This document shows, piece after piece, positions 1 through 64,000 of a DNA stretch of 64,000 nucleotides; positions within the stretch are counted from its first letter, which is position 1; each line of letters starts with the position of its first letter. The stretch comes from Candidatus Eiseniibacteriota bacterium (GTDB taxonomy: Bacteria; Eisenbacteria; RBG-16-71-46; JABDJR01). A program made the translations under genes and the position numbers. The DNA lies in assembly GCA_963783375.1 (NCBI GenBank), contig CAWANH010000028.1:1056001-1120000 (forward strand), given 5' to 3'. The notes beneath the pieces are model-generated. The model worked only from the letters and a program-made list of their open reading frames with translations, did no database searches and was not told the origin of the DNA.

Positions 1-191
1 TCGAGTACATCCGGTTGAGTGGAAAGCACGCCGAGAACGGCCTCGTGCGCATCCTCTCCCGGCCCGGTCTCTGGCTCCAGCGCATCACCACCAAGGAACC
101 GGACATGCAGCAGTTGGCGGTGGCCTGCCGGGCCCTGGAAAGCGTACTTCCCTTGAGCGAGGAGGACGAGCGCGACGTCCGGGTCATGTAA
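1..191 (+). CDS. DUF1385-family membrane protein, 3' end only (runs off window start)
   Basis: Frame from nt 3 reads EYIRLSGKH...RPGLWLQRITTKEPDMQQLAVA, stop TAA 189-191. PGLWLQxxTTxEP is typical of DUF1385, which often neighbours prfA/prmC. Confidence 0.75.
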   Translation, partial: EYIRLSGKHAENGLVRILSRPGLWLQRITTKEPDMQQLAVACRALESVLPLSEEDERDVRVM

Positions 192-245
192 CCCCGCCTC
201 GCGCCGACGGCCCGGGCCCCTGGGGTCCGGCGCCGAAACAACATC

Positions 246-1364
246 ATGAACCAACCCGACCATTTCCTAGACCACCTCGTCCAGCTCGAACACCGGCTCG
301 ACGAGATCAACCAGGGCCTCGTGCGCCCCGAGGTGCTCGGCAGCCCCTCCGAACTCAAGCGGTTGGGGAAGGAGCGGGCCGAGGTCGAGGAGATCGTAAT
401 CAAGCTCCGCGAGTATCGCTCGCTTCATGACCGCCTGACCGGGGCGAAGGACATCCTCGAGACCGGCGACGATCCCGACATGGCCGAGCTGGCCGAATCG
501 GAGATCGCCGAGTGCGAGCCGCGTATCGAGGCGCTCCGCGGCGAGATCAACGAGATCCTCTTCCCCGCCGACCCCAACGACAACAAGGATGTGATCGTGG
601 AGGTCCGGGCGGGTACGGGGGGCGATGAGGCCGCGCTGTTCGCCGGCGAGATCTTCCGCATGTACTCGCGGTACGCCGAGCGTCAGGGTTGGAAGCTCGA
701 GATCCTGGGCTCCAGCGAGACCGGGATCGGCGGCTTGAAGGAAGTGATCTTCAACCTCTCCGGAAGCAAGGTGTACGGGCGCATGAAGTACGAGAGCGGG
801 GTGCACCGGGTCCAGCGCGTGCCGGCGACCGAAGCCAGCGGGCGCATCCACACCTCCGCGGCCACGGTGGCCGTTCTCCCCGAGGCCGAGGATGTGGATG
901 TGGAGGTGAACGAGAAGGACCTCCGGGTGGACGTCTACCGGTCGAGCGGTCCCGGAGGCCAGGGGGTGAACACCACCGACTCGGCCGTCCGCATCACCCA
1001 CGTTCCCACCGGGCTGGTGGTGACCTGTCAGGACGAGCGCTCCCAGATCAAGAACAAGGCCAAGGCCATGAAGATCCTCCGGTCGCGGCTCCTCGACGCC
1101 AGGATCCGCGAGCAGGAGGAGGCCATGCGCACCAGCCGGCGGAGCCAGGTTTCGACCGGGGACCGGAGCGCCAAGATCCGCACCTACAATTTCCCCCAGG
1201 GCCGGGTCACCGATCATCGCATCAACTTCACTCTCCACCGTCTGCACGAGGTGCTGGAGGGGGACCTCGACGAGCTCACCCAGGCCCTGATCGACGCCGC
1301 CGCCGGAGAGCGGCTGGAGGAGGCGGAGGCGGGGGAGCGTCATGCCCCGGTTCCCCGGAGCTGA
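246..1364 (+). CDS. prfA: Peptide chain release factor 1
   Basis: GGQ motif (SSGPGGQGVNTTDSAVR), RF1-specific PAT tripeptide (RVPATE), EVRAGTGGDEA, IRTYNFPQGRVTDHRI. Confidence 0.98.
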   Translation: MNQPDHFLDHLVQLEHRLDEINQGLVRPEVLGSPSELKRLGKERAEVEEIVIKLREYRSLHDRLTGAKDILETGDDPDMAELAESEIAECEPRIEALRGEINEILFPADPNDNKDVIVEVRAGTGGDEAALFAGEIFRMYSRYAERQGWKLEILGSSETGIGGLKEVIFNLSGSKVYGRMKYESGVHRVQRVPATEASGRIHTSAATVAVLPEAEDVDVEVNEKDLRVDVYRSSGPGGQGVNTTDSAVRITHVPTGLVVTCQDERSQIKNKAKAMKILRSRLLDARIREQEEAMRTSRRSQVSTGDRSAKIRTYNFPQGRVTDHRINFTLHRLHEVLEGDLDELTQALIDAAAGERLEEAEAGERHAPVPRS

Positions 1365-2247
1365 CGGCCGGCTCCCTCCGACCCGGAGCCTCCGGGAATG
1401 GCGCCGGGCGGCCCGGGGAATGCTGAGCGCCGCCGGCATCGAGTCCGCCGCCGCCGAGGCCGATCTCATCGCCCGCCACGTCCTCGGGCTCTCCCGGGTG
1501 GAGCTCACCCTGGCCGCCGACCGCGGACTCTCGCCCGGCCAGAAACGCCGGCTGTCCCGCATCCTTCACCGTCGCCGCCGTCGCGTTCCTTTACAGTATC
1601 TTTTGGGGGAAGTAGACTTCTGGGGTTTGAGCCTCCGGGTCACCCCCCGGGTCCTCATTCCCAGGCCCGAGACGGAGGGATTGGTGGATCGGGTGCTGTC
1701 CTTCCTGGGCCCGGACCCCGAGGCGGTGGTGATGGACGTGGGGACGGGAAGCGGAGCGATCGCCCTCGCCCTGGCCGCCTCGCGGCCGCGCATCACCATC
1801 TTGGCCTCGGACGTTTCCGCCGCCGCCATCCGGGTGGCGCGGGGGAACGCCGGTCGACTGGGATTTTCGGGGCGGATTCGCTTCGCGGTCGGAGACCTCA
1901 CCGAGCCTTTCGAGGGAAAGGAACCGGAGGAGTCGCTTCGGGTACTGGTCAGCAACCCCCCGTACGTTTCCACCCGGGATCGGGGGCGGCTTTCCCCCGA
2001 GGTGGCCGAGTTCGAGCCCGCCCTCGCCCTGTTCAGCGGGGACGACGGGCTCGGGATCATCCGACGGCTCGTGCCGGCGGCGGCGCGGAGTCTGCCCGCC
2101 GGCGCCATGCTCGCCCTGGAGATCGGCGACGATCAGGGGGAGCGGGTCCGGCGGCTCATCGAGGCGTCCCGCGACTGGCGGGACGTTCGGATCGACAGGG
2201 ATCTGGCCGGGCGGGACCGGTATGCGCTGGCGGTCCGGACCGGCTGA
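1342..2247 (+). CDS. prmC: Release factor glutamine methyltransferase (HemK)
   Basis: PLQYLLG, VLIPRPETE, DVGTGSGAIA and SNPPY motifs; directly after prfA. Confidence 0.96.
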   Translation: MPRFPGADGRLPPTRSLREWRRAARGMLSAAGIESAAAEADLIARHVLGLSRVELTLAADRGLSPGQKRRLSRILHRRRRRVPLQYLLGEVDFWGLSLRVTPRVLIPRPETEGLVDRVLSFLGPDPEAVVMDVGTGSGAIALALAASRPRITILASDVSAAAIRVARGNAGRLGFSGRIRFAVGDLTEPFEGKEPEESLRVLVSNPPYVSTRDRGRLSPEVAEFEPALALFSGDDGLGIIRRLVPAAARSLPAGAMLALEIGDDQGERVRRLIEASRDWRDVRIDRDLAGRDRYALAVRTG

Positions 2248-2280
2248 GTCGAAAATGAATCCGGCAAGGAGACCGATCGT

Positions 2281-4035
2281 ATGCGCCGCCTGCCCGCCCG
2301 ATTCGCAGTCGTCCTGTTCCTCGGGGTACTCCTCGCCGCCGGTTGCGGGAAGAGCAAGACCACCCGGCCCGGGAACCAGCCTCCGGTCGTGACCCTGACC
2401 GAGTTCCCCGCCGCGGGTAGCACCGTCACCCTGAAGGCCATGTTCCGCTGGTCCGGCACCGACGCCGACGGTTCGGTGGCCGCCTACGAATACGCCCTCG
2501 ACTCCGAGACCGACCTCACCACCACCGCCGACACCACGGTCACCTTCACCTTCACCAAGGACGACGGCACCGAGTCCAACCCCCAGGATCACGTGTTCCG
2601 GGTTCGGGCGGTGGACGACCGGGACCTGCCCGGGGTTTTCGCCACCCTGGCCTTCCGGGTGGCCTTTCCCAACGACCGGCCGACGGTGGCGTTCAGCCGC
2701 ATTCCGAACACCGGCGGCTACGTGGGTCCCCAGGTCACGATTTCTTGGCAGGGAGAGGACGCCGACGGCGTCGTCGATCACTACGAGTACGTGCTCGACG
2801 ACACCCTGGCCGCCTGGACCTCCATCGCCGATACCACGGTGACCCTGGACTTCTCGACCGGAGTGCCGGCCCCCCGGGGGAGGCCGCTGTTTTCTCCGCG
2901 GGGCGTGTCGGCCCCCCTGCACCGGACCCACGACTACGTGTTCTACCTCAGGGCGCGGGACGACGAGGGCAAGGCCTCGAACGTGGTCCATACCCCCTTC
3001 ACCTCCGGTCCGGCCAACGTCCCCCCGACCGTCGACTTCGACACCCTTCCCACCGGGACGGTGACCGGGAGCGCCACCTGGGTCTGGCACGGCAGCGACA
3101 CCGACGGGGAACTCACCCGCTTCGAGTGGGCGATCGACAAGGCCTCGGATGCCGACTGGAACGTGGTGGGGATCAGCACCGTGTCCCTCACCCGCACCTT
3201 CACCCGGGCGGACGGCACCGCCGAGAACCCCCGGGACCACTTCTTCTATCTGCGGGCCCGGGACGACAACGGCGCCTACAGCGACGTCCTGAGCCGGAAG
3301 TTCACCGTGGGAGTTCCCAACCAGCCTCCGACGGTCAAGCTCACCCAGGCCCCCCAGGAGGGGGGAACCGTGAGCTTCCGAAGCACCATCAAGTGGTCGG
3401 GGACCGACGACGAGGGGGTCGCATCCTACGAGTACGCGGTGGACGGGGCCTCGAGCTGGACCCCGGTGCCCGCCACCGTGACCAGCCGGGATTTCCTGTT
3501 CAGCTGCACCGACTCGGTCACGGTGTACCCCAATCCCAACCCTACCGCGCCCCAGGCCCAGGCCTTCGGCTTCCACCGGTTTGCCATCCGCGCCCTGGAC
3601 GCGCTCGGGGCGGTCTCGCCGACGGTCTCGGTATCGTTCCGCACCATCACCATCACTCCCTACACCACGATCCTCGTTCCCGACCCCGGAGACGGGATGG
3701 TGGCGGGAAGCGTGAGCTTGGACCTGCGCTGGATGGGAGTCGACGTGGATCGCAGCGAGCCGGGGAACCCGTCGAACCGGCTGGCCCGGAACTTCGACAT
3801 CCTGTGGGGCGAGGTTCCCCCCGACTCCACCTATGCCGACGGCGCGGCGGAGGTGGCGGCGGCCCTGGCCCGGGGCGCCCGGTGGCAGACCCTGGCCGAC
3901 AGCGCGGTCGAGACCACGCTCGGCCTCGAATCGGGAAAACAGTACGTGGTGGCGATACGGGCCCGTGACGTGACCAACGCCGTCGAGCCCTACTTCAATT
4001 ACGGAAGGAACGTGCTCCGGGTCACCGTGCCCTAG
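2281..4035 (+). CDS. Lipoprotein with ~5 tandem beta-sandwich (Ig/FN3-like) repeats
   Basis: Signal peptide with lipobox LAAGC; repeats of PPxV...WsGxDxDGxVxxYEYxxD...HxFxxRAxDD. Confidence 0.8.
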   Translation: MRRLPARFAVVLFLGVLLAAGCGKSKTTRPGNQPPVVTLTEFPAAGSTVTLKAMFRWSGTDADGSVAAYEYALDSETDLTTTADTTVTFTFTKDDGTESNPQDHVFRVRAVDDRDLPGVFATLAFRVAFPNDRPTVAFSRIPNTGGYVGPQVTISWQGEDADGVVDHYEYVLDDTLAAWTSIADTTVTLDFSTGVPAPRGRPLFSPRGVSAPLHRTHDYVFYLRARDDEGKASNVVHTPFTSGPANVPPTVDFDTLPTGTVTGSATWVWHGSDTDGELTRFEWAIDKASDADWNVVGISTVSLTRTFTRADGTAENPRDHFFYLRARDDNGAYSDVLSRKFTVGVPNQPPTVKLTQAPQEGGTVSFRSTIKWSGTDDEGVASYEYAVDGASSWTPVPATVTSRDFLFSCTDSVTVYPNPNPTAPQAQAFGFHRFAIRALDALGAVSPTVSVSFRTITITPYTTILVPDPGDGMVAGSVSLDLRWMGVDVDRSEPGNPSNRLARNFDILWGEVPPDSTYADGAAEVAAALARGARWQTLADSAVETTLGLESGKQYVVAIRARDVTNAVEPYFNYGRNVLRVTVP

Positions 4036-4125
4036 CCGTCCCTCGAGGAAACGGCCCCGGTCGCGCCGACGGGCGGCCGGGTGACGCGGCGCCCCCTGCG
4101 CCGCGACCGCCCGGGAGGAACCGTC

Positions 4126-5394
<1,269 letters not shown>

Positions 5395-5395
5395 C

Positions 5396-7324
5396 ATGGA
5401 GCCCGCGGGAACCCGCTTCGCCATCCTCGGCACCGCCGGTCACATCGATCACGGAAAGACCGCCCTGGTCCGGCTTCTCACCGGCACCGATACCGACCGG
5501 CTGAAGGAAGAGAAGGCCCGGGGCATTTCCATCGACCTGGGGTTCGCCCACCTCGACCTCCCCGGCGGTCTCTCCTGCGGCGTGGTCGATGTCCCCGGCC
5601 ACGAACGGTTCGTGAAGAACATGCTGGCCGGGGCCTGCGGCGTGGACGCCATGCTCCTGGTCATCGCCGCCGACGAGGGGGTGATGCCCCAGACCCGCGA
5701 GCACCTGGACATCCTGGATCTCCTGGGGGTGAAGCGCGGGGTGGTGGCGCTCACCAAGATCGACATGGTGGAGGAGGAGTGGCTGGATCTGGTCACCGAG
5801 TCGGTGAGCGAGTACCTCGCCGACCGCGGATTCGGCGACTTCCCGGTGGTGCCGGTGTCGTCCAGGACCGGCGAGGGGAAGGACGCGGTCCTGGCCGCCC
5901 TGGCCGGGGCCCTCGCGGAACTGGAGGAAAGGCCGACCGCGCGGGCGAGCCGGCTCCCGGTGGACCGCGCCTTCGTGGTGGAGGGGTTCGGCACCGTGGT
6001 GACCGGAACCCTGTGGCGGGGGACCATCCGGCCCGGCGACCGGCTGGTGGTGGAGCCGGGAGGCGTCGAAACCCGGGTGCGAAACGTGGAGGTCCACGGC
6101 GAGAACGTCACCGAGGCCCGGGCCGGCCAGCGCACCGCGGTGGCCCTGGCCGGGATCCCGCGCGACGCCGTTCCCCGCGGCGCCTGGCTGCTGGCTCCCG
6201 GCACCCTGCATCCCGCGTCCATGCTGGACGTCCGGCTCCGGGTGCTCCCGGACGCGCCCAAGGAACTTCGCCACCGCCAGCGGGTGCGGTTCCACCTGGG
6301 GGCGAGCGAGATCCTGGGGCGGCTGGTTCTCCTGGAAGGCGAGCGGATCGAGCCGGGAGGGGAGGGTCTGGCCCAGATCCGACTCGAGGAGCCGGCGGTG
6401 GCCGACCGGGGCGACCGCTTCGTCCTGCGCTCCTATTCGCCGGCCCGGGCCATCGCCGGGGGAACCGTGATCCTCCCCGACGCCCCCAAGCGACGCCGCG
6501 GGCACGGAAAGGCCCTGGAGGAAATACGACGGGAAGAGTCGGGAAGTGCCGAGGATCGCTTTCTGGCCGCGCTGGGGGAGATGCCGTTCGGGGGAAGCGT
6601 GGCGGAGGTGGCCCGAGGGGCCGGCCTGGCCCCCGCCGAGGCCTCGGAGGCGGAGGCACGGCTGGTGGAACTGGGCGAGGCGGTCCGTCTCCCCGACGGC
6701 AACCTGGTGACCCGAGAGCGGATCAAGGGTCTCTCCCGTAGGGCGGAAACGGTGCTCGAGGAGCTCCAACGGGCCAACCCACTGCGCTGGGGAACGAGCC
6801 GGGGCGAACTCAAGAGCCGGTTGGGAGCCAAGTTACCTTCGTCGCTGTTCGATCACCTCACCACCGCCCTGGCTGCGGACGGGCGGGTGACCCAGCGGGA
6901 GGACGTCCTTCGGGGGGGGAACGGGGAGATGGAACTGACCCCGGAACTCCAGGCCCGGGTGGAGCGCGTGGCCCGTGAACTCGAGGCCGGAGGGGTGACC
7001 CCGCCGACCTCCAAGGAACTCCAGACACGCTTGGGGTTCAACGTCTTGGACGTCCTGGAACACTTGACTTTCCGCGGGGACGCGGTGAAAGTCACGCCCG
7101 AACTCTTCATGAGCCCGGCCTCGATCGGGCGGATCGCCGATTGGCTTGAAAGCTTTTTTCAAGGCCATGCCGAACTCGCCATGGCGGATCTCCGTGAAGC
7201 CCTGGGGATGAGCCGGAAGTACTCGGTGCCGGTTCTGGAACACCTGGATCGGCAGGGCTGGACCCGCCGGGTCGGGGACGTCCGGGTGCCGGGAAGACGG
7301 CTGGAAGGCACTTCCCGATCGTGA
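5396..7324 (+). CDS. selB: Selenocysteine-specific translation elongation factor
   Basis: GTAGHIDHGKT, EEKARGISIDLGF, DVPGHERFVKNM; C-terminal winged-helix extension ending SRKYSVPVLEHLD. Confidence 0.95.
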   Translation: MEPAGTRFAILGTAGHIDHGKTALVRLLTGTDTDRLKEEKARGISIDLGFAHLDLPGGLSCGVVDVPGHERFVKNMLAGACGVDAMLLVIAADEGVMPQTREHLDILDLLGVKRGVVALTKIDMVEEEWLDLVTESVSEYLADRGFGDFPVVPVSSRTGEGKDAVLAALAGALAELEERPTARASRLPVDRAFVVEGFGTVVTGTLWRGTIRPGDRLVVEPGGVETRVRNVEVHGENVTEARAGQRTAVALAGIPRDAVPRGAWLLAPGTLHPASMLDVRLRVLPDAPKELRHRQRVRFHLGASEILGRLVLLEGERIEPGGEGLAQIRLEEPAVADRGDRFVLRSYSPARAIAGGTVILPDAPKRRRGHGKALEEIRREESGSAEDRFLAALGEMPFGGSVAEVARGAGLAPAEASEAEARLVELGEAVRLPDGNLVTRERIKGLSRRAETVLEELQRANPLRWGTSRGELKSRLGAKLPSSLFDHLTTALAADGRVTQREDVLRGGNGEMELTPELQARVERVARELEAGGVTPPTSKELQTRLGFNVLDVLEHLTFRGDAVKVTPELFMSPASIGRIADWLESFFQGHAELAMADLREALGMSRKYSVPVLEHLDRQGWTRRVGDVRVPGRRLEGTSRS

Positions 7325-7380
7325 AAGACTGGAAGAACGCCGGGTACGGAATACCCCCCGGCGGGGCAAGGTAGCAAACA

Positions 7381-7977
7381 ATGGAACGACGCTTGAGTGG
7401 GAGCCCGGGTGAAGAGCTCAAGGGTGCCCGCGATGCGGAACTGGTGGCCCGCTCCAAGGCCAACGACACCGTTGCCTTCGGAGAGCTGGTCCGCCGGTAC
7501 CAGAAGCCGGTCTTCCGAATCGTGCTGCGCATGGTCAAGAGCCAGGACGACGCGGACGACCTGACCCAGGACACGTTTGTCCGGGCGTATCGCGGCCTCA
7601 AGACCTTCAAGGAAGAATACGACTTCCATCCCTGGCTCTACCGGATCGCGGTCAACCAGGCCATCAATTTCATCAACCGGCGAAAGCGTCAAGCCGCGGT
7701 GGACCTGGAAGACGTCCCCGAAGGGGACATCAAGACCGGCCCGGAGCCCGAGAGTCCGATGCAGTCCGCCTCCCGAAGGGAGCTGCTGGATCAACTCGAA
7801 GGCGCGCTCGAGAGCCTTCCCGAAGATCAACGCACCGTGTTTCTCCTGCGCGTGCAGGAGGGTCTCTCTTACGAGGAGATCGCGAAGGCCATGGGAACAC
7901 CGAAAGGAACGGTGATGTCTCGACTGGCAAGGGCGCGCATGGCGCTTCGCAAGTCCCTCGATATGCCTTCCATGTGA
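7381..7977 (+). CDS. ECF sigma-70 factor (RpoE/SigW-like)
   Basis: Region 2 DADDLTQDTF...WLYRIAVN; region 4 GLSYEEIA...GTVMSRLARAR. Confidence 0.93.
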   Translation: MERRLSGSPGEELKGARDAELVARSKANDTVAFGELVRRYQKPVFRIVLRMVKSQDDADDLTQDTFVRAYRGLKTFKEEYDFHPWLYRIAVNQAINFINRRKRQAAVDLEDVPEGDIKTGPEPESPMQSASRRELLDQLEGALESLPEDQRTVFLLRVQEGLSYEEIAKAMGTPKGTVMSRLARARMALRKSLDMPSM

Positions 7978-9161
7978 GCAAAGAGGATCCAGCAGCCATG
8001 AGCACGTCGATACACCCCTCGTCCGACGATCTGAGCGCGTACTTCGATAACGAGCTATCCGACACCGAAGCCGCAGCCACCGCCACCCACCTCACCGATT
8101 GTCCCGAATGCCAATCCCACATCGAGGCTTTCGCCGTCCTGTCCGAACTCGGCCCTCGTGTGGAGGAGATGCTCCCGGGCGAGGCGTACTGGTCTGATCT
8201 TCCCGATCGCGTCCTGGCCCGGCTGGCTATCGAGGCGGGCCGTGCCGGCGCGCCGGCGGCCGCGGCGAAGGGCTCCTCGTTTTGGCGGAGCCTCTGGAAT
8301 CCCCAGGGCGGCTGGAGATGGGCGGTAGGCTCGACGGCCACCGCCGTTCTGCTGGTGGGCGCTTGGTTCACCATCCACCAGGCCCAGAATCCCGCCGCTC
8401 CGTTGGGGAGTACGATCGCCGAGAACCGCGCCGCTCCCGTCGAGGTTCCCCCGCCCGGCGCGGGGTTGGCGGGCACCCCGCTCATGACCGGGGTCACCGG
8501 GCCGGTGGAGTCGGCTCAGTTCGTGGACAACACCGTGGCCGACGCTGCGCCCGGCATGAGCCCCGACGCCTTTTCCCGGCAGGTCATCACGACCCTGGGC
8601 GGGCGGGAGAACCTGGGCACGAGCCTCAACATCGCCTCGGGGCAGGCGGTCACCGGGGACGGGGCGGTCTCTCCGATCGCCGATCAGGTGGCGTGGACGC
8701 TTCCCCCCCTCGGACCTCAGGCCCGTCTGGAGACCCAGGGGCTGGTGAGCTGCGGCCCCGGCGAGAGCCCCCTGGAGAAGGCGTTCGTCTGCGCGGCCAA
8801 GGCCGACGAGATGGGGCAGAGCGCGCTGGCCCGGCAGGGGTACCAGGTGGTTCAGCGGTTCTCCGATCAGAGCCGCCCCCTCTACTGGGAGGCGGATTAT
8901 CGCCTGACCTATCACAAGTGGCGGCAGCAGCTGGCCAGCGTACCCGCCGGCCCGCAACGCGCCCAGATCCTGGACAACATGCACCGGCTCGCCGACCAGG
9001 CCTACACGAGCTGGAAGAAGACCGGAAACCTTCCGGACTGCCAGCAGGCCTGGTGCATGAACCGGGCGTTCTACCGGCTGGCCGCCGAGGTCTCCGGGGT
9101 GAATTCGGTTTCCGAACAGACCGCGCGGATGAGCGCGCTCGTGAGCTGCATGAACCAGTAG
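7974..9161 (+). CDS. Anti-sigma factor: zf-HC2 domain, one TM helix, long extracytoplasmic domain
   Basis: LSAYFDNEL...HLTDCPEC ZAS motif; TM AVGSTATAVLLVGAWF; overlaps the sigma stop codon. Confidence 0.85.
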   Translation: MSKEDPAAMSTSIHPSSDDLSAYFDNELSDTEAAATATHLTDCPECQSHIEAFAVLSELGPRVEEMLPGEAYWSDLPDRVLARLAIEAGRAGAPAAAAKGSSFWRSLWNPQGGWRWAVGSTATAVLLVGAWFTIHQAQNPAAPLGSTIAENRAAPVEVPPPGAGLAGTPLMTGVTGPVESAQFVDNTVADAAPGMSPDAFSRQVITTLGGRENLGTSLNIASGQAVTGDGAVSPIADQVAWTLPPLGPQARLETQGLVSCGPGESPLEKAFVCAAKADEMGQSALARQGYQVVQRFSDQSRPLYWEADYRLTYHKWRQQLASVPAGPQRAQILDNMHRLADQAYTSWKKTGNLPDCQQAWCMNRAFYRLAAEVSGVNSVSEQTARMSALVSCMNQ

Positions 9162-9221
9162 ATGTTTCGAACGGTTTTCATGGAGACAATCAGCAGGATG
9201 ATCCCGTAAGCAATTGATCAG

Positions 9222-9563
9222 TTAGTCGAGGTCAAATCGAACCACGAGCCCGGGTGATGAGCCCGGGCTCGCGTGCTGTTTGGGGAACACCGATACCGGT
9301 GCTGCCGATTCTGAATTCGGCGATGGGCTTGCGCGTTCCACGTCCATGCCGGCGACCCCGCCGAGCGGTTCCGCGTAACGCCGGCCGCGTTCGGCGTAGG
9401 CCGCGCGGAGGTCGTCGTCCCGGAGCAGAAGCTCGATTGCGTCCCGGAGCGCCCCGGGATCCCCCGCCGGTACGATCAGGGCCTCGTCGGTCAGGACGTC
9501 GAACACGCGGTCGCCCGGACCGACGTTGGTGTCCAGGAACGCGGTCTCCGCCTCGTCGTGCAC
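9222..9563 (-). pseudogene. Possible remnant of a GT4 glycosyltransferase C-terminus
   Basis: LIVPAGDPGALRDAIELLLRDDDLRAAYAERGRRYA resembles the GT-B/GT4 terminal helices; no N-terminal domain upstream. Confidence 0.45.
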
Positions 9564-9831
9564 CCCGGCGCAATAGAGGTGCGCGTCCAGGATGCGACGG
9601 CGCCCAGCGGCCGTGGGCCAGGGTGATCCAGTGTCCGAAGCGCATCGGCATGCCCGGGGCGGACAATCCCCGGGGGCGCATGCCTACAAGCGGAGACCGA
9701 CTCGGGGCCGGTCCGCGAGAGCGACCCGGCGTCCGGACCCATTCGTGCGGTTGTCCAGGTTGCCCATCGACGGCCTCGATTCCAGGCTGTGCGTTCCGGG
9801 TCGGGAGCCCACGCTCCGGGGACCGACCCTC

Positions 9832-11382
9832 TCAGAGCGGGATGTTGCCGTGCTTCTTGGCCGGAAGGCTCTGCCGCTTGTTCCGGAGCGAGTGGAGGGC
9901 GCGGATGAGCTTCGGCCGGGTCTCCCGCGGCTCGATCACGTCGTCCAGGTAGCCCAGCTCGGCGGCCACGTAGGGGTTGGCGAACTTGTCGTTGTACTCG
10001 GCCACCAGGCGCTCCCGCTCGGCCTCGGGATCGGCCGCCCCCGCCAGTTCCCGCCGGTAGAGGATGTTCACCGCGCCCTCGGCTCCCATCACCGCCAGTT
10101 CCGCCGAGGGCCAGGCCACGTTGTAATCACCGCGGATGTGCTTGGAGCTCATGACGTCGTAGGCCCCCCCGTAGGCCTTCCGCAGCACCACGGTGAGCTT
10201 GGGCACGGTGGCCTCGCAGTAGGCGTAGAGGAGCTTGGCCCCGTTGGAGATGATCCCGCCCCACTCCTGGGCGGTTCCGGGAAGGAATCCCGGAACGTCC
10301 TCGAAGGTGACGAGCGGAATGTTGAAGCAGTCGCAGAACCGGACGAACCGCGCCGCCTTCCGGGAGGAGTTGATGTCCAGCACCCCGGCCAGGAACCGGG
10401 GCTGGTTGGCCACGATGCCCACCGGGTGGCCGTCCAGCCGGGCGAACCCCACCACGATGTTCCGGGCGTAGTGTTCGTGGACCTCGAGGAACCCGCCGTC
10501 GTCCACCACGGCGTGGATCACGTCCTTGACGTCGTAGGGCTTGTTCGACTCCTCGGGGATCAGGCCCTGGAGCGCCTCGTCCATGCGGTTGGGGTCGTCG
10601 GAGGGAGGCCGGTAGGGCGGGTCCTCCACGTTGTTCTGGGGAACATAGCCCAACAGCTCCCGGATCACCCGGAGGGTGTCCCGGTCGTCCTCGGTGGCGA
10701 AGTGCGCCACCCCGCTCTTGGCGTTGTGGGCGCTCGCCCCGCCCAGCTCCTCGTGGGTCACCTCCTCCATGGTCACGCTCTTGATCACGTCGGGACCGGT
10801 CACGAACATCTGGCCGGTGCCCTTGGCCATGATGATGAAGTCGGTGATGGCCGGGGAGTACACCGCCCCCCCCGCGCAGGGGCCCATGACCGCGGAGATC
10901 TGGGGCACCACCCCGCTGGCCAGGGTGTTCCGGAGGAAGATGTCGGCGTAGCCCCCCAGGCTCGCCACCCCCTCCTGGATCCGGGCCCCCCCCGAGTCGT
11001 TGAGCCCGATCACCGGGGCCCCGTTCTGCACCGCGAGGTCCATCAGGTTGCAGATCTTCCGGGCATTGGCCGCGGAGAGGGTGCCCCCGAACACCGTGAA
11101 ATCCTGGGCGAAGACGTAGACCAGGCGTCCGTCGATCCGCCCGAACCCGGCCACCACCCCGTCCCCGGTGATCTTTCGCTTCTCCATCCCGAAGTCGGTG
11201 CAGTTGTGGGTGACGAAGCCTCCCAGCTCCTGGAAGGTGCCGGGGTCGAGGAGGAGCTCCATCCGCTCCCGGGCGGTGAGCTTCCCCCGGCCGTGCAGCT
11301 TCTCGATGCGCTCGGACCCCCCGCCCAGTGCGGCCTCGGCCCGGCGCCGCTGGAGCTCCTCGATACGGTTCTTGACGCTCAT
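9832..11382 (-). CDS. pccB: Acyl-CoA (propionyl-/methylmalonyl-CoA) carboxylase beta / carboxyltransferase subunit
   Basis: [54 protein letters not shown] terminus. Confidence 0.92.
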
Positions 11383-11505
11383 GAGACGACTCCCCCGATG
11401 CCCGCAATTCCGGGCCGGCCACGAATCTGCTTGTGCCAAAGGCAATTACGGGAATCCTAGTCCGGACGGGCCCCTCGGTCAATCCTCGGCTCCCCTCCGG
11501 CGCGC

Positions 11506-11534
11506 TTGACTGGCCTTTGCGGGGTCTCTAGCAT
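11506..11534 (+). promoter_or_regulatory. Putative sigma70 promoter for thiolase-SDR
   Basis: TTGACT-17 nt-TAGCAT, ~75 nt upstream of the thiolase start. Confidence 0.5.
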
Positions 11535-11609
11535 GGACCGGTTGAATTCCACGGAGCTTGTTTCTTCCCGACCGATGTTCGGCCCGCGGGCCGGAGGCGA
11601 TACGCACTC

Positions 11610-12794
11610 ATGAAGACCCGGGTGGCCGTCCTGTCCGCCAAACGCACCCCGATCGGGAGATACCTCGGCTCCTTCACCGGAACCCCCGCCGTGGATCTCG
11701 GGGTGGCCGCGGCCCGGGCCGCCCTGGCCGCCTCGGGGATCGAACCCGCCGACGTCGACGAGACCTTCTTCGGCCACGGCCGCCAGGCCGGTTGCGGCCC
11801 CAACCCGGGACGGCAGGTGAGCGTGCGGGCCGGGCTCCCCCATGAGGTTCCCGCCCTGACCGTGAACCAGGCCTGCGGATCGGCCCTCAAGTCCCTGTTC
11901 ATGGCCCGCGAGCGGATCCTTCTCGGCGAGGCCTCGGTGGTGCTGGCCGGCGGGATGGAGAACATGACCCGGGTCCCCCACATGCTTCCCGACCTCCGCC
12001 TGGGGTACAAGATGGGGGACCGGCCCCTGGTGGACGGCATGTACAAGGACGGGTTCAACTGTCCCCTGGCCGACCAGGTGATGGGGGAGACCGCGGAGAC
12101 CCTGGCCGATCAGTACCGGATTCCCCGGGAGGAGCAGGACGCCTACGCCGCCCGGAGCCAGAACCGGGCGGAGATGGCGCGCAAGGAAGGCCGGTTCCGG
12201 GGGGAAATCGCCCCGGTTACCGTGACCGGCCGGAAGGGTCCCACCGAGGTCTCGGAGGACGAGCACCCCCGCGACGGGGTGACCCCGGCCTCCCTGGCCA
12301 GGCTCCCCGCGGTGTTCCGCAAGGACGGAACCGTGACCGCGGGGAACTCCAGCGGCATCACCGACGGGGCGGCCGCGCTGGTGGTGGCCTCGGAAGCGGT
12401 GGTGCGGGAGCGGGGGCTCACCCCCCTGGCCTGGCTGGAGGATGGGGTGACCTCCGGGGTGGATCCCCGGGTCATGGGGATCGGGCCGGTTCCCGCGGTC
12501 CGGAAGCTGGAGGAGCGCACCGGCCGCTCCCTGGCCGGGTACGACCTGGTGGAACTCAACGAGGCCTTTGCCGCCCAGGTGCTCGCGGTGGACCGCGACC
12601 TGGGCTTCGACCACGACAAGCTGAACGTCAACGGCGGTGCGATCGCCCTGGGGCACCCGATCGGAGCCACCGGGGCGCGTATCGTGGTGACCCTGATTCA
12701 CGAGATGATCCGCAGGGGCGCCCGGACCGGACTCGCCACTTTGTGCGTATCCGGCGGGCTGGGTCTGGCGGCGTCCTTCACGCGGGAGGATTGA
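11610..12794 (+). CDS. Acetyl-CoA C-acyltransferase (thiolase)
   Basis: NQACGS catalytic Cys, [28 protein letters not shown]. Confidence 0.95.
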
Positions 12795-12795
12795 T

Positions 12796-13536
12796 ATGGA
12801 ACTCAAGGAGAAGGTGGCCATCGTTTCGGGGGGAAGCGGGGACCTGGGTAGCGCCATCTGCATGCGCCTGGCCAAGGCCGGGGCGAAGGTCGCCCTGACC
12901 TACCGGGCGGACCAGAAAGAGGCGACCGAGGTCGTGGACGCGATCGAGGCCATCTCCGGCACCGCGGTGGCCGAGGCGGTGGATATCACCGACTACGACA
13001 ACGTCTCCGAGTTCGTGAAGCGGATCGTGGCCAAGTGGGGCCGGCTGGACATCCTGGTGAACGCGGTGGGGGCCAAGGACCCGGCCACCCTGTTCGAGAT
13101 GACTCCCGAGCAGTTCGACCATGTACTCGACGTCAACCTCAGGGGGTACTTCAACTTCATCCGGGCGGCGTCCACGGTCTTCCGGGAGCAGAACGGCGGG
13201 AAGGTGGTGAACGTGGCTTCCCTCCAGGCCACCCAGGGCTCCTCGGCCCTGAACGACGTGGCGGCCAAGATGGGGGTGATCGGTCTCAGCCTGGCCGCGG
13301 CCCGGGAGCTGGGGCCCTACGACGTGAACGTCAACGCGGTGGCCCCGGGCATGGTGGAGACCGCCGCGCTCAAGGGCACCCCGGCGGAAGACGTCGAGAA
13401 AGCCATATCCCGCAGCGTCTTAGGGCGCCTGGCCAAGCCGGAGGAGGTGGCCGACGTGGTCATTTTCCTCTGCTCGGCCAAGGCCCGTCACATCACCGGC
13501 GAGGTCATCCGGGTGGATGGGGGCCAGCACCTCTAG
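12796..13536 (+). CDS. FabG-like short-chain dehydrogenase/reductase with atypical catalytic motif
   Basis: SGGSGDLG Rossmann motif, VNAVAPGMVET, ITGEVIRVDGG; the YxxxK position reads DVAAK. Confidence 0.85.
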   Translation: MELKEKVAIVSGGSGDLGSAICMRLAKAGAKVALTYRADQKEATEVVDAIEAISGTAVAEAVDITDYDNVSEFVKRIVAKWGRLDILVNAVGAKDPATLFEMTPEQFDHVLDVNLRGYFNFIRAASTVFREQNGGKVVNVASLQATQGSSALNDVAAKMGVIGLSLAAARELGPYDVNVNAVAPGMVETAALKGTPAEDVEKAISRSVLGRLAKPEEVADVVIFLCSAKARHITGEVIRVDGGQHL

Positions 13537-13830
13537 CCGTCCCTGAACCGCGGATCTTGGGGCGGAGGGACCGGCCGACCCCCCACATCCGGCCCCTTCG
13601 CAGGGCGCTCCCCCTAACTCCCTTGTGCGTTTTCTCTTGTCAGAGTCACGGGATATCGTGTACTCGTTTTCCGGTGCAGGCTTCCCGCGTACCCCGGAGA
13701 GTCCCTTTCCGGGTCACGGGAGAGCTAGGACAGATGCCTGATCGGGAGGGGTATCGTACCTCTCCTGTGAGGACCAGCCGCGCCGTCCCTGCGTACGATG
13801 CGGCACTTACGATCAAGGAGGGTAGCTCAT

Positions 13831-14353
13831 ATGAAGAAGATCCTCTTCTTCACGATCGCTTTGTGCTCTGGTGGCCGGACCGCCATGGCTGGCCACGACA
13901 TGACCGGCCGGCTCGGCCTCGGCTTCACTACTCCGACTTCCCGGTCGGCGTGCGCTACTGGGTCTGCCCGAAGGTCGGGGTGGACGGTCGGTATCGGGTA
14001 CAGACCCGAGAACGACGGCACGTGACCAAGACTTATGCATCGACGTCGGCGTGCCGATCGTGCTCATGGACGATGCGGACCGGGTGAACTTCCTGGTTCG
14101 CCCCGGGCTCAACTGTAGTCGACCATGGAACCGCGGCGCAGGGTACGAGCTCGGCGACGAACCTGATGACCGGCAGCCCTGGAGTTCGAGGTCAATCGTC
14201 ACCGACGACTTCACGGTGAGCGCGGCCCACGGGTTCGCGTTCATGAGCGCCAGACTCGGGCGCCCCCGGGTTCCAAGCTCGACCTCGGACTACGGCTTCT
14301 TCGGTAACAACTGGACCAACTTCGGGTTCCACTACTACCTGAAGAAGAAGTAA
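13831..14353 (+). pseudogene. Small outer-membrane beta-barrel protein, split by several frameshifts
   Basis: AAGGAGG RBS then MKKILFF; segments RLGLGFT / FPVGVRYWVCPKVG / IDVGVPIVL...VNFLVRPGL / NFGFHYYLKKK lie in different frames. Confidence 0.65.
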
Positions 14354-14388
14354 GCGACCCCAAGCCGATGGTTTACGGATCCAATGGA

Positions 14389-14425
14389 GGCCCCGCCGCG
14401 CCCGCGGCGGGGCCGGGTCCTTTTT
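14389..14425 (+). terminator. Intrinsic terminator-like hairpin after the first OMP gene
   Basis: GGCCCCGCCGCG/CGCGGCGGGGCC stem followed shortly by TTTTT. Confidence 0.5.
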
Positions 14426-14437
14426 CCCGGAATCTGT

Positions 14438-14976
14438 CGTGCTCTGCCCTGGCCATCCTCCTGCTGGCCCTGGCCGCGGTCGTCCCGGTCCGGCCGGTCG
14501 ACGGCGGGCGAAGACCCCGCGCCTACCGGGCTTCGGCCGCAACGTCTCCCGCCGCCTCGGCCTGGGGATGATCTCCCGCGAAGCCCCGATCGGGCGTGCG
14601 CTACCTCTTCGACCCCCGCCTGGGGATGGAACTGGGAGCGGGCTTCAGCCACCGGAAGGAGCAGGGAACGACGGTGATCATGGACGGCGGGCTGCTTCTG
14701 GCCCTGGCCCCCGGCGACCGGCTGAACTTCTACCTACGTCCGGGGGTCCGGTTCCGCAGCGTGGATGCGTCGGACGAAGGGGCCACCACCACGGTGTTCT
14801 TCACCGCCGCGCTCGCCGTCGAGGTGTTCGTGACCCGGGATTTCTCGATCACCGCCGATCAGAGCCTGGAGATGGGTTTCGTGAGCCCCCCCAGCGGTCC
14901 GGATCACACCGACTTCCAGACCCAGGGCGTCCCCTGGACCCGGCTCGGGTTCTTCTACTACCTGGGCGCTCCCTGA
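14438..14976 (+). pseudogene. Second outer-membrane beta-barrel paralog, frameshifted (start approximate)
   Basis: Signal-like ALAILLLALAAVVP; RLGLGMISREAPIG then +1 shift to VRYLFDPRLG...LNFYLRPGV...RLGFFYYLGAP, colinear with the upstream paralog. Confidence 0.65.
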
Positions 14977-14996
14977 CCCGTCGGGTGATCCCCCCC

Positions 14997-15692
14997 TCAA
15001 TCCCCCCGCTTCACCGTATTCGGAGGTTCCATTCGACCCAGGGTGCGGAGGTTGTGCGCCACCCGGCGGGCCAGGAGCCCGGTCATCCCCAGGGCTGCCG
15101 CGATCCCCACGATGTCGAACACGGTCATCCCGATCCCGAAGAGATCGAAGGGGAGCCCCCGGGCGTAGAGGACGGTGAGGTTCAGGGCGATGAGGAGGAT
15201 CCGAACCTCGGTGGGTCCCACCCCCCCGTAGCCGTAGCGGAACTCGCCGAAGATATAGGTTTCGAGGTAGACGTTGATGGAGAGCACCAGGTAGGCGGTC
15301 ACGATGGCCAGCGAGGTGCCGAGGAGCATGAAGGGCGAGAGCCCCATCCCGAGCCCGATCGCGAAGGTGGAGTAGGCGTCGGAGATGTGGTCCAGGTAGA
15401 AGCCGTACCGGGGACGCTCGATGTGGCGCACCCGGGCCAAGGTTCCGTCCAGGCTGTCCGCGAACCAGTGGATCACGATGGCCGCGTTGGCCACCCAGAG
15501 CCAGCTCGGGCTTCGGTTGGAGAGAATGTAGGCGACGCCGATCACCGAGGCCGCGACCAGCCCGAGCACGGTGAGATGATCCGGAAGCACCGGGGCGGGA
15601 AGACGGGCGGCCAGCCGGGGGAGAGCCCACTTCTCGAACCGGGTCAACACGAACTGCGCGGTGCGACGGTGTTTGACGTCTTCATCGGCCAT
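14997..15692 (-). CDS. CDP-alcohol phosphatidyltransferase family protein
   Basis: Signature DSLDGTLAR-x8-GFYLDHISD; multiple TM helices. Confidence 0.9.
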   Translation of the reverse strand: MADEDVKHRRTAQFVLTRFEKWALPRLAARLPAPVLPDHLTVLGLVAASVIGVAYILSNRSPSWLWVANAAIVIHWFADSLDGTLARVRHIERPRYGFYLDHISDAYSTFAIGLGMGLSPFMLLGTSLAIVTAYLVLSINVYLETYIFGEFRYGYGGVGPTEVRILLIALNLTVLYARGLPFDLFGIGMTVFDIVGIAAALGMTGLLARRVAHNLRTLGRMEPPNTVKRGD

Positions 15693-15759
15693 TCTGGCCG
15701 GATAAGACCGGATCCCGCCGGGAAATGCAACCCGCAATCGGGGCGGAGGCGTCCCGCCT

Positions 15760-16386
15760 TCACCGCAGGCTGAACACGAACGGGATCAGCACCCGGGTCC
15801 TGACCGGCCGATGGCGCTGGAGGCCCGGGGTGAAGAGCCATTGTCTCGCCGCGTCCAGCGCCGCCCGCTCCAGGGCGGGGATGGTGTCGGAGCTCTTGAT
15901 CCGCGCGGCCAGGACCCGGCCGGTCGTGCCGACCACCACCTCGACGGTGACCGTTCCCTCGGCCCGGGCCTCGCGGGCGATGTCCGGGTAGCCCGGCTGG
16001 ACCCGCTTCAGGATGGCCGGCTCCCGGTCCAGGGCCTCGAACACCTGATTGTCGCCCGGGGGGGGCGCGGCCACCGGGTTGGAGAAGATGTCCGGGTTGA
16101 AGATGGGGATGGTGTCGCGGGGGTCGGCGCTATCGGTGACGTCGATCTCGGAGGGGAGGAGGGGACGCTTCACATCCTCCGGTGGCTCCTGGATCTTGAT
16201 CGGGTCGGGGACCTCAATCAGCTTGAACGGCTCGTTCTCCGGAAGCCGGTAGGGGGTGATCCGCATCGCCGGCACGGCCAGGAAGAGAGCCACGTGCAGG
16301 ACGACGCCGACGGCGAGGGTGGTCTCGAGGGTCCGGGGGTAGCGGGACTTGAAGGCGAACTGGGCGGTCAGGGCGCGATCGGTCAT
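15760..16386 (-). CDS. tonB: Energy transducer TonB family protein
   Basis: N-terminal TM with His (GVVLHVALF), Pro-rich linker, TonB_C YPDIAREARAEGTVTV...AARQWLFTPG...IPFVFSL. Confidence 0.88.
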   Translation of the reverse strand: MTDRALTAQFAFKSRYPRTLETTLAVGVVLHVALFLAVPAMRITPYRLPENEPFKLIEVPDPIKIQEPPEDVKRPLLPSEIDVTDSADPRDTIPIFNPDIFSNPVAAPPPGDNQVFEALDREPAILKRVQPGYPDIAREARAEGTVTVEVVVGTTGRVLAARIKSSDTIPALERAALDAARQWLFTPGLQRHRPVRTRVLIPFVFSLR

Positions 16387-16449
16387 GGCAACGGTCCTCC
16401 CCACTGGGTGGTCGGTCGCTCACAACCCCGGCGCCGCAGAATGAGCCTC

Positions 16450-16482
16450 AAAAATTTGGGGCACCCGGCTTTCGGGTGCCCC
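16450..16482 (-). terminator. Intrinsic terminator upstream of tonB
   Basis: Perfect 10-bp stem GGGGCACCCG/CGGGTGCCCC (16458-16482), followed on the minus strand by AAAUUUUU. Confidence 0.65.
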
Positions 16483-16896
16483 TACGGCGACACAAGAGCG
16501 GGCTTGTATACTCTTGCGACGCGCGATCCCCCCCTCAGGGATCAGGATGGTTCCCTGCGTCCGCATGTTCGTCCGAGAACGAACCAGACCTTGATGGGAG
16601 GCATCCCCAGGCCGAGCGGGCGCTTGCTTTGCAATACCCTACGGACGCTTCGTGGTCGCAGGGAACCAGTCGTTGTGGCCGTTGAACCCGCCCCGGGGCG
16701 GGGCCTCGACCTGAATTCCGGTTGCCGTGATGCCGATCCACCCCCGCCTCGGGTTGAGGGCCGCGTGGGTGGCTCGCCGGTGGCTGCCTCTTCACCGAAC
16801 GAGCCACCCTGCCGGGGTTGGAGAGTAGCATTCGCGGCTTTTTGGTGCTTCGAAGCTGCATCCCTCTTCCGAGAGAGTCTCGCTGCTTCGATCACC
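16450..16896 (-). ncRNA. Candidate structured non-coding RNA or long leader (~440 nt), family not recognised
   Basis: Succession of stems between a sigma54 motif and a terminator; several stem mismatches become G-U pairs only on the minus strand; no credible ORF. Confidence 0.6.
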
Positions 16897-16902
16897 TGTA
16901 TA

Positions 16903-16919
16903 CGCAATCCGTGTGCCAG
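16903..16919 (-). promoter_or_regulatory. Sigma54 (-24/-12) promoter
   Basis: Minus strand CTGGCAC-ACGGA-TTGCG with exact GG-N10-GC spacing; AT-rich tract upstream at ~16948-16972. Confidence 0.75.
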
Positions 16920-17204
16920 ACGATCGCACCGGCGGTGATCGTCTTCCATGTTATTGGAGTATAATAGCTTAGACCCTGAGGGGCCGGGCCGGTCCCGGTG
17001 GACCGGACGGCGAGGCGGCGACGGCCGATGGGTACCAAAAACCCATGCTCGAAAGTCGATGTCCGGTAACCCGCCATTCCGCAAGCAATTCCCGGTGGAT
17101 ACCTCCTACCCGGAGAATCGACCCGAAGAACCGGTCCTTTCCAGATTGGAAAGCCGTTGGTCTTGGCCACGTTAACCGCAGTAGGATCAACCCGAGGTTC
17201 TTTG

Positions 17205-17876
17205 ATGGTGGACTGGAACGAACTCTTCGACGATCCGCAGAACGTTCTGGACGTACCCGAGGCCCTGGCCGTCGAGTTGGCCGAGACGCTCTCCCCCCGG
17301 GCGCGCGTGCTCGATCTGGGCTGCGGCGCGGGGCGTCATCTGGCGCTCCTGGCCTCGCGGGAGCTCAAGACCGTCGGCATCGACACCGCTCCCAACGGCC
17401 TGGCCCGGAGCCGGGAGCGTCTGGACGCCCGCGGCCTCGCCGCCCACCTGGTGCGGGGGGACTTTCGCCGACCGCTCCCCTTTCGGGACGGCCTCTTCGA
17501 CGCCGTGCTCACGGTGAAGACCGTGAACCACGGCATGCCCGACGAGGCGGCCCGGGCCTTTCACGAAGCGGAACGGGTCCTCAGGCCGGGAGGGCGGCTG
17601 GTGGGGATCGTGATCTCGGCCTCGGATGCCCGCTTCGGGGACGGGGAGGAGGTGGCGGAGCGGACCTTCGTGCACCATAGCCCGCCCGAAGCCGGGGTGC
17701 CTCACCACTACTTCACCGAGGCCGAGCTGCGGGAGCTCATGGCCGGGTTCTCCTTCGTGGACCTCTCCTTGACCGAGCGCTACGTGAGCCCGGCCGAACC
17801 GATCTTCGGGCGGTACCGGTTCCGGCCGGGGGTGGCGCCCTGGCTCCGGCACTGGCAGATCCGGGCGGTGCTTTGA
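17205..17876 (+). CDS. Class I SAM-dependent methyltransferase
   Basis: VLDLGCGAGRH, LPFRDGLFDAV, RVLRPGGRL. Confidence 0.9.
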   Translation: MVDWNELFDDPQNVLDVPEALAVELAETLSPRARVLDLGCGAGRHLALLASRELKTVGIDTAPNGLARSRERLDARGLAAHLVRGDFRRPLPFRDGLFDAVLTVKTVNHGMPDEAARAFHEAERVLRPGGRLVGIVISASDARFGDGEEVAERTFVHHSPPEAGVPHHYFTEAELRELMAGFSFVDLSLTERYVSPAEPIFGRYRFRPGVAPWLRHWQIRAVL

Positions 17877-17979
17877 GGATCCGCCGGAGTCTCTCCGGCG
17901 GCCCGGGCCCGAAATGGATGACCCCGGCTCAATCGGTGGGAGGGCAAAGGGGGAGCAAACCGTCCCGCTCCAGTACGGA

Positions 17980-18020
17980 TGTTTCAAATTGACACGCACA
18001 TACTGTTTCACACTGAAACA
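17980..18020. promoter_or_regulatory. Tandem palindromic upstream activator-like sites
   Basis: TGTTTCA-AAT-TGACACG (17980-17996) and perfect TGTTTCA-CAC-TGAAACA (18004-18020), ~105-145 nt upstream of a sigma54 motif. Confidence 0.65.
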
Positions 18021-18124
18021 TGTCCTTGATTCGTGAGCTGTTTCGATGTGGATCGGGCGGGCTTGGGTCATGTATGCTATTGTGTAATAACACTTTAAAT
18101 GCATCGTGGGTTGCCTGGAGCATG

Positions 18125-18141
18125 TTGGCACGTTGCCTGCT
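18125..18141 (+). promoter_or_regulatory. Sigma54 promoter of the hsp20-dnaK operon
   Basis: TTGGCACG-TTGC-CTGCT with GG-N10-GC spacing; AT-rich stretch at ~18070-18100. Confidence 0.75.
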
Positions 18142-18260
18142 TATTATGTTTTCGCAAGGGAACGGAGACGGTTGGACGGACCGGCCTTCCGAACCCAGGA
18201 TTTGAACACGATCATCGCCGGGCCGGTACCCGGGCCCGCAAGACCACGGAGGACAAGAAG

Positions 18261-18698
18261 ATGGCACTTGTACGCTGGAGACCCATGAACGACCTTATGA
18301 GCATTCAGGACGAGATCAACCGGGCTTTCGACGAGGCTTGGCGCGGGCGGTCCCATCCGGCGGCGGCCGGAATGTGGTGGCCCGCGGTGGATCTCACCGA
18401 GAACAAGAACGAGTTCAAGGTGGTGGCCGAGCTTCCGGGGATGAAGCGGGAGGACGTGAAGATCGCCTTGACCGAGAACGTCCTCACCGTCCGCGGAGAG
18501 AAGCGGGCCAGGAAGGAAGAGGAGAACGAGAGCTGGCACCAGGTCGAGCGGAGCTACGGCTCCTTCGAACGGAGCTTCCAGCTCACCTGCCCGGTCGAGC
18601 CGGGCAAGGTGAAGGCCCGGTTCGAGGACGGCGTCCTGACCGTGACCTTGCCCAAGTCCGAGGCGTCGAAGCCTCGGGAGATCGACATCGAGAGCTGA
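18261..18698 (+). CDS. Small heat-shock protein Hsp20/alpha-crystallin family
   Basis: WPAVDLTE...AELPG...ERSYGSFERSFQL...ARFEDGVLTVTLPK; GGAGG RBS. Confidence 0.96.
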   Translation: MALVRWRPMNDLMSIQDEINRAFDEAWRGRSHPAAAGMWWPAVDLTENKNEFKVVAELPGMKREDVKIALTENVLTVRGEKRARKEEENESWHQVERSYGSFERSFQLTCPVEPGKVKARFEDGVLTVTLPKSEASKPREIDIES

Positions 18699-18815
18699 GT
18701 CGAGTGAATGAGGAGGGGGTCCGGAGAGACCCCCTCCCCGACACCGCCGCGGGCCGCATCCGGCATCGGCCGGAAGCGCGCCCGCCGTGCGTTACCAAAG
18801 GCAAAGGTGATTTGA

Positions 18816-20733
<1,918 letters not shown>

Positions 20734-20957
20734 TCCGCCCGATCCGGGCTCCGGAGCGCGACCGCTCCGGCCCCGGCGCGGGCCTTCGCAGTCGGGGAGA
20801 GAGCCCCGGCCCGGAAAACGACCGGGCCCCCGGCCCTCTCCCCGAGCCATGTCGCGTCCGGACCGGGCTATGATGGAAGTGCGCCGGCGGTCGGGACGGG
20901 GGTGGCCCCGCGCCCCCGGCCGGCCTGGGATCGCGGACGTTTGAAGGAAGGTGGCGT

Positions 20958-21392
20958 ATGAGCGACGAGGTTCAAACCGGCAGCCTGATTCCCTACCTGG
21001 TCGAGATGTTCCGGTATCAGGCCTGGGTGTCCATGGGCAAGGTCGCCAGCCCGGCTACCGGCAAGGTGGAGCGGGAGATGCCGGTGGCCCGGGCCATGAT
21101 CGACATGCTGAGCGAGCTGGAGACCCGGACCGAGGGCCACCGGAGTCCGGATGAGACCCGGATGCTCCAGGGGGCCCTGACCGATCTGCGACTCAATTAC
21201 CTGGACGAGATGAAGAAGTCATCCGCTCGAGAAGCGACCGCGGAGCCGGCCGAAGGCGCGGAATCGGCGAAGGCCGGCGCCGAGCCATCGAGGGCGGCGG
21301 ACACCGCCGCCGGGAACGCGGACGATGCGATGGAGGCCGGCGCGGAGACGCCGGCGCCGGAAAAGGATTCGGAAACGACGGAGAAATCATGA
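20958..21392 (+). CDS. DUF1844-family protein
   Basis: QAWVSMGKVASPATGK...ARAMIDMLSELETRTEGH...LQGALTDLRLNY pattern plus low-complexity tail. Confidence 0.8.
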   Translation: MSDEVQTGSLIPYLVEMFRYQAWVSMGKVASPATGKVEREMPVARAMIDMLSELETRTEGHRSPDETRMLQGALTDLRLNYLDEMKKSSAREATAEPAEGAESAKAGAEPSRAADTAAGNADDAMEAGAETPAPEKDSETTEKS

Positions 21393-22015
21393 CACGGAGA
21401 CCGGATCGATACGACATCCCCATCGAGGACGGCGCCAATGACGCCCGGGGCGAGGGGATGGGGCCCGACGCCCGCGAGGCGGGGCTGGGCGGAACCCGGG
21501 GTGGGTCCGAGAGCGCGTCCCGCTCCCTGGAGGCCGAAGGGCCCGCCATGGAGGAGGACGTCTCCGCCCAGGTCGGCGGCGAGCGCGACGTGACCGAGGC
21601 CATCGATCATCTGCGCCGGCTCCAGGCCGAGTTCGTGAACTTCCGAAAGCGGATGGAACGGGAGCGGATGGAGACCGCGGCCTGGGCCCAGGGCCGGCTT
21701 ACGGAGCAGCTTCTCCCGGTCCTCGACGACTTCGATCGGGCGGTGGCTTCCCTGGCCCGGGAAGAGGATCCGCACCTTCAGGGATTCGCGATGATTCGCG
21801 AGAAGCTCTTCCGCGTCCTCACGGAGGCCGGTCTGGAGCGGATCGAATCGGAAGGAGAGGAGTTCGCGCCCGACCGCCACGAGGCCATCATGGCCCTGGA
21901 GGTCGACCCGGAGCGCGTGGGACGGGTGCTGAACGAGATCGAACCCGGCTATCTCTTCAAGGGAAAGCTCCTGCGACCGGCCCGGGTGCAGGTGGGAATC
22001 GCCGCCGAGGATTGA
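21389..22015 (+). CDS. grpE: Nucleotide exchange factor GrpE
   Basis: [48 protein letters not shown]. Confidence 0.95.
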
Positions 22016-22115
22016 CCCGGCGCCGCGGCCGGTCCGTCCGGGGAGTATGCTGATCGAGGCGGCCTCCCGGGAGCGGGGCGATGGGGTCCCGCCGGATCGG
22101 GTAAGCAAAGGCAAC

Positions 22116-22859
22116 ATGCAAGCGAAGGACTACTACAAGATTCTCGGGGTGCCGGAGACGGCCTCCGCGGACGAGATCAAGAAGGCCTACCGGAAGATCG
22201 CCCGGGCGAGCCATCCGGACCGGAATCCCGGGAACAAGGAGGCCGAAGACCGCTTCAAGGAGGCGAGCGAGGCCTACGAGATCCTGAGCAGCCCCGAGAA
22301 ACGGGAGAAGTTCGACGCCCTCCGCAAGTACGGCTTCGGCGAGGCCGGCTTCGGGGGCCAGGGGTCCCCGGGCCAGGGTTTCCCCGGTTTCGATCCGCGG
22401 TCCGGCGGCTTCCGCGTGCACATGCGGGGCGGAAATCCGGAGAACATCGACTTCGCAGACATCTTCAGCGACGACTCCCCCTTCGCCTCCCTCTTCGAGC
22501 AGATCTTCCAGCAGGCGGGCCAACCCCACCCCGGCGCCCGACCCCGCGCGCGGAGGGCCCGGCCTCGAAATCCTTCCGCCCGGCGGGGAGCCGCCAACGG
22601 AGGTCCCACCGCGGAGACGATTGCCGGGGATGATTTCTTCCGTCGCGAGGGACTCGACGTCCACTCGACGATCTGGCTCAAGCTGGACCAGTTGGAGAAG
22701 GGGGCCCGGGTCAAGGTGCGGACGCCCTCGGGGAAGAAGGCCCTGGTGCGGATCCCCTCCGGTACTCGAATCGGCGCCATGCTCCGTCTCCCCGGCATGG
22801 GTCTCGTGGCCGACGGTCGCAGAGGCGACCAATACGTCCACGTGGAGGCGGTGGATTGA
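22116..22859 (+). CDS. DnaJ-class co-chaperone without zinc finger (class B/CbpA-like, shortened C-domain)
   Basis: DYYKILGV...HPD J-domain, G/F-rich region with DIF, partial DnaJ_C ending GDQYVHV; no CxxCxGxG repeats. Confidence 0.92.
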
Positions 22860-24055
22860 CCCCGTCCCGGGATCCCCAACGCCTCGCCGCCATTCTGCGT
22901 CTTCTCGACGACACATCCCCGTTGGTGCGGGAGAAGGTCACCGAGGCCCTGGCCGAATACGGCAACGACCTGTTCGATGAGCTGGCGCGCATTCCCGGCG
23001 CGGTGGAGGAGAGTCAGCTCGAAGCGATCCGGACCTTGCTGGGCGAGCGGAGCCGGAGCTGGCTCCGGCGGTCGTGGTCCGCCTGGTTCGGGCTGGGCGA
23101 GGACGCCGACCGGCTCGAGACGGCTATGAGGCTCCTGGCCGAGTACCAGGCCGGCCGGCTTCTTCCGCGGAAGCTCCCCGAACTGCTCGATGGGTTGGCC
23201 GACGGTTTCCGGCGCTCGGATCGTCCCGTCGACGCGGCCGGTCTGGCCCGATACCTGTTCGAAGACCGCGCGATCGTAGGCGCGCGAGAGGACTATTACG
23301 CCCCCCGGCGATCGAGCATGGTCCACGCCATCGAGGACGGACGCGGCATCCCCATCACCATGGTTCTGATCTATATCCTCGTGGGGCGGCGCCTCGAGAT
23401 TCGGGTGGAGCCGGTGAATTTCCCCGGTCACTTCCTGGCCCGGGTCGTCGAGGCGGGCACGCCCCGATGGGTGGACTGCTACCACGGCGGGCGCTTTCTG
23501 ACCGAGGAGGATTTTCTGCGGGCCGATCCCCAGTTCCCCGAGGCGGTCCGTGAGGTGCTGAACGCCCGGGTGCCGGTAGAGGTCGTTCTGGCCCGGGTGC
23601 TCAACAACCTGGCTCGGGCCTACGGCGAGGCGGGGAGGATGGCGGACCGGGATTTCATGCGGGAGCTTCTCCAGGGAATTCAGAGCGCTCCACGCCCCGC
23701 CCTGCCGCTCTGCGGACCTTTCGAGGCCGAGGGTCGCGCGGACGATCCGGAACTCGAGGTGGGGAGCCTGGTTCGCCACCGATTGTACGGTTACCGGGGG
23801 GTTATCGTGGATCGGGACCCGGCCTGCCGCGCCGACGAGGAGTGGTATCGCTCCAACGCGACCCAGCCCGACCGGCGTCAGCCCTGGTACAGCGTGCTGG
23901 TGGACGGCACCAACGACATCACCTACGCGGCCCAGAGCAACCTCGAACTGGACGCCACCGCCCGGCCGGTCGTCCACCCCCTGGTCGGACAGTTCTTCAG
24001 CCGGTTCGAAAACGGGGTCTACATCCGGAACGAACGACCCTGGCCCGCCCGGTAG
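22856..24055 (+). CDS. SirB1/transglutaminase-like (Transglut_core2) domain fused to HspQ/YccV-like domain
   Basis: DYYAPRRS...GRGIPITM...[10 protein letters not shown]...ARVLNNL (SirB1), then [21 protein letters not shown]...[10 protein letters not shown]...TYAAQSNL (HspQ). Confidence 0.85.
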
Positions 24056-24423
24056 TCGATCGGTGTGATGGACTTCGGACCGGCGGTCCCCCGGTCCCGG
24101 CGGCTCTCTCCGGGCCGGGCACCCCTTCGGCGCGGCGGACTCCCGCCGGACCATGCGGTTCCCGCGAAAGAACAAACGCGCGGGCAAAGGGGGAACCTCG
24201 CCCGCGCGCGGGGAGCAGGGGACGGGGCCAGGGGTCCCGCCGATCTCCCCGAAAGAAAGTGCCGGGTGCCCCGGAAACCCACCCCCGTTAACCAGGAGCC
24301 CCAGATGGGCCCCAGGTGCACCCGGCAACAGCCGAACCCCATGACTTCCGGCGGGCTATCCACCCCCCTCATCCCCACGGCCGGCTCCCGCACGAAATGA
24401 CCCTGGTCGTCATGAGGTGTCCA

Positions 24424-24518
24424 TAAACGATAGCTAGACATTATATGAACAAAAACGGTCTGTCAAGATGCTCTACCGAGGAATGTTTTTGACAACGGCT
24501 GGACAAGACGACTAGTGT
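24424..24518. promoter_or_regulatory. Divergent sigma70 promoters overlapped by CarH-type 11-bp direct repeats
   Basis: TAAACG/TAGACA/TGAACA at 24424/24435/24446 and TTGACA/TGGACA at 24489/24500 (11-nt period). Plus-strand TTGACA..TAGTGT; minus-strand TTGACA(24466)-17-TAATGT. Confidence 0.7.
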
Positions 24519-24542
24519 GTTGCTCATTCGGAGGTTAGCGTC

Positions 24543-25499
24543 ATGAAGCGAACTCACTCCCCGTCGGGGGAGGCCCGACACCCGATCAAGCTCGCCGCCC
24601 GCAGGACCGGTCTATCTCCCGACGTTATAAGGGTTTGGGAGAAGAGATACGGAGCGGTGGTTCCGCGCCGGAACGCTCGGGGACAGCGGGCCTATTCCGA
24701 CGAGGACGTGGAGCGGCTCCGCCTCCTGGCCCAGGTGACCGCCGCGGGCCGGCGGATCGGGGATGTGGCCCGGCTCTCCGCGGAGGAACTCGCAACCCTG
24801 GCCCGTGAAGACGAGACCGCGGCCCGCCTCCTCCCCGCCCGCCGGGGAAGCCTGGGTGATTCCGCCGGCGCCTATCTCCGCCAGGCCCTGGCTGCGGTGA
24901 ACGATCTGGACGGACACGGTCTCGATCAGGCGATCACCGGCGCGTCCATCGCCTTGAGCCCCCAGGTGCTTCGCCGCGAGGTGCTCTTCCCGTTCCTCCA
25001 TGAGATCGGTGACCGGTGGCAGGCGGGCAGCCTTCGCGTCGTACACGAGCACCTGGCCTCGGCCCTGGTGCGCTCGTTTCTCGGATCGATCCGAAACGGC
25101 CACAACCTCCCCGATTCCGCCCCCCACATACTGGTCACCACCCCCGCCGGCCAGCTCCACGAACTGGGCGCGCTCATGGCGGCGGCGGGAGCGAGCGAGG
25201 TGGGGTGGCGGGCGACCTACCTGGGGCCCAACCTTCCCGCCGAAGAGATCGCCGCCGCCGTGATTCAGAAGCGGGCGAAGGCGGTGGGGCTGAGCATCGT
25301 CTATCCCATGGACGACCCCCGCCTTCACGACGAACTCCGACGGCTTCACCGCCATCTCGACGGTGGAGTAATTCTCTTCGCGGGGGGAGACGGCGCGCCC
25401 GCCTACGCCGGCGTGCTGGAGGAGATTTACGCGATCCGCCTGGATTCCGTGGCGGCGCTCCAGGAGGAGCTCAAGTCCCTGAACCGAGCCGCCGGCTGA
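24543..25499 (+). CDS. MerR-family regulator with cobalamin-binding domain (CarH/LitR-like)
   Basis: MerR HTH IRVWEKRYG..P.R...QRAYS; W-x9-EH (WQAGSLRVVHEH); B12 motif QLHELG; YLGPNLP. Confidence 0.9.
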   Translation: MKRTHSPSGEARHPIKLAARRTGLSPDVIRVWEKRYGAVVPRRNARGQRAYSDEDVERLRLLAQVTAAGRRIGDVARLSAEELATLAREDETAARLLPARRGSLGDSAGAYLRQALAAVNDLDGHGLDQAITGASIALSPQVLRREVLFPFLHEIGDRWQAGSLRVVHEHLASALVRSFLGSIRNGHNLPDSAPHILVTTPAGQLHELGALMAAAGASEVGWRATYLGPNLPAEEIAAAVIQKRAKAVGLSIVYPMDDPRLHDELRRLHRHLDGGVILFAGGDGAPAYAGVLEEIYAIRLDSVAALQEELKSLNRAAG

Positions 25500-25520
25500 G
25501 ATCGATCGTCTCCGGCGACC

Positions 25521-27227
25521 TCAGCCGGGATGGTGCAATCCGACGGTACCGGGGGGCGCCACGTCGACCACCCAGATCGGGCCGTCCGGCTCCATCATGG
25601 AGAGCCCGGGGTGATCCCGGATCTCCCGCCGGAGTCGCTCCACCTCGGCCGCCGGGTAGCGGTCGGTGTGGATCAGCACGTAGGTGATCCCCAGCTCCCT
25701 CAACATGGCCACCGAACTGTTGTCGGGAAAGACCTGCATTTCGGTTCGGAGCTTCCGGGTGATGGGCGGAACGAACGCCGCCACGCCGTTGGCCAACCTC
25801 TTCTTGTGGACGAGTGAATAGAGCTGGTATCGACCGAAATCGACGTTCTCATCGCCTTCGTCCGCGGGCATGGGAAGCTCCACGATGGCCAGGGAACCAT
25901 CCACGCTTCCCAGCCAACGGTAGACCGCGGGAATGCCGTGGGGAAGCGGATTCAGGAGCTGCACCGGCGCGGCGAAGAGCTCCAGCGCGGCCAGGCCCAC
26001 CGCCGCGAGCCCGAAGATACCCCGCCTTCCGAACCGCCCGGCGAGGAGCGTGAGCCCCCCCGCGGCCAGGATCGCGATCCCCAAAGAGGCCAGGGTGATG
26101 AAGCGAACCGGAGCGCGGATGAAGGAGGCCCCCGGGATCACGTAGCGGACCAGGATGTAGGGGAGGGGAAACCGGGCTCCCGGGCCTCCCAGGGCAGGAC
26201 CCAGGGCCAGGATCGCGGCGATCGGGATGAGGAGCGCGTAGAAGATCATCTCCGGGCGATGGGGATGCCGGCGCCAGCCTCGGGACAGCGCCCAGAAGAG
26301 CGCCAGGCCGAGCGCCACCACCCCGGGGAAGAGCGGATGCCGCGCGGCGTCCCCCCAGGGGGCCAGGCCGCGAAGGAGGCTCCCCGGGGCGGGGGTCAGG
26401 AAGTCGCGGGGGAGGGCGCTGTAGAGCGCGGTCTGTCCGAGCCCGCGGTGGAATCCGATATCCGCCCGCAGATTGTGGAGATAGGGGGTGGAGAAGGGGG
26501 CCGCCACCACCAGGCCGATCGCCACCGCGGTGAGGATCACCCAGCGTTGCCGGCTCAGTAGATCGATGGTCTGGCTCCGGTCGGTGACCAGAAGCACGAT
26601 CAGGTAGATGAGTACGACCAGGAGAAGGAACACGCCGCTGTAGGTGCTGGAGAGAAACTGGGCCAGGCAAAAAGCGAGACACAGGAAGAGCTCCCGCCGG
26701 AGCCTGGTTTCCACCCAGAGATGCAGGGAGAGGAGGGCGAACGGGATCCACATCATGGCCAGCACGTTGATCTGGCCCGCGTTGTGATAACGGAAGGGGT
26801 GGAAGGCGAAGAGCACGCCGGCCAGAAGAGCGGCCGGGGTATTGTCGGTGAGGTAGCGCGCGAGGAGGAACGCCCCCAGCCCGGAGAGCACGAAGGTGAG
26901 GAGCCAGACCATGTTGAACCCCACGATCATGCTGCCGGTGGCCCAGTTTATGGGCGCGGCGAGCACGGCGAGGCCGAACACGTGGTCCAGGAATGACAAG
27001 GAAGCGGAGTAGGGATAGAAGAAGGTGGCGTGAAAGAGGTGAAGAGGATTGTTGGCCAGGCTCTGGGCCCCCCAGGTGACGGCGTAGAGCAACTGGATGG
27101 CGTCGAAGGCGGGCTGGGCCACGGGGACTTCGTGCCGCAGGTGGATGGCGAGCGGCCAAGTGAAGACCAGGGTCAGAAGGACGTATATCGCCAGCGCGAG
27201 AAGCAGATCTCGTCGCGAAACGACCAC
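25521..27227 (-). CDS. Polytopic membrane protein, YfhO/GT-C glycosyltransferase-like
   Basis: Many TM helices; FFYPY, AGVLFAFHPFR, IRAPVRF, ELP...NG, GITYVLIH patterns. Confidence 0.7.
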   Translation of the reverse strand: MVVSRRDLLLALAIYVLLTLVFTWPLAIHLRHEVPVAQPAFDAIQLLYAVTWGAQSLANNPLHLFHATFFYPYSASLSFLDHVFGLAVLAAPINWATGSMIVGFNMVWLLTFVLSGLGAFLLARYLTDNTPAALLAGVLFAFHPFRYHNAGQINVLAMMWIPFALLSLHLWVETRLRRELFLCLAFCLAQFLSSTYSGVFLLLVVLIYLIVLLVTDRSQTIDLLSRQRWVILTAVAIGLVVAAPFSTPYLHNLRADIGFHRGLGQTALYSALPRDFLTPAPGSLLRGLAPWGDAARHPLFPGVVALGLALFWALSRGWRRHPHRPEMIFYALLIPIAAILALGPALGGPGARFPLPYILVRYVIPGASFIRAPVRFITLASLGIAILAAGGLTLLAGRFGRRGIFGLAAVGLAALELFAAPVQLLNPLPHGIPAVYRWLGSVDGSLAIVELPMPADEGDENVDFGRYQLYSLVHKKRLANGVAAFVPPITRKLRTEMQVFPDNSSVAMLRELGITYVLIHTDRYPAAEVERLRREIRDHPGLSMMEPDGPIWVVDVAPPGTVGLHHPG

Positions 27228-27354
27228 GGGGGGGAACCTTCCGCTTGCAATCGAGGCGGTCGGAGCGAGGTCACACCGGAGGGCGCCGACCCATTCGATT
27301 GACAGTAAGTCACCGCATTATATAGGGTTGCTCAGTCCGTCGCAAGGAGTGAGG

Positions 27355-28347
27355 GTGAAACGAAAGGCCGGCCGGCGCATCTTCGAGGAGCTCGGTTCCC
27401 TGACCACCGAGGGGCGAAATCCCGAATCGGTGAACCTGGACCGGCTGGCCGCGCCGGAGCTGCTCCGTCTCCTGAACCGGGAGGACGCCCTGGTGGCGGG
27501 GGCGGTGGCCGGGGAGATCCCGCACATCGAGATGGCGGTGGAGCTGGTGGTGGAGGCGTTCCACGCCGGCGGCCGGCTCCTCTACGTGGGAGCGGGGACG
27601 AGCGGCCGGCTGGGAGTGGCCGACGCCGCCGAGTGTCCGCCCACCTTCGGGTCGGACCCCGAGACGGTGCAGGGAATCATCGCGGGAGGCGAGGCGGCTC
27701 TGGTCCGGGCGGTGGAGGGGGCGGAGGACGACGCCGACGCCGGGGCCGAGGCGGTGCGGGAGCGCGGGGTCGGGCCCGGCGACGTGGTCATGGGGATCGC
27801 GGCCAGCCGTCGGACTCCCTTCGTTCTGGCCGCGGTGGCCGAGGCCCGATACCTGGGCGCGCGCACCGTGTATCTCACCATGAACCCGAGGGACACGATC
27901 GACTTCGAGGTGGACGTGGCCATCTGCCCGGTGGTGGGTCCCGAGGTGCTCATGGGCTCCACGCGCATGAAGTCCGCCCTGGCCCAGAAGATGGTCCTCA
28001 CCATGATCACCACCGCCGCTTTCGTCCGGATGGGAAAAGTCTACGAGAACATGATGGTGGATCTTTCCGCGGGGAGCGCCAAGCTCCGGGAGCGGGGGAA
28101 GCGGGTGGTGATGACGATCACCGGACGCGACTACGACGCCGCCTCCGACGCCCTGACCCGGGCCGACGGCTCGGTGAAGACCGCCATCGTGATGATCGAG
28201 TCCGGAGTGGACGCGGATGCGGCGCGAACCCTGTTGAACGAGGCCGGCGGATTCGTGCGGGGCGCCCTGGAGCGCGCGGCCGCGGGTCCCGAGCCCCGGC
28301 CCACGGATGCCCCGGGGCCGTCCGAAGAGAAAGGAACGACGACATGA
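27355..28347 (+). CDS. murQ: N-acetylmuramic acid 6-phosphate etherase
   Basis: LTTEGRNP, YVGAGTSGRLG, DAAECPPTFG, GAEDD, GPEVLMGSTRMKS, GKVYENMMVD. Confidence 0.96.
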   Translation: MKRKAGRRIFEELGSLTTEGRNPESVNLDRLAAPELLRLLNREDALVAGAVAGEIPHIEMAVELVVEAFHAGGRLLYVGAGTSGRLGVADAAECPPTFGSDPETVQGIIAGGEAALVRAVEGAEDDADAGAEAVRERGVGPGDVVMGIAASRRTPFVLAAVAEARYLGARTVYLTMNPRDTIDFEVDVAICPVVGPEVLMGSTRMKSALAQKMVLTMITTAAFVRMGKVYENMMVDLSAGSAKLRERGKRVVMTITGRDYDAASDALTRADGSVKTAIVMIESGVDADAARTLLNEAGGFVRGALERAAAGPEPRPTDAPGPSEEKGTTT

Positions 28348-29597
28348 TCTCCGAGCTTTCCGGTCGTGGGAGCTACGCGCTCCGGGCGGCGCGCGGAGTG
28401 GACGTGACGGCGGGGAAGGTGGTGGAGGACGCGGTGGTCCTGGTGGAGAACGAGCGGATCACCGGGTTCGGGAAGGGACTCGCCACGCCCGCCGGGGCCT
28501 CGGTGATCGATCTCGGGGACGCCACCCTCCTCCCCGGGCTTCACGACAACCACTCCCATCTCCTCATGGAACCGATCGACCTGGTAACTTCGGTCTACCG
28601 GTGGGGCTCGGCGACCAAGGCGCTCCACGGTCTCCGGAACGCCCAGAAGACCCTGTGGGGCGGATTCACCACCGTGCGCGTTCCCGGGGACTCCGACTGG
28701 CAGAACGCCCTGGTGGAACTCCGGAACTTCATCGCCCAGGGCCACGCCCCCGGGCCGCGGATGCTGGTGGCGCCGCACTACCTCTCGATCACCGGCGGCC
28801 ACGGCGACGCCAACGATTTCGCCTGCGATCTGTGCATGCAACCGATGGGGAAGATCGTGGACGGGGTGGAGGAGATGCGGAAGGCGGTTCGGGAGGAGAT
28901 CAAGCTCGGGGCGGATTGGATCAAGCTCTTCGCCTCGGGAGGCGTGCTCAGCATGGGGGACGACCCCAACCACGCCCACTACACCCTGGAGGAGATCCGG
29001 GTCGCCGCGGAGGAGGCGCACCGGCTGGGGAAGCGGATCACCGCCCACGCCCACGGGGCCCAGGCGGTGAAGTACTGCGCCGAGGCCGGGTTCGACTCGG
29101 TCGAGCACTGCAGCTTCATCGACGACGAGGGGATCGGGATGATGAAGGCCAAGGGGATCCCCTGCGTTCCCACCCTCTACGTGCTCGACTACCTGCAGAT
29201 CCCGGAGAACCCGATGAACCTCGACCCCTCGATCATCAAGAAGGCGACCGACGCCCGCGGGCTCCAGCGGGATCGTTTCGCCCGGATCGTGAAGCACGGC
29301 GCCCCGGTGGTCTACGGAACCGACATCGGGATCTTCCCCCACGGCGAGAACTGGCGGGACTTCCCGGTCATGGTCGAGTGCGGGATGGCCCCGATGGAGG
29401 CGATACGGGCCGCCACCGTGAACTCGGCGCGGATGAACGGAATCGACGGGGAGGTCGGCGTCCTCGAGGAGGGAAAGCTGGCCGACGTGGTCGCGGTGGC
29501 CGGGGACCCGCTGGCCGACGTCCAGCGGATGGGGGACGTCCGTTTCGTGATGCGGGACGGGGTGGTCTACCGGAACGACGGGGGGACGGCGGCATGA
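28344..29597 (+). CDS. Metal-dependent amidohydrolase (Xaa-Pro dipeptidase/carboxypeptidase-like)
   Basis: LPGLHDNHSH, GADWIK, AHAHG, SVEH, GTDIG, GKLADVVAV. Confidence 0.9.
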   Translation: MISELSGRGSYALRAARGVDVTAGKVVEDAVVLVENERITGFGKGLATPAGASVIDLGDATLLPGLHDNHSHLLMEPIDLVTSVYRWGSATKALHGLRNAQKTLWGGFTTVRVPGDSDWQNALVELRNFIAQGHAPGPRMLVAPHYLSITGGHGDANDFACDLCMQPMGKIVDGVEEMRKAVREEIKLGADWIKLFASGGVLSMGDDPNHAHYTLEEIRVAAEEAHRLGKRITAHAHGAQAVKYCAEAGFDSVEHCSFIDDEGIGMMKAKGIPCVPTLYVLDYLQIPENPMNLDPSIIKKATDARGLQRDRFARIVKHGAPVVYGTDIGIFPHGENWRDFPVMVECGMAPMEAIRAATVNSARMNGIDGEVGVLEEGKLADVVAVAGDPLADVQRMGDVRFVMRDGVVYRNDGGTAA

Positions 29598-30829
29598 AGC
29601 GCGTTCTTGGGGCGGTGCTGATCGCGGCGGCCTGCGGGTTGGGTTGCGGAAAGGGCGGCGGCGCCGGAAACGGCCCGGTGACCGTCACCTTCTGGGAGTT
29701 CTTCCCCGTCGAGACCGTCCGCCCCCTGATCGACGCCTTCGAGGCCGCGCACCCCGGCATCAAGGTGGATCTGCAGCAGCTCACCTGGCAGAACGGGCAG
29801 GAGAAGATCACCGCCGCCGCGGCGGCCGGGAACCCCCCCGACCTCTGCGAGCTGGGGAGCACCTGGTTCGCCAAGTTCGCCGGGAACGGGGTCCTGGCCG
29901 ATCTCACCGAGCGGGCCGCCGGCCTCCGTCCCGGCTACCGGATGTGGGACGCCTGCACCTACGACGGCCGCGTGTACGGGCTGCCCTGGCTCACCGGGAC
30001 CCGGGCGCTGTTCGTGAATCGCGGCCTCATGCGCCGGGCCGGACTGGATCCCGAACGGCTTCCCGAGACCTGGGACGACCTGCTCCATCTCGCGGTCCAG
30101 GTGGACGCCCTCGGGGACCAGACCTACGGCTACGGGCTGAACAGCGGGGAGCGCTACGTCCAGATCAAGAAGTTCATGCCCTTCGCCTGGGGTAACGGGG
30201 GGAGCGTCCTCACTCCGGACCGGACGCGGTGCGCGTTCGCCGGGCCTCCGGTCCTCGAGGCCCTGCGTTACTATCTGAAGCTCAGACCCTACTCCCTGCT
30301 CGAGAAGCAGGAGGTGCTGGACCAGGCCTTCAAGGACGGGAAGATCGGCGCCATGATCTCGGGCTCCTGGCTCCTCCGGACCCTGCCCCGCGACGCCCCC
30401 CACCTGGACTTCGCGGTGACCCTGGTCCCCAAGCCCGCGGCCGATCGCGGAACGCACGCGTCGTTCGGCGGGGGGGAGGTCCTGGTGGTGTTTCGCCGTT
30501 CCCCCCGCCAGGAGGCCGCCCTGGAGCTGGCGCGCTACCTGATCGAGGCCCCCCAGGCCATGGCGGTGGCCAAGGATCAGATGAGCGTCCTTCCCGCGGC
30601 GGTGGGCGCGGAGAAGGACCCCTACTTCGCCGCGAACCCCGGGATGGCGGTGTTCATGGATCAGCTCCGGACCGCGGTGTTCCCTCCCAACATCGAGTCC
30701 TGGCTCCAGATCGAGGACGCGGTGGACGCGTCGCTGGAGAAGGCGGTCTTCGGGAAGGTCGAGCCGGACGCGGCCCTGGCCGGGGCCTGCAAGGCCATCG
30801 ACGCGATCCTCGCCACCCCGGCTCGGTGA
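29594..30829 (+). CDS. Carbohydrate ABC transporter substrate-binding lipoprotein (SBP family 1)
   Basis: Lipobox-like GLGC; FEAAHPGIKV, GNPPDL, YDGRVYGLPW, FKDGKIGAMISGSW. Confidence 0.92.
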   Translation: MKRVLGAVLIAAACGLGCGKGGGAGNGPVTVTFWEFFPVETVRPLIDAFEAAHPGIKVDLQQLTWQNGQEKITAAAAAGNPPDLCELGSTWFAKFAGNGVLADLTERAAGLRPGYRMWDACTYDGRVYGLPWLTGTRALFVNRGLMRRAGLDPERLPETWDDLLHLAVQVDALGDQTYGYGLNSGERYVQIKKFMPFAWGNGGSVLTPDRTRCAFAGPPVLEALRYYLKLRPYSLLEKQEVLDQAFKDGKIGAMISGSWLLRTLPRDAPHLDFAVTLVPKPAADRGTHASFGGGEVLVVFRRSPRQEAALELARYLIEAPQAMAVAKDQMSVLPAAVGAEKDPYFAANPGMAVFMDQLRTAVFPPNIESWLQIEDAVDASLEKAVFGKVEPDAALAGACKAIDAILATPAR

Positions 30830-30869
30830 GGGCTTTTCACAGTGTTGATTCGCGGGAAGGAGCGGCGCC

Positions 30870-31850
30870 ATGAAGACGCGTAAGCTGGGTGCGGGCGGGC
30901 CCGAGGTTTCCGCCCTGGGTCTCGGTTGCATGGGGATGTCGGAGTTCTACGGCCCCGCCGATGACGCCCGTTCGATCGCGGTCATCCACCGCGCGCTGGA
31001 TCTCGGAGTGAACTTTCTCGACACCGCGGACATGTACGGCCCGTTCAAGAACGAGAAGCTGGTCGGGCAGGCGATCGCCGATCGCCGGGATCGCGTGGTC
31101 CTGGCCACCAAGTTCGGGAACGTCCGGGGGGAAGGGGGCGAGTTCCTGGGAATCTCCGGCCGCCCGGAGTACGTTCGCCGGGCTTGCGACGCCTCGCTCC
31201 GGCGGCTGGGGGTGGATCACATCGATCTCTATTACCAGCACCGGGTGGACGTCGAGGTTCCCATCGAAGAGACGGCGGGGGCGATGGCGGAGCTGGTCCA
31301 GGCCGGCAAGGTCCGCCATCTGGGCCTCTCCGAGGCCGCCCCGGAGACCATCCGCCGGGCCCACGCCGTTCACCCCATCGCCGCGCTCCAGACCGAGTAC
31401 TCGCTCTGGACCCGGGATCCGGAAGACGGGCTTCTCGACACCGTGCGGGAGCTGGGGATCGGCTTCGTGGCCTACAGCCCGCTCGGCCGGGGGTTCCTCT
31501 CCGGCCGGATCCGGAGCCTGGACGACCTCGCCCCCGACGACTTCCGCCGCCGAAATCCCCGCTTCCAGGGGGAGAACTTCCGGAAGAACCTGGATCTGGT
31601 GGATGGGGTCCGGGCCATCGCCGACGAGAAGCGGGTGTCGCCGGCCCAGATCGCCCTGGCCTGGGTCCTGGCCCGGGGGGACGACATCGTCCCCATTCCC
31701 GGGACCACCCGGGGCGAGCACCTGGAGGAGGATCTGGCCGCGGCGGCGATCGAGCTCACCGCCGACGACCTCCGGCGCCTCGACGAGGCCGCCCCCAAGG
31801 GGATCACCGCCGGGGACCGCTATCCCAACATGAGCACGGTGAACCGGTAA
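30870..31850 (+). CDS. Aldo/keto reductase
   Basis: [49 protein letters not shown]. Confidence 0.95.
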
Positions 31851-31950
31851 CGCGGGGCGTCCACGCGGCCGTTCCACGACCGCCTCGACCGCCGCGTGAA
31901 TCCCGCGCGGGGTCCGGGGTCTTGGTTTACCCGGGCGAACCGCGACCCCT

Positions 31951-32847
31951 ATGATCCCCCGGATGCCCCGACGCCGCGCCATATCCCGTCCCTCGGCCCG
32001 GGGGACCCTCGTCTTCCTCAGCCCGTGGCTGGTGTCCTTCGTTCTCTTCGGGGTGTACCCGCTCCTCTTCTCGCTCCTGGTGAGCTTCACCGACTACAAC
32101 CCTCTTCGGGGGAGCATGGGCTGGCTCGGCTTCGCCAACTACCTGAAGGCGCTCCGCGATCCGCTCTTCTGGCAGTCCCTCAAGGTCACCCTGATCTTCG
32201 TGGCCGGCACCATCCCCTTCACCACCAGCCTGGCCCTGGGGCTGGCCCTCCTTCTCAACCGGCCGCTCCGGGGACGCGGGATCCTCCGCGCCTCGTTCTT
32301 CCTTCCCACCGTGGTGTCCCTGGTGGTGGTCTCGCTGATCTTCAAGCAGGTCTACTCGCCCTTCGGCCTCCTGAACGCGTTCCTGGGGGTTCTCGGTCTC
32401 TCCGGCCGGTCCTGGCTCCAGGACCCCATGACCGCGCTCCCCGCGGTCATGGCCATGGACGTGTGGGCGGCCATCGGCTACTACATGGTGATCTACCTGG
32501 CCGGCCTCCAGACCATCCCGGCCGAACTCTACGAGGCGGCCTCCCTCGACGGGGCGATCGGATGGCGCGCCCACCTCCACGTGACCCTGCCGCTTCTTCT
32601 TCCCACCACGCTGTTCGTGGTGGTGATCAACACCATCCGAAGCCTCCAGGTCTTCATCGAGGTCTTCGTGATGACCCGGGGCGGTCCCCTCGACTCCACC
32701 CTCACCACCGTGTACTACCTCTACGACCAGGGTTTTCGCTACTTCAGCATGGGCTACGCCAGCGCCATCGCGTATCTCCTGTTCGTGGTGATCCTGGTCT
32801 TCGCGCTCCTCCAGAGCCGGTTCCTGCGCTCGAGGGTGGAGGCGTGA
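31951..32847 (+). CDS. Carbohydrate ABC transporter permease
   Basis: EAA loop LAGLQTIPAELYEAASLDGA; MTRGGP; TM helices. Confidence 0.94.
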   Translation: MIPRMPRRRAISRPSARGTLVFLSPWLVSFVLFGVYPLLFSLLVSFTDYNPLRGSMGWLGFANYLKALRDPLFWQSLKVTLIFVAGTIPFTTSLALGLALLLNRPLRGRGILRASFFLPTVVSLVVVSLIFKQVYSPFGLLNAFLGVLGLSGRSWLQDPMTALPAVMAMDVWAAIGYYMVIYLAGLQTIPAELYEAASLDGAIGWRAHLHVTLPLLLPTTLFVVVINTIRSLQVFIEVFVMTRGGPLDSTLTTVYYLYDQGFRYFSMGYASAIAYLLFVVILVFALLQSRFLRSRVEA

Positions 32848-33719
32848 GCGCGCCCGCGGTGGGGTTCGGGGTGGGGGGAGCCGGCCCCTCGGGCCGGCGG
32901 CTCCGAGGCCTCGGGCGGGGCGCGTTGTGGGCGGTGCTGGCGTTGAGCCTTCTCACCATGCTCTTCCCGCTCTACTGGATGGCCCTCTTGTCCTTCAAGA
33001 CCGAGGGGTTCGTTCTTTCCGGGCCGGGGGCGCTGCTCCCGACCGGCCTCACCCTGGCCAACTACCGGGACGTGTGGGCGGCGGGGCCCTTCGGCCGGTA
33101 CTTCGTGAACAGCGCGGTGGTGGCGGCGCTGGTGGTGGCGGGGAACCTCCTGTTCGCCTCGATGGTGGGCTACGCCTTCGCCCGGCGGCGCTTCGCGGGG
33201 AAGCGGGGCCTGTGGCTGGCCATCCTGGCCACCCTGATGATCCCCAAGCAGATCATCATGATCCCGCTCTACATCCTGGTGGCCAAGGCGGGGATCCTCG
33301 ACACCTACGCCGCGCTCACCCTGCCGTTCCTGGTCGACGCCTTCAACGTGTTCCTCATGCGGCAGTACATCCAGCAACTCCCGGTGGATCTCGAGGAGGC
33401 GGCGCGGGTGGACGGGGCCGGGGACTGGGCGGTGTTTTGGCGGGTGGTGCTTCCCCTGGCCCGGCCGGCCCTGGCGGTGGTGGGAATCAACACCTTCCTC
33501 GTGAACTGGAACTCGTTCCTCTATCCGTTGATCCTCACCTCGAGCGAGACGATGCGGACGATCCCGGTGGGGCTGGCCCTCTACAGCCAGGGACAGCACG
33601 CGGTGGACTGGGGGCACCTCATGGCGGGGTCGATGCTGGCCACCCTCCCGGTGCTGGCGGTGTTCCTGATCTTCCAGCGCCACATCATCGAGGGGATCAC
33701 CGCGGGGGCGGGGAAGTGA
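32844..33719 (+). CDS. Carbohydrate ABC transporter permease
   Basis: LPVDLEEAARVDGA, WNSFLYP, FQRHIIEGITAGAGK; GTG overlaps the upstream stop. Confidence 0.94.
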   Translation: MSAPAVGFGVGGAGPSGRRLRGLGRGALWAVLALSLLTMLFPLYWMALLSFKTEGFVLSGPGALLPTGLTLANYRDVWAAGPFGRYFVNSAVVAALVVAGNLLFASMVGYAFARRRFAGKRGLWLAILATLMIPKQIIMIPLYILVAKAGILDTYAALTLPFLVDAFNVFLMRQYIQQLPVDLEEAARVDGAGDWAVFWRVVLPLARPALAVVGINTFLVNWNSFLYPLILTSSETMRTIPVGLALYSQGQHAVDWGHLMAGSMLATLPVLAVFLIFQRHIIEGITAGAGK

Positions 33720-33750
33720 CCGGCCCCCCAGGCCCCGACGGGATCGAGCT

Positions 33751-35911
33751 TCACTGAAAAGGATTGGGAATGAGAGCGTGGAGGCCCGGGGGGAGATACC
33801 CGGCGCTGGGCGGACGGAGGACCCGGGTCACGCCGTAGTCGAAGTCCAGCACGGCATCCGGTGGGTTGGACCCCACCTCCACCGGATGGCTGAAGCGGAC
33901 CCCCGCGTAGGCCATTCCGTTCCGGAGCAGGCGCCCGGATACCGCGAAGTCGTCGGGATTCACCACGTCTCCGCCCCGGGTCAGGGTCGTTCCCACGAGT
34001 TGGCCCCGGATCTCGGTATCGGTCAGCCGGTAGGTGTTCCCGCCCAGGGTCCCGGTGTCCTCGAACCGCCAGTGCCAGATGTTTCCCCCGGGGTGAAGCC
34101 CTCGCTCTCCCAACGGAACAGCTGACGGGACTCGTCGAAGACGATCCGGCCCCCGCCCTCCAGCGTCGCCGACCCGCTCAGGGTGTCCTCCTGGTCCGGG
34201 TAGCCGCAATCCGCCACGATCCCGTGGTTCAAGAGGTCCAGGTCCACTCCTCCCACCCCGGGGAACTCGATGGAACCGGTCAACGTTCGCTCGATGCGGG
34301 CCGGGGGGTCGCAGACCACGCCCGGTTTGTACGGCCAGTTCATGGGACGGCTGTCCTGGGTCACGGCAAGAGACAGGAGCCCCGGTACCTCGACATCGAA
34401 CTCCAGGGTGCCGTAGGCCAGAAACCCGCCCCCCGGGTAGGGCGACCAGCCGGAGAGGACATCAGGCTCCCGCCATTCCATGGTGTGGACATGGACGGTC
34501 CAGATGGGGCCGGAAGAGGGTTCGATGCGGAAACGGTCGGTGGGCTCGCTCTCGTATACGAAGTCCCCGCCGCTCCGGCGCAGGGTCCCGGTCGTGGGTC
34601 CCGGCTCCCCGGAAACCGTGGCGGCCCAGCGGAGGGCGGAGGCGACCGCTCCGATCACCTGGTCGCCGACTTCGGAGAGCGCGTAACCGGATTGCGTCAT
34701 CGCGTCCAGGAAGGCCAGGGTGGCCGCATCCGGCCCGGCCACCAGACTCACCCGCACGGTCTCGGTCCGGAGCGTGTCGGCGCGGAGCACGGCCCGGATG
34801 GTCGCCTCCGGCGGGTCGGGGAGGACGGCGGGGGCGGTATAGCTTCCATCGGCGGTGATCGTGCCGTGGGCCGGTCCATCGTCCACGCTCCAGAGCACGG
34901 TGCCATCGGCGGGGCCGTCCACCCGGGCGGCGAACGCGGCGGTCCCTCCGGTGGCCAGGGTATCGCCGGGAGACGTCGACGGCGAGCCCGTACTCGGCCC
35001 GGATGGGAAGGGTCACGGTGTCGGTGCGATCGGGATGTCCGGCCAGGGCCGCCCGGATGGTGATCTCCGGAGGATCGGGGGGCGCGGCCGGGGCGGTGTA
35101 GGTCCCGTCCGGGGTGATCGCGCCTTGACCGGCGCCGCCGGCGACGCTCCAGACCACCCCGGTCTCATCCGTGGCGTAGAGGGAGGTGTGGAAGGCGTAG
35201 GTCCGGGCCGCCACCAGCTCCGACGGCGGGTCGGCGATCTCCACCACCGGCTGGGCGAGGAGGTGGATCCGGGCCTGGCCCACCGCCTGGGGGTCGGCTT
35301 CGCTCACCGCCCAGACCGCGATCCAGAGTTCGGGGTGATCCTCGGCCGGGGCGGTGTAGAGCCCGGTGGTGTCCACGGTGCCCGGGTAGGGCTCGACCGC
35401 GACGGGGAGGACGCCGGGCGCGCCGGAGGCGGGTTGGGGCGGCTCCACGCTGGTCACGTGCCACTGGACCCGCTTGTCGCCTGTCCCGACCACGACCGCC
35501 GCCAGCTGCAGGGCGTCCCCGAACCCCACCGTGGCCTCGCGTGGGGTTCACCGCCAAGCCGATCCCCATCCCCGGGTTCTCGGTGAGGACGGACAGCGCG
35601 GTGTCGGCGGCGCCGCCCCGGTTGGTGGCCACGACCTGGATCCAATGGCGCCCGTTCCTGCGGTCGGTGGTCGGGAAGCGCAGCTCGAACGGCGCGTTCC
35701 GGTCGGAGTCCACCCACTCGAAGTCCACGAACAGGGAGACGCTGTCCGCGCCCTCGGCGGTGACCGGCACCAGGGTGGTATCGCTCAGCACCGAGTACGG
35801 GACGAGCCCGACCGACTGCAGCGCGGGAGGCTCGGGAAGCGGGCGGGTGGACTCCTTGCCGCAGGCGGTGAGCATCAGGAGGACGACCGCGAGCAGCAGT
35901 CGGGATTTCAT
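33751..35911 (-). pseudogene. Ig-repeat lipoprotein, paralog of 35908-38538, split by three frameshifts
   Basis: MKSRLLL...LTAC lipobox; colinear segments switch frame at ~35540, ~34970 and ~34087; ends LIPNPFQ*. Confidence 0.75.
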
Positions 35912-38538
35912 GGCGTGGTCCCCGCGAATGGGTTGGAGACGTACGGCGGCCAGCTTTCGGGATAGTCGATCAGGCCGGGTTCCCGGACCACGACGCGCTC
36001 GCCACCGGGCACATCGAGGACTCCCCGGGGGAGCCCCGACGTCTGGGTCGGCACCCGATCGAAGTGAACCGGCGCGTAGGCCGTGCCGTCCCGGGTCAAG
36101 GTCCCGGAGGCCTCGAACGACCCGAGGTCGAGCTGGATCGTGCACAGCGCACAGGGAAGGTAGAACGCCCCCGCCACCGCCGCGGGGTTCAGGCCGTAGT
36201 GATGGCCGCCGTGCGCGCCGGAGTCGGCGAACCGCCAGTTCCAGCGCGTCCACCCCGCCCCGGTGAGGTGGTCGTGGAACGAGTACCCCGTGAACGCCTC
36301 GTCGAGCGAGATCCGATCCCCGTTTTCGAGCGTCGCCTCTCCAAGCACGCTCTCGTCGGTGCTCCACCCGTCCCGGCCGGAGGCAGTCAGCCCGGTATGG
36401 CGGAGATTCACCTCCGCCGTTCCGGCTTCGGGGAGGGATACCCGGCCGGCGACCGTGCGGTCGAAGGGGCTCCCCGAGGCGGCGCCCTGGACTCCGGGCG
36501 CGGCCGCCTGTCCCTGGGAGACGGTGAGATCGAACCCGTCCCCGTCGGTGGCGCGGAAGGCCAGCGTCCCCACGAAGTCGAAGCCGTTCGGGCTCTCCGG
36601 CTCGCGGACGTCGAGAGAACCCTGGTAGCCCGTCACCCAAACCGTCCAGGCCGGACCCGCCAGGGGTTGGATGACGAGCCGGTCGGCGGGGGCCGGCGCG
36701 TACGTGTAGGTGGAGAGGTCCTGGCGCAGGGTTCCGGTGGTCGGAGACGCGCCGCTCAGGCGGCCGGCCAGGTCCAGCGCGTAGGCCACCACCCCGGTGA
36801 CCTGGTCGCTCACCAGGCTCAGATCGTGCCCGGTCTGGACCAGGGCGTTCAGGAAGGCGCTTTCGCCGGGGGCGGAATGGGGAACCAGCCCCACCGTCGC
36901 GGTGCCGCTGGCCAGGGGGTCGAGCGCGCTGGTCGCCCGCACCACGATGGTCATGCCGGAGAACACCACCGGAGCGACGTAGTTACCATTGCTGTCGATG
37001 GTCCCGTGACCCAGGCCGCCGTCCACGCTCCAGTCGACCTGGTTGTTCGGGGCGCCCTGGACCGTGGCGTGGAACTGGACCGAGTTTCCCGAATAGAGCG
37101 CGTGCACGAATTCCGGAGCGACGTAGACCTCGTACTCCGCCCGAATGGGGATGGAGCGCTGATCGTACCGGGTCGAATCCTCCACGCTGGTGGCCCGAAC
37201 CGCGACCTGGGAGCCCGGGGGCAGGCTGTTCGGGGCCCGGTAGTTCCCGGCGTCGTCGAGGGTTCCGGTGGCCGGACCTCCGGGAAGGCTCCAGGTCACC
37301 CGCGCGTCCGAGGCCACGTCCACCCGGGCGCGGAAGGAATAGGGACGGGCGGTCACGATCTCCGTCGGGGCGCTCGTGATCACCACCTCCAGCCCCTGTT
37401 CGAGCGTGACCCGGGCGGTCCCCACCGACTGGGGATCGTAGGCGCTGGCCGCCTGGATCAACGCATCGCCGCTCGGGGGGCGGTGCTTGGGGGCGTGGTA
37501 CATCCCATCCGGAGTGATGGTCCCCATGGTGGGGCTGTTGGCCACGCTCCAGGTCACCCCGGGATCCGGCGCGCCCGGAACCACCGCGCTCATCCCCAGA
37601 GAGTCCCCGGTCACCACGGTGGTATCCGGCGGGGTAATCGCCACCTCGAAGGGCCCTCGGATGGGCACGGTGACGGTGTCGGCCATGGTGGTGTCGGCCG
37701 CGCTCACCGCCACCACCACGACTTCCGGCGGATCGGGGACGGCGCCGGGCGCCCGGTAGTTCCCCCGGTAGTCGATCGCGCCGTGCTCCGGTCCGGCGGG
37801 AAGCCTCCAGATCACCCCGCGGTCCGAACGGCCGAAGGCCTTGGCGGCGAAGGTATAGCTCCGATCGGTGATGATCATGGGCGGGTGATCGTAGATCCGG
37901 ACGTAGACCCGGGGTTGAAGCGTGATCCCGGCTCTCGCCCCGGTCTGATGGTCGAGAACCGAGACCGCCCGCACCCAGACCCGGGCGCCGGACCGGGCCT
38001 CGGAGGGTGCGGTGTAGAGCCCGTCCGGGTCCACCTGGCCGGGACCGGTGACCGCGTTTCCGCCCGCGTCGATCAACCCCCAGGTCACCGCGTGGTTGTC
38101 GTTTCCGAACACCAGGGCCTGGAACCGGAGGGTGTCACCGGCCGCCAGCTCGACCTCGGCGGGCAGCACCGCCACCGCGAGACCCTTCCCGGGATTCCCG
38201 GTAAGCACCTCCACCGTGGTGTCGGCGTATCCCGCGCGGTTCATGGCCCTCGCGGTCAGGAGATGGTAGCCGTTCTCGAGCGCGGCGGTCTGGAACCCCA
38301 GCTCGAAGGGTTCGGTGCGATCGGCGGCCAGGCGAAGGGATCCGTCATAGAGGAGCACGCTGTCCGCGCCCTCGGCGGTCACCGGGACGGTGACGCTGTC
38401 GGACAGCACGCTCCAGGGGGTGAGCCCGACCGACAGGATCACCGGCGGGTCGGCCGGACCGGGACGCGTCGGCTGGCCCTTGCCGCAGGAGAGAAGCGCC
38501 GAGACGAGGATCAGGGCGAACGGGACGAGGCGTTTCAC
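35908..38538 (-). CDS. Large lipoprotein with tandem Ig-like repeats and beta-rich C-terminal domain
   Basis: Lipobox LLSC; five repeats VxW...GTIxxxGxYxAP...VxAxSxxD; start GTG. Confidence 0.85.
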   Translation of the reverse strand: MKRLVPFALILVSALLSCGKGQPTRPGPADPPVILSVGLTPWSVLSDSVTVPVTAEGADSVLLYDGSLRLAADRTEPFELGFQTAALENGYHLLTARAMNRAGYADTTVEVLTGNPGKGLAVAVLPAEVELAAGDTLRFQALVFGNDNHAVTWGLIDAGGNAVTGPGQVDPDGLYTAPSEARSGARVWVRAVSVLDHQTGARAGITLQPRVYVRIYDHPPMIITDRSYTFAAKAFGRSDRGVIWRLPAGPEHGAIDYRGNYRAPGAVPDPPEVVVVAVSAADTTMADTVTVPIRGPFEVAITPPDTTVVTGDSLGMSAVVPGAPDPGVTWSVANSPTMGTITPDGMYHAPKHRPPSGDALIQAASAYDPQSVGTARVTLEQGLEVVITSAPTEIVTARPYSFRARVDVASDARVTWSLPGGPATGTLDDAGNYRAPNSLPPGSQVAVRATSVEDSTRYDQRSIPIRAEYEVYVAPEFVHALYSGNSVQFHATVQGAPNNQVDWSVDGGLGHGTIDSNGNYVAPVVFSGMTIVVRATSALDPLASGTATVGLVPHSAPGESAFLNALVQTGHDLSLVSDQVTGVVAYALDLAGRLSGASPTTGTLRQDLSTYTYAPAPADRLVIQPLAGPAWTVWVTGYQGSLDVREPESPNGFDFVGTLAFRATDGDGFDLTVSQGQAAAPGVQGAASGSPFDRTVAGRVSLPEAGTAEVNLRHTGLTASGRDGWSTDESVLGEATLENGDRISLDEAFTGYSFHDHLTGAGWTRWNWRFADSGAHGGHHYGLNPAAVAGAFYLPCALCTIQLDLGSFEASGTLTRDGTAYAPVHFDRVPTQTSGLPRGVLDVPGGERVVVREPGLIDYPESWPPYVSNPFAGTTP

Positions 38539-38689
38539 GGTGGCCTCCGGGGGGGGGAACCGGCAAATTATACCACCGTATCGTTCACGCGCCCAACCCG
38601 GCGGGATTTCAATGAAAACGGCGGATTCTCATTGATGGAGCCTGGGCCGGGGGTTCCGTCCGCGCGGCGGAATGCCCGCGGAGCGGCGG

Positions 38690-39525
38690 TTACTTGCCGC
38701 CGGGCTCGGCGGGTCGGCCGACCGTGGAGCGATACTGCGACTCGAAGGCTTTCAGGTGCGCCTGGTGGGGCGGCGCGATGGGGGCGATGAAGGGGGCCTG
38801 GCCCCGGGGGAGAACCATGCGCTTCCCGGCGGGGACCGCCTCCAGGGCGCCGGGGTTGGGGCCGATCCGGGCCGTGCCCTCCTGGACGCACACGCAGGTG
38901 CCGGTCGAGTCGGTGACCACGGACACGATGGTTCCGGTGAGCTCGATCATCCCATCGGGGGTATGCACGACCAGCCCGCGGCCGGAGAACTCGGGGCCGG
39001 TCATCACCTGCAGTTCCCCGACCCGGACCAGGCACCGCGCGGTGGACCCCATCCAGCGGCCGGGGGAGTTGGGGATGGTCCACTCGGTGCCCGGCGAGGC
39101 CTGGAACATGAGCACGTGATCGAACATGACGTCGACGGTGGTGGTCGGGTTCAGCTTCAAGGTGGCCCCGGGTTGGAGCGCGGCGGTCAGGGCGCCGTGG
39201 ATCGGAGAGCGGGATCTCCACCGCGTTCACCCACGCCGTGCCCTCCCCGGCGGCGCGCACCAGGGTGAGGGCGGGACCGCGGTTCACCAGGACCAGCGCC
39301 ACCACCAGGATCGGCCGCCGCGGCGGGAAGCGCCACCCAGCGGGTCCACCAGCCCGGCCCGGGGGCCCCGGTGGGCACGGGCTTTCCCTCGACCCGCCCG
39401 GAGACGAAGTCGTTCCGGAGGCGGTTCCGGAAGGCGGGGTTGGCCGCGGGAGCGCCGAGGGCCCGCACCGCATCCCGCACCCGTTCCTCCTCCGGGGTGA
39501 GCGCCGGATCCCGAGGCTCGCTCAT
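38690..39525 (-). pseudogene. FecR-like anti-sigma/sensor, split by two frameshifts
   Basis: AFRNRLRNDF, TM ILVVALVLV, FecR-like VHTPDGMIELTGT...VQEG; frame switches at ~39312 and ~39197; overlaps the sigma stop. Confidence 0.7.
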
Positions 39526-40169
39526 GCCAGCACCCCCCTCAGGAGCTCGCCCAGCCGCGAGAGCGCGCGGGAATAGCGCTTCCTCACCGCGGCATGGCTC
39601 GCCCCGACCACGCCCGCAATCTGGTCGTGGCTCATCCCCTGGTAGTCGTGCAGGAGCACGACGGCCCGGAGCGGTTCGGGGAGCTTGAGAATCGCTTCCT
39701 GCACCAGTTCCTCACGTTCCTTTCGCGCGATCTCCGGGACGCCGTCCGAGTCCCGGTGGGACGCGGCGTCCACCAGACCCGGGTGCTCGTCGATGGAGCT
39801 GGTGAGGCGGTCCATCCGATGGCGGCGGGAGCGCCATACGTCCCGGCAGGCGTTATAGGTGATGGTGGTGATCCAGGGTCCGGGGTCCCGGCTGGGATCG
39901 AGCCGGTGGGCCGCGCCGTAGATCTTCACGAACACGTCCTGGGTGGCGTCCTCGGCCGCCTCGGTGTCTCCGAGGAGGCGGTGAGCCAAGCCGTAGACCC
40001 GGTTGAAATAGGCCTCGAAGAGATCGTTCAGGGCCTGGGCGTCCCGGGCCTTCACCCGCTCCAGGACCTCCCGGGACAGATCGGGGCCGCCCGCCCTCGG
40101 GGGCGGGGACGCGGCCGGTTTCCCTGGGGTCATGGTCGGAGGCCGACCTGGATCCTTCCGGTTGTCCAT
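39522..40169 (-). CDS. ECF sigma-70 factor
   Basis: AEDATQDVF...PWITTITYNACRD; LPEPLRAVVLLHDYQGMSHDQIA...AVRKRYSRA. Confidence 0.92.
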   Translation of the reverse strand: MDNRKDPGRPPTMTPGKPAASPPPRAGGPDLSREVLERVKARDAQALNDLFEAYFNRVYGLAHRLLGDTEAAEDATQDVFVKIYGAAHRLDPSRDPGPWITTITYNACRDVWRSRRHRMDRLTSSIDEHPGLVDAASHRDSDGVPEIARKEREELVQEAILKLPEPLRAVVLLHDYQGMSHDQIAGVVGASHAAVRKRYSRALSRLGELLRGVLA

Positions 40170-40170
40170 C

Positions 40171-40563
40171 TTAAGTACGCAATTGCCCCTCAGGTGTGCC
40201 CGGGGCCGGACGACGGCGGTCCGGGATACCGGATTGCGGCGGCCGGGTCGAGGGGACGCCGGCCGGTCGGGAGCGCAGTCTATCAGACCCCGAATGGGGG
40301 GAGGGGAAGGGGCGAAGCCCGGCCTGGAGCGCCTCGGGAGCGTCACCGGGCCCCGGTGGCCGCGCCTCCGAGGCCTCGCCGGGCCGTTTGGGGATCTCGT
40401 CGGCCGGGGGCCGGGGACCGCTGGTCTGGACGATTCGAATCATGACGTAAACGCTCACGATGAGGACCAGGACGGCCCCCACCAGGATCACCCGGCGGCC
40501 GGACATCCGCCAGGTGCGCCGGCCCGGGGGGAGTTTGCCGGGAGGGCCGGGGGCGGGCGTCAT
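40171..40563 (-). CDS. Small single-pass membrane protein (hypothetical)
   Basis: One TM VILVGAVLVLIVSVYVMI followed by a Pro-rich tail; boundaries uncertain. Confidence 0.45.
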   Translation of the reverse strand: MTPAPGPPGKLPPGRRTWRMSGRRVILVGAVLVLIVSVYVMIRIVQTSGPRPPADEIPKRPGEASEARPPGPGDAPEALQAGLRPFPSPHSGSDRLRSRPAGVPSTRPPQSGIPDRRRPAPGTPEGQLRT

Positions 40564-40588
40564 CGGGCCGTCGCGCCGGATCGCACGG

Positions 40589-40798
40589 TCATCGCACCGT
40601 GGTGTCGGGAACCGAGGTGGTGTCCGGGGCCGGCACCGCTCCCGGTGGGGGCGCGGCCCGCCGCATCCAGACGAAGGCCATCATGATGACGAGCGCGGCC
40701 AGGACGACCACCCAGAAGGCGATCGAGCTCCGGCGGATGCCCGAGGCGGTCCGGGGGTCGTAGGTATCCCGTCGCTTTTCGTCGTCGGTCATGCCCAT
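40589..40798 (-). CDS. Small single-pass membrane protein (hypothetical)
   Basis: MGMTDDEKRR...IAFWVVVLAALVIMMAFVWM...; GC-rich third codon positions. Confidence 0.55.
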   Translation of the reverse strand: MGMTDDEKRRDTYDPRTASGIRRSSIAFWVVVLAALVIMMAFVWMRRAAPPPGAVPAPDTTSVPDTTVR

Positions 40799-40981
40799 CA
40801 CTATGACCGGAGGGTCTCGCCGGCGCAACCCGGACGGCGACAAGCCGATGAAGGGGGTCGGGTTTGCGCGGCGCTCCGCGGCCGTGGAATGAGCGTGGAA
40901 TAGTCGACCGAAGCAACGTAGAATATAATCGGCTCGATCGAAGAATTCCCTCGAGCGATCGAACTCCGGGAAAGGAGTTCC

Positions 40982-43546
40982 ATGATGAAGCCCGCGGCCG
41001 GAGTCCTCTTGACCCTCGCGTTGCTCGTTGCGGTCGCCGTGCCGCCCGCGGCGGGGCAGGCCGGCGGCCAGTCCCAGGCCGTGGTGGCGCTGCACATCGC
41101 CCCCAGCGCCGACTTCAGCAACCGCTGCACCTGGTGGTACCCGGACCAGCCCTGTGGGGACTTCACGACCTCGTGGCCTCTCGGCGCGGGGGCCATGGTC
41201 TACATGATCGTCGCTCGTGCGGATTCAGCCCTTGGGGTGAGCGGTCTGAGCTGCGGAGTCCGTTACCAAAGCCCGGGGACGGTGACGGATGGCGTCGGTG
41301 TGGACGTGTTCGGCTACACCTTCTGCTCGGACTTCCAGTTTCCCCAGAGCGCGGACGGGAATCCCAATCACCTCTTCCCCTACTCGGGCGGCGGGAACCG
41401 GTTCATCTGGGATTCGACCGCGAACTGCCGTCGGCACGTCGTGGCTCCGTACGGGGTCGAGACGATCGCGTGCGCATTCTACGTCTACGCCTACAGCCCC
41501 GACGAGTTCCGGGTGACGCCGAACGAAACCGGGGCGGGCCCCCCGGAGTTCCAGGTGCTGGACTGTGATGGGGCGATGGCGTCCGAACTGGCCTTCCCCG
41601 GGTCGGCGGGAATGATCGGGTTCGACCGGGCCGGATTCAACCCCTGCACGGACGCCCTCGGGAGCCTTCCTCCACCGGTCCTGCTGAACGCCTCGGGTGC
41701 GCCGGGCCACGACGAGGTGTCGGTGCTCTTCAGCGAGGAGGTGTTCGACGGGGCGGCCGTCTCCGCGAACTATGAGGTCCATCCCACTGCGTATCCCGCG
41801 TCCCCCCTGGAGGTGAACGCGGTGTCGGTTCTGGGGCCCACGGTGACCCTGACCCTGGCGTCGAACCTGGACGGGGTGACCCAGTACTCGGTGGACGTTT
41901 CCAACGTCGGCGGCTGGGGCGGGAGCCCGATCGCCCCGAACTCGACCGTCACCTTCACGACCGCGGTGCTGGACAGCGTCCCGCCGAATCTGACCGGGGC
42001 CTCGGGGTCGGCGGGGAAGGCCCAGGTGCTGGTCGATTTCAGCGAAGCCGTGGGGGGAGGGGGCGCTACCGCTTCCAATTTCAGCGTCTATCCGGTAGCG
42101 GACCCGGCGGGGGGGATCGCCGTGTGTTCGGCGGCGGCTTCAGGCGCCCGGGTCACCCTCACCCTGGCATCGAGCCTGGCCTGGGGAACCCAGTACGAGG
42201 TGCGGGTTTCCAACGTCCAGGACAAGGCGGGGAACGTGATCGCGCCCAACTCGACCGCGACCTTCACCACCCAACCGGGGGACACCACCCCACCGACCCT
42301 GGTCGCGGTGACCGGGGCGGCGAGCAGCGACGGCGTTCTGGTGGACTTCAGCGAAACCGTGGCCGCGGGCACGGTCATCCCGGCCAACTTCGCGGTTTAC
42401 CCCGCTTTGGACCCCGCGTCACCCCTCGAGGTGATCGAGACATCGGCCTCGGGCAGCCGGGCGAGGCTCACCCTGGCCTCGAAGCTGGCCGGATTCACGC
42501 AGTACGCGGTGAGCGTCTCGAACGTCACCGATACCTGGGGGAACGTGATCGCCCCGAACGCGACCGCGACGTTCACGACCGGCGCCCCGGACCTCACCCC
42601 GCCGACCCTGACCCTGGCCTCGGGCTCGGCCGGCGACAACCGGATTACGGTGTTCTTCAGCGAAGCGGTGGGTGCCAACGCGGCGGTGGCGACGAACTAC
42701 GCCGTACACCCGTCCGACGAGCCTTCCGCGCCCCTGGCCGTCCTCGCGGCCGTCATCCCGCCCGGTTCCTCCAGCTCCGAGGTGATCCTGACCCTGGACG
42801 GGGCCCTCGACTACCGCACCTACACCGTGGTGGTCTCGGGGGTCAGGGACGTGGCCGGGAACCCCATCGCGCCCGACTCCCCGATCAACTTCACCGCCAC
42901 GAGTCTTCACGGCCTGCCGGGCGGTCAGTCCCAGTCCGTGGTGACGCTCCACGTTCAGACCCACGTGGCAAAGCAGATCATCTGCGATGGGCTGAGCAGC
43001 ACCCTGAGCTGCAATGAATTCGTTCAGACCTGGCCGGTTCACAAGGGGGCCGACGTCTACCTGGTGGTGGCCTGGGCGCGGGCGGACCTGGGGATCAGCG
43101 GGGTGAGCTGCGGGATCCGCTACGACCCGGCGCCCGGAGCGGGGTGCGACGTCCTGGGGTACTCGTCGTGCGCGGATCTCGAGTACACCAACGCCGGGGC
43201 CAATGGCGAGTGGCCGGCATCGGGGGGAGGGAACCGCCTCATCTGGCTCCGGACCACGAACTGCCAGCGGACCGAGCGGCCGGCCTGCGCGGTCCACGCG
43301 GTGGCGGCCGGGTTCTACGTGTACGCCTACGGCCCCGACCAGTTCGCGGTCATTCAGAACGAGAACCTGGAGACCGGGCCGGAGTTCCAGGTGGTGGACT
43401 GCGACGGGCCGGTGAGTTCCAGCATGGAGTTCCCGACCCACGCCGGGAAAGTCGGTTTCGGGATGGCCGGCTACAACCCCTGTACCGCGCTGGACGTGCC
43501 GACGGTTCACACGACCTGGGGGCGGCTCAAGAACCAGTATCACTGA
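40982..43546 (+). CDS. Secreted protein: Cys-rich domain, four SbsA/Big_5-like Ig repeats, second Cys-rich domain, TWGRLK tail
   Basis: Signal peptide; four repeats PPxL...VxFSExV...LTL...YxVxVSxV..GNxIAP; two copies of a GGQSQ..SGGGNR..YVYAY..PEFQV..GxNPC domain. Confidence 0.85.
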   Translation: MMKPAAGVLLTLALLVAVAVPPAAGQAGGQSQAVVALHIAPSADFSNRCTWWYPDQPCGDFTTSWPLGAGAMVYMIVARADSALGVSGLSCGVRYQSPGTVTDGVGVDVFGYTFCSDFQFPQSADGNPNHLFPYSGGGNRFIWDSTANCRRHVVAPYGVETIACAFYVYAYSPDEFRVTPNETGAGPPEFQVLDCDGAMASELAFPGSAGMIGFDRAGFNPCTDALGSLPPPVLLNASGAPGHDEVSVLFSEEVFDGAAVSANYEVHPTAYPASPLEVNAVSVLGPTVTLTLASNLDGVTQYSVDVSNVGGWGGSPIAPNSTVTFTTAVLDSVPPNLTGASGSAGKAQVLVDFSEAVGGGGATASNFSVYPVADPAGGIAVCSAAASGARVTLTLASSLAWGTQYEVRVSNVQDKAGNVIAPNSTATFTTQPGDTTPPTLVAVTGAASSDGVLVDFSETVAAGTVIPANFAVYPALDPASPLEVIETSASGSRARLTLASKLAGFTQYAVSVSNVTDTWGNVIAPNATATFTTGAPDLTPPTLTLASGSAGDNRITVFFSEAVGANAAVATNYAVHPSDEPSAPLAVLAAVIPPGSSSSEVILTLDGALDYRTYTVVVSGVRDVAGNPIAPDSPINFTATSLHGLPGGQSQSVVTLHVQTHVAKQIICDGLSSTLSCNEFVQTWPVHKGADVYLVVAWARADLGISGVSCGIRYDPAPGAGCDVLGYSSCADLEYTNAGANGEWPASGGGNRLIWLRTTNCQRTERPACAVHAVAAGFYVYAYGPDQFAVIQNENLETGPEFQVVDCDGPVSSSMEFPTHAGKVGFGMAGYNPCTALDVPTVHTTWGRLKNQYH

Positions 43547-43609
43547 CCGGTCAGGGGCCGGGAAATTGTCGGTTTGCGGAAACGGCGGCATTCGCCAAGG
43601 AGGTCGAAC

Positions 43610-44335
43610 ATGAGATGGACGATCATGGCTCTCGGAATCGTCACTGTCCTGGTTGTGTGGCTCGTACCGCCGGCGGCCGCCCAGCCGGCCGGCCAGTCCC
43701 AGGCGGTGGTGGCGCTCCACACGTTTTCCGGCGGTGACTTCGGCCACTGGTGCAAATACTGGAATTACGACGAGCCTTGCAGCGAGTTCACAACCACCTG
43801 GCCCCTCGAGGCCGGAACCCGGATCTACGTCATCGTGGCCCGGGCGGATTCTGCCCTGGGAGTGAGCGGTATCAGCCTGGGGGTCACGTACCAGACTCCA
43901 GGGGGAAGTACGGACGGGGTTGGGGTGGATGTCTTCGGGTACGTCACATGCGCGGATTACGAGTTTCGGGAAGGAGGGGACGGTAGCCCCGATCAGATCT
44001 TTCCCGCTTCGGGTGGCGGGAATCGGCTTTTTTGGGAACCGACTACGAACTGCCAGCGCCACGTGGTGAGTCCCTACGGGGTCGAGACGCTCGCCTGCGT
44101 CATCTATGTCTACGCCTACGGTCCCGATCAATTCGCCGTCATTCCCAACCCCGCCGGCGCCAACGGCCCCGAGTTCCAGGTGGTGGACTGTGTCGGCCCC
44201 ACCGCCTGGGATCTGGAGTGGCCGTCGCACGCGGGGGTGGTCGGGTTCGGGATGGACGGCTACAACCCCTGCATCGCGCTGGGGGTCCCGGTCGAGGCCA
44301 CGACCTGGGGGAGGCTCAAGAGCCAGTACCACTGA
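43610..44335 (+). CDS. Secreted protein with a single Cys-rich domain and TWGRLK tail (paralog of the upstream gene)
   Basis: AAGGAGG RBS, signal peptide, same domain, ends VPVEATTWGRLKSQYH. Confidence 0.85.
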   Translation: MRWTIMALGIVTVLVVWLVPPAAAQPAGQSQAVVALHTFSGGDFGHWCKYWNYDEPCSEFTTTWPLEAGTRIYVIVARADSALGVSGISLGVTYQTPGGSTDGVGVDVFGYVTCADYEFREGGDGSPDQIFPASGGGNRLFWEPTTNCQRHVVSPYGVETLACVIYVYAYGPDQFAVIPNPAGANGPEFQVVDCVGPTAWDLEWPSHAGVVGFGMDGYNPCIALGVPVEATTWGRLKSQYH

Positions 44336-44400
44336 CGATCGCCTGAAGGGAAAGACGCGCCGCCGCGAACCGGCCTGAGCCCGCGGCGGCGTCGCTTACT

Positions 44401-44691
44401 TCAGTACACCCGTTCCGCCGGCATGGCGAAGATGCGGATCTCGTCCTTGCACGGGGTGTCGCAGGCGAACTCCTTCACCGCCGCCACCAGGGCCTCGACC
44501 TGTTCGGCCGGAAGGATGGTGAGGATCATGCTCGTGGTCCCCGGGAAGGCCCGGGTCCCGAGCTTCCGCCCGCTCAACCCCGCCCCCAGCACGTTCGGGA
44601 TCTCGGTGTAGGCATGGATCTCGTGCTGCTCGATCACCGCCTGCATCTCGGCCAGGCAATCCGACGGAACCAGCACCATCATGAGCTTCAT
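44401..44691 (-). CDS. PII-like, transporter-associated small protein (PG0541-like)
   Basis: 96 aa: AYTEIPNVLGAGLSGRKLGTRAFPG...IRIFAMPAE; coupled to the RND stop. Confidence 0.75.
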   Translation of the reverse strand: MKLMMVLVPSDCLAEMQAVIEQHEIHAYTEIPNVLGAGLSGRKLGTRAFPGTTSMILTILPAEQVEALVAAVKEFACDTPCKDEIRIFAMPAERVY

Positions 44692-47600
44692 CACGCGTCC
44701 TCCGTTGCCGCCGCCGGCGTGGCCTCGCTCCCGCGCTGCTGCAGGTAGTAGAGAATCGGAACCACCACCAGGGTGAGCACGGTGGCGGTGATCGACCCGC
44801 CGATCAGCGAGATCGCCAGGCCCTGGAAGATCGGGTCGAACAGGATGACCACCGCCCCCACGATCACCGTTCCCGCGGTGAGGACGATCGGCCGCAGCCG
44901 GACCGCGCCCGCCTCCAGGATGGCCTCCTTGAGGGGCAGCCCGCGCTCCCGGGCCAGGCCCACGAAGTCGAGGAGCAGCACGCCGTTTCGCACCATCACC
45001 CCGGCCAGGGCGATGAAGCCGATCATGGAGGTGGCGGTGAAGAAACCGTGGAAGACCCAGTGGCCGATGAGGATCCCCACCAGGCTCAGGGGAATCGACA
45101 CCATCATGATGAGCGGGGTGCGGAGATCCTGGAACCAGCCCGCGATGAGCATGTAGATGAGGATCAGGACCACCCCGAACGCGAGCCCCAGGTCCCGGAA
45201 CACCTCGCGGGTGATCTGCCACTCGCCGTCCCAGCGCACCGCGTACTGGCTCTGGCTGGACGGGTCGGCGGCGAAGAGCTGGGACACCGTCTCGCCCCGG
45301 GAGCCGGTGAGCGCGTCGATCTTGTCCTTCATCTCGAGGATGGCGTAGACCGGGCTCTCCTGCTCTCCGGCAAGCTCGCCCACCACGTACACCACCGGGA
45401 GCCCGTTCTTCCGGTAGCGGCTCACCGCGCGCTCGGTGCGGACCGGGGTCATGACCGACGCCGCGGGGACGAGATCCCCCTGGTTGGTGGGGAGGCGGAG
45501 ATCGCTCACCGCCAGGAGCGAGTTCCGCTCGTCCCGCGGCCAGCGCACCATGATCGGGACCGGTTCGAAGGTATCCGGGGGATGGAGCGCCCCCACCTGG
45601 GTGCCGGAGAGCGCCAGGTGCACCGCCTGGACCACGCTGGCCGGCGCCACCCCGGCCAGGGCGGCGCGGGTGGGATCCACCTCCAGGTTCCATTCGGCCT
45701 GGGGGGCCTCGACCATCCAGTCGACGTCCACCACGCCGGGGGTGTCCTCCATGATCTTCCGCACCTTGGTGGCCAGCTCGAGACGGCTCTCCTGGTCCGG
45801 CCCGTAGACCTCGGCCACCATGGTGGAGAGGACCGGGGGTCCCGGGGGCACCTCGATCACCTTGAGCCGCGCCCCGTAGCGCTCGGCCACCGGGAGCGCC
45901 CGCTCACGGAGCACGCCGGCCAGCTCGTGGCTCTTCCGCCGGCGCTCCTTCTTGGGCTTCAGGTTCAACTGGATGTCGGCGGCGTTGGGGGATTGGCGGA
46001 AGTCGTAGTGGCGGACCAGACCGTTGAAGGTGATGGGGCTCGCGGCGCCGGTGTAGACCTGGAGGTCCTCCACCTCCGGCACCGAGGCCACCGCCTCGGC
46101 CATGTCGTGGGCCGCGGCGTCGGTCACCTCGAGGGGCGTCCCCTCGGGCATGTCCACCATCAGCTGGATCTCGCTCTTGTTGTCGAAGGGGAGCATCTTC
46201 ACGGTGACGAGCTTCAGGGGGAGGAGTGCGAAGCTCAGGACGAGGAGCAACGCGATCCCGCCCAGGGTCATGAGTCCCTTCCGCGGCTCGTCGAGGAGCG
46301 GCCCCACCACCCGGTTGTAGAACCGGCGGATACCGTCGGGGGCGGGCTCCTCTTCCTCTTCGGGGACCGGCGCGGCGTGCTTGCCCTCCGCCTTCAGGAG
46401 CTTCTTGCTGAGCCAGGGCGCCATGGTGAGGGCCACCAGGAGCGAGAAGGTCATGGCCAGCGACGCCCCGATCGGCATGGGACGCATGTAGGGACCCATG
46501 AGGCCGCCCACGTAGGCCATGGGAAGAACCGAGGCGATCACGGTCAGGGTGGCCAGCACGGTGGGGTTCCCGACCTCGGACACCGCGGCGAGGATCGAAG
46601 CCTGGGGCCGGTGGCCCCGGTGCATGCGGAAGTGGCGGTAGATGTTCTCGACGATGATGATCGAGTCGTCCACCACGATCCCGGCGATGAAGATGAGCGC
46701 GAAGAGGGTCACCCGGTTCAGGGTGTAGCCGAAGATGTAATAGGTGAAGAGGGTGAGCGCGAAGGTGACCGGAACCGAGACGAAGACCACCACCCCGCCC
46801 CGCAATCCCAGCACCAGCCCGGTGAGCACGGTCACCAGCACGATGGCGATTCCAAGATGCAACAGGAGGTCCGACGCCTTCTCGTTCGCGGTCTCGCCGT
46901 AGTCCCGGGCCACGGTGAGGTGGACGTCGGAAGGCAGGAGCCGCCCGCGCACCGCCTCCACCCGCTGGAGCACCGCCGCGGCCACCCGGGTGGCGTCGGT
47001 GCCTTTCCGCTTGGCGATGGTGAGGGTCACCGCGGGAGCGGTGCGCCCGGTCGGGAACGCCGCCGCCACCGCGTTCACGCCGCCTTCCTCCACCCCTTGC
47101 TCGTCGGCCATGGCCGCGCCGGCGGCGAAGGCCACGTAGCTGTCGGTCTCGGGGACCTCGGTCACCGTGGCCACCGAGCCCAGGCGGACCGGCCGGCCGT
47201 CCATGACCCCGACCACCACCGAGGCCACGTCCTCCCGGGTCTTCAGGAAGGCGTTGGTCCGGACCAGGGTGGCCTGGTTGTTCGAGACCAGTTCCCCGCC
47301 GGGAGCGGCGGCGTTGGCCGCCTGGAGCCGCCCGATCACCTGCTGGGGGGGGATTCCCGCCGCGGCCAGGGCGCGGCTGTCCAGGCGCACCTCGAGGGTG
47401 CGGCGGCGCCCGCCGATCAGGTGGGTCACCGAGACGTCGGGGACCGCGCGCACCTCCTCCTCCAGGCCGGCGGCGACGTCCCGGAGGAGCATCTCGTCGC
47501 CCTCGTCCTGCCACAGGGTGAGCGCGAGGATCGGCACGTCGTCGATCAGCCGCGCCTTGACCAGGGGCGGCGTGGCCCCCGGCGGCATCTCGTCCATGCT

Positions 47601-47966
47601 TCCGGCCAGGGCGTCGTAGAGCTTCACCATGCTCCGCTCCTGGTCGTCGCCGACCTTGAAGCGGACGGTGATCATGGCCATGTCGGGGAGCGAGGTGGAG
47701 TAGACGTACTCGACCCCGGGAAGCTCCATCAGGAGCCGCTCGGTGGGGCGGGTCACCCGGTCCTCGACTTCCTTGGGGGAGGCGCCGGGAAGGCCCACCA
47801 TGACGTCGGCGAAGGGAACCACGATCTGGGGCTCCTCCTCGCGCGGGGTCTGGACGATGGCCAGGGCGCCGAGGAGGATGGCCGCCATCATGAGAAGCGG
47901 GGTGATCTTGGAGTCGAGGAACATCGAGGCCAGGCGCCCCGCAATCCCGTAGCCGCCCGGCTTCAT
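44691..47966 (-). CDS. RND efflux transporter permease (AcrB/CusA superfamily)
   Basis: PREEEPQI, LNRVTLFALIFIAGIVVDDSIIIVENI, GAVRLRPIVLT; 1091 aa. Confidence 0.95.
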   Translation of the reverse strand: MKPGGYGIAGRLASMFLDSKITPLLMMAAILLGALAIVQTPREEEPQIVVPFADVMVGLPGASPKEVEDRVTRPTERLLMELPGVEYVYSTSLPDMAMITVRFKVGDDQERSMVKLYDALAGSMDEMPPGATPPLVKARLIDDVPILALTLWQDEGDEMLLRDVAAGLEEEVRAVPDVSVTHLIGGRRRTLEVRLDSRALAAAGIPPQQVIGRLQAANAAAPGGELVSNNQATLVRTNAFLKTREDVASVVVGVMDGRPVRLGSVATVTEVPETDSYVAFAAGAAMADEQGVEEGGVNAVAAAFPTGRTAPAVTLTIAKRKGTDATRVAAAVLQRVEAVRGRLLPSDVHLTVARDYGETANEKASDLLLHLGIAIVLVTVLTGLVLGLRGGVVVFVSVPVTFALTLFTYYIFGYTLNRVTLFALIFIAGIVVDDSIIIVENIYRHFRMHRGHRPQASILAAVSEVGNPTVLATLTVIASVLPMAYVGGLMGPYMRPMPIGASLAMTFSLLVALTMAPWLSKKLLKAEGKHAAPVPEEEEEPAPDGIRRFYNRVVGPLLDEPRKGLMTLGGIALLLVLSFALLPLKLVTVKMLPFDNKSEIQLMVDMPEGTPLEVTDAAAHDMAEAVASVPEVEDLQVYTGAASPITFNGLVRHYDFRQSPNAADIQLNLKPKKERRRKSHELAGVLRERALPVAERYGARLKVIEVPPGPPVLSTMVAEVYGPDQESRLELATKVRKIMEDTPGVVDVDWMVEAPQAEWNLEVDPTRAALAGVAPASVVQAVHLALSGTQVGALHPPDTFEPVPIMVRWPRDERNSLLAVSDLRLPTNQGDLVPAASVMTPVRTERAVSRYRKNGLPVVYVVGELAGEQESPVYAILEMKDKIDALTGSRGETVSQLFAADPSSQSQYAVRWDGEWQITREVFRDLGLAFGVVLILIYMLIAGWFQDLRTPLIMMVSIPLSLVGILIGHWVFHGFFTATSMIGFIALAGVMVRNGVLLLDFVGLARERGLPLKEAILEAGAVRLRPIVLTAGTVIVGAVVILFDPIFQGLAISLIGGSITATVLTLVVVPILYYLQQRGSEATPAAATEDA

Positions 47967-49030
47967 CGGGTCACCTCGACCGGGTCGCCGTCCTCGAGCG
48001 TGGCCGGGGGGGCGGCGATCACGGTGTCGCCGGGGGAGAGGCCGGCTTCCACCCGGCCCTCGGGGCCGAGGCGAAGCCAGCGCAACGACGCATGTCCGTC
48101 ATGGACCAGGAAGGCTCCGGTCAGGGGGCCGCGGCGGACCAGGGCGCCGTCGGGAAGACGGAGCGCGTCCACCGAATCCGCGGCGAAGAGCGTGGCCCGG
48201 ACGAAGCTCCCGCTGGGGGCTTCGAGCCCTTCGGGACGGAGATAGATCTCGATGGTGTGGCGGTCGGCGCCGGGAGTGACCCGGTTCACCGTGGCCGGGC
48301 GGGCGTTGCCGTCGTCGAGGGCGCTACGCACCTCGGCCCGGTCGCCGGGATGGACCGGCCAGGCCATCTCGGCGGGAAGGGTCACCCGCACTTCCAGATC
48401 CGCGGGGTTCTCGAGCACCACCAGGGGCCGCCCCGGGGTGGCGAGATCGCCGGCCCGGGCCAGCCGCCGGACCACCACGCCCCGCGCCGGCGCGCGAAGC
48501 ACCGCGTAGTCCAGGTTCCGCCGGCTCATGTCGACCATGGCCTTGGCCCGCTCGTGGGCGGCGACGGCTCCGGCCGCCGCACCCTCCGCCATCTCCACAT
48601 CGTGGGGGGTCACCACCTGGCCCGCCACCAGCCGGCGCATGCGCGCGGCCTGGCGCTGGGCGTTGTCGGCGTTCACCCGGGCCGCCTCCTCGGCGGCCTG
48701 GGCCTGGACCAGCCCCGAAGCCAGCTCGGGGGAGTCGAGCCGGGCCAGGACGTCGCCGGCCTGGACCACGGTGCCCTCGGTCACCGGGATCCCGGTGATC
48801 CGCCCGGCGATCTTCGACGCGATCTCCATCCGGTTCTGGGCCACCAGCTCGCCGGAAAGATCCAGGCGGGAGGGTTCGGCCCGGTCGGCCATCACCACCG
48901 CGGCCACCGCCACCGGTGGGCCGTCGTCGTGGGCGGGCGTGCTGTTCCCCCGGCCGCAGGCGGAGAGACCGATCGCGGCGGCGACGGTGACCAATAGGAA
49001 CGAAAACGTGGAGAGGGGACGGGTCGTCAT
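47963..49030 (-). CDS. RND periplasmic adaptor (membrane fusion) lipoprotein
   Basis: Lipobox LSAC; IASKIAGRI..EGTVVQAGD, LRAPARGVV..GDLATPG, GLSPGD. Confidence 0.93.
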   Translation of the reverse strand: MTTRPLSTFSFLLVTVAAAIGLSACGRGNSTPAHDDGPPVAVAAVVMADRAEPSRLDLSGELVAQNRMEIASKIAGRITGIPVTEGTVVQAGDVLARLDSPELASGLVQAQAAEEAARVNADNAQRQAARMRRLVAGQVVTPHDVEMAEGAAAGAVAAHERAKAMVDMSRRNLDYAVLRAPARGVVVRRLARAGDLATPGRPLVVLENPADLEVRVTLPAEMAWPVHPGDRAEVRSALDDGNARPATVNRVTPGADRHTIEIYLRPEGLEAPSGSFVRATLFAADSVDALRLPDGALVRRGPLTGAFLVHDGHASLRWLRLGPEGRVEAGLSPGDTVIAAPPATLEDGDPVEVTR

Positions 49031-50424
49031 CGCGATTCCTCCGGAAGCTCCAGGGTTCCCGCGGCCAGGCGCAGGGCGGTCCGGGCCAGCGCGCGCTCGT
49101 GGCGCGCCGAGGCCGCCGCCAGCTCGGTCCGGGTCAGGTTGTTCTGGGATTGGGTGAGGTCCAGGGTGGTCACCAGGCCTTCGGTGTGGCGCTCCTCCAT
49201 GAGACGGAACGACTCGCGGGCCGAGACCACGGCGGCCTCGAGCGCGGTCGCGCGCAGTTCCGCCGCCTTCAGGCGATCGAAGGCCACCCGCGCCTCGTGG
49301 CGGGCGTTTTCCCGGGCGGCGTCCGCCATGTCCCGGGCGGCCCGGGATTGGGCCTGGGCCGCGCGGACCCGGCCGGCCACCCCGGCGTCGAGGCTCATGC
49401 GCGCTCCCAACGCCACCATCCACTGATTCCCGCCCTCGCCGAGGAAGTCCTTGCTGTTGTGCTCGGTCTGGGCCATGACCTCGAAGGCGGGGAAGAGCTG
49501 GGAGCGGGCCAGGCCCACTCCCGCCGAGGCCGCGCGCAGGTTCTGGCGCGCCGCCCGGACGTCGCGGCGATCGGACGAGGCCTCGACCGCGGCGGAAAGA
49601 GAGGGGACCGACACACCCGGTTGGTCGTCGGGTTGGACCAGGGTCTCTGCGATCGGGCCGTCCGCCCCCAAGACGAGTCCCAACATGCTCCGGGCCTCGG
49701 CGCTGTCCGCCTCGGCCGAAGCCACCGACGCCTGCATTTCCAGGACGTGGGCGTTCAGCGCCTGGCGGTCCGACTGCAGCGCCAGGCCCTCGGCCCAGAG
49801 GCTTTCCACCCGAACCGCCTCGAGCCGGGCGGTGGCCAGGGACTCGCGGAGCAGCGCGGCCTTCTCATCGGCCAGGAGCGAGTAGCGGAACGCCTTCTCC
49901 GTGTTGTAGGCGGTCTCCATGGCCGCGCGCTCCCCCCGGTCCCGGGCGGCCTCGGCCTGGGCCCGGCTGGCGGTCAAACCCGAGGTGATCGCCCCCCCGG
50001 TCCACAGCGGCTGGTGCACGCTCACCGCGGCCCGGACGTTGGTGACCGGATCGGGGGTGTTGAGGATGGAGAGATCGAAGGCGCCGGCCTGGGGATCGAA
50101 GGTGCCGAAGTTCGCGGGCCCGAAGCGTTCCTGGGCGAGGAGGCTTCCGAACACGTAGACCGGGTGATCGGTGCGCGAGGCCCCGAGCTCCCCCTCCACC
50201 CGGGGGAGCCGCCCCCACGAGGCCGCCCCCGCCGCGGATCCGGCGGCGTCGGCCTGGGCCCGAGCCGCGCCGAGCCGCGGGTTCTCGCGAAGCGCCCGGC
50301 GGATCGCCTCGTCCAGGGTGAGACCCCCGTCCGCCCGCGCCGCCCCGGCCACCATCAAAGCGGCCACCAACGCCCCGAGGGCGTAACTCCACCGTCTCCT
50401 TGGGGTCACAGAATGGGTTATCAT
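49027..50424 (-). CDS. TolC-family outer membrane efflux protein
   Basis: Signal peptide, LTLDEAIRRALRENP, helical repeats, EGLVTTLDL. Confidence 0.92.
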   Translation of the reverse strand: MITHSVTPRRRWSYALGALVAALMVAGAARADGGLTLDEAIRRALRENPRLGAARAQADAAGSAAGAASWGRLPRVEGELGASRTDHPVYVFGSLLAQERFGPANFGTFDPQAGAFDLSILNTPDPVTNVRAAVSVHQPLWTGGAITSGLTASRAQAEAARDRGERAAMETAYNTEKAFRYSLLADEKAALLRESLATARLEAVRVESLWAEGLALQSDRQALNAHVLEMQASVASAEADSAEARSMLGLVLGADGPIAETLVQPDDQPGVSVPSLSAAVEASSDRRDVRAARQNLRAASAGVGLARSQLFPAFEVMAQTEHNSKDFLGEGGNQWMVALGARMSLDAGVAGRVRAAQAQSRAARDMADAARENARHEARVAFDRLKAAELRATALEAAVVSARESFRLMEERHTEGLVTTLDLTQSQNNLTRTELAAASARHERALARTALRLAAGTLELPEESR

Positions 50425-50519
50425 GCCTTCTCTACTTCGGTTGGGGTTTGTGCGTCACAGGGTAAGGACGCAGGGGTCTCCGATCGGTCACATGACCGCT
50501 GGGGAGAGGAACTGCAGCG

Positions 50520-51146
50520 ATGATCAAACGGGAGATCGAGCCGGCGACGGCCCGGGACCGGGTTGCGGACGAGGAGGTCCTCCGGGCGGTTCAGGCCCGG
50601 GAGCCCGACGCCTTCGACCGGTTCGTGGAGCGGTTCGGCAACCGGATCTACGCCTTCGGGGTCCGCATGTGCGGGCACCGGGAGGACGCCGAGGACGTTT
50701 TTCAGGAGACGCTCCTCACCGTGTTCCAGAAGATCCAGACTCTCAGAGAGCCCGGGGCCCTCACCACCTGGCTCTACCGGATCGTGGCCAACGCCTGTCT
50801 CACCCGGCGCCGGAAGTCCAAGTTCGCTCCGAACCACGAGTTATCCCTGGACGAGCTCCTCCCCCAGGGCGGCGTGGTCGAGGCCGGACCGGTTCTGCCG
50901 GACTCCGACGGTCCCTCCGGGGAGCTCTACCGTCGCGAGATTCTCGAGGCCATGGACGCGGCCATGCGTGACCTCCCCCCCGATTATCGCGTCGTATGGT
51001 TGATGAGGGACGTGGAAGGTCTGGACACGGCGGAGACCGCGGAGGCTCTGGGGATCAGCATCCCGAACGTCAAGATGCGCCTCCACCGGGCGCGTCTCGC
51101 CCTCCGCAAGCGCCTGGCCCGATTCCACCCCGGAGCAAACTCATGA
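50520..51146 (+). CDS. ECF sigma-70 factor
   Basis: EDAEDVFQETL...TWLYRIVANAC; LPPDYRVV..RDVEGLDTAETA...NVKMRLHRAR. Confidence 0.94.
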   Translation: MIKREIEPATARDRVADEEVLRAVQAREPDAFDRFVERFGNRIYAFGVRMCGHREDAEDVFQETLLTVFQKIQTLREPGALTTWLYRIVANACLTRRRKSKFAPNHELSLDELLPQGGVVEAGPVLPDSDGPSGELYRREILEAMDAAMRDLPPDYRVVWLMRDVEGLDTAETAEALGISIPNVKMRLHRARLALRKRLARFHPGANS

Positions 51147-51406
51147 ACGAACACGACGACCACCCGCACGATCGAAAGCTCTGCAAGGACCTGGCCGAGC
51201 GGATATCCGAGTACCTGGACGGGGAGCTGCCGGCCGATCTCCGCATGGAAGTGGCGGAGCACGTCGATCACTGCTCGACCTGCGAGACCTTCGTGGATTC
51301 GGTCCGGCGGACCCGGGACCTGGCGCATCTTCTCCCGCCGCTGGAACTCCCCCAGGACCGCCTGCGATCGCTGTCCGAGGCCGTGAAGCGGCGCCTGGAA
51401 GACTGA
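51143..51406 (+). CDS. Soluble zinc-binding anti-sigma factor (zf-HC2/RsrA-like)
   Basis: C...SEYLDGEL...HVDHCSTC, no TM, ATGA overlap with the sigma gene. Confidence 0.9.
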   Translation: MNEHDDHPHDRKLCKDLAERISEYLDGELPADLRMEVAEHVDHCSTCETFVDSVRRTRDLAHLLPPLELPQDRLRSLSEAVKRRLED

Positions 51407-51511
51407 GCGGGCGCCTCCTCCGTGACCTTTCCCCTCGTTCGGTATCCCTCCCATGAAAGCCGGAATTCGACTTCCGGACAACGTTTATCCTCATTTCGAA
51501 GGGAAGGGATC

Positions 51512-51727
51512 ATGACGGTTGAAAACGCGGTGCGGCTCCTGGCCGGGACCCTGGTGCTTGTGGGACTCGGCCTCGGTATCCTGGTCAGCCCCTGGTTCTT
51601 CATCCTGGTCGGGTTCGTGGGCGTGAACCTGGCCCAGTCGTCGATGACCGGAATCTGTCCGGCGGCCACGATCTTCAAGAAGGCGGGACTCCGGTGCGTG
51701 GCCGAGGCCCGGGTCGACGCCGAGTAG
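51512..51727 (+). CDS. DUF2892 (YgaP-like) membrane protein
   Basis: MTVENAVRLLAG...FVGVNLAQSSMTGICPA. Confidence 0.88.
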   Translation: MTVENAVRLLAGTLVLVGLGLGILVSPWFFILVGFVGVNLAQSSMTGICPAATIFKKAGLRCVAEARVDAE

Positions 51728-51843
51728 GACGGAACCGCCCGCCTGAGCGCGACCGGCCCTGGGGCGGACTGCTAGCATGATCCCCCGTCCGGGGGATCTC
51801 CCCCCGGAAGCGGCGCGGCTTCCCCCCTCGCGCGGGACGGACG

Positions 51844-52860
51844 GTGAACACACTCTGGACCTGGGTCGGCTTCAACCTCTTCGTGCTTCTCTGCCTGGCC
51901 GTGGATCTCTGGAGCTTTCGGGGAAACCAGCACGCCGAAAAGCTCCACGAGGCGGCGCTTCGGAGCCTCGGGTGGATCGCGCTCGGCCTCCTGGTGGGCG
52001 GTGCGGTCTGGTGGCGGCGGGGGAGCGGGGACGGGGTGGACTACTTCGCTGCCTACCTCATCGAAGAATCCCTGAGCGTCGACAACCTCTTCGTATTCCT
52101 CACCCTGTTCACCTACTTCGCGGTCCGGCCCGAGCATCGCCACAAGGTCCTCTTCTGGGGGATCCTGGGGGCGCTGGTCTTTCGGGGGCTCTTCATCGGG
52201 GTCGGGATGGCGGTGATCCGGCGGTTCGGCTGGGTGATCTACCCCCTGGGAGCGTTCCTGGTGTGGACCGGGGTGCGGATGGCTATCCATCGCGAGCGGG
52301 AAATGGAGCCGGGCCGAAACCCCCTGGTGCGCGCGGTGCGCCGGGTGTTCCCGGTGACCCGGAGGTACCATGGGGCGTCGTTCTTCGTGCGGAAGCGCGG
52401 CCGGCTCTTCGCCACGCCCCTCTTGCTCGTGCTGGTGGCGGTGGAAACCACCGACATCCTCTTCGCGGTGGATTCGGTTCCCGCGGTGTTCGCGGTGACC
52501 CGTGATCCCTTCGTGGCCTACAGCTCCAACGTCATGGCGGTTCTGGGCCTCCGGGCGCTCTTCTTCGTGGTGGCGGGGGCGATCGAACGCTTCCGCTACC
52601 TCCACCTGGGGCTCTCCGCGGTCCTGGTCTTCGTGGGGCTCAAGATGCTGGCCGAGGTGTGGATCGATCTCCCGACTCCGGTTTCCCTGGTGGTGGTGGC
52701 GGGGATCCTCACCGCCTCGGTCCTGGCCTCGATGTTGGCCCTCCACCGGGAGGGTGCGAGCCTGGGGGACGTGCTCCGGGGTTCGGTGGAGAAGAGCCTG
52801 GAGGAGCCGGAGAGGATCCCGCCGGACGCTCCGCCGCCCGCCCCCGAATCCCGCCCCTGA
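51844..52860 (+). CDS. TerC/Alx family metal homeostasis membrane protein
   Basis: YLIEESLSVDNLFVF, VLFWGILGALVFRG, ETTDILFAVDSVPA, SNVMAVLGLRALFF. Confidence 0.93.
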   Translation: MNTLWTWVGFNLFVLLCLAVDLWSFRGNQHAEKLHEAALRSLGWIALGLLVGGAVWWRRGSGDGVDYFAAYLIEESLSVDNLFVFLTLFTYFAVRPEHRHKVLFWGILGALVFRGLFIGVGMAVIRRFGWVIYPLGAFLVWTGVRMAIHREREMEPGRNPLVRAVRRVFPVTRRYHGASFFVRKRGRLFATPLLLVLVAVETTDILFAVDSVPAVFAVTRDPFVAYSSNVMAVLGLRALFFVVAGAIERFRYLHLGLSAVLVFVGLKMLAEVWIDLPTPVSLVVVAGILTASVLASMLALHREGASLGDVLRGSVEKSLEEPERIPPDAPPPAPESRP

Positions 52861-53073
52861 GCGGATCGCGACGCCGGCGTCGGGCTGATTCCGGTCGAAG
52901 TCGCGCGGCCCGGTTCGCGTTGTGTTCCCTCCGTCCCCGGGCTACCCTTGTTCGACCATGACGTCGACCCACCCTCGCCGGCATCTTCCCGGCCCCCGCG
53001 TTTCGTTCCCGGCCCCGGTGCGCGCCGTGTTGCGGCCTCGGATGGCCGGGCGCGAAGGACCCGGGGGTTTGCG

Positions 53074-54348
53074 ATGAAGTCGATCACCCGGCTCCTGAAC
53101 AAGCGCCGGCGGCGGATCGTGGGGCTCATGTCCGGCACCTCCGCCGACGGGGTGGACGCGGCCCTGGTCGAGGTGGAGAGCATCCACGGTCCGGGAGGCA
53201 GCGTACTCACCTGGGAGCTGCTCGATTTCCAGGGCACCCCGTTTCCGGCGGCGGTGCGGGCGGAGATCCTCGCCGTCCAGGCCGGCGCACCGCATCTCCT
53301 GGAGCGGTTGACCCGGCTCCACTTCATTTTGGGGCACCTCTTCGCCGACGCGGTGGAGGCGGTGGCCGCCGAAGCCGGCCTGGGGCTGGCGGAGGTCGAC
53401 GCGGTGGCGAGCCACGGCCAGACCGTCTGCCACTTCCCGGTGTTTGCGGAGAGCCTGCCCGACCGCGAGGGGGCGGGGGCGGTCTCGTGGGGGCGCCCGG
53501 CCCGGGGGCGTACGGACTGGGTCTCGGCGTCCACCCTCCAGATCGGCGAGCCCGCGGTGATCGCGGAGCGGACCGGGCTCCCGGTGATCTCCGACTTCCG
53601 GGCCCGGGACGTGGCCGCGGGGGGAACCGGCGCGCCCCTGGTCCCGATCGTGGACCACGCCCTCTTCACCCACCCCGAGCGGGGGCGGCTGGTCCTGAAC
53701 GTCGGGGGGATCGCCAACTTCACCGCCATTCCCGCCGGGGCGGCTCCGGCCGGGGTGATCGCGCTCGACGCCGGTCCCGGGGTGATGGTGCTGGACGCCC
53801 TCATGGACGCGCTCACCGGGGGCGAGAAGCAGGTGGACGAGGGGGGCGCCCTGGCCGCCAAGGGCGCGGCGGACCCCGAGGTGGTGGCGGAGGCGCTCGC
53901 CGATCCCTACTTCGCCAAGGCGCCGCCCAAGGCGGCGGGGCGGGGGGAGTTCGGGGACGGGTTCGCGCGCGGGTTTCTGGAGGCGTGCCGGAACCGGAAG
54001 CTCTCCGAGGCCTCGACCCTGGCCAGCGCGGCGGAGCTCACCGCGAGGGCGGTTCACGACGCCTACCGGCGCTTCGTCGCCCCCGGCTTCACCGTGGACG
54101 AGGTCATCGTGAGCGGCGGGGGCGCCCACAACGTGGCGCTTCTCCGGCGGCTCGCCGATCTTTTCACCGGAATTTCCCTGGTAACTTCGGATTACTATGG
54201 GTTGGACGTGGATGCCAAGGAGGCCGCCGCCTTCGCGCTTCTCGCGCAGATGAGCCTGGAGGGGGAGCCGGGGAACCTACCCGAGGTGACCGGGGCCGCG
54301 CATCCGGTGATCCTGGGGGACATCACCCCGGGGGGCGGGCGGTCCTGA
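53074..54348 (+). CDS. anmK: Anhydro-N-acetylmuramic acid kinase
   Basis: GLMSGTSADG, SHGQTV, DFRARDVAAGGTGAPLVP, NVGGIAN, GGGAHN, KEAAAFA. Confidence 0.95.
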   Translation: MKSITRLLNKRRRRIVGLMSGTSADGVDAALVEVESIHGPGGSVLTWELLDFQGTPFPAAVRAEILAVQAGAPHLLERLTRLHFILGHLFADAVEAVAAEAGLGLAEVDAVASHGQTVCHFPVFAESLPDREGAGAVSWGRPARGRTDWVSASTLQIGEPAVIAERTGLPVISDFRARDVAAGGTGAPLVPIVDHALFTHPERGRLVLNVGGIANFTAIPAGAAPAGVIALDAGPGVMVLDALMDALTGGEKQVDEGGALAAKGAADPEVVAEALADPYFAKAPPKAAGRGEFGDGFARGFLEACRNRKLSEASTLASAAELTARAVHDAYRRFVAPGFTVDEVIVSGGGAHNVALLRRLADLFTGISLVTSDYYGLDVDAKEAAAFALLAQMSLEGEPGNLPEVTGAAHPVILGDITPGGGRS

Positions 54349-55685
54349 TGGGATTCATGCCGGCGCGGGCGGTCCGGTCGCTCCCGACGAGGGTGGGGAC
54401 GATCCCGGTGCGCCGGGCTCCCGGCCGGGCGGCCGTTCTGGTCGCGGCGCTCGCGGTCCTGGCCGGTTGCGCGGGGACCCGGCCTCCCATGCCCGCTCCC
54501 GAGGGGGGCGCGGCGCCGGAGGTCCGGGTGGGGATCCTCCTCCACGCGGACGAGGCGAAGGTGGGGGCGGCCGATCCCTATACCCTCTCCGACCCCAAGG
54601 GCGTGCTCACGGTGGGCCGGAAGGGGGAGACCTATCGCGTCCGGCGGGACGGGGACCGGCTCCTGGTCTACGGCAAGGGGAGCGAGTTCATCGCGGCCAC
54701 CGCGGGGCCGATCCGGGTCGAGCCGGATTCCCGGCAGGGGGATGTCGTGGCGGTGGGGAAGCGATACCCGGGGAGGCTCGAGATCCTGGCCAGCCCCACC
54801 GGGGGAATGAACGTGGTCAACGTCACCGACGTGGAGAGCTATCTCCGGGCGGTGGTGCCGCTCGAGATCGGGCACGCGGGGAACGACTACCGGGAGGCGG
54901 CCCGGGCCCAGGCGGTGGCCGCCCGGACCTATGCCGCCGGCCACATGGGGCGCCATCCGGCCGAGGGATACGACATGGAGGCCGGGATCAACGACCAGGT
55001 CTACGGGTCGGTGGACCGGCGCGACCCCGACGCCGACCGGGCGGTGGTCGAGACCCGGGGGCTGATCCTGGTCCACGACGGGAAGCCCATCCGCGCCAAC
55101 TACTCGTCGACCTGCGGGGGGCGGACGGCGGCGGTGGAGGAGAGCTTCGACTCGCCGCCGGTTTCGTACCTCAAGTCGCATGAGGACAAGCTGGGCGGGG
55201 AAATCGCCTGCCGCACCTCCAAGTACTATCGCTGGGAGGAGACCTGGAGCGGGGAGGACCTGGCCCGGATCTTCGCGCGCACGGTGCCCGCGGCGCTCGG
55301 GAAACCCTGGAAGGGGACCTCGGTCCGGGACGTGAAGGCGGTGGAGCGGGGAAAAAGCGGACGCGTCACCCGACTCCGCATCCGGACCGACCAAACGGAG
55401 TACGATGTGCGGAAGGGGGCCATCCGCCGGGTCCTGGAGCGGGCGGACGGCGGGGCCCTGTGGAGCACGTGGTTCGACTTGAAAGTGAAGCGCTCGGGGG
55501 ATAAGGTGCGTCGCCTTACCGCCGAGGGCCGCGGATGGGGGCACGGGGTGGGGATGTGCCAGTGGGGGGCGATGCAGCTCTCCAAGGACGGCATCGGCTA
55601 CCGGCGGATCCTGGAGCACTACTATCCGGGAACCCGACTCAAACAGTGGTACCAGGGGATGCAGGCGTCCCGGGAGGCATCATGA
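54348..55685 (+). CDS. SpoIID/LytB-domain lytic transglycosylase lipoprotein
   Basis: Lipobox LAGC; ESYLRAVVPLE, AQAVAARTY, DQVYG, YSSTCGG, GWGHGVGMCQWGA, ILEHYYPG. Confidence 0.92.
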   Translation: MGFMPARAVRSLPTRVGTIPVRRAPGRAAVLVAALAVLAGCAGTRPPMPAPEGGAAPEVRVGILLHADEAKVGAADPYTLSDPKGVLTVGRKGETYRVRRDGDRLLVYGKGSEFIAATAGPIRVEPDSRQGDVVAVGKRYPGRLEILASPTGGMNVVNVTDVESYLRAVVPLEIGHAGNDYREAARAQAVAARTYAAGHMGRHPAEGYDMEAGINDQVYGSVDRRDPDADRAVVETRGLILVHDGKPIRANYSSTCGGRTAAVEESFDSPPVSYLKSHEDKLGGEIACRTSKYYRWEETWSGEDLARIFARTVPAALGKPWKGTSVRDVKAVERGKSGRVTRLRIRTDQTEYDVRKGAIRRVLERADGGALWSTWFDLKVKRSGDKVRRLTAEGRGWGHGVGMCQWGAMQLSKDGIGYRRILEHYYPGTRLKQWYQGMQASREAS

Positions 55686-57253
55686 GCGCGATGTTCAAGA
55701 AAGGCGAGGCGGCGGCGCCCAAGACCCGGGTCTCCCGAACGCTTTCCCTGGAGGAGATGGTCGGCCAGCTCTTCGTGGTGAAGGTGGAAGCGCACGGAAA
55801 GATCAGCGAGACCCTCCAGGGCCACGAGACCAACCACTACGGCGGGCTCTTCCTGCGCCGGGAAAACCTGAACTCGGTGGACCGGACCCGGCGGTTCACC
55901 CACCGCTTCCGGCGCCCCACCCGGAAGATCCCAATTCCGGTGGTGGCGGTGGATGAGGAAGGTGGGTTGGTGAGCGACCTCATGCACCTCACGACCCCCG
56001 CGCCGTCGGCGGCGGCTCTCGGCATGGTGGACGACGAGGACGTGACCCGGGACGTCTACCAGGGGATCGGGGAGAAGGCCCGCGCCCTGGGGTTCAACAC
56101 CGTCTTCGCCCCGGTCCTGGACGTGAACGTCGAGGCCGCGAACCCGGTGATCGGAACCCGGGCCTTCGGCGCGGTGCCGTCGTTGGTGTTGAAGCACGCG
56201 ATGGCCGCCATCGACGGACTCCACCAGGCCAAGGTCACCGCCTGCGCGAAGCACTTTCCGGGGCACGGGGCTACGTCCCTGGACTCGCACCTGACCCTGC
56301 CCGAGGTGAAGGCGGACATGGCCACCCTGCGGGAGCGGGAGCTGTTGCCGTACATCGAGGCGTTCCGGCGGAGCGATCCCCCCGAGATGCTGATGACCGC
56401 CCACGTGGCCTACCCGGCCCTGGACCGCTCGGGAACTCCGGCCACGTTGTCCAAGGCGATTCTCCAGGACCTGTTGCGGAAGGATCTGGGCTTCCAGGGG
56501 GTGGTGATCACCGACGCCATGGAGATGAAGGGGATCACCGAGCGGATGTCCCCGGAGAAGGCGGCGGTGGCCGCGATCGAGGCGGGAGCGGACCTGTTGC
56601 TCTACGCCCTGGACGGCGCCATGGCCGCCGCGGCCTACAAGGGGGTGCTGGACGCGGTGCGGGCGGGGAAGATCACCGAGGAGCGGATCGGCAAGTCGGT
56701 GGACCGGGTCCATGTCCTGAGGCGGAAGTTCCGGGCCCGAACCTGGGTCAAGATGGATGAGGCGGACGAGATCCTGGACGTGGACCACGAGCAGGCGTTC
56801 TTCGAGGCCGCCCAGAAAGGGTTGGTGCTCGAGGGAAACGCCGGCGTCCTGGCCGAGATCCCGGCCGCGCGCGGGCCCAAGCTGATCATCCTGCCTCACG
56901 ACCTGGACGAGTGGCGGCGGGTTCCGCTGGAGGTGGTGCGCGAGCAGCTGGAGCCGGCGGGGTTCACGGTGCTCGAAATGTCGCCGCGGCCGAGCGCGGA
57001 GGAGATCGGCATGGCCGAGGGCCGGGCCGCCGAGGCGTCGGTAGTCGTGGTGGGGACGGCATCCCGCGGCGCCATGGCCGAGGAGAACCGGAAGCTGGTG
57101 GAGGCGTTGACCCGTCGCGACGTGATCAAGGTGGGGGTGGCCCTGCTCGATCCCCGGGACGTCGAGCACATGATGTCCGCCAATTGCCGGATCAAGACCT
57201 TCGGTTTCACCACGCCCCAGCTCTGGGCGATGTGCCAGGAGCTGTTGGGGTAG
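55682..57253 (+). CDS. nagZ: GH3 beta-N-acetylhexosaminidase
   Basis: DEEGG, KHFPGHG-x4-DSH, MTAH, TDAMEM; no signal peptide. Confidence 0.88.
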   Translation: MSAMFKKGEAAAPKTRVSRTLSLEEMVGQLFVVKVEAHGKISETLQGHETNHYGGLFLRRENLNSVDRTRRFTHRFRRPTRKIPIPVVAVDEEGGLVSDLMHLTTPAPSAAALGMVDDEDVTRDVYQGIGEKARALGFNTVFAPVLDVNVEAANPVIGTRAFGAVPSLVLKHAMAAIDGLHQAKVTACAKHFPGHGATSLDSHLTLPEVKADMATLRERELLPYIEAFRRSDPPEMLMTAHVAYPALDRSGTPATLSKAILQDLLRKDLGFQGVVITDAMEMKGITERMSPEKAAVAAIEAGADLLLYALDGAMAAAAYKGVLDAVRAGKITEERIGKSVDRVHVLRRKFRARTWVKMDEADEILDVDHEQAFFEAAQKGLVLEGNAGVLAEIPAARGPKLIILPHDLDEWRRVPLEVVREQLEPAGFTVLEMSPRPSAEEIGMAEGRAAEASVVVVGTASRGAMAEENRKLVEALTRRDVIKVGVALLDPRDVEHMMSANCRIKTFGFTTPQLWAMCQELLG

Positions 57254-57353
57254 GGGCGGTGTACCCGGGTAACTTTCGGTGCGGTGGAGGGTTGTCAGGG
57301 GGCTCCGCCGGGCCTGCGCTCGGCGTTCGAGGCGGACGGCGCGCAAATCCCGT

Positions 57354-57382
57354 TTGACAGCCGCGGGGGCGCTTGCTAGCCT
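57354..57382 (+). promoter_or_regulatory. Sigma70 promoter for tRNA-Asp
   Basis: TTGACA-17 nt-TAGCCT followed by a GC-rich discriminator. Confidence 0.6.
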
Positions 57383-57501
57383 AATGCGCCCGCGGGCGGA
57401 CTCGATTCCGGCCGCGTGAATTTTGGGGTTGTCGGACGGTCGGAGCCGGTCTCGCGCTCCGGCCATGCTCTCGCAAGTGATTGTGTTCTGTCGATTTGCG
57501 C

Positions 57502-57578
57502 GGGGTCGTAGTTCAGCTGGTTAGAACGCCGGCCTGTCACGCCGGAGGTCGCGAGTTCGAATCTCGTCGGCCCCGCCA
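57502..57578 (+). tRNA. tRNA-Asp (GTC)
   Basis: Acceptor GGGGTCG/CGGCCCC, anticodon arm CCGGC-CTGTCAC-GCCGG, T loop TTCGAAT, encoded CCA. Confidence 0.97.
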
Positions 57579-57585
57579 TCCATGA

Positions 57586-57624
57586 AAAGGAGCCCTTCGG
57601 CCAGCTGGTCGAAGGGCTTCTTGT
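57586..57624 (+). terminator. Terminator hairpin after the tRNA (possibly bidirectional)
   Basis: AAAAGGAGCCCTTCGGCCA-GC-TGGTCGAAGGGCTTCTTGT inverted repeat. Confidence 0.65.
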
Positions 57625-57707
57625 ATATGGGGGCCAGGACGGCACGCTCGGCCGGGGACGGGGGACCGGTCCGGCTTCCGGGAAACGCCGGGGCGCCCCC
57701 CCCCCGG

Positions 57708-59402
57708 CTACTTCAGGATCACCATCCGCCGGGTGAGGCTCCTGGAGCCCCAGTTGAGCCGATAGAAGTAGACGCCGGCGCTCACCCTCGAACCATTCCG
57801 GTCCCGTCCGTTCCAGGTCACCGCGTAGTCGCCGCGGGGCTGGGGCTCGTCGACCAGGCGCCTGACCAGGCGCCCGCTGGCGTCGAACACGCTCAGATCC
57901 ACCGTCGAGGCCGGAGACCCCTCCGGAATCGCGTAGGTGATGATGGTCGTTGGCTTGAAGGGGTTGGGATGATTGGAACCCAGGACCAGCCCCGGCCGTC
58001 CGGGAGCCGTCTCTTCGTCGACCCCGGTGGCCTGAAGGTCCTGCAGCTTGCTCACGAAGATGGCGGCGGGGACGCCCACCGTCCCGGTGAAGTAGACGCC
58101 GCCCGCGTCGTCCACGACAATGCCGTTCCCGCGATTGGCCGAGCCGGAGTCGAGGCTGTGGGTGAAGTTCAGGATGCCGCCGTTCCCGCTCAGCTCACAA
58201 ACGACGATTTCCGCGCCGAAATCGATGTTCCCCGGGGGAAAATCGCCCGAGGTGGTGTATCCGGCCACGAAGGCGTTTCCCTGGCCATCGATGGCCACGC
58301 TCCGGGCCTCGTCCACGGTGGAACCGCCGATGAAGGTGCTCCAGATCAGCCCGGCCCCGGTGGTCGAGAGCTTGCTGACAAAGAAGTCCTCACAGTTGTA
58401 GTCGGCACCGAACGGCACCTCGCACCCGTTGACGGCGCCCACGAAGCCCTCCTGGAAGGCGCCCGGGGTGGTGGGAAAGTCCTCCGAGCGCGTGGGGCCG
58501 GCCAGGTAGACGTTCCCGGCCGCGTCCGCAACCATGTCGCCCAGCCGATCGATGTCCGAGCCTCCGACGTAGCTGCTGAAGAGCAACGTTCCTCCGTCCG
58601 CGGACAGCTTGCTGATGAAGAGGTCGTTCGGGGCGGTGTCGACGGCGTTCACCAGGGGAAAGTCCTGGGCGGTGGTATGACCGGCGACGATGATATTGCC
58701 GTCGGCATCCAGGGCGATGCGGTCGCCCCAGTCGTCCTCGGTCCCGCCAAAGTAGGTGCTGTAGAGGATTTCGTTCCCGCCGGCGGAGAGCTTGGTGATG
58801 AATGCGTCATGGTAGAAATACAGCGGAAAGCCGGGCCCGGGCTGATAGGCGTCCTCGGTCGTGGGAAAGTCGGTCGATCCGGCGACGCCGGTGAGGTAGA
58901 TCGCATCGGCGTCGTCGATGGCGATGCCGGATCCGGAATCGGAGTAGTCGCCGCCCAGGAACGTGCTGTAGAGGATGGTTCCGTCCGAGGAAGCGAGCTT
59001 CGTCAGAAAGACGTCCCGGAAGCCGGTGAGGGTACCATCCATGGGGTTCACGACCGGAAAGTCCGGGGAGTCCGTCCAGCCGGTCACCCAGAGATCCCCC
59101 TTGGAATCGAGGGCCAGGTCGGTGGCGTAGTCGTGGTCACTGCCCTCGATGTAGCGGTTCCAGAGCTCGTCGCCGGAGGCGTCCAGCTTGATGATCACCA
59201 CGTCCAGATGGACGCCGTCCGCATACGCGGAGCCGATGAGAAAGGCCGCACCTTCGTCGTCGACGACGAGCTTGCCGGCGTGGGGAAGCGTATATCCGGA
59301 AAGGAAGGTCTCGTACTCCACGCCCGGCGCCTGGGCGGAGGCGAGCCGGCTGAATGAAGACAATCCAAGAACGAGAGCGAGCAGGAGAATTTGGCGGCGC
59401 AT
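57708..59402 (-). CDS. Secreted SBBP-repeat beta-propeller protein with FlgD-Ig/T9SS-like C-terminal domain
   Basis: Signal peptide; repeats YSTxxGG..D....IAxD..G..YxxGxTxSxDFP; C-terminal NHPNPF...DASGRLVRRL...WNGRDRNG..VSAGVYFYRL. Confidence 0.9.
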   Translation of the reverse strand: MRRQILLLALVLGLSSFSRLASAQAPGVEYETFLSGYTLPHAGKLVVDDEGAAFLIGSAYADGVHLDVVIIKLDASGDELWNRYIEGSDHDYATDLALDSKGDLWVTGWTDSPDFPVVNPMDGTLTGFRDVFLTKLASSDGTILYSTFLGGDYSDSGSGIAIDDADAIYLTGVAGSTDFPTTEDAYQPGPGFPLYFYHDAFITKLSAGGNEILYSTYFGGTEDDWGDRIALDADGNIIVAGHTTAQDFPLVNAVDTAPNDLFISKLSADGGTLLFSSYVGGSDIDRLGDMVADAAGNVYLAGPTRSEDFPTTPGAFQEGFVGAVNGCEVPFGADYNCEDFFVSKLSTTGAGLIWSTFIGGSTVDEARSVAIDGQGNAFVAGYTTSGDFPPGNIDFGAEIVVCELSGNGGILNFTHSLDSGSANRGNGIVVDDAGGVYFTGTVGVPAAIFVSKLQDLQATGVDEETAPGRPGLVLGSNHPNPFKPTTIITYAIPEGSPASTVDLSVFDASGRLVRRLVDEPQPRGDYAVTWNGRDRNGSRVSAGVYFYRLNWGSRSLTRRMVILK

Positions 59403-59672
59403 TTCCGCCTCCTTTCGCGATCCGGATGGTCGGGAACCCGGCCCATTCTGCCGAAGCGCGGTTCACGCGCCGGAGCCCGGCCTTCGAGGCTTCGCCCAGA
59501 GTACGCCCCCCTGGATCGGATGTGACCGGACTCTCCCCGGGGCCCGGAGAGACCGCGCCTGCCCATGTGATAGAATTCCCCGCCTCCCAGGAAACGATGC
59601 CGTTCGGCGTCGTCGACCGCCCCCGAACCGGCCTTGGGCCCCACCGGCCCGGCCGACGTCATGAAGGTAGCG

Positions 59673-60494
59673 ATGACCCCAGAATCCACGTCCGGAAACG
59701 TCCGGGAAACCCTCTCCGGCCCGGGCCTTCACGCCCAATGGCGGGACGACTACCGGACCGCGGCCAGCGACCGGTTCTACGACGCGGCGGTGGACCGGAT
59801 CGTGGGGATGATCGAGCCGCCGCCCGGCTCCACCCTCCTGGACGCCGGCTGCGGGGTGGGCATGGACACGATCCGACTGGCCCGCCGGGGCTACCGGGTG
59901 GTCGGCATGGATTTTTCGGAGAGCGCCCTGGGCATCGCGCGGCAGAACATCCTGTCGGCCGGAATGGCCGACCGGGTCGAGCTTCGGGCCGAGGACCTCA
60001 CCGCCCTCTCGTTCCCCGACGCCTCCTTCTCCTACATCCTCTGCTGGGGGGTGCTCATGCACATCCCCGAGGTGGAGAAGGCGCTGTCCGAGCTGGTCCG
60101 GGTGCTCAAACCGGGCGGGGCGCTGGTCCTGAGCGAGATCAACGTCCGCTCGGCCCAGCGGGTCGTCTTCCGGGCGATCCAGCGGCTCCGGGGAAAGGGC
60201 GGTGCGGGAATCCGCAAGACGCCGGCGGGAGTGGAGCACTGGTTCACCACCCCGGACGGAGAGCTGGTGGTGCGCCACACCGACATGGACTGGCTGGTCT
60301 CCGCGCTCGAACAGAGGGGGCTTGCCCTCCGAAAGCGCACCGCGGGGGAGTTCACCGAACTCTATTTGAAGACATCGTCCCCCCTCATGAAGCGGTTCAT
60401 CCACGGCTTCAACCTCTTCTGGTTCCGCGCCGTCCGCAATCCCCACCTGGCGTTCGGGAACATCCTGGTCTTCGAGAAGCCCGTCCAGGGCTGA
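59673..60494 (+). CDS. Class I SAM-dependent methyltransferase
   Basis: LLDAGCGVG, GMDFS, FPDASF, RVLKPGG. Confidence 0.9.
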   Translation: MTPESTSGNVRETLSGPGLHAQWRDDYRTAASDRFYDAAVDRIVGMIEPPPGSTLLDAGCGVGMDTIRLARRGYRVVGMDFSESALGIARQNILSAGMADRVELRAEDLTALSFPDASFSYILCWGVLMHIPEVEKALSELVRVLKPGGALVLSEINVRSAQRVVFRAIQRLRGKGGAGIRKTPAGVEHWFTTPDGELVVRHTDMDWLVSALEQRGLALRKRTAGEFTELYLKTSSPLMKRFIHGFNLFWFRAVRNPHLAFGNILVFEKPVQG

Positions 60495-61013
60495 GCCGCC
60501 GCCCTCCCAGGAGGGCGAGTAACCGGATAAAGATTATCGTTTGTTTGCCGGAACTTTCGGGGCCATCGCCGGAGTTTCTGGAACCCCCGCCATCTTGTGC
60601 GGTATCTTCAACGTACGAGGTGGGTCAAACTGCCCAGTGGGACTTGACCCGGCCCTCGAAGCTCGATCCAACGCCTCGCGGGATCGATGTGACCCATCCC
60701 CCTGACCCGGGGGCAAGAAGATCCCAGTACGCCTTCTGCTTTCCGGATACCAGGTTCGGGCGTTTTGGCCGCCTGATGAGACCCCGGATCGTCGTTGGTG
60801 GAAAGAGGGGTCAAATGGTCGCCGATACATGAGATTGGACTGGAGAACATCGGGATCCAACCACCCCCGCCGACTGGCCGGCGGTCGCGGGTAGGCCGGA
60901 GATCCTCATTCCATCTCGGAGACGTTGGCAACGGCGTCCGCATGCCGTTCCGTTGGACTTTCCGGCGGCGCGGAGGCGGACCGGGACGAGCACCTCGAGG
61001 GGCAGGTCTCAGG

Positions 61014-61871
61014 ATGAAGCGTCCTCTGATCATCATTTTCGGTGTCCTGGCCGTGGGCACCGCCCTCGCTTCGCCCTACTACGCCCTCCCCCTGGCCGGC
61101 CGGGTCCGTAGCCCCTTCCACCCCTGGCTCCGCCCCTCGGGCTACGTGGGGCAGTCCCTGGGCATCCTGGCCTTCCTGCTCTTTGCCTTCCTCTGGCTCT
61201 ATCCGATCCGGAAGCGCTTTCGCCGGCTGGCGTTCACCGGCACCATCCCCAGGTGGCTCAAGGTGCACGTGGTGGCGGGGCTGGTCGTTCCCTTCGTGGT
61301 GGCGATCCACGCGGGATGGCGCTTCAACGGGCTGGCCGGTCTGGCCTTCGCGGCCATGGTCATCGTGTGGTTGAGCGGCATCGTCGGACGCTACATCTAC
61401 GTTCGCATCCCCCGTGGGAAGTCCGGCCTCTCCCTCAGCGCGGAGGAGATCGGCGCCCACCGGGAGAGCCTGGTCGGGCGGATCTCCGCGGCGACCCGCC
61501 TCACCCCGGATCGGGTGCGCGAGCTCCTGGCCGTGGACAGCGGCTCCTACCGGGGCCTCGGGCTGGCGGGCACCTTGCGCCGCATGGTGGCCGACGATCT
61601 CACCCGGCGTCGCGCCGTCCGCACCCTTCGCCGTGAGCTGGCCAAGGGCTCGGGCGGCGGCCCCCAACTGGATCCCTCCACCCTGGGCGAGGTCCTCCGT
61701 TGCGTGCGGCAGGAGATCGCCCTCGGCCAGCAGATCCGCCTCCTCGAAGGCACCCAGCGCATCTTTCGGTTCTGGCACGCCGCCCACAAGCCGGTGGCGG
61801 TGACCGCGCTCCTGGCGGTGCTGATTCACGTCGCGGTGGTCGTGGCGGTGGGCAGCACCTGGTTCCGATAG
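61014..61871 (+). CDS. Integral membrane protein with TM histidines (ferric-reductase/cytochrome b-like)
   Basis: WLKVHVVAG, AIHAG, SGIVGRYIY, FWHAAHKP, LIHV. Confidence 0.75.
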   Translation: MKRPLIIIFGVLAVGTALASPYYALPLAGRVRSPFHPWLRPSGYVGQSLGILAFLLFAFLWLYPIRKRFRRLAFTGTIPRWLKVHVVAGLVVPFVVAIHAGWRFNGLAGLAFAAMVIVWLSGIVGRYIYVRIPRGKSGLSLSAEEIGAHRESLVGRISAATRLTPDRVRELLAVDSGSYRGLGLAGTLRRMVADDLTRRRAVRTLRRELAKGSGGGPQLDPSTLGEVLRCVRQEIALGQQIRLLEGTQRIFRFWHAAHKPVAVTALLAVLIHVAVVVAVGSTWFR

Positions 61872-61880
61872 GGAACGACG

Positions 61881-63320
61881 ATGGAAGCACTTCTCACCGC
61901 CGTGGCGTTCCTGGTCGTGACTGCGGCCTCGGTGATCTGGCATCTCCGGCGGACGGGGGTGGCGGCGGGTCCCGCCGCCCCACCGGCCGGGCCCCCGTGC
62001 CCGCGCTGCCACGCCGCGGTGCCCGCCGAGGCCACGTTCTGCCCGGCCTGCGGCGTGCCCCGGCAGATCTTCGAGGTCGTCACCGCGCAGACCGTGGACC
62101 CCTCCGCCCCGAAGTCCAACCGCGGCGTTGACGGGCCTCTCCACGCCCTGGTGCGCGCGGACCGGTGCGTGGGGTGCGGGACCTGCGTGGCCGCCTGCCC
62201 GGAACCGGGAGCGATCGCTCTCAAGGGGAAGGTGGCGGTGGTGGACAAGAACGTCTGCGTGGGCCACGGGGAGTGCGTCCAGGCCTGCCCGGTCGGCGCG
62301 GTCTCCATGGCCGGAGGGGAGGCGGTCCAGCGGGTCGAGGTTCCGGAGGTCGACGCGGGTTTCCAGTCCAACGTGCGCGGTCTCTACATCGTGGGGGAGC
62401 TGGGGGGGCGCGGCCTCATCAAGAACGCGATCAACGAGGGGAAGATCGCCGCCGAGGACGTGGTGCGGGCGCTTCCTCCCGGGGAATCGCGCGCCGACGG
62501 CCGGGACGACGTCCTTGATCTGGTGGTGGTGGGGTCCGGTCCGGCCGGCCTCAGCGCCGGGTTGGAGGCCCACCGCACCGGTCTTCGCTACGCCGTGCTC
62601 GAACAGGGCACCCTGGCCGACACCATCCGCAAGTATCCGCGGCGAAAGCTCCTCCTGGCCGAACCGGTTCGTGTCCCGCTCTACGGCGATCTGTGGGTCT
62701 CGGATGCCTCCAAGGAGACCCTGCTCCAGGTCTGGGAAACCATCATCGCCAACACCGGCCTGAGCGTGCTCACCGAGCACCGCGTGGGGAACGTGCTTCG
62801 CGAGGGCGAACTCTTCCGCGTCACCACCGACCGGGGCGACTTCCTGACCCGGCGCGTGGTGCTCGCCCTCGGCCGTCGCGGCACGCCCCGGCGGCTCGGC
62901 GTTCCCGGCGAGGAGCTGGCCAAGGTGACCTACGACATCGTGGAGATGGAGGTGTTCGCGGGGCGGCGGGTCCTGGTGGTGGGTGGGGGAGACAGCGCGG
63001 TGGAGTCCGCGCTGGGTCTGGCCAACCAGCCGGGGACCGAGGTGTACCTCTCCTACCGGGGCGCTGAGCTTTCCCGCGTCAAGGAACGGAACCTGACGAA
63101 GCTGGACAAGGCGCTGGCCGCGGGCAAGGTGACCATGCTCTACGAAAGCCGGATCGTGGAGATCGGCGAGGGGGAGGTGATCCTGGACGTCGCGGGGGAG
63201 ACACGCCGACTCCCCAACGACCACGTCATCATCCGGATCGGGGGCGATCCCCCGTTCAGGTTTCTCGAGCGCATCGGGGTGCGGTTGGTCCAGAAGGACG
63301 TGCCGCTGGTCTCGGCTTGA
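61881..63320 (+). CDS. Membrane-anchored zinc-ribbon/2x[4Fe-4S]/FAD-NAD(P) oxidoreductase (TrxB/YpdA-like)
   Basis: N-terminal TM; CPRC..CPAC; CVGCGTCVAACP and CVGHGECVQACP; GSGPAG and GGGDSA motifs. Confidence 0.88.
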   Translation: MEALLTAVAFLVVTAASVIWHLRRTGVAAGPAAPPAGPPCPRCHAAVPAEATFCPACGVPRQIFEVVTAQTVDPSAPKSNRGVDGPLHALVRADRCVGCGTCVAACPEPGAIALKGKVAVVDKNVCVGHGECVQACPVGAVSMAGGEAVQRVEVPEVDAGFQSNVRGLYIVGELGGRGLIKNAINEGKIAAEDVVRALPPGESRADGRDDVLDLVVVGSGPAGLSAGLEAHRTGLRYAVLEQGTLADTIRKYPRRKLLLAEPVRVPLYGDLWVSDASKETLLQVWETIIANTGLSVLTEHRVGNVLREGELFRVTTDRGDFLTRRVVLALGRRGTPRRLGVPGEELAKVTYDIVEMEVFAGRRVLVVGGGDSAVESALGLANQPGTEVYLSYRGAELSRVKERNLTKLDKALAAGKVTMLYESRIVEIGEGEVILDVAGETRRLPNDHVIIRIGGDPPFRFLERIGVRLVQKDVPLVSA

Positions 63321-64000
63321 CCGCGGGTCGATCGCGGACGCCCGCCGGTTTCGCGGCGGCCATTACCCTCATGGGGGTCTTGATGCTCCTGGGTTCGACA
63401 GTCCGGGTTTCGGCCCAGATCTCTCCCGGCGACCTCTCCCGGGAGCACCAGGATCTGAGCGGCCCGCTCAACTGCCTGAAGTGCCACGCCGGGAAGTCCG
63501 ACGCGATGGACGCGAACTGCCTCGCCTGTCACGCCGGGATCGCGCAGTTGAAGGAGAAGAACCTCGGGCTCCACTCCCGGACCGGCAAGGACCGGTGCGC
63601 TACCTGCCATCCCGAACATGCGGGCCGGGACTTCAAGCTCGTCGCGTGGGAGGGCGGATCGCCCGAGAAGTTCGACCACGGACGCACCGGCTGGACGCTC
63701 CAGGGCAAGCACGCGACCAAGGTTTGCCGGGATTGCCATCAGGCCAAGTACCGGACCTCACCGGTGACCCGGGTGATGAAACGGAAGGATCTCTCGGGGA
63801 GCTGGTTGGGTCTTGAGACCGCCTGCGCTTCGTGCCACGAGGACCTTCATCGCGGCGCCCTCGGAGGGGACTGCGCCCGGTGCCACGGCTTCGAGGCCTG
63901 GAAGCCGGCCGCCGCCTTCGACCACGCCGCCACCGCCTACCCCCTGACCGGAAAGCACGCGACCCTCGAGTGCGCCAAGTGCCACCTGGCCCCGGGTCTC
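63317..64000 (+). CDS. Secreted multiheme cytochrome c, 5' part (runs off window end; not in the ORF track)
   Basis: TTG 63317 or ATG 63371, signal peptide, SPGDLSREH, seven CxxCH (CLKCH, CLACH, CATCH, CRDCH, CASCH, CARCH, CAKCH), FDH...L.GKH repeats. Confidence 0.92.
   Translation, partial: MTAGRSRTPAGFAAAITLMGVLMLLGSTVRVSAQISPGDLSREHQDLSGPLNCLKCHAGKSDAMDANCLACHAGIAQLKEKNLGLHSRTGKDRCATCHPEHAGRDFKLVAWEGGSPEKFDHGRTGWTLQGKHATKVCRDCHQAKYRTSPVTRVMKRKDLSGSWLGLETACASCHEDLHRGALGGDCARCHGFEAWKPAAAFDHAATAYPLTGKHATLECAKCHLAPGL

Follow-up and report, generated by a model that had tools for sequence, protein, structure and literature searches.

The minus strand at positions 16892-16450 of the window, by which we mean the whole 64-kb stretch of DNA analysed, is, judged from its sequence, a stand-alone, conserved and structured non-coding RNA gene; its predicted switch is a sigma-54 promoter that has enhancer sites of its own. 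The RNA family is real and uncatalogued, with members in at least 35 genomes from eight of the 18 families of Ca. Eisenbacteria, and it belongs with the sigma-54-driven regulatory RNAs, its function being unproven. Of the possible functions we favour, at a probability of roughly 0.45, a trans-acting, Hfq-independent regulator that would base-pair with its targets through an invariant C-rich loop.

A predicted sigma-54 gene unit

The original prediction had placed a -24/-12 motif at 16903-16919, and the box was confirmed there with the exact consensus (Table 1). TGGCAC-N5-TTGC has this single match in the window and 13 in the whole genome. The TGGCA and TGC blocks were invariant and the spacer variable in all 20 aligned homologues, and a sigma-54-type box was present in 42 of the 42 tabulated homologues. 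The genome itself encodes rpoN and about 17 activator-type motifs; no activator-type gene was found among the identified neighbours of the RNA, the nearest lying more than 200 kb away. By standard sigma-54 geometry, +1 is presumably near 16892. The terminator that had been proposed just upstream of tonB was recovered as a hairpin at 16458-16482 with a U-tract, and the tonB ATG at 16386 lies 64 nt beyond that tract. At the sequence level we found a box with exact spacing, rpoN, activators and an upstream enhancer, the components of a sigma-54 unit.

The proposal of a novel structured RNA stood up to these analyses. Rfam 15 models gave nothing near threshold in the window, in nine order-level loci or in seven distant loci, and the RNA is kept from promoter to terminator. 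It was undescribed in a full-text literature search, with most subscription journals and the motif catalogues in supplements falling outside that search's scope. The minus strand at 16896-16440 folded at -226 kcal/mol (z -5.97), with none of 100 shuffles as stable, and the plus strand of the region gave a z of -4.28; across 42 homologues, z ranged from -0.9 to -8.6. The RNA is single-copy in its own genome.

Upstream of the promoter lie two copies of an enhancer-like motif. Both sites were found in 15 of 20 order-level homologues and at least one in 19 of 20, against a background of 0.014 per 200 nt; ten of the 22 distant homologues, all from families other than f14, carried a looser form of the motif between -170 and -186. 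We infer from this pattern that the sites bind a sigma-54 activator and that one conserved activator serves the RNA. By analogy with known sigma-54 promoters, the AT-rich stretch between enhancer and promoter is possibly a DNA-bending (IHF-type) site. A second sigma-54-like box, with one mismatch, was seen at 18126-18140 on the plus strand, ahead of hsp20, and because of this box the enhancer sites could act in both directions. Outside the window, at about 1011140-1011860 of the same contig (G000:C28, minus strand), a gene encoding a 188-aa protein whose N-terminus resembles a signal peptide is preceded by another sigma-54 box, with GTATCCA sites at both -81 and -61, and may share the RNA's activator. 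Most genomes of families f15 and f16 carry two rpoN genes.

A small share of the region is represented in five metatranscriptome runs, of which four were compared at the contig level. Four contigs with at least 95% identity, one per run, fell inside the RNA at 16619-16873, and three of them stop some 20 nt short of the predicted start, at 16871-16873. No contig of at least 95% identity covered tonB or the methyltransferase gene; uncovered parts of the RNA and its neighbours prove nothing. These contigs give a weak hint of expression, because they show neither strand nor level.

Structure and covariation

All stems that had been proposed were present, namely those at 16844-16896, 16767-16809 (within 16760-16838), 16548-16668, 16487-16522 and 16526-16542. 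The outer 4 bp of the first, which would precede the transcript with +1 near 16892, were not conserved. The hairpin at 16687-16704 and the alternative GCGTCCG/CGGACGC pairing are likewise present in the window copy; both fall in the variable part of the alignment.

The order-level alignment comprised 20 sequences, one of them partial, with two metagenome duplicates left out. Covariation in homologues, suggested at the outset as a check, was found: of 76 pairs, 28 show changes on both sides, and pairing holds in 95.3% of cells, in a structure that was derived from the same alignment and with counts that are inflated by kinship. None of 500 shuffles was as good, and slid controls reached 39-49%. 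Changes on both sides affected five of six pairs in P1 and 12 of 16 in P3 of domain 1, and seven of 11 pairs in P1/P2 when 28 order-level and distant homologues were considered. In domain 2, five of 11 pairs of the closing stem changed on both sides, as did seven of 20 pairs of the domain in families f8, f14 and f15. The pairing of hairpins C, D and E is without covariation support from the alignment because these hairpins never vary in it. In distant families the second domain has conserved internal loops and covaries, features that would suit a protein-binding or tertiary module better than a carrier of seeds.

Table 1. Features of the RNA gene, its control region and the downstream neighbour, with positions in the window.
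Feature	Position	Strand	Evidence or remark
Distal enhancer-like site, G[GA]TA-N4-GTA[TC]CCA	17096..17110	-	184 bp before the -24 box
Proximal enhancer-like site, same motif	17029..17043	-	117 bp before the -24 box
AT-rich stretch between enhancer and promoter	16948..16971	-	at about -40 to -55 in many homologues
Sigma-54 -24/-12 promoter box	16904..16918	-	exact consensus TGGCAC-N5-TTGC
Non-coding RNA gene, ~443 nt	16450..16892	-	start predicted from promoter geometry
5' hairpin, order-specific	16850..16891	-	alignment and covariation; missing from distant homologues
Domain 1, three-way junction (P1, short P2, long P3), phylum-wide core	16760..16838	-	
Loop A on the weak P2 stem	16811..16825	-	CCAACCCC at 16821-16814
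P3 hairpin with loop B (AGGCAGC, 16782-16790)	16767..16809	-	alignment and covariation
Variable linker, lineage-specific hairpins	16669..16759	-	large indels in alignment
Domain 2, long-range stem around hairpin C (GGGA-UGCC-UCCC, 16596-16607)	16548..16668	-	
Hairpin D, G-rich loop, order-specific	16526..16542	-	
Hairpin E, loop AAGCCC, order-specific	16487..16522	-	alignment and covariation
Intrinsic terminator	16450..16482	-	hairpin 16458-16482, U-tract to 16450; 5/10 pairs with both-side changes
Candidate target site in tonB leader, GCCGGGG-NN-G[GT]GAG type	16419..16432	-	complementary to loop A
TonB-family gene, downstream neighbour, not part of the RNA	15760..16386	-	TonB_C, E 6e-20

Loop A is a candidate seed or protein-binding site. 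Its CCAACCCC was invariant in all aligned homologues, partly by selection, because a pattern holding loop A was used to find the distant ones. It was predicted to be unpaired, at 0.6 or more, in 36 of 42 homologues (against 0.27-0.43 over the whole RNA); the value for the window's own copy was only 0.16, i.e. mostly paired. Loop B is not retained in f8, f14 and most of f15.

Distribution in the phylum

A DNA search of 61 genomes for order-level homologues showed the unit to be kept in eight of nine same-order relatives, the missing case being a genome of 75% completeness. Among these relatives, DNA similarity spans the unit from promoter to terminator and goes no further. A metagenome motif scan gave 13 loci, all 13 with the sigma-54 box 310-375 nt ahead of the core, and a model of the promoter and 5' domain gave weak matches in three further families that were real when read. 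With the 13-nt pattern CCAACCCCRGCAG and a third model, distant forms were found in f12 (5/5), f14 (5/5), f15 (10/10), f8 (1/1) and f6 (2/2), and additionally in f5 (1/1) and in one more genome each of f14 and f15. These distant forms, of about 245-370 nt with one longer form in f5, represent six further families. The promoter box and loop A persist in them, but their stems have been exchanged for others and their neighbour genes differ. Common to all forms are the promoter box, a three-way junction with a short stem showing CCAACCCC, and then a second domain.

The RNA was not found in f9, f10, f16, f17 and f18, a result that is not to be read as absence because the third model misses f1 and f2 (0/8). 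We found rpoN in 99 of 101 genomes, these five families included. A model of the 3' part of the RNA gave no match in 142 genomes outside the order, and another phylum gave none in 301 genomes with a promoter-plus-loop pattern that fits short spacing only. Several sets of candidates were rejected on reading. Weak model matches in f7, f9, f10, f13 and f16 were without the core, with one locus of f9 (L240) being doubtful and not excluded. The pattern CCAACCCCRGCAG matched in 99 of 206 genomes, and 18 of 30 loci read, which had no sigma-54 box, were chance matches, as were all 20 further loci from f10, f11, f13, f17 and f18. An exact 19-mer scan of species genomes returned 12 loci, of which eight were order-level homologues and four were chance matches in coding DNA. 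Viral contigs held more than 120 matches to a 14-mer, and there was no homologue among the 80 that were read.

Genomic neighbourhood

At the order level, tonB follows the RNA in seven of 20 loci, and 15 of the 20 have hsp20 (with dnaK) upstream in divergent orientation; in the window, a methyltransferase gene, hsp20 and dnaK occupy 17205-20648 in this orientation. Distant forms adjoin uvrA, genes for arginine decarboxylase, HU, a protein kinase and signal peptidase, and others. Since the neighbour genes vary across loci, the RNA is a stand-alone gene and not a leader; the suggestion of a stand-alone RNA is the one that held, as the RNA is kept whichever gene adjoins it.

All that remains of the link to tonB is a possible local target in the tonB leader. 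This leader and loop A form a two-block complement of -25.5 kcal/mol, ranking 8 of 3741 genome leaders, for which gene starts were taken from a simple gene caller and contain errors. The site is kept in five of the seven tonB-linked loci, varying at two bases opposite the AA of the loop; the five carriers are close kin, and the other two loci are without it. For a tonB paralogue at seven loci, pairing with loop A was never better than -15.3 kcal/mol.

Other genes of the window were noted. Tandem short genes for beta-barrel-like outer-membrane proteins lie at 13500-15000, one of about 126 aa (14596-14976) having no Pfam match, and paralogues of these genes adjoin the RNA in relatives. A regulator with MerR and B12-binding domains, which by domain content we take to be CarH/LitR-like, is encoded at 24543-25499. 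The window's only tRNA gene, for tRNA-Asp, is at 57502-57578.

Target search and proposed mechanism

Hfq was found in none of 101 genomes of the phylum, no LSm was found, and KhpA/KhpB-type proteins are present. As expected of a C-rich-loop sRNA, the RNA combines an Hfq-less host with a conserved loop that is predicted to be exposed, this exposure being low in the window copy. Complements of loop A near start codons were found in seven of 3745 genes, compared with eight, nine and four in control windows, and the loop ranked 10th of 21 among permutations; there was no enrichment and no regulon. The leaders of rpoN and 18 activator-type genes ranked 311-3695 of 3741, so that pairing at activator mRNA starts is unsupported. 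Among the tRNAs there was one 7-nt match to loop A. The 23S rRNA was rejected as a target, as its 9-nt complement was no better than those obtained with shuffled loops. Sites of the target pattern were listed in five relatives.

On the favoured reading, one activator would bind the two upstream sites, the sigma-54 promoter would fire and the RNA would be made. Loop A would then dock as a seed on G-rich stretches of target mRNAs (GGGGUUGG-type sites), and the pairing would open the weak P2 stem and extend into P2, an extension that the tonB-leader site would permit. Translation of the target would thereby be blocked or altered. The order-specific hairpins C, D and E might serve as added contact points, as in RNAIII. 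Against a seed role, the tonB site does not account for the phylum-wide invariant AA.

Alternative readings

It is possible, though we lean against it, that the RNA is a protein-binding decoy or scaffold. One conserved protein, e.g. a KH-domain protein or an as yet uncharacterized regulator, would recognise both the loop-A-bearing junction and the internal loops of domain 2, and would be titrated or activated upon induction of the RNA by sigma-54. Such binding would suit the 8-13 nt that are strictly invariant, including the AA, without a matching target set, as well as a domain 2 that is conserved and covarying in distant families; KhpA/B-type proteins are at hand in the hosts, and sigma-54-driven decoy RNAs exist, e.g. 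CrcZ. However, the motif occurs once per RNA, in contrast to the repeats of known sponges, and no co-distributed protein emerged among Hfq, CsrA, LSm and KhpA/B, with CsrA absent from f1 (0/6) and f12 (0/5) yet present in families without an RNA match. An unlikely reading places the function in an internal tertiary fold, compact or switchable, where loop B would pair with UGCCUC of hairpin C and loop A with CUGGG/UCGGG of domain 2. GGC[AG]G was present in P3 of 24 of 24 homologues with UGCCUCC, compared with four of 18 others (about four lineages, not independent), and most homologues have CUGGG/UCGGG at a distance of 156-210 nt beyond loop A, with local partners that differ by family; kissing loops are reported for ROOL, GOLLD and OLE (PMC12286853). 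But CUGGG covaries with partners inside domain 2 in f8, f14 and f15 (CAG/CUG to GAG/CUC in 3 of 17), the register with loop A is broken by insertions in four loci (L004, L029, L037 and L041), UGCCUCC is stem-paired in three f15 carriers, and invariant loops can yield no covariation. Rather doubtful, finally, is an ancient phylum-level class of sigma-54-induced, two-domain RNAs under one conserved enhancer and activator, in which the junction-mounted CCAACCCC loop would engage one conserved partner (protein or RNA) without Hfq or CsrA, and which would have grown from about 245 to 443 nt by loop-bearing modules, perhaps in mutual contact; this would be a new functional class and not an ordinary seed-pairing sRNA.

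The remaining alternatives have far less in their favour. A cis-acting leader or attenuator of tonB, one of the two roles originally suggested, would agree with the same-strand tonB start 64 nt after the terminator and with the complementary site in its leader. This role is largely refuted and very improbable, as tonB follows only seven of 20 order-level loci and none of the distant ones examined, which often have a convergent gene next, the same RNA is found with or without tonB downstream, and the alignment held no conserved alternative pairing for the terminator. Nor did we observe a constant position before functionally related genes, by which a riboswitch or attenuator would be recognized. 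A CsrA/Rsm or Hfq/Crc sponge, a form of the protein sponge that was also suggested, fares worst. The GGA motifs noted in the RNA are there (nine in the window copy), and CrcZ resembles the RNA of 16892-16450 in its sigma-54 promoter and size. A CsrA/Rsm sponge is contradicted by the genome, which is without CsrA, as are f1 (0/6) and f12 (0/5), while CsrA occurs in 84 of 101 genomes, including families where the RNA was not found. Since Hfq is missing, and CsrA too in the RNA's own family and in f12, both the CsrA and the Hfq/Crc version are removed, barring highly divergent forms of these proteins; LSm is missing as well, the alignment shows no A-rich repeats, GGA loops are not kept in distant forms, and the phylum-wide loop A contains no GGA. 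We give hardly more credence to a small protein or a divergent housekeeping RNA (tmRNA, RNase P, SRP, 6S). The claim that the region has no credible ORF needs amending to the extent that a 108-codon ORF (16861-16535) overlaps the RNA. This ORF is not conserved: its length differs among homologues, and only 34 of 246 indels relative to the window copy, counted in kin and not independent, are multiples of three. The genome (97% complete) gave no 6S match to RF00013, which would leave room for a housekeeping role. The branched multi-domain fold, however, does not resemble the rod of 6S; the genome has its tmRNA, RNase P RNA and large SRP RNA elsewhere, and the RNA was not found in over half of the phylum's families.

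Comparison with known RNAs and variant forms

CrcZ/CrcY of Pseudomonas are stand-alone RNAs of several hundred bases driven by sigma-54 and an activator; CrcZ is weakly structured, has A-rich repeats and binds Hfq/Crc, whereas the Eisenbacteria RNA is tightly folded and occurs in hosts without Hfq. RNAIII, which additionally encodes a peptide, differs from it in phylum and promoter type, and we obtained no sequence or model match between them. RNAIII of Staphylococcus aureus is described as a long, multi-hairpin, signalling-induced RNA that does not require Hfq and uses conserved C-rich loops for loop-loop contacts (PMC2837412), and sX13 of Xanthomonas as a strongly structured, Hfq-independent trans RNA whose CCCC-type loops act on G-rich mRNA motifs of non-conserved position (PMC3771888). 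The base-pairing regulator that we favour, with its invariant C-rich loop on a weak stem in an Hfq-less host, would resemble both (PMC3771888, PMC2837412). sX13 is 115 nt long with three C-rich hairpins (PMC3771888), whereas the Eisenbacteria RNA measures 245-443 nt, has a single universal C-rich loop, set in a three-way junction, and adds a second domain and a sigma-54 promoter; Rfam shows no similarity between the two.

In control logic the RNA is like Pxr of Myxococcus, for which three reports give a sigma-54 promoter with an upstream enhancer region, an Hfq-less host, a conserved loop needed for function and direct targets that are unproven (PMC5684412, PMC10217877, PMC11928866). The Pxr model RF01812 (109 positions) had no match in the genome at E 1, and pxr sits behind its activator gene, unlike the Eisenbacteria RNA with more than 200 kb to the nearest activator-type genes. 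Like ROOL, GOLLD, OLE and raiA (PMC12286853), it is a large conserved structured RNA in which loop-loop contacts are possible; it differs from them in being smaller, modular, sigma-54-driven and without an Rfam match, and its tertiary contacts are hypothetical.

Outside cultured phyla, few structured RNA families are known that are as large and as deeply conserved, and the hosts of this one are uncultured bacteria. The RNA points to regulation by signal-controlled RNA in a phylum that lacks Hfq, adds a new candidate activator-binding motif common across the phylum, and comes as a complete testable unit of enhancer motif, sigma-54 promoter, invariant loop and terminator. The size series of 245, 270-300, 345-370 and 400-443 nt offers a natural model for the gain of modules by a regulatory RNA.

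Some individual forms deviate from the common plan. Of the forms L184 (G012) and L177 (G020), the f5 form carries some 150 additional bases separating promoter from core, and the G020 form displays a second CCAACCCC in a subsequent hairpin. Three f15 forms (L231, L228 and L198) have extra 3' segments ahead of the terminator, and in their domain 2 CAG/CUG is replaced by GAG/CUC, a compensatory change. One genome, G058, carries two diverged copies of the RNA at different loci (L233 and L244), the sole duplicate seen.

Follow-up and report, generated by a model that had tools for sequence, protein, structure and literature searches.

The signals known for type IX secretion systems (T9SS) are folded domains, and these systems are described as requiring the PorLM motor. 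PorA of P. gingivalis, which we take to be a resident T9SS protein, combines an Ig-like domain with such a signal, the CTD. According to the accessible text of one study, a beta-sandwich is required for T9SS export in P. gingivalis (PMC11285876). Even the short Prevotella CTDs are three-stranded sheets of 40–51 residues, and the CTD cleavage consensus is PT/GI with a small residue at +1, at least in the available text of PMC11969387. In the type A CTD one conserved Lys contacts PorV, as stated in the accessible part of PMC10994853.

The tail described here has only about 16 residues. Like the type A CTD (TIGR04183/PF18962, including the FlgD-like form and the short Prevotella CTDs), it is found at the C-terminus of Sec-exported proteins of many families, it has a T/S-small-V/I linker ahead and a conserved Lys near the end, and it occurs on the same domains, and in genomes that carry SprA, PorV and PorU-like genes. 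It differs in being predicted as helical, whereas the type A CTD is a beta-sheet of 40–100 residues. Furthermore, none of 89 tails matched TIGR04183, and the tail also occurs N-terminally, in tandem and on membrane-tethered proteins. Canonical T9SS of Bacteroidia has the PorL/PorM motor, whereas GldM was not found in the hosts of the tail.

Other systems offer partial parallels. PEP-CTERM/exosortase, MYXO-CTERM, GlyGly-CTERM and LPXTG likewise are many-to-one terminal tags on small surface-type proteins; these tripartite signals share choice-of-anchor domains with the tail, and VPxEPTT of the tail resembles VPEPTT. However, the tail lacks both a transmembrane helix and an Arg cluster, and a cognate membrane protease was not identified. 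The C-terminal strand of PilC/PilY1 is likewise a short peptide at the extreme terminus and docks on an export machine, but the tail is predicted to be a helix, has dozens of carriers per genome, and is kept where no secretin was found.

Two tail-bearing proteins in the window

The window, by which we mean the whole stretch of 64,000 nucleotides that was analysed, contains two proteins that end in the tail and, for comparison, one with a full CTD:

40982..43546, forward strand: ORF of 854 aa; signal-peptide-like N-terminus, cohesin-like domain, four Big_5 Ig-like repeats, second cohesin-like domain, TWG tail
41057..41650 (approximate limits), forward strand: N-terminal cohesin-like domain copy of the 854-aa protein, from alignment, without tail
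43493..43546, forward strand: TWG tail 1, end of the 854-aa ORF; 17 residues plus stop, DVPTVHTTWGRLKNQYH*; weight-matrix score 47.3
43610..44335, forward strand: ORF of 241 aa; signal-peptide-like N-terminus, one Cys-containing cohesin-like beta-sandwich, TWG tail
44282..44335, forward strand: TWG tail 2, end of the 241-aa ORF; 17 residues plus stop, GVPVEATTWGRLKSQYH*; weight-matrix score 48.4
57708..59402, reverse strand: protein of 564 aa with a full T9SS type A-like CTD at about 57717-57968 and a T-G-V linker before it (TIGR04183 31.4 bits, cut-off 23)

The 241-aa ORF may alternatively start at TTG 43574 or ATG 43625. Its protein had no match in Pfam or NCBIfam. Cohesins were the best structural matches of its AlphaFold2 model (Z 11.1, rmsd 2.8, 128 aligned; Foldseek E 1.6e-5), which had a mean pLDDT of 80 but of less than 50 in the tail. 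The 854-aa protein probably has the same fold, judging from this paralogue and from the domain alignment; its Big_5 repeats were matched in 4 stretches (Pfam E 3e-33). A scan for promoters and terminators yielded nothing exceeding shuffles.

Both tails were read in the sequence, as the initial annotation had claimed, and in neither is the motif followed by a transmembrane segment, in line with its statement that a TM helix is lacking. Its remark that the N-terminal domain copy of the 854-aa protein has no tail was borne out by the alignment. The two window proteins alone do not prove that the tail is independent of the domain, because they belong to one domain family; the proof comes from the genome-wide set.

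Extent of the tail in this genome and beyond

The tail, with the consensus P[VT]P[VT]E-x-[TS][TS]W[GS]-x-[ILV]K-x-x-Y, is the C-terminus of 72 ORFs in this genome, which by kinship belongs to Ca. Eisenbacteria. Of these ORFs, 67 are called genes and 5 were uncalled or frameshifted, and a clear gap separates them from lower scores of the position weight matrix. The strict motif [ST]WGx[ILVM]K was present within the last 20 residues of 53 of the 3926 genes (crude calling), and internally only twice in 1,287,467 residues. An N-terminal hydrophobic segment without later TM helix, a hydrophobicity heuristic rather than a SignalP call, was found in 56 of 65 long tail proteins compared to 927 of 3548 genes (26%; Fisher p about 1e-24). 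Hence, the check proposed at the outset, a terminal motif search with signal-peptide enrichment, gave a positive result, and the tail is not equally common on cytoplasmic proteins. Comparison of 65 tail proteins resolved 39 unrelated groups, so it is not confined to one domain family either.

The window proteins are paralogues, and the domain family common to both has 10 tail-bearing members in this genome. From these alone the motif might have been a feature of one cohesin-like domain family, or chance. This explanation is refuted by the 39 unrelated groups, the 53 terminal versus 2 internal matches, and the DNA pattern, which was matched in 152 of 153 genomes of the phylum with reversed-pattern controls of mostly 0–1.

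The W, K and [ST] columns were fixed by the seed pattern; outside the seed, Tyr occupies +7 in 54 of 63 tails and Pro -6 in 52 of 63. The tail is terminal and multi-copy, has at least three near-invariant residues, accompanies signal peptides and sits on unrelated carriers. These are general properties of C-terminal sorting signals as listed in the accessible text of bioRxiv 10.1101/2023.06.07.544157. The motif was not already assigned in the models and papers that we consulted: a search of 89 tails against Pfam, NCBIfam and PDB sequences gave nothing meaningful, the freely readable main texts of the literature searched (without supplements) contained no description of it, and the window tail retrieved only unnamed clusters from the ESM Atlas, all below 0.9.

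The same peptide ends proteins in several further bacterial phyla. The range given in the initial annotation held for Poribacteria and Eisenbacteria, while Latescibacterota and Fermentibacteraceae are each represented by one named record. In the Ignavibacteria class, 78 of 81 genomes (selected for a completeness of at least 90%, individual values not displayed) have a single copy of one Ig-like tail-ended protein, in which the match reaches residue 137–138. The tail was present in all 120 homologues listed, and 23 of 28 distinct tails of this family had the linker [ST][GSA][VI][KR], a pattern similar to the cleavage consensus of the CTD. Elsewhere the same domain was directly followed by a CTD in 20 of 20 further matches fetched. 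In architecture the protein resembles PorA, being a small Ig-like domain with a signal at its end, but it ends in a predicted TWG helix and not in a CTD. A protein search did not find it in this genome, and a domain profile matched only FN3-like and pre-CTD segments. Foldseek gave only generic FN3-like folds, none at E<=0.001, and the ESM Atlas only unnamed clusters. At the DNA level, 13 of the 14 pattern matches fetched from the Ignavibacteria class were chance or internal, and all 27 three-mismatch loci read in a Bacteroidota sample were chance. The groups that hold the single-copy protein presumably include cultured members, such as Ignavibacterium, Melioribacter and Rhodothermus. The protein therefore shifts the question from uncultured phyla to organisms in which it is directly testable.

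One explanation might be that the tail is a PEP-CTERM derivative that lost its membrane helix but is still processed by exosortase. In the exosortase search, which covered this genome, one exosortase was found along with four PEP-CTERM proteins that are similar in size; the sequence E-P-x-[ST]-W is present in 10 of 65 tails, and one tail protein matches family PepA below the cut-off. Yet, the tail lacks the transmembrane segment and Arg cluster that define PEP-CTERM-type signals in the available text of bioRxiv 10.1101/2023.06.07.544157, while the EP core is absent in the single-copy family and spaced differently in Poribacteria. We consider such a derivation very improbable.

Position and shape of the tag

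The motif was originally said to track the C-terminus. The 53 terminal versus 2 internal matches agree with this, but N-terminal, internal and tandem copies also exist. The tag was found at the mature N-terminus of C28:1279421 and 2 homologues, and in tandem arrays of up to four. Among the best 150 database matches, 8 had more than one copy and 148 a C-terminal copy, a share that is biased because the profile was built from C-terminal tails. An inner-membrane anti-sigma-like protein has the tag in 18 of 42 homologues, and three lipoproteins carry it as well; both would be atypical as T9SS cargo. Its N-terminal, tandem and anti-sigma-borne occurrences would suit a docking peptide better than a signal that works only at the terminus.

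A helix was predicted at residues 125–136 of the single-copy Ig-plus-tail protein (pLDDT 63–70); the helical moment (0.35 for a helix versus 0.43 for a strand) did not favour one. With a predicted helix and no sandwich, the tail is not a CTD.

Could the tail serve type II secretion (T2SS) or type IV pili, for instance like the C-terminal strand of PilC/PilY1, with which the PilK sheet is completed at the tip of the pilus? PilC tails are likewise short terminal peptides in the accessible text of PMC13533445. Secretins occur in 92 of 92 genomes of the phylum and in 5 of 5 Poribacteria, and the T2SS operon of genome G007 has one tail gene inside and three just behind, while one follows the secretins in G002. 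This idea is weakened by the persistence of the tail protein in secretin-less genomes: no secretin was detected in 35 of the 81 Ignavibacteria-class genomes, and all 35 keep the single-copy protein (tail read directly in 13). In addition, the PilX/GspK-type subunits read seem to offer no strand vacancy, because most bear their own W-containing terminal strand (the main PilX of this genome, 9 of 12 PilX_N loci, and 3 GspK of Poribacteria). Exceptions are one locus with a short PilX and a separate downstream gene, and a second locus in this genome that looks frameshifted. The PilX_N search found 0 of 14 Poribacteria, which is uninformative since Poribacteria possess T2SS with GspK. The predicted helix also argues against a pilus signal, as do the tail genes clustered near porV in G002 as well and the lack of any near the G012 secretin. 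Overall, a role in T2SS or pili seems improbable.

Ties to type IX secretion

The new element of our results is the link between the tail and T9SS. Several domains end in a tail in one protein and in a CTD in another. C1:228900 (tail) shares 52–54% identity (best three) with C28:475566, which has five domain copies, the last just before its CTD. C28:590966 and C28:591728 form a second pair, and C28:855773 compares with two CTD proteins. The choice-of-anchor families E, V, W and X exceeded the cut-off in 5 of 49 tail proteins scanned. Signals unrelated to T9SS also take part in domain swaps. In Poribacteria-type genomes, the motif lies 3–6 residues ahead of a full CTD at 13 loci (targeted search; 10 are tandem paralogues); beyond that search, a fusion was seen at one chance locus and in 1 of 30 unselected CTD proteins. 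Motif and CTD in one protein may perform two separate jobs. The results show the tag as a modular element that ends unrelated proteins with signal peptides, substitutes for the CTD on shared domains and is sometimes fused before it.

SprA, PorV and PorU are encoded in tail-bearing genomes. SprA was matched in 46 of 48 genomes chosen by the tail (31 over the cut-off) and in 90 of 92 of the phylum, the two without match in each set being draft assemblies. Within the phylum the SprA profile separates nothing, because secretins are equally universal (92/92). The PorV model matched in 81 of 81 Ignavibacteria-class genomes (70 over the cut-off), and the PorV family and C25 peptidase were each present in 5 of 5 additional tail genomes. 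In this genome porU and porV form an operon, with PorU at 401.5 bits, just below the 420 cut-off, and PorV over the cut-off as a family but under it as equivalog. Of 45 genomes with the tail, 0 had GldM above the cut-off (one gave a weak partial match), versus 5 of 5 Bacteroidota where the tail was not seen. The contrast is confounded by phylogeny, and the GldM model by which the motor was judged is built on Bacteroidia and may miss a divergent one.

On balance, we slightly favour the explanation that the tail is a short docking tag, which would route Sec-exported proteins to the SprA/PorV/PorU machinery where the PorM/GldM motor was not found. The tag would consist of the T/S-x-V/I linker followed by the predicted [ST]W[GS]x[ILV]KxxY helix. 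After Sec export, the carrier would fold in the periplasm, and the Trp/Ile/Lys/Tyr helix might bind a T9SS component non-covalently, candidates being a PorV-family shuttle, PorU and SprA. The carrier would then be moved to, or kept at, the outer membrane. The invariant near-terminal Lys resembles the Lys of the type A CTD by analogy only. PorU may cleave some carriers at the linker, but given the N-terminal, internal and tandem copies this cannot be a general rule; among the tails of this genome, 52 of 63 have Pro, not G/S/A, directly after the putative cut. No recurring candidate reader was found near sprA (8 loci), PorV-family genes (29 loci) or the single-copy gene (53 loci).

Alternatively, the helix might be a non-covalent envelope anchor or scaffold-docking peptide, comparable to dockerins or S-layer modules, with a receptor in the periplasm or at the surface and without a role in outer-membrane crossing. 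Avidity would explain copies that are N-terminal, internal or repeated up to four times in tandem more readily than a cleaved signal does, and the tag on lipoproteins and on the membrane-tethered anti-sigma-like protein would fit as well. The same holds for the mean net charge of +1.9 of the tail core, and for the motif-CTD fusions if the CTD serves export and the helix holding. Conversely, the 148 of 150 C-terminal copies, biased as this share is, speak against an anchor, and the CTD-type linker and the replacement of the CTD after a pre-CTD domain point to T9SS. Moreover, Trp is changed to Leu in two motif-CTD fusions, as if redundant next to a CTD. We regard an anchor as less probable than the docking tag.

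The sorting role first proposed for the motif is partly supported, but the tag appears tied to T9SS instead of merely parallel to it, and is not strictly C-terminal. Its ancestral user was probably the Ig-plus-tail protein that Ignavibacteria and other Bacteroidota have in single copy, whereas in Eisenbacteria and Poribacteria it would have spread over dozens of small cargoes. Tentatively, the TWG helix might even be a fourth, minimal class of T9SS signal marking an ancestral motor-less T9SS. The Ig-plus-tail protein would then be a resident component of that machine in Ignavibacteria and the Bacteroidota related to them, the helix would have been turned by Eisenbacteria and Poribacteria into a genome-wide address tag, and the helix-bearing anti-sigma factor would sense the occupancy of docking sites.

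If the docking tag is real, a helical peptide of 16 residues would offer a different way to engage, and perhaps energise, the SprA/PorV translocon in lineages where GldM was not found. It would also assign a destination to more than 1000 unannotated protein clusters (1113 at 50% identity), and a tag this short could be useful for surface display. In this genome, tail genes adjoin CTD genes in 6 of 61 cases versus 24 of 713 other secreted-type genes, a modest excess.

The tail in the window and in its genome

Two adjacent proteins of the window end in the same short peptide, the TWG tail (core [ST]W[GS]x[ILV]KxxY), at the positions that the initial annotation had given. The tail genes and their surroundings are as follows.

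40982-43546 (+): 854-aa protein, two cohesin-like domains flanking four Big_5 repeats; tail at 43493-43546
43610-44335 (+): 241-aa protein, signal peptide, one Cys-containing beta-sandwich, then the tail at 44282-44335
35908-40346 (-): divergent from the tail genes; an ECF sigma factor, a short ORF, an ORF presumably resembling FecR, and an 876-aa Ig-repeat lipoprotein
44396-50424 (-): convergent on the tail genes; what we take to be an RND-type efflux operon, its last gene a small PII-like ORF
52948-57253 (+): presumably peptidoglycan recycling genes (anmK-, spoIID- and nagZ-like)

As claimed earlier, the internal N-terminal copy of the cohesin-like domain in the 854-aa protein carries no tail. 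The structure model of the 241-aa protein (mean pLDDT 80; tail <50) matched cohesins best (Z 11.1, rmsd 2.8, 128 aligned; Foldseek E 1.6e-5). For this predicted structure the match is a likeness of fold, and a common fold does not imply function.

For the source genome, G000, a crude hexamer model called 3926 genes. Of these, 53 had the strict motif within their last 20 residues, versus 2 internal matches in 1.29 million residues. With a weight matrix the tail was found in 67 called genes and in 5 uncalled or frameshifted ORFs, with the consensus P-[VT]-P-[VT]-E-x-[TS]-[TS]-W-[GS]-x-[LIV]-K-x-x-Y, followed mostly by one residue and the stop. In this consensus W, K and the [ST] ahead of W were imposed by the seed pattern; positions free of the seed included Tyr (54/63), Pro-6 (52/63) and Glu-4 (39/63).

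The tail is not confined to one domain family, a possibility that had been raised against it: 65 tail-stripped proteins fell into 39 BLAST groups, 28 of them singletons. The expected enrichment of signal-peptide-like N-termini was also found. Among tail proteins of at least 100 residues, 56 of 65 were hydrophobic near the N-terminus and had no transmembrane helix further on, versus 927 of 3548 overall; most of the other 9 look like mis-called starts or fragments. Tail proteins had a median length of 228 residues, versus 662 for 66 proteins of G000 with the type A C-terminal domain (CTD, TIGR04183) of type IX secretion (T9SS). Known domains in the 49 of 67 tail proteins scanned included choice-of-anchor E, V, W and X, which passed the cut-off, along with copper-binding, lamin-tail, phosphoesterase and beta-helix domains.

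Many genes of G000 are seemingly split by frameshifts (e.g., C29:765039-771319 and C28:705482-708056), including sprA, the second secretin and one paralogue of the 854-aa protein. These splits are probably assembly errors.

Distribution and the single-copy family

When genomes of the phylum were scanned with a DNA pattern of the motif, 152 of 153 matched, and reversed controls mostly gave 0-1 matches; about 20 of these genomes, chiefly of one family, had 1-2 matches each, so that single genomes there are weak evidence. When one genome per species was scanned, at least 124 loci were obtained, of which 110 are in-frame tails. Among the matches listed, 80 titled records included 24 Poribacteria, 22 Eisenbacteria and 13 others, several of the 13 being chance matches. 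Poribacteria had 27-88 pattern matches per genome in 14 genomes. A profile of 89 tails retrieved 1113 clusters at 50% identity. The copy was terminal in 148 of the best 150 matches, the other two being repeat artefacts.

The multi-copy pattern was at background in the class of G048, an Ignavibacteriaceae genome (24 matches versus a similar number in controls). G048 has one tail protein only, of 138 residues, and the family to which it belongs has a single member in each genome.

L300:4969-5385 (G048), L301-L330, L388-L410: single-copy protein of about 135 aa in Ignavibacteria and further Bacteroidota lineages; signal peptide, Ig-like domain and a TWG tail that hardly varies

In 78 of the 81 class genomes, the match to this family extends through the final residues. 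The tail was kept in all 120 listed homologues, and T-W-G, I-K and F-R were invariant in a 66-row alignment. The protein also occurs in more Bacteroidota lineages (23 loci read), some of them apparently Rhodothermia, judging from GC content and recall. Where its Ig-like domain occurs in other proteins, a CTD lies directly behind it (20/20 fetched). The PorV model matched in 81 of 81 genomes of the class. Possibly, the single-copy protein is itself a T9SS component.

Relation to type IX secretion

G000 encodes SprA, six PorV-family genes over the cut-off and six C25 peptidases, one of which is PorU-like and encoded immediately before a PorV-like gene; it also has two secretin loci and a single exosortase, along with four PEP-CTERM proteins. 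Hence, three export routes are candidates. The phylogenetic profiling proposed earlier did not separate the routes within the phylum, where SprA matched in 90/92 genomes and secretin in 92/92.

In G000, domains shared between proteins are tail-ended in one protein and CTD-ended in another. The tail is modular, replaces the CTD and co-occurs with T9SS genes. A minority of cargoes in Poribacteria-type genomes have the motif immediately ahead of a complete CTD (13 loci in a targeted search, 10 being tandem paralogues; 1/30 unselected CTD proteins); in G000 it was found in 0 of 68 CTD proteins. Of the 28 distinct tails of the single-copy family, 23 have a linker that fits the cleavage pattern of CTDs. 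In G000 a similar T/V/S-small-V pattern, picked after both sets had been viewed, preceded 31 of 65 CTDs, against a background of 10%, and had a constant position in 40 of 67 tails. GldM, the motor protein, was over the cut-off in none of 45 tail-bearing genomes versus 5/5 controls, a contrast confounded by descent.

We regard the tail as a real sorting or docking tag, best placed as a variant of a T9SS-type signal. It would work like the CTD, yet lacks the CTD's defining fold and so is not a CTD. The mechanism that we rather favour is non-covalent docking of the predicted tail helix on some part of a SprA/PorV/PorU machine, which would deliver the protein to, or hold it at, the outer membrane; binding, export and cleavage are what we infer. 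Docking on a type II secretion or pilus apparatus seems improbable: secretins are universal in the 92 phylum genomes, but no secretin match was obtained in 35 of 81 G048-class genomes, every one of which has the single-copy protein. Exosortase processing, for which G000 has the enzyme, is more improbable still. The tag is apparently undescribed: no description was found in the open-access literature, including a term search of PMC10515386, and the comparison literature comprised parts of PMC11285876, PMC11969387, PMC10994853, PMC12635249, bioRxiv 10.1101/2023.06.07.544157, PMC13533445 and PMC12618676.

Several gene neighbourhoods were also recorded. At L243:9710-11411 and L251:9321-10130, two 265-270-aa genes of the porU-porV operon of G000 have no assigned name; four Poribacteria-type genomes have a weak homologue behind one of their PorV-family genes. 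Tail genes lie within and just behind a Poribacteria T2SS operon (L247-L248 in G007, L245-L246 in G002), and G002 has a tandem pair of secretin genes. In G047, sprA is immediately followed, on its own strand, by two pilB-like genes, pilT and pilC (L237).

Copies at odds with a simple cleaved signal

The claim that the motif tracks the C-terminus held for most copies but not strictly, as N-terminal and tandem copies occur. The motif lies right after the signal peptide in the protein at C28:1279421 and 2 homologues. It is doubled or up to four-fold in 8 of the best 150 database matches, mostly of one lipoprotein-like family, and three G000 lipoproteins end in the tail. The tail also ends a single-pass membrane protein whose gene comes right after that of an ECF sigma factor; 18 of 42 homologues have it, with a poorly kept linker. 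The W-G-x-I-K region was predicted to be helical in one model, with modest confidence. Given the N-terminal, tandem, lipoprotein- and membrane-protein-borne copies, the portable unit would therefore be this predicted helix, and its reader would be reachable from the periplasm. These copies are where the main rival must be weighed, namely that the tail is an envelope anchor with no role in export; with the exchange of tail and CTD on common domains also in view, we consider it the less likely reading, though a serious one.

Three of these loci have further features. At L062 (G000:C28:1279421-1280092, -), the motif is at the mature N-terminus and the C-terminal part is Cys-rich and hydrophobic; 2 homologues were found. 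L039 (G000:C28:945989-948916) comprises four tandem lipoprotein genes, with the tail on three and a degenerate one on the fourth; relatives have up to four tandem motif copies (protein P0166). At L044 (G000:C28:1952951-1954739, -), the tail-ended single-pass protein behind the ECF sigma factor is anti-sigma-like, and exbB/exbD/tonB-like genes lie just upstream.
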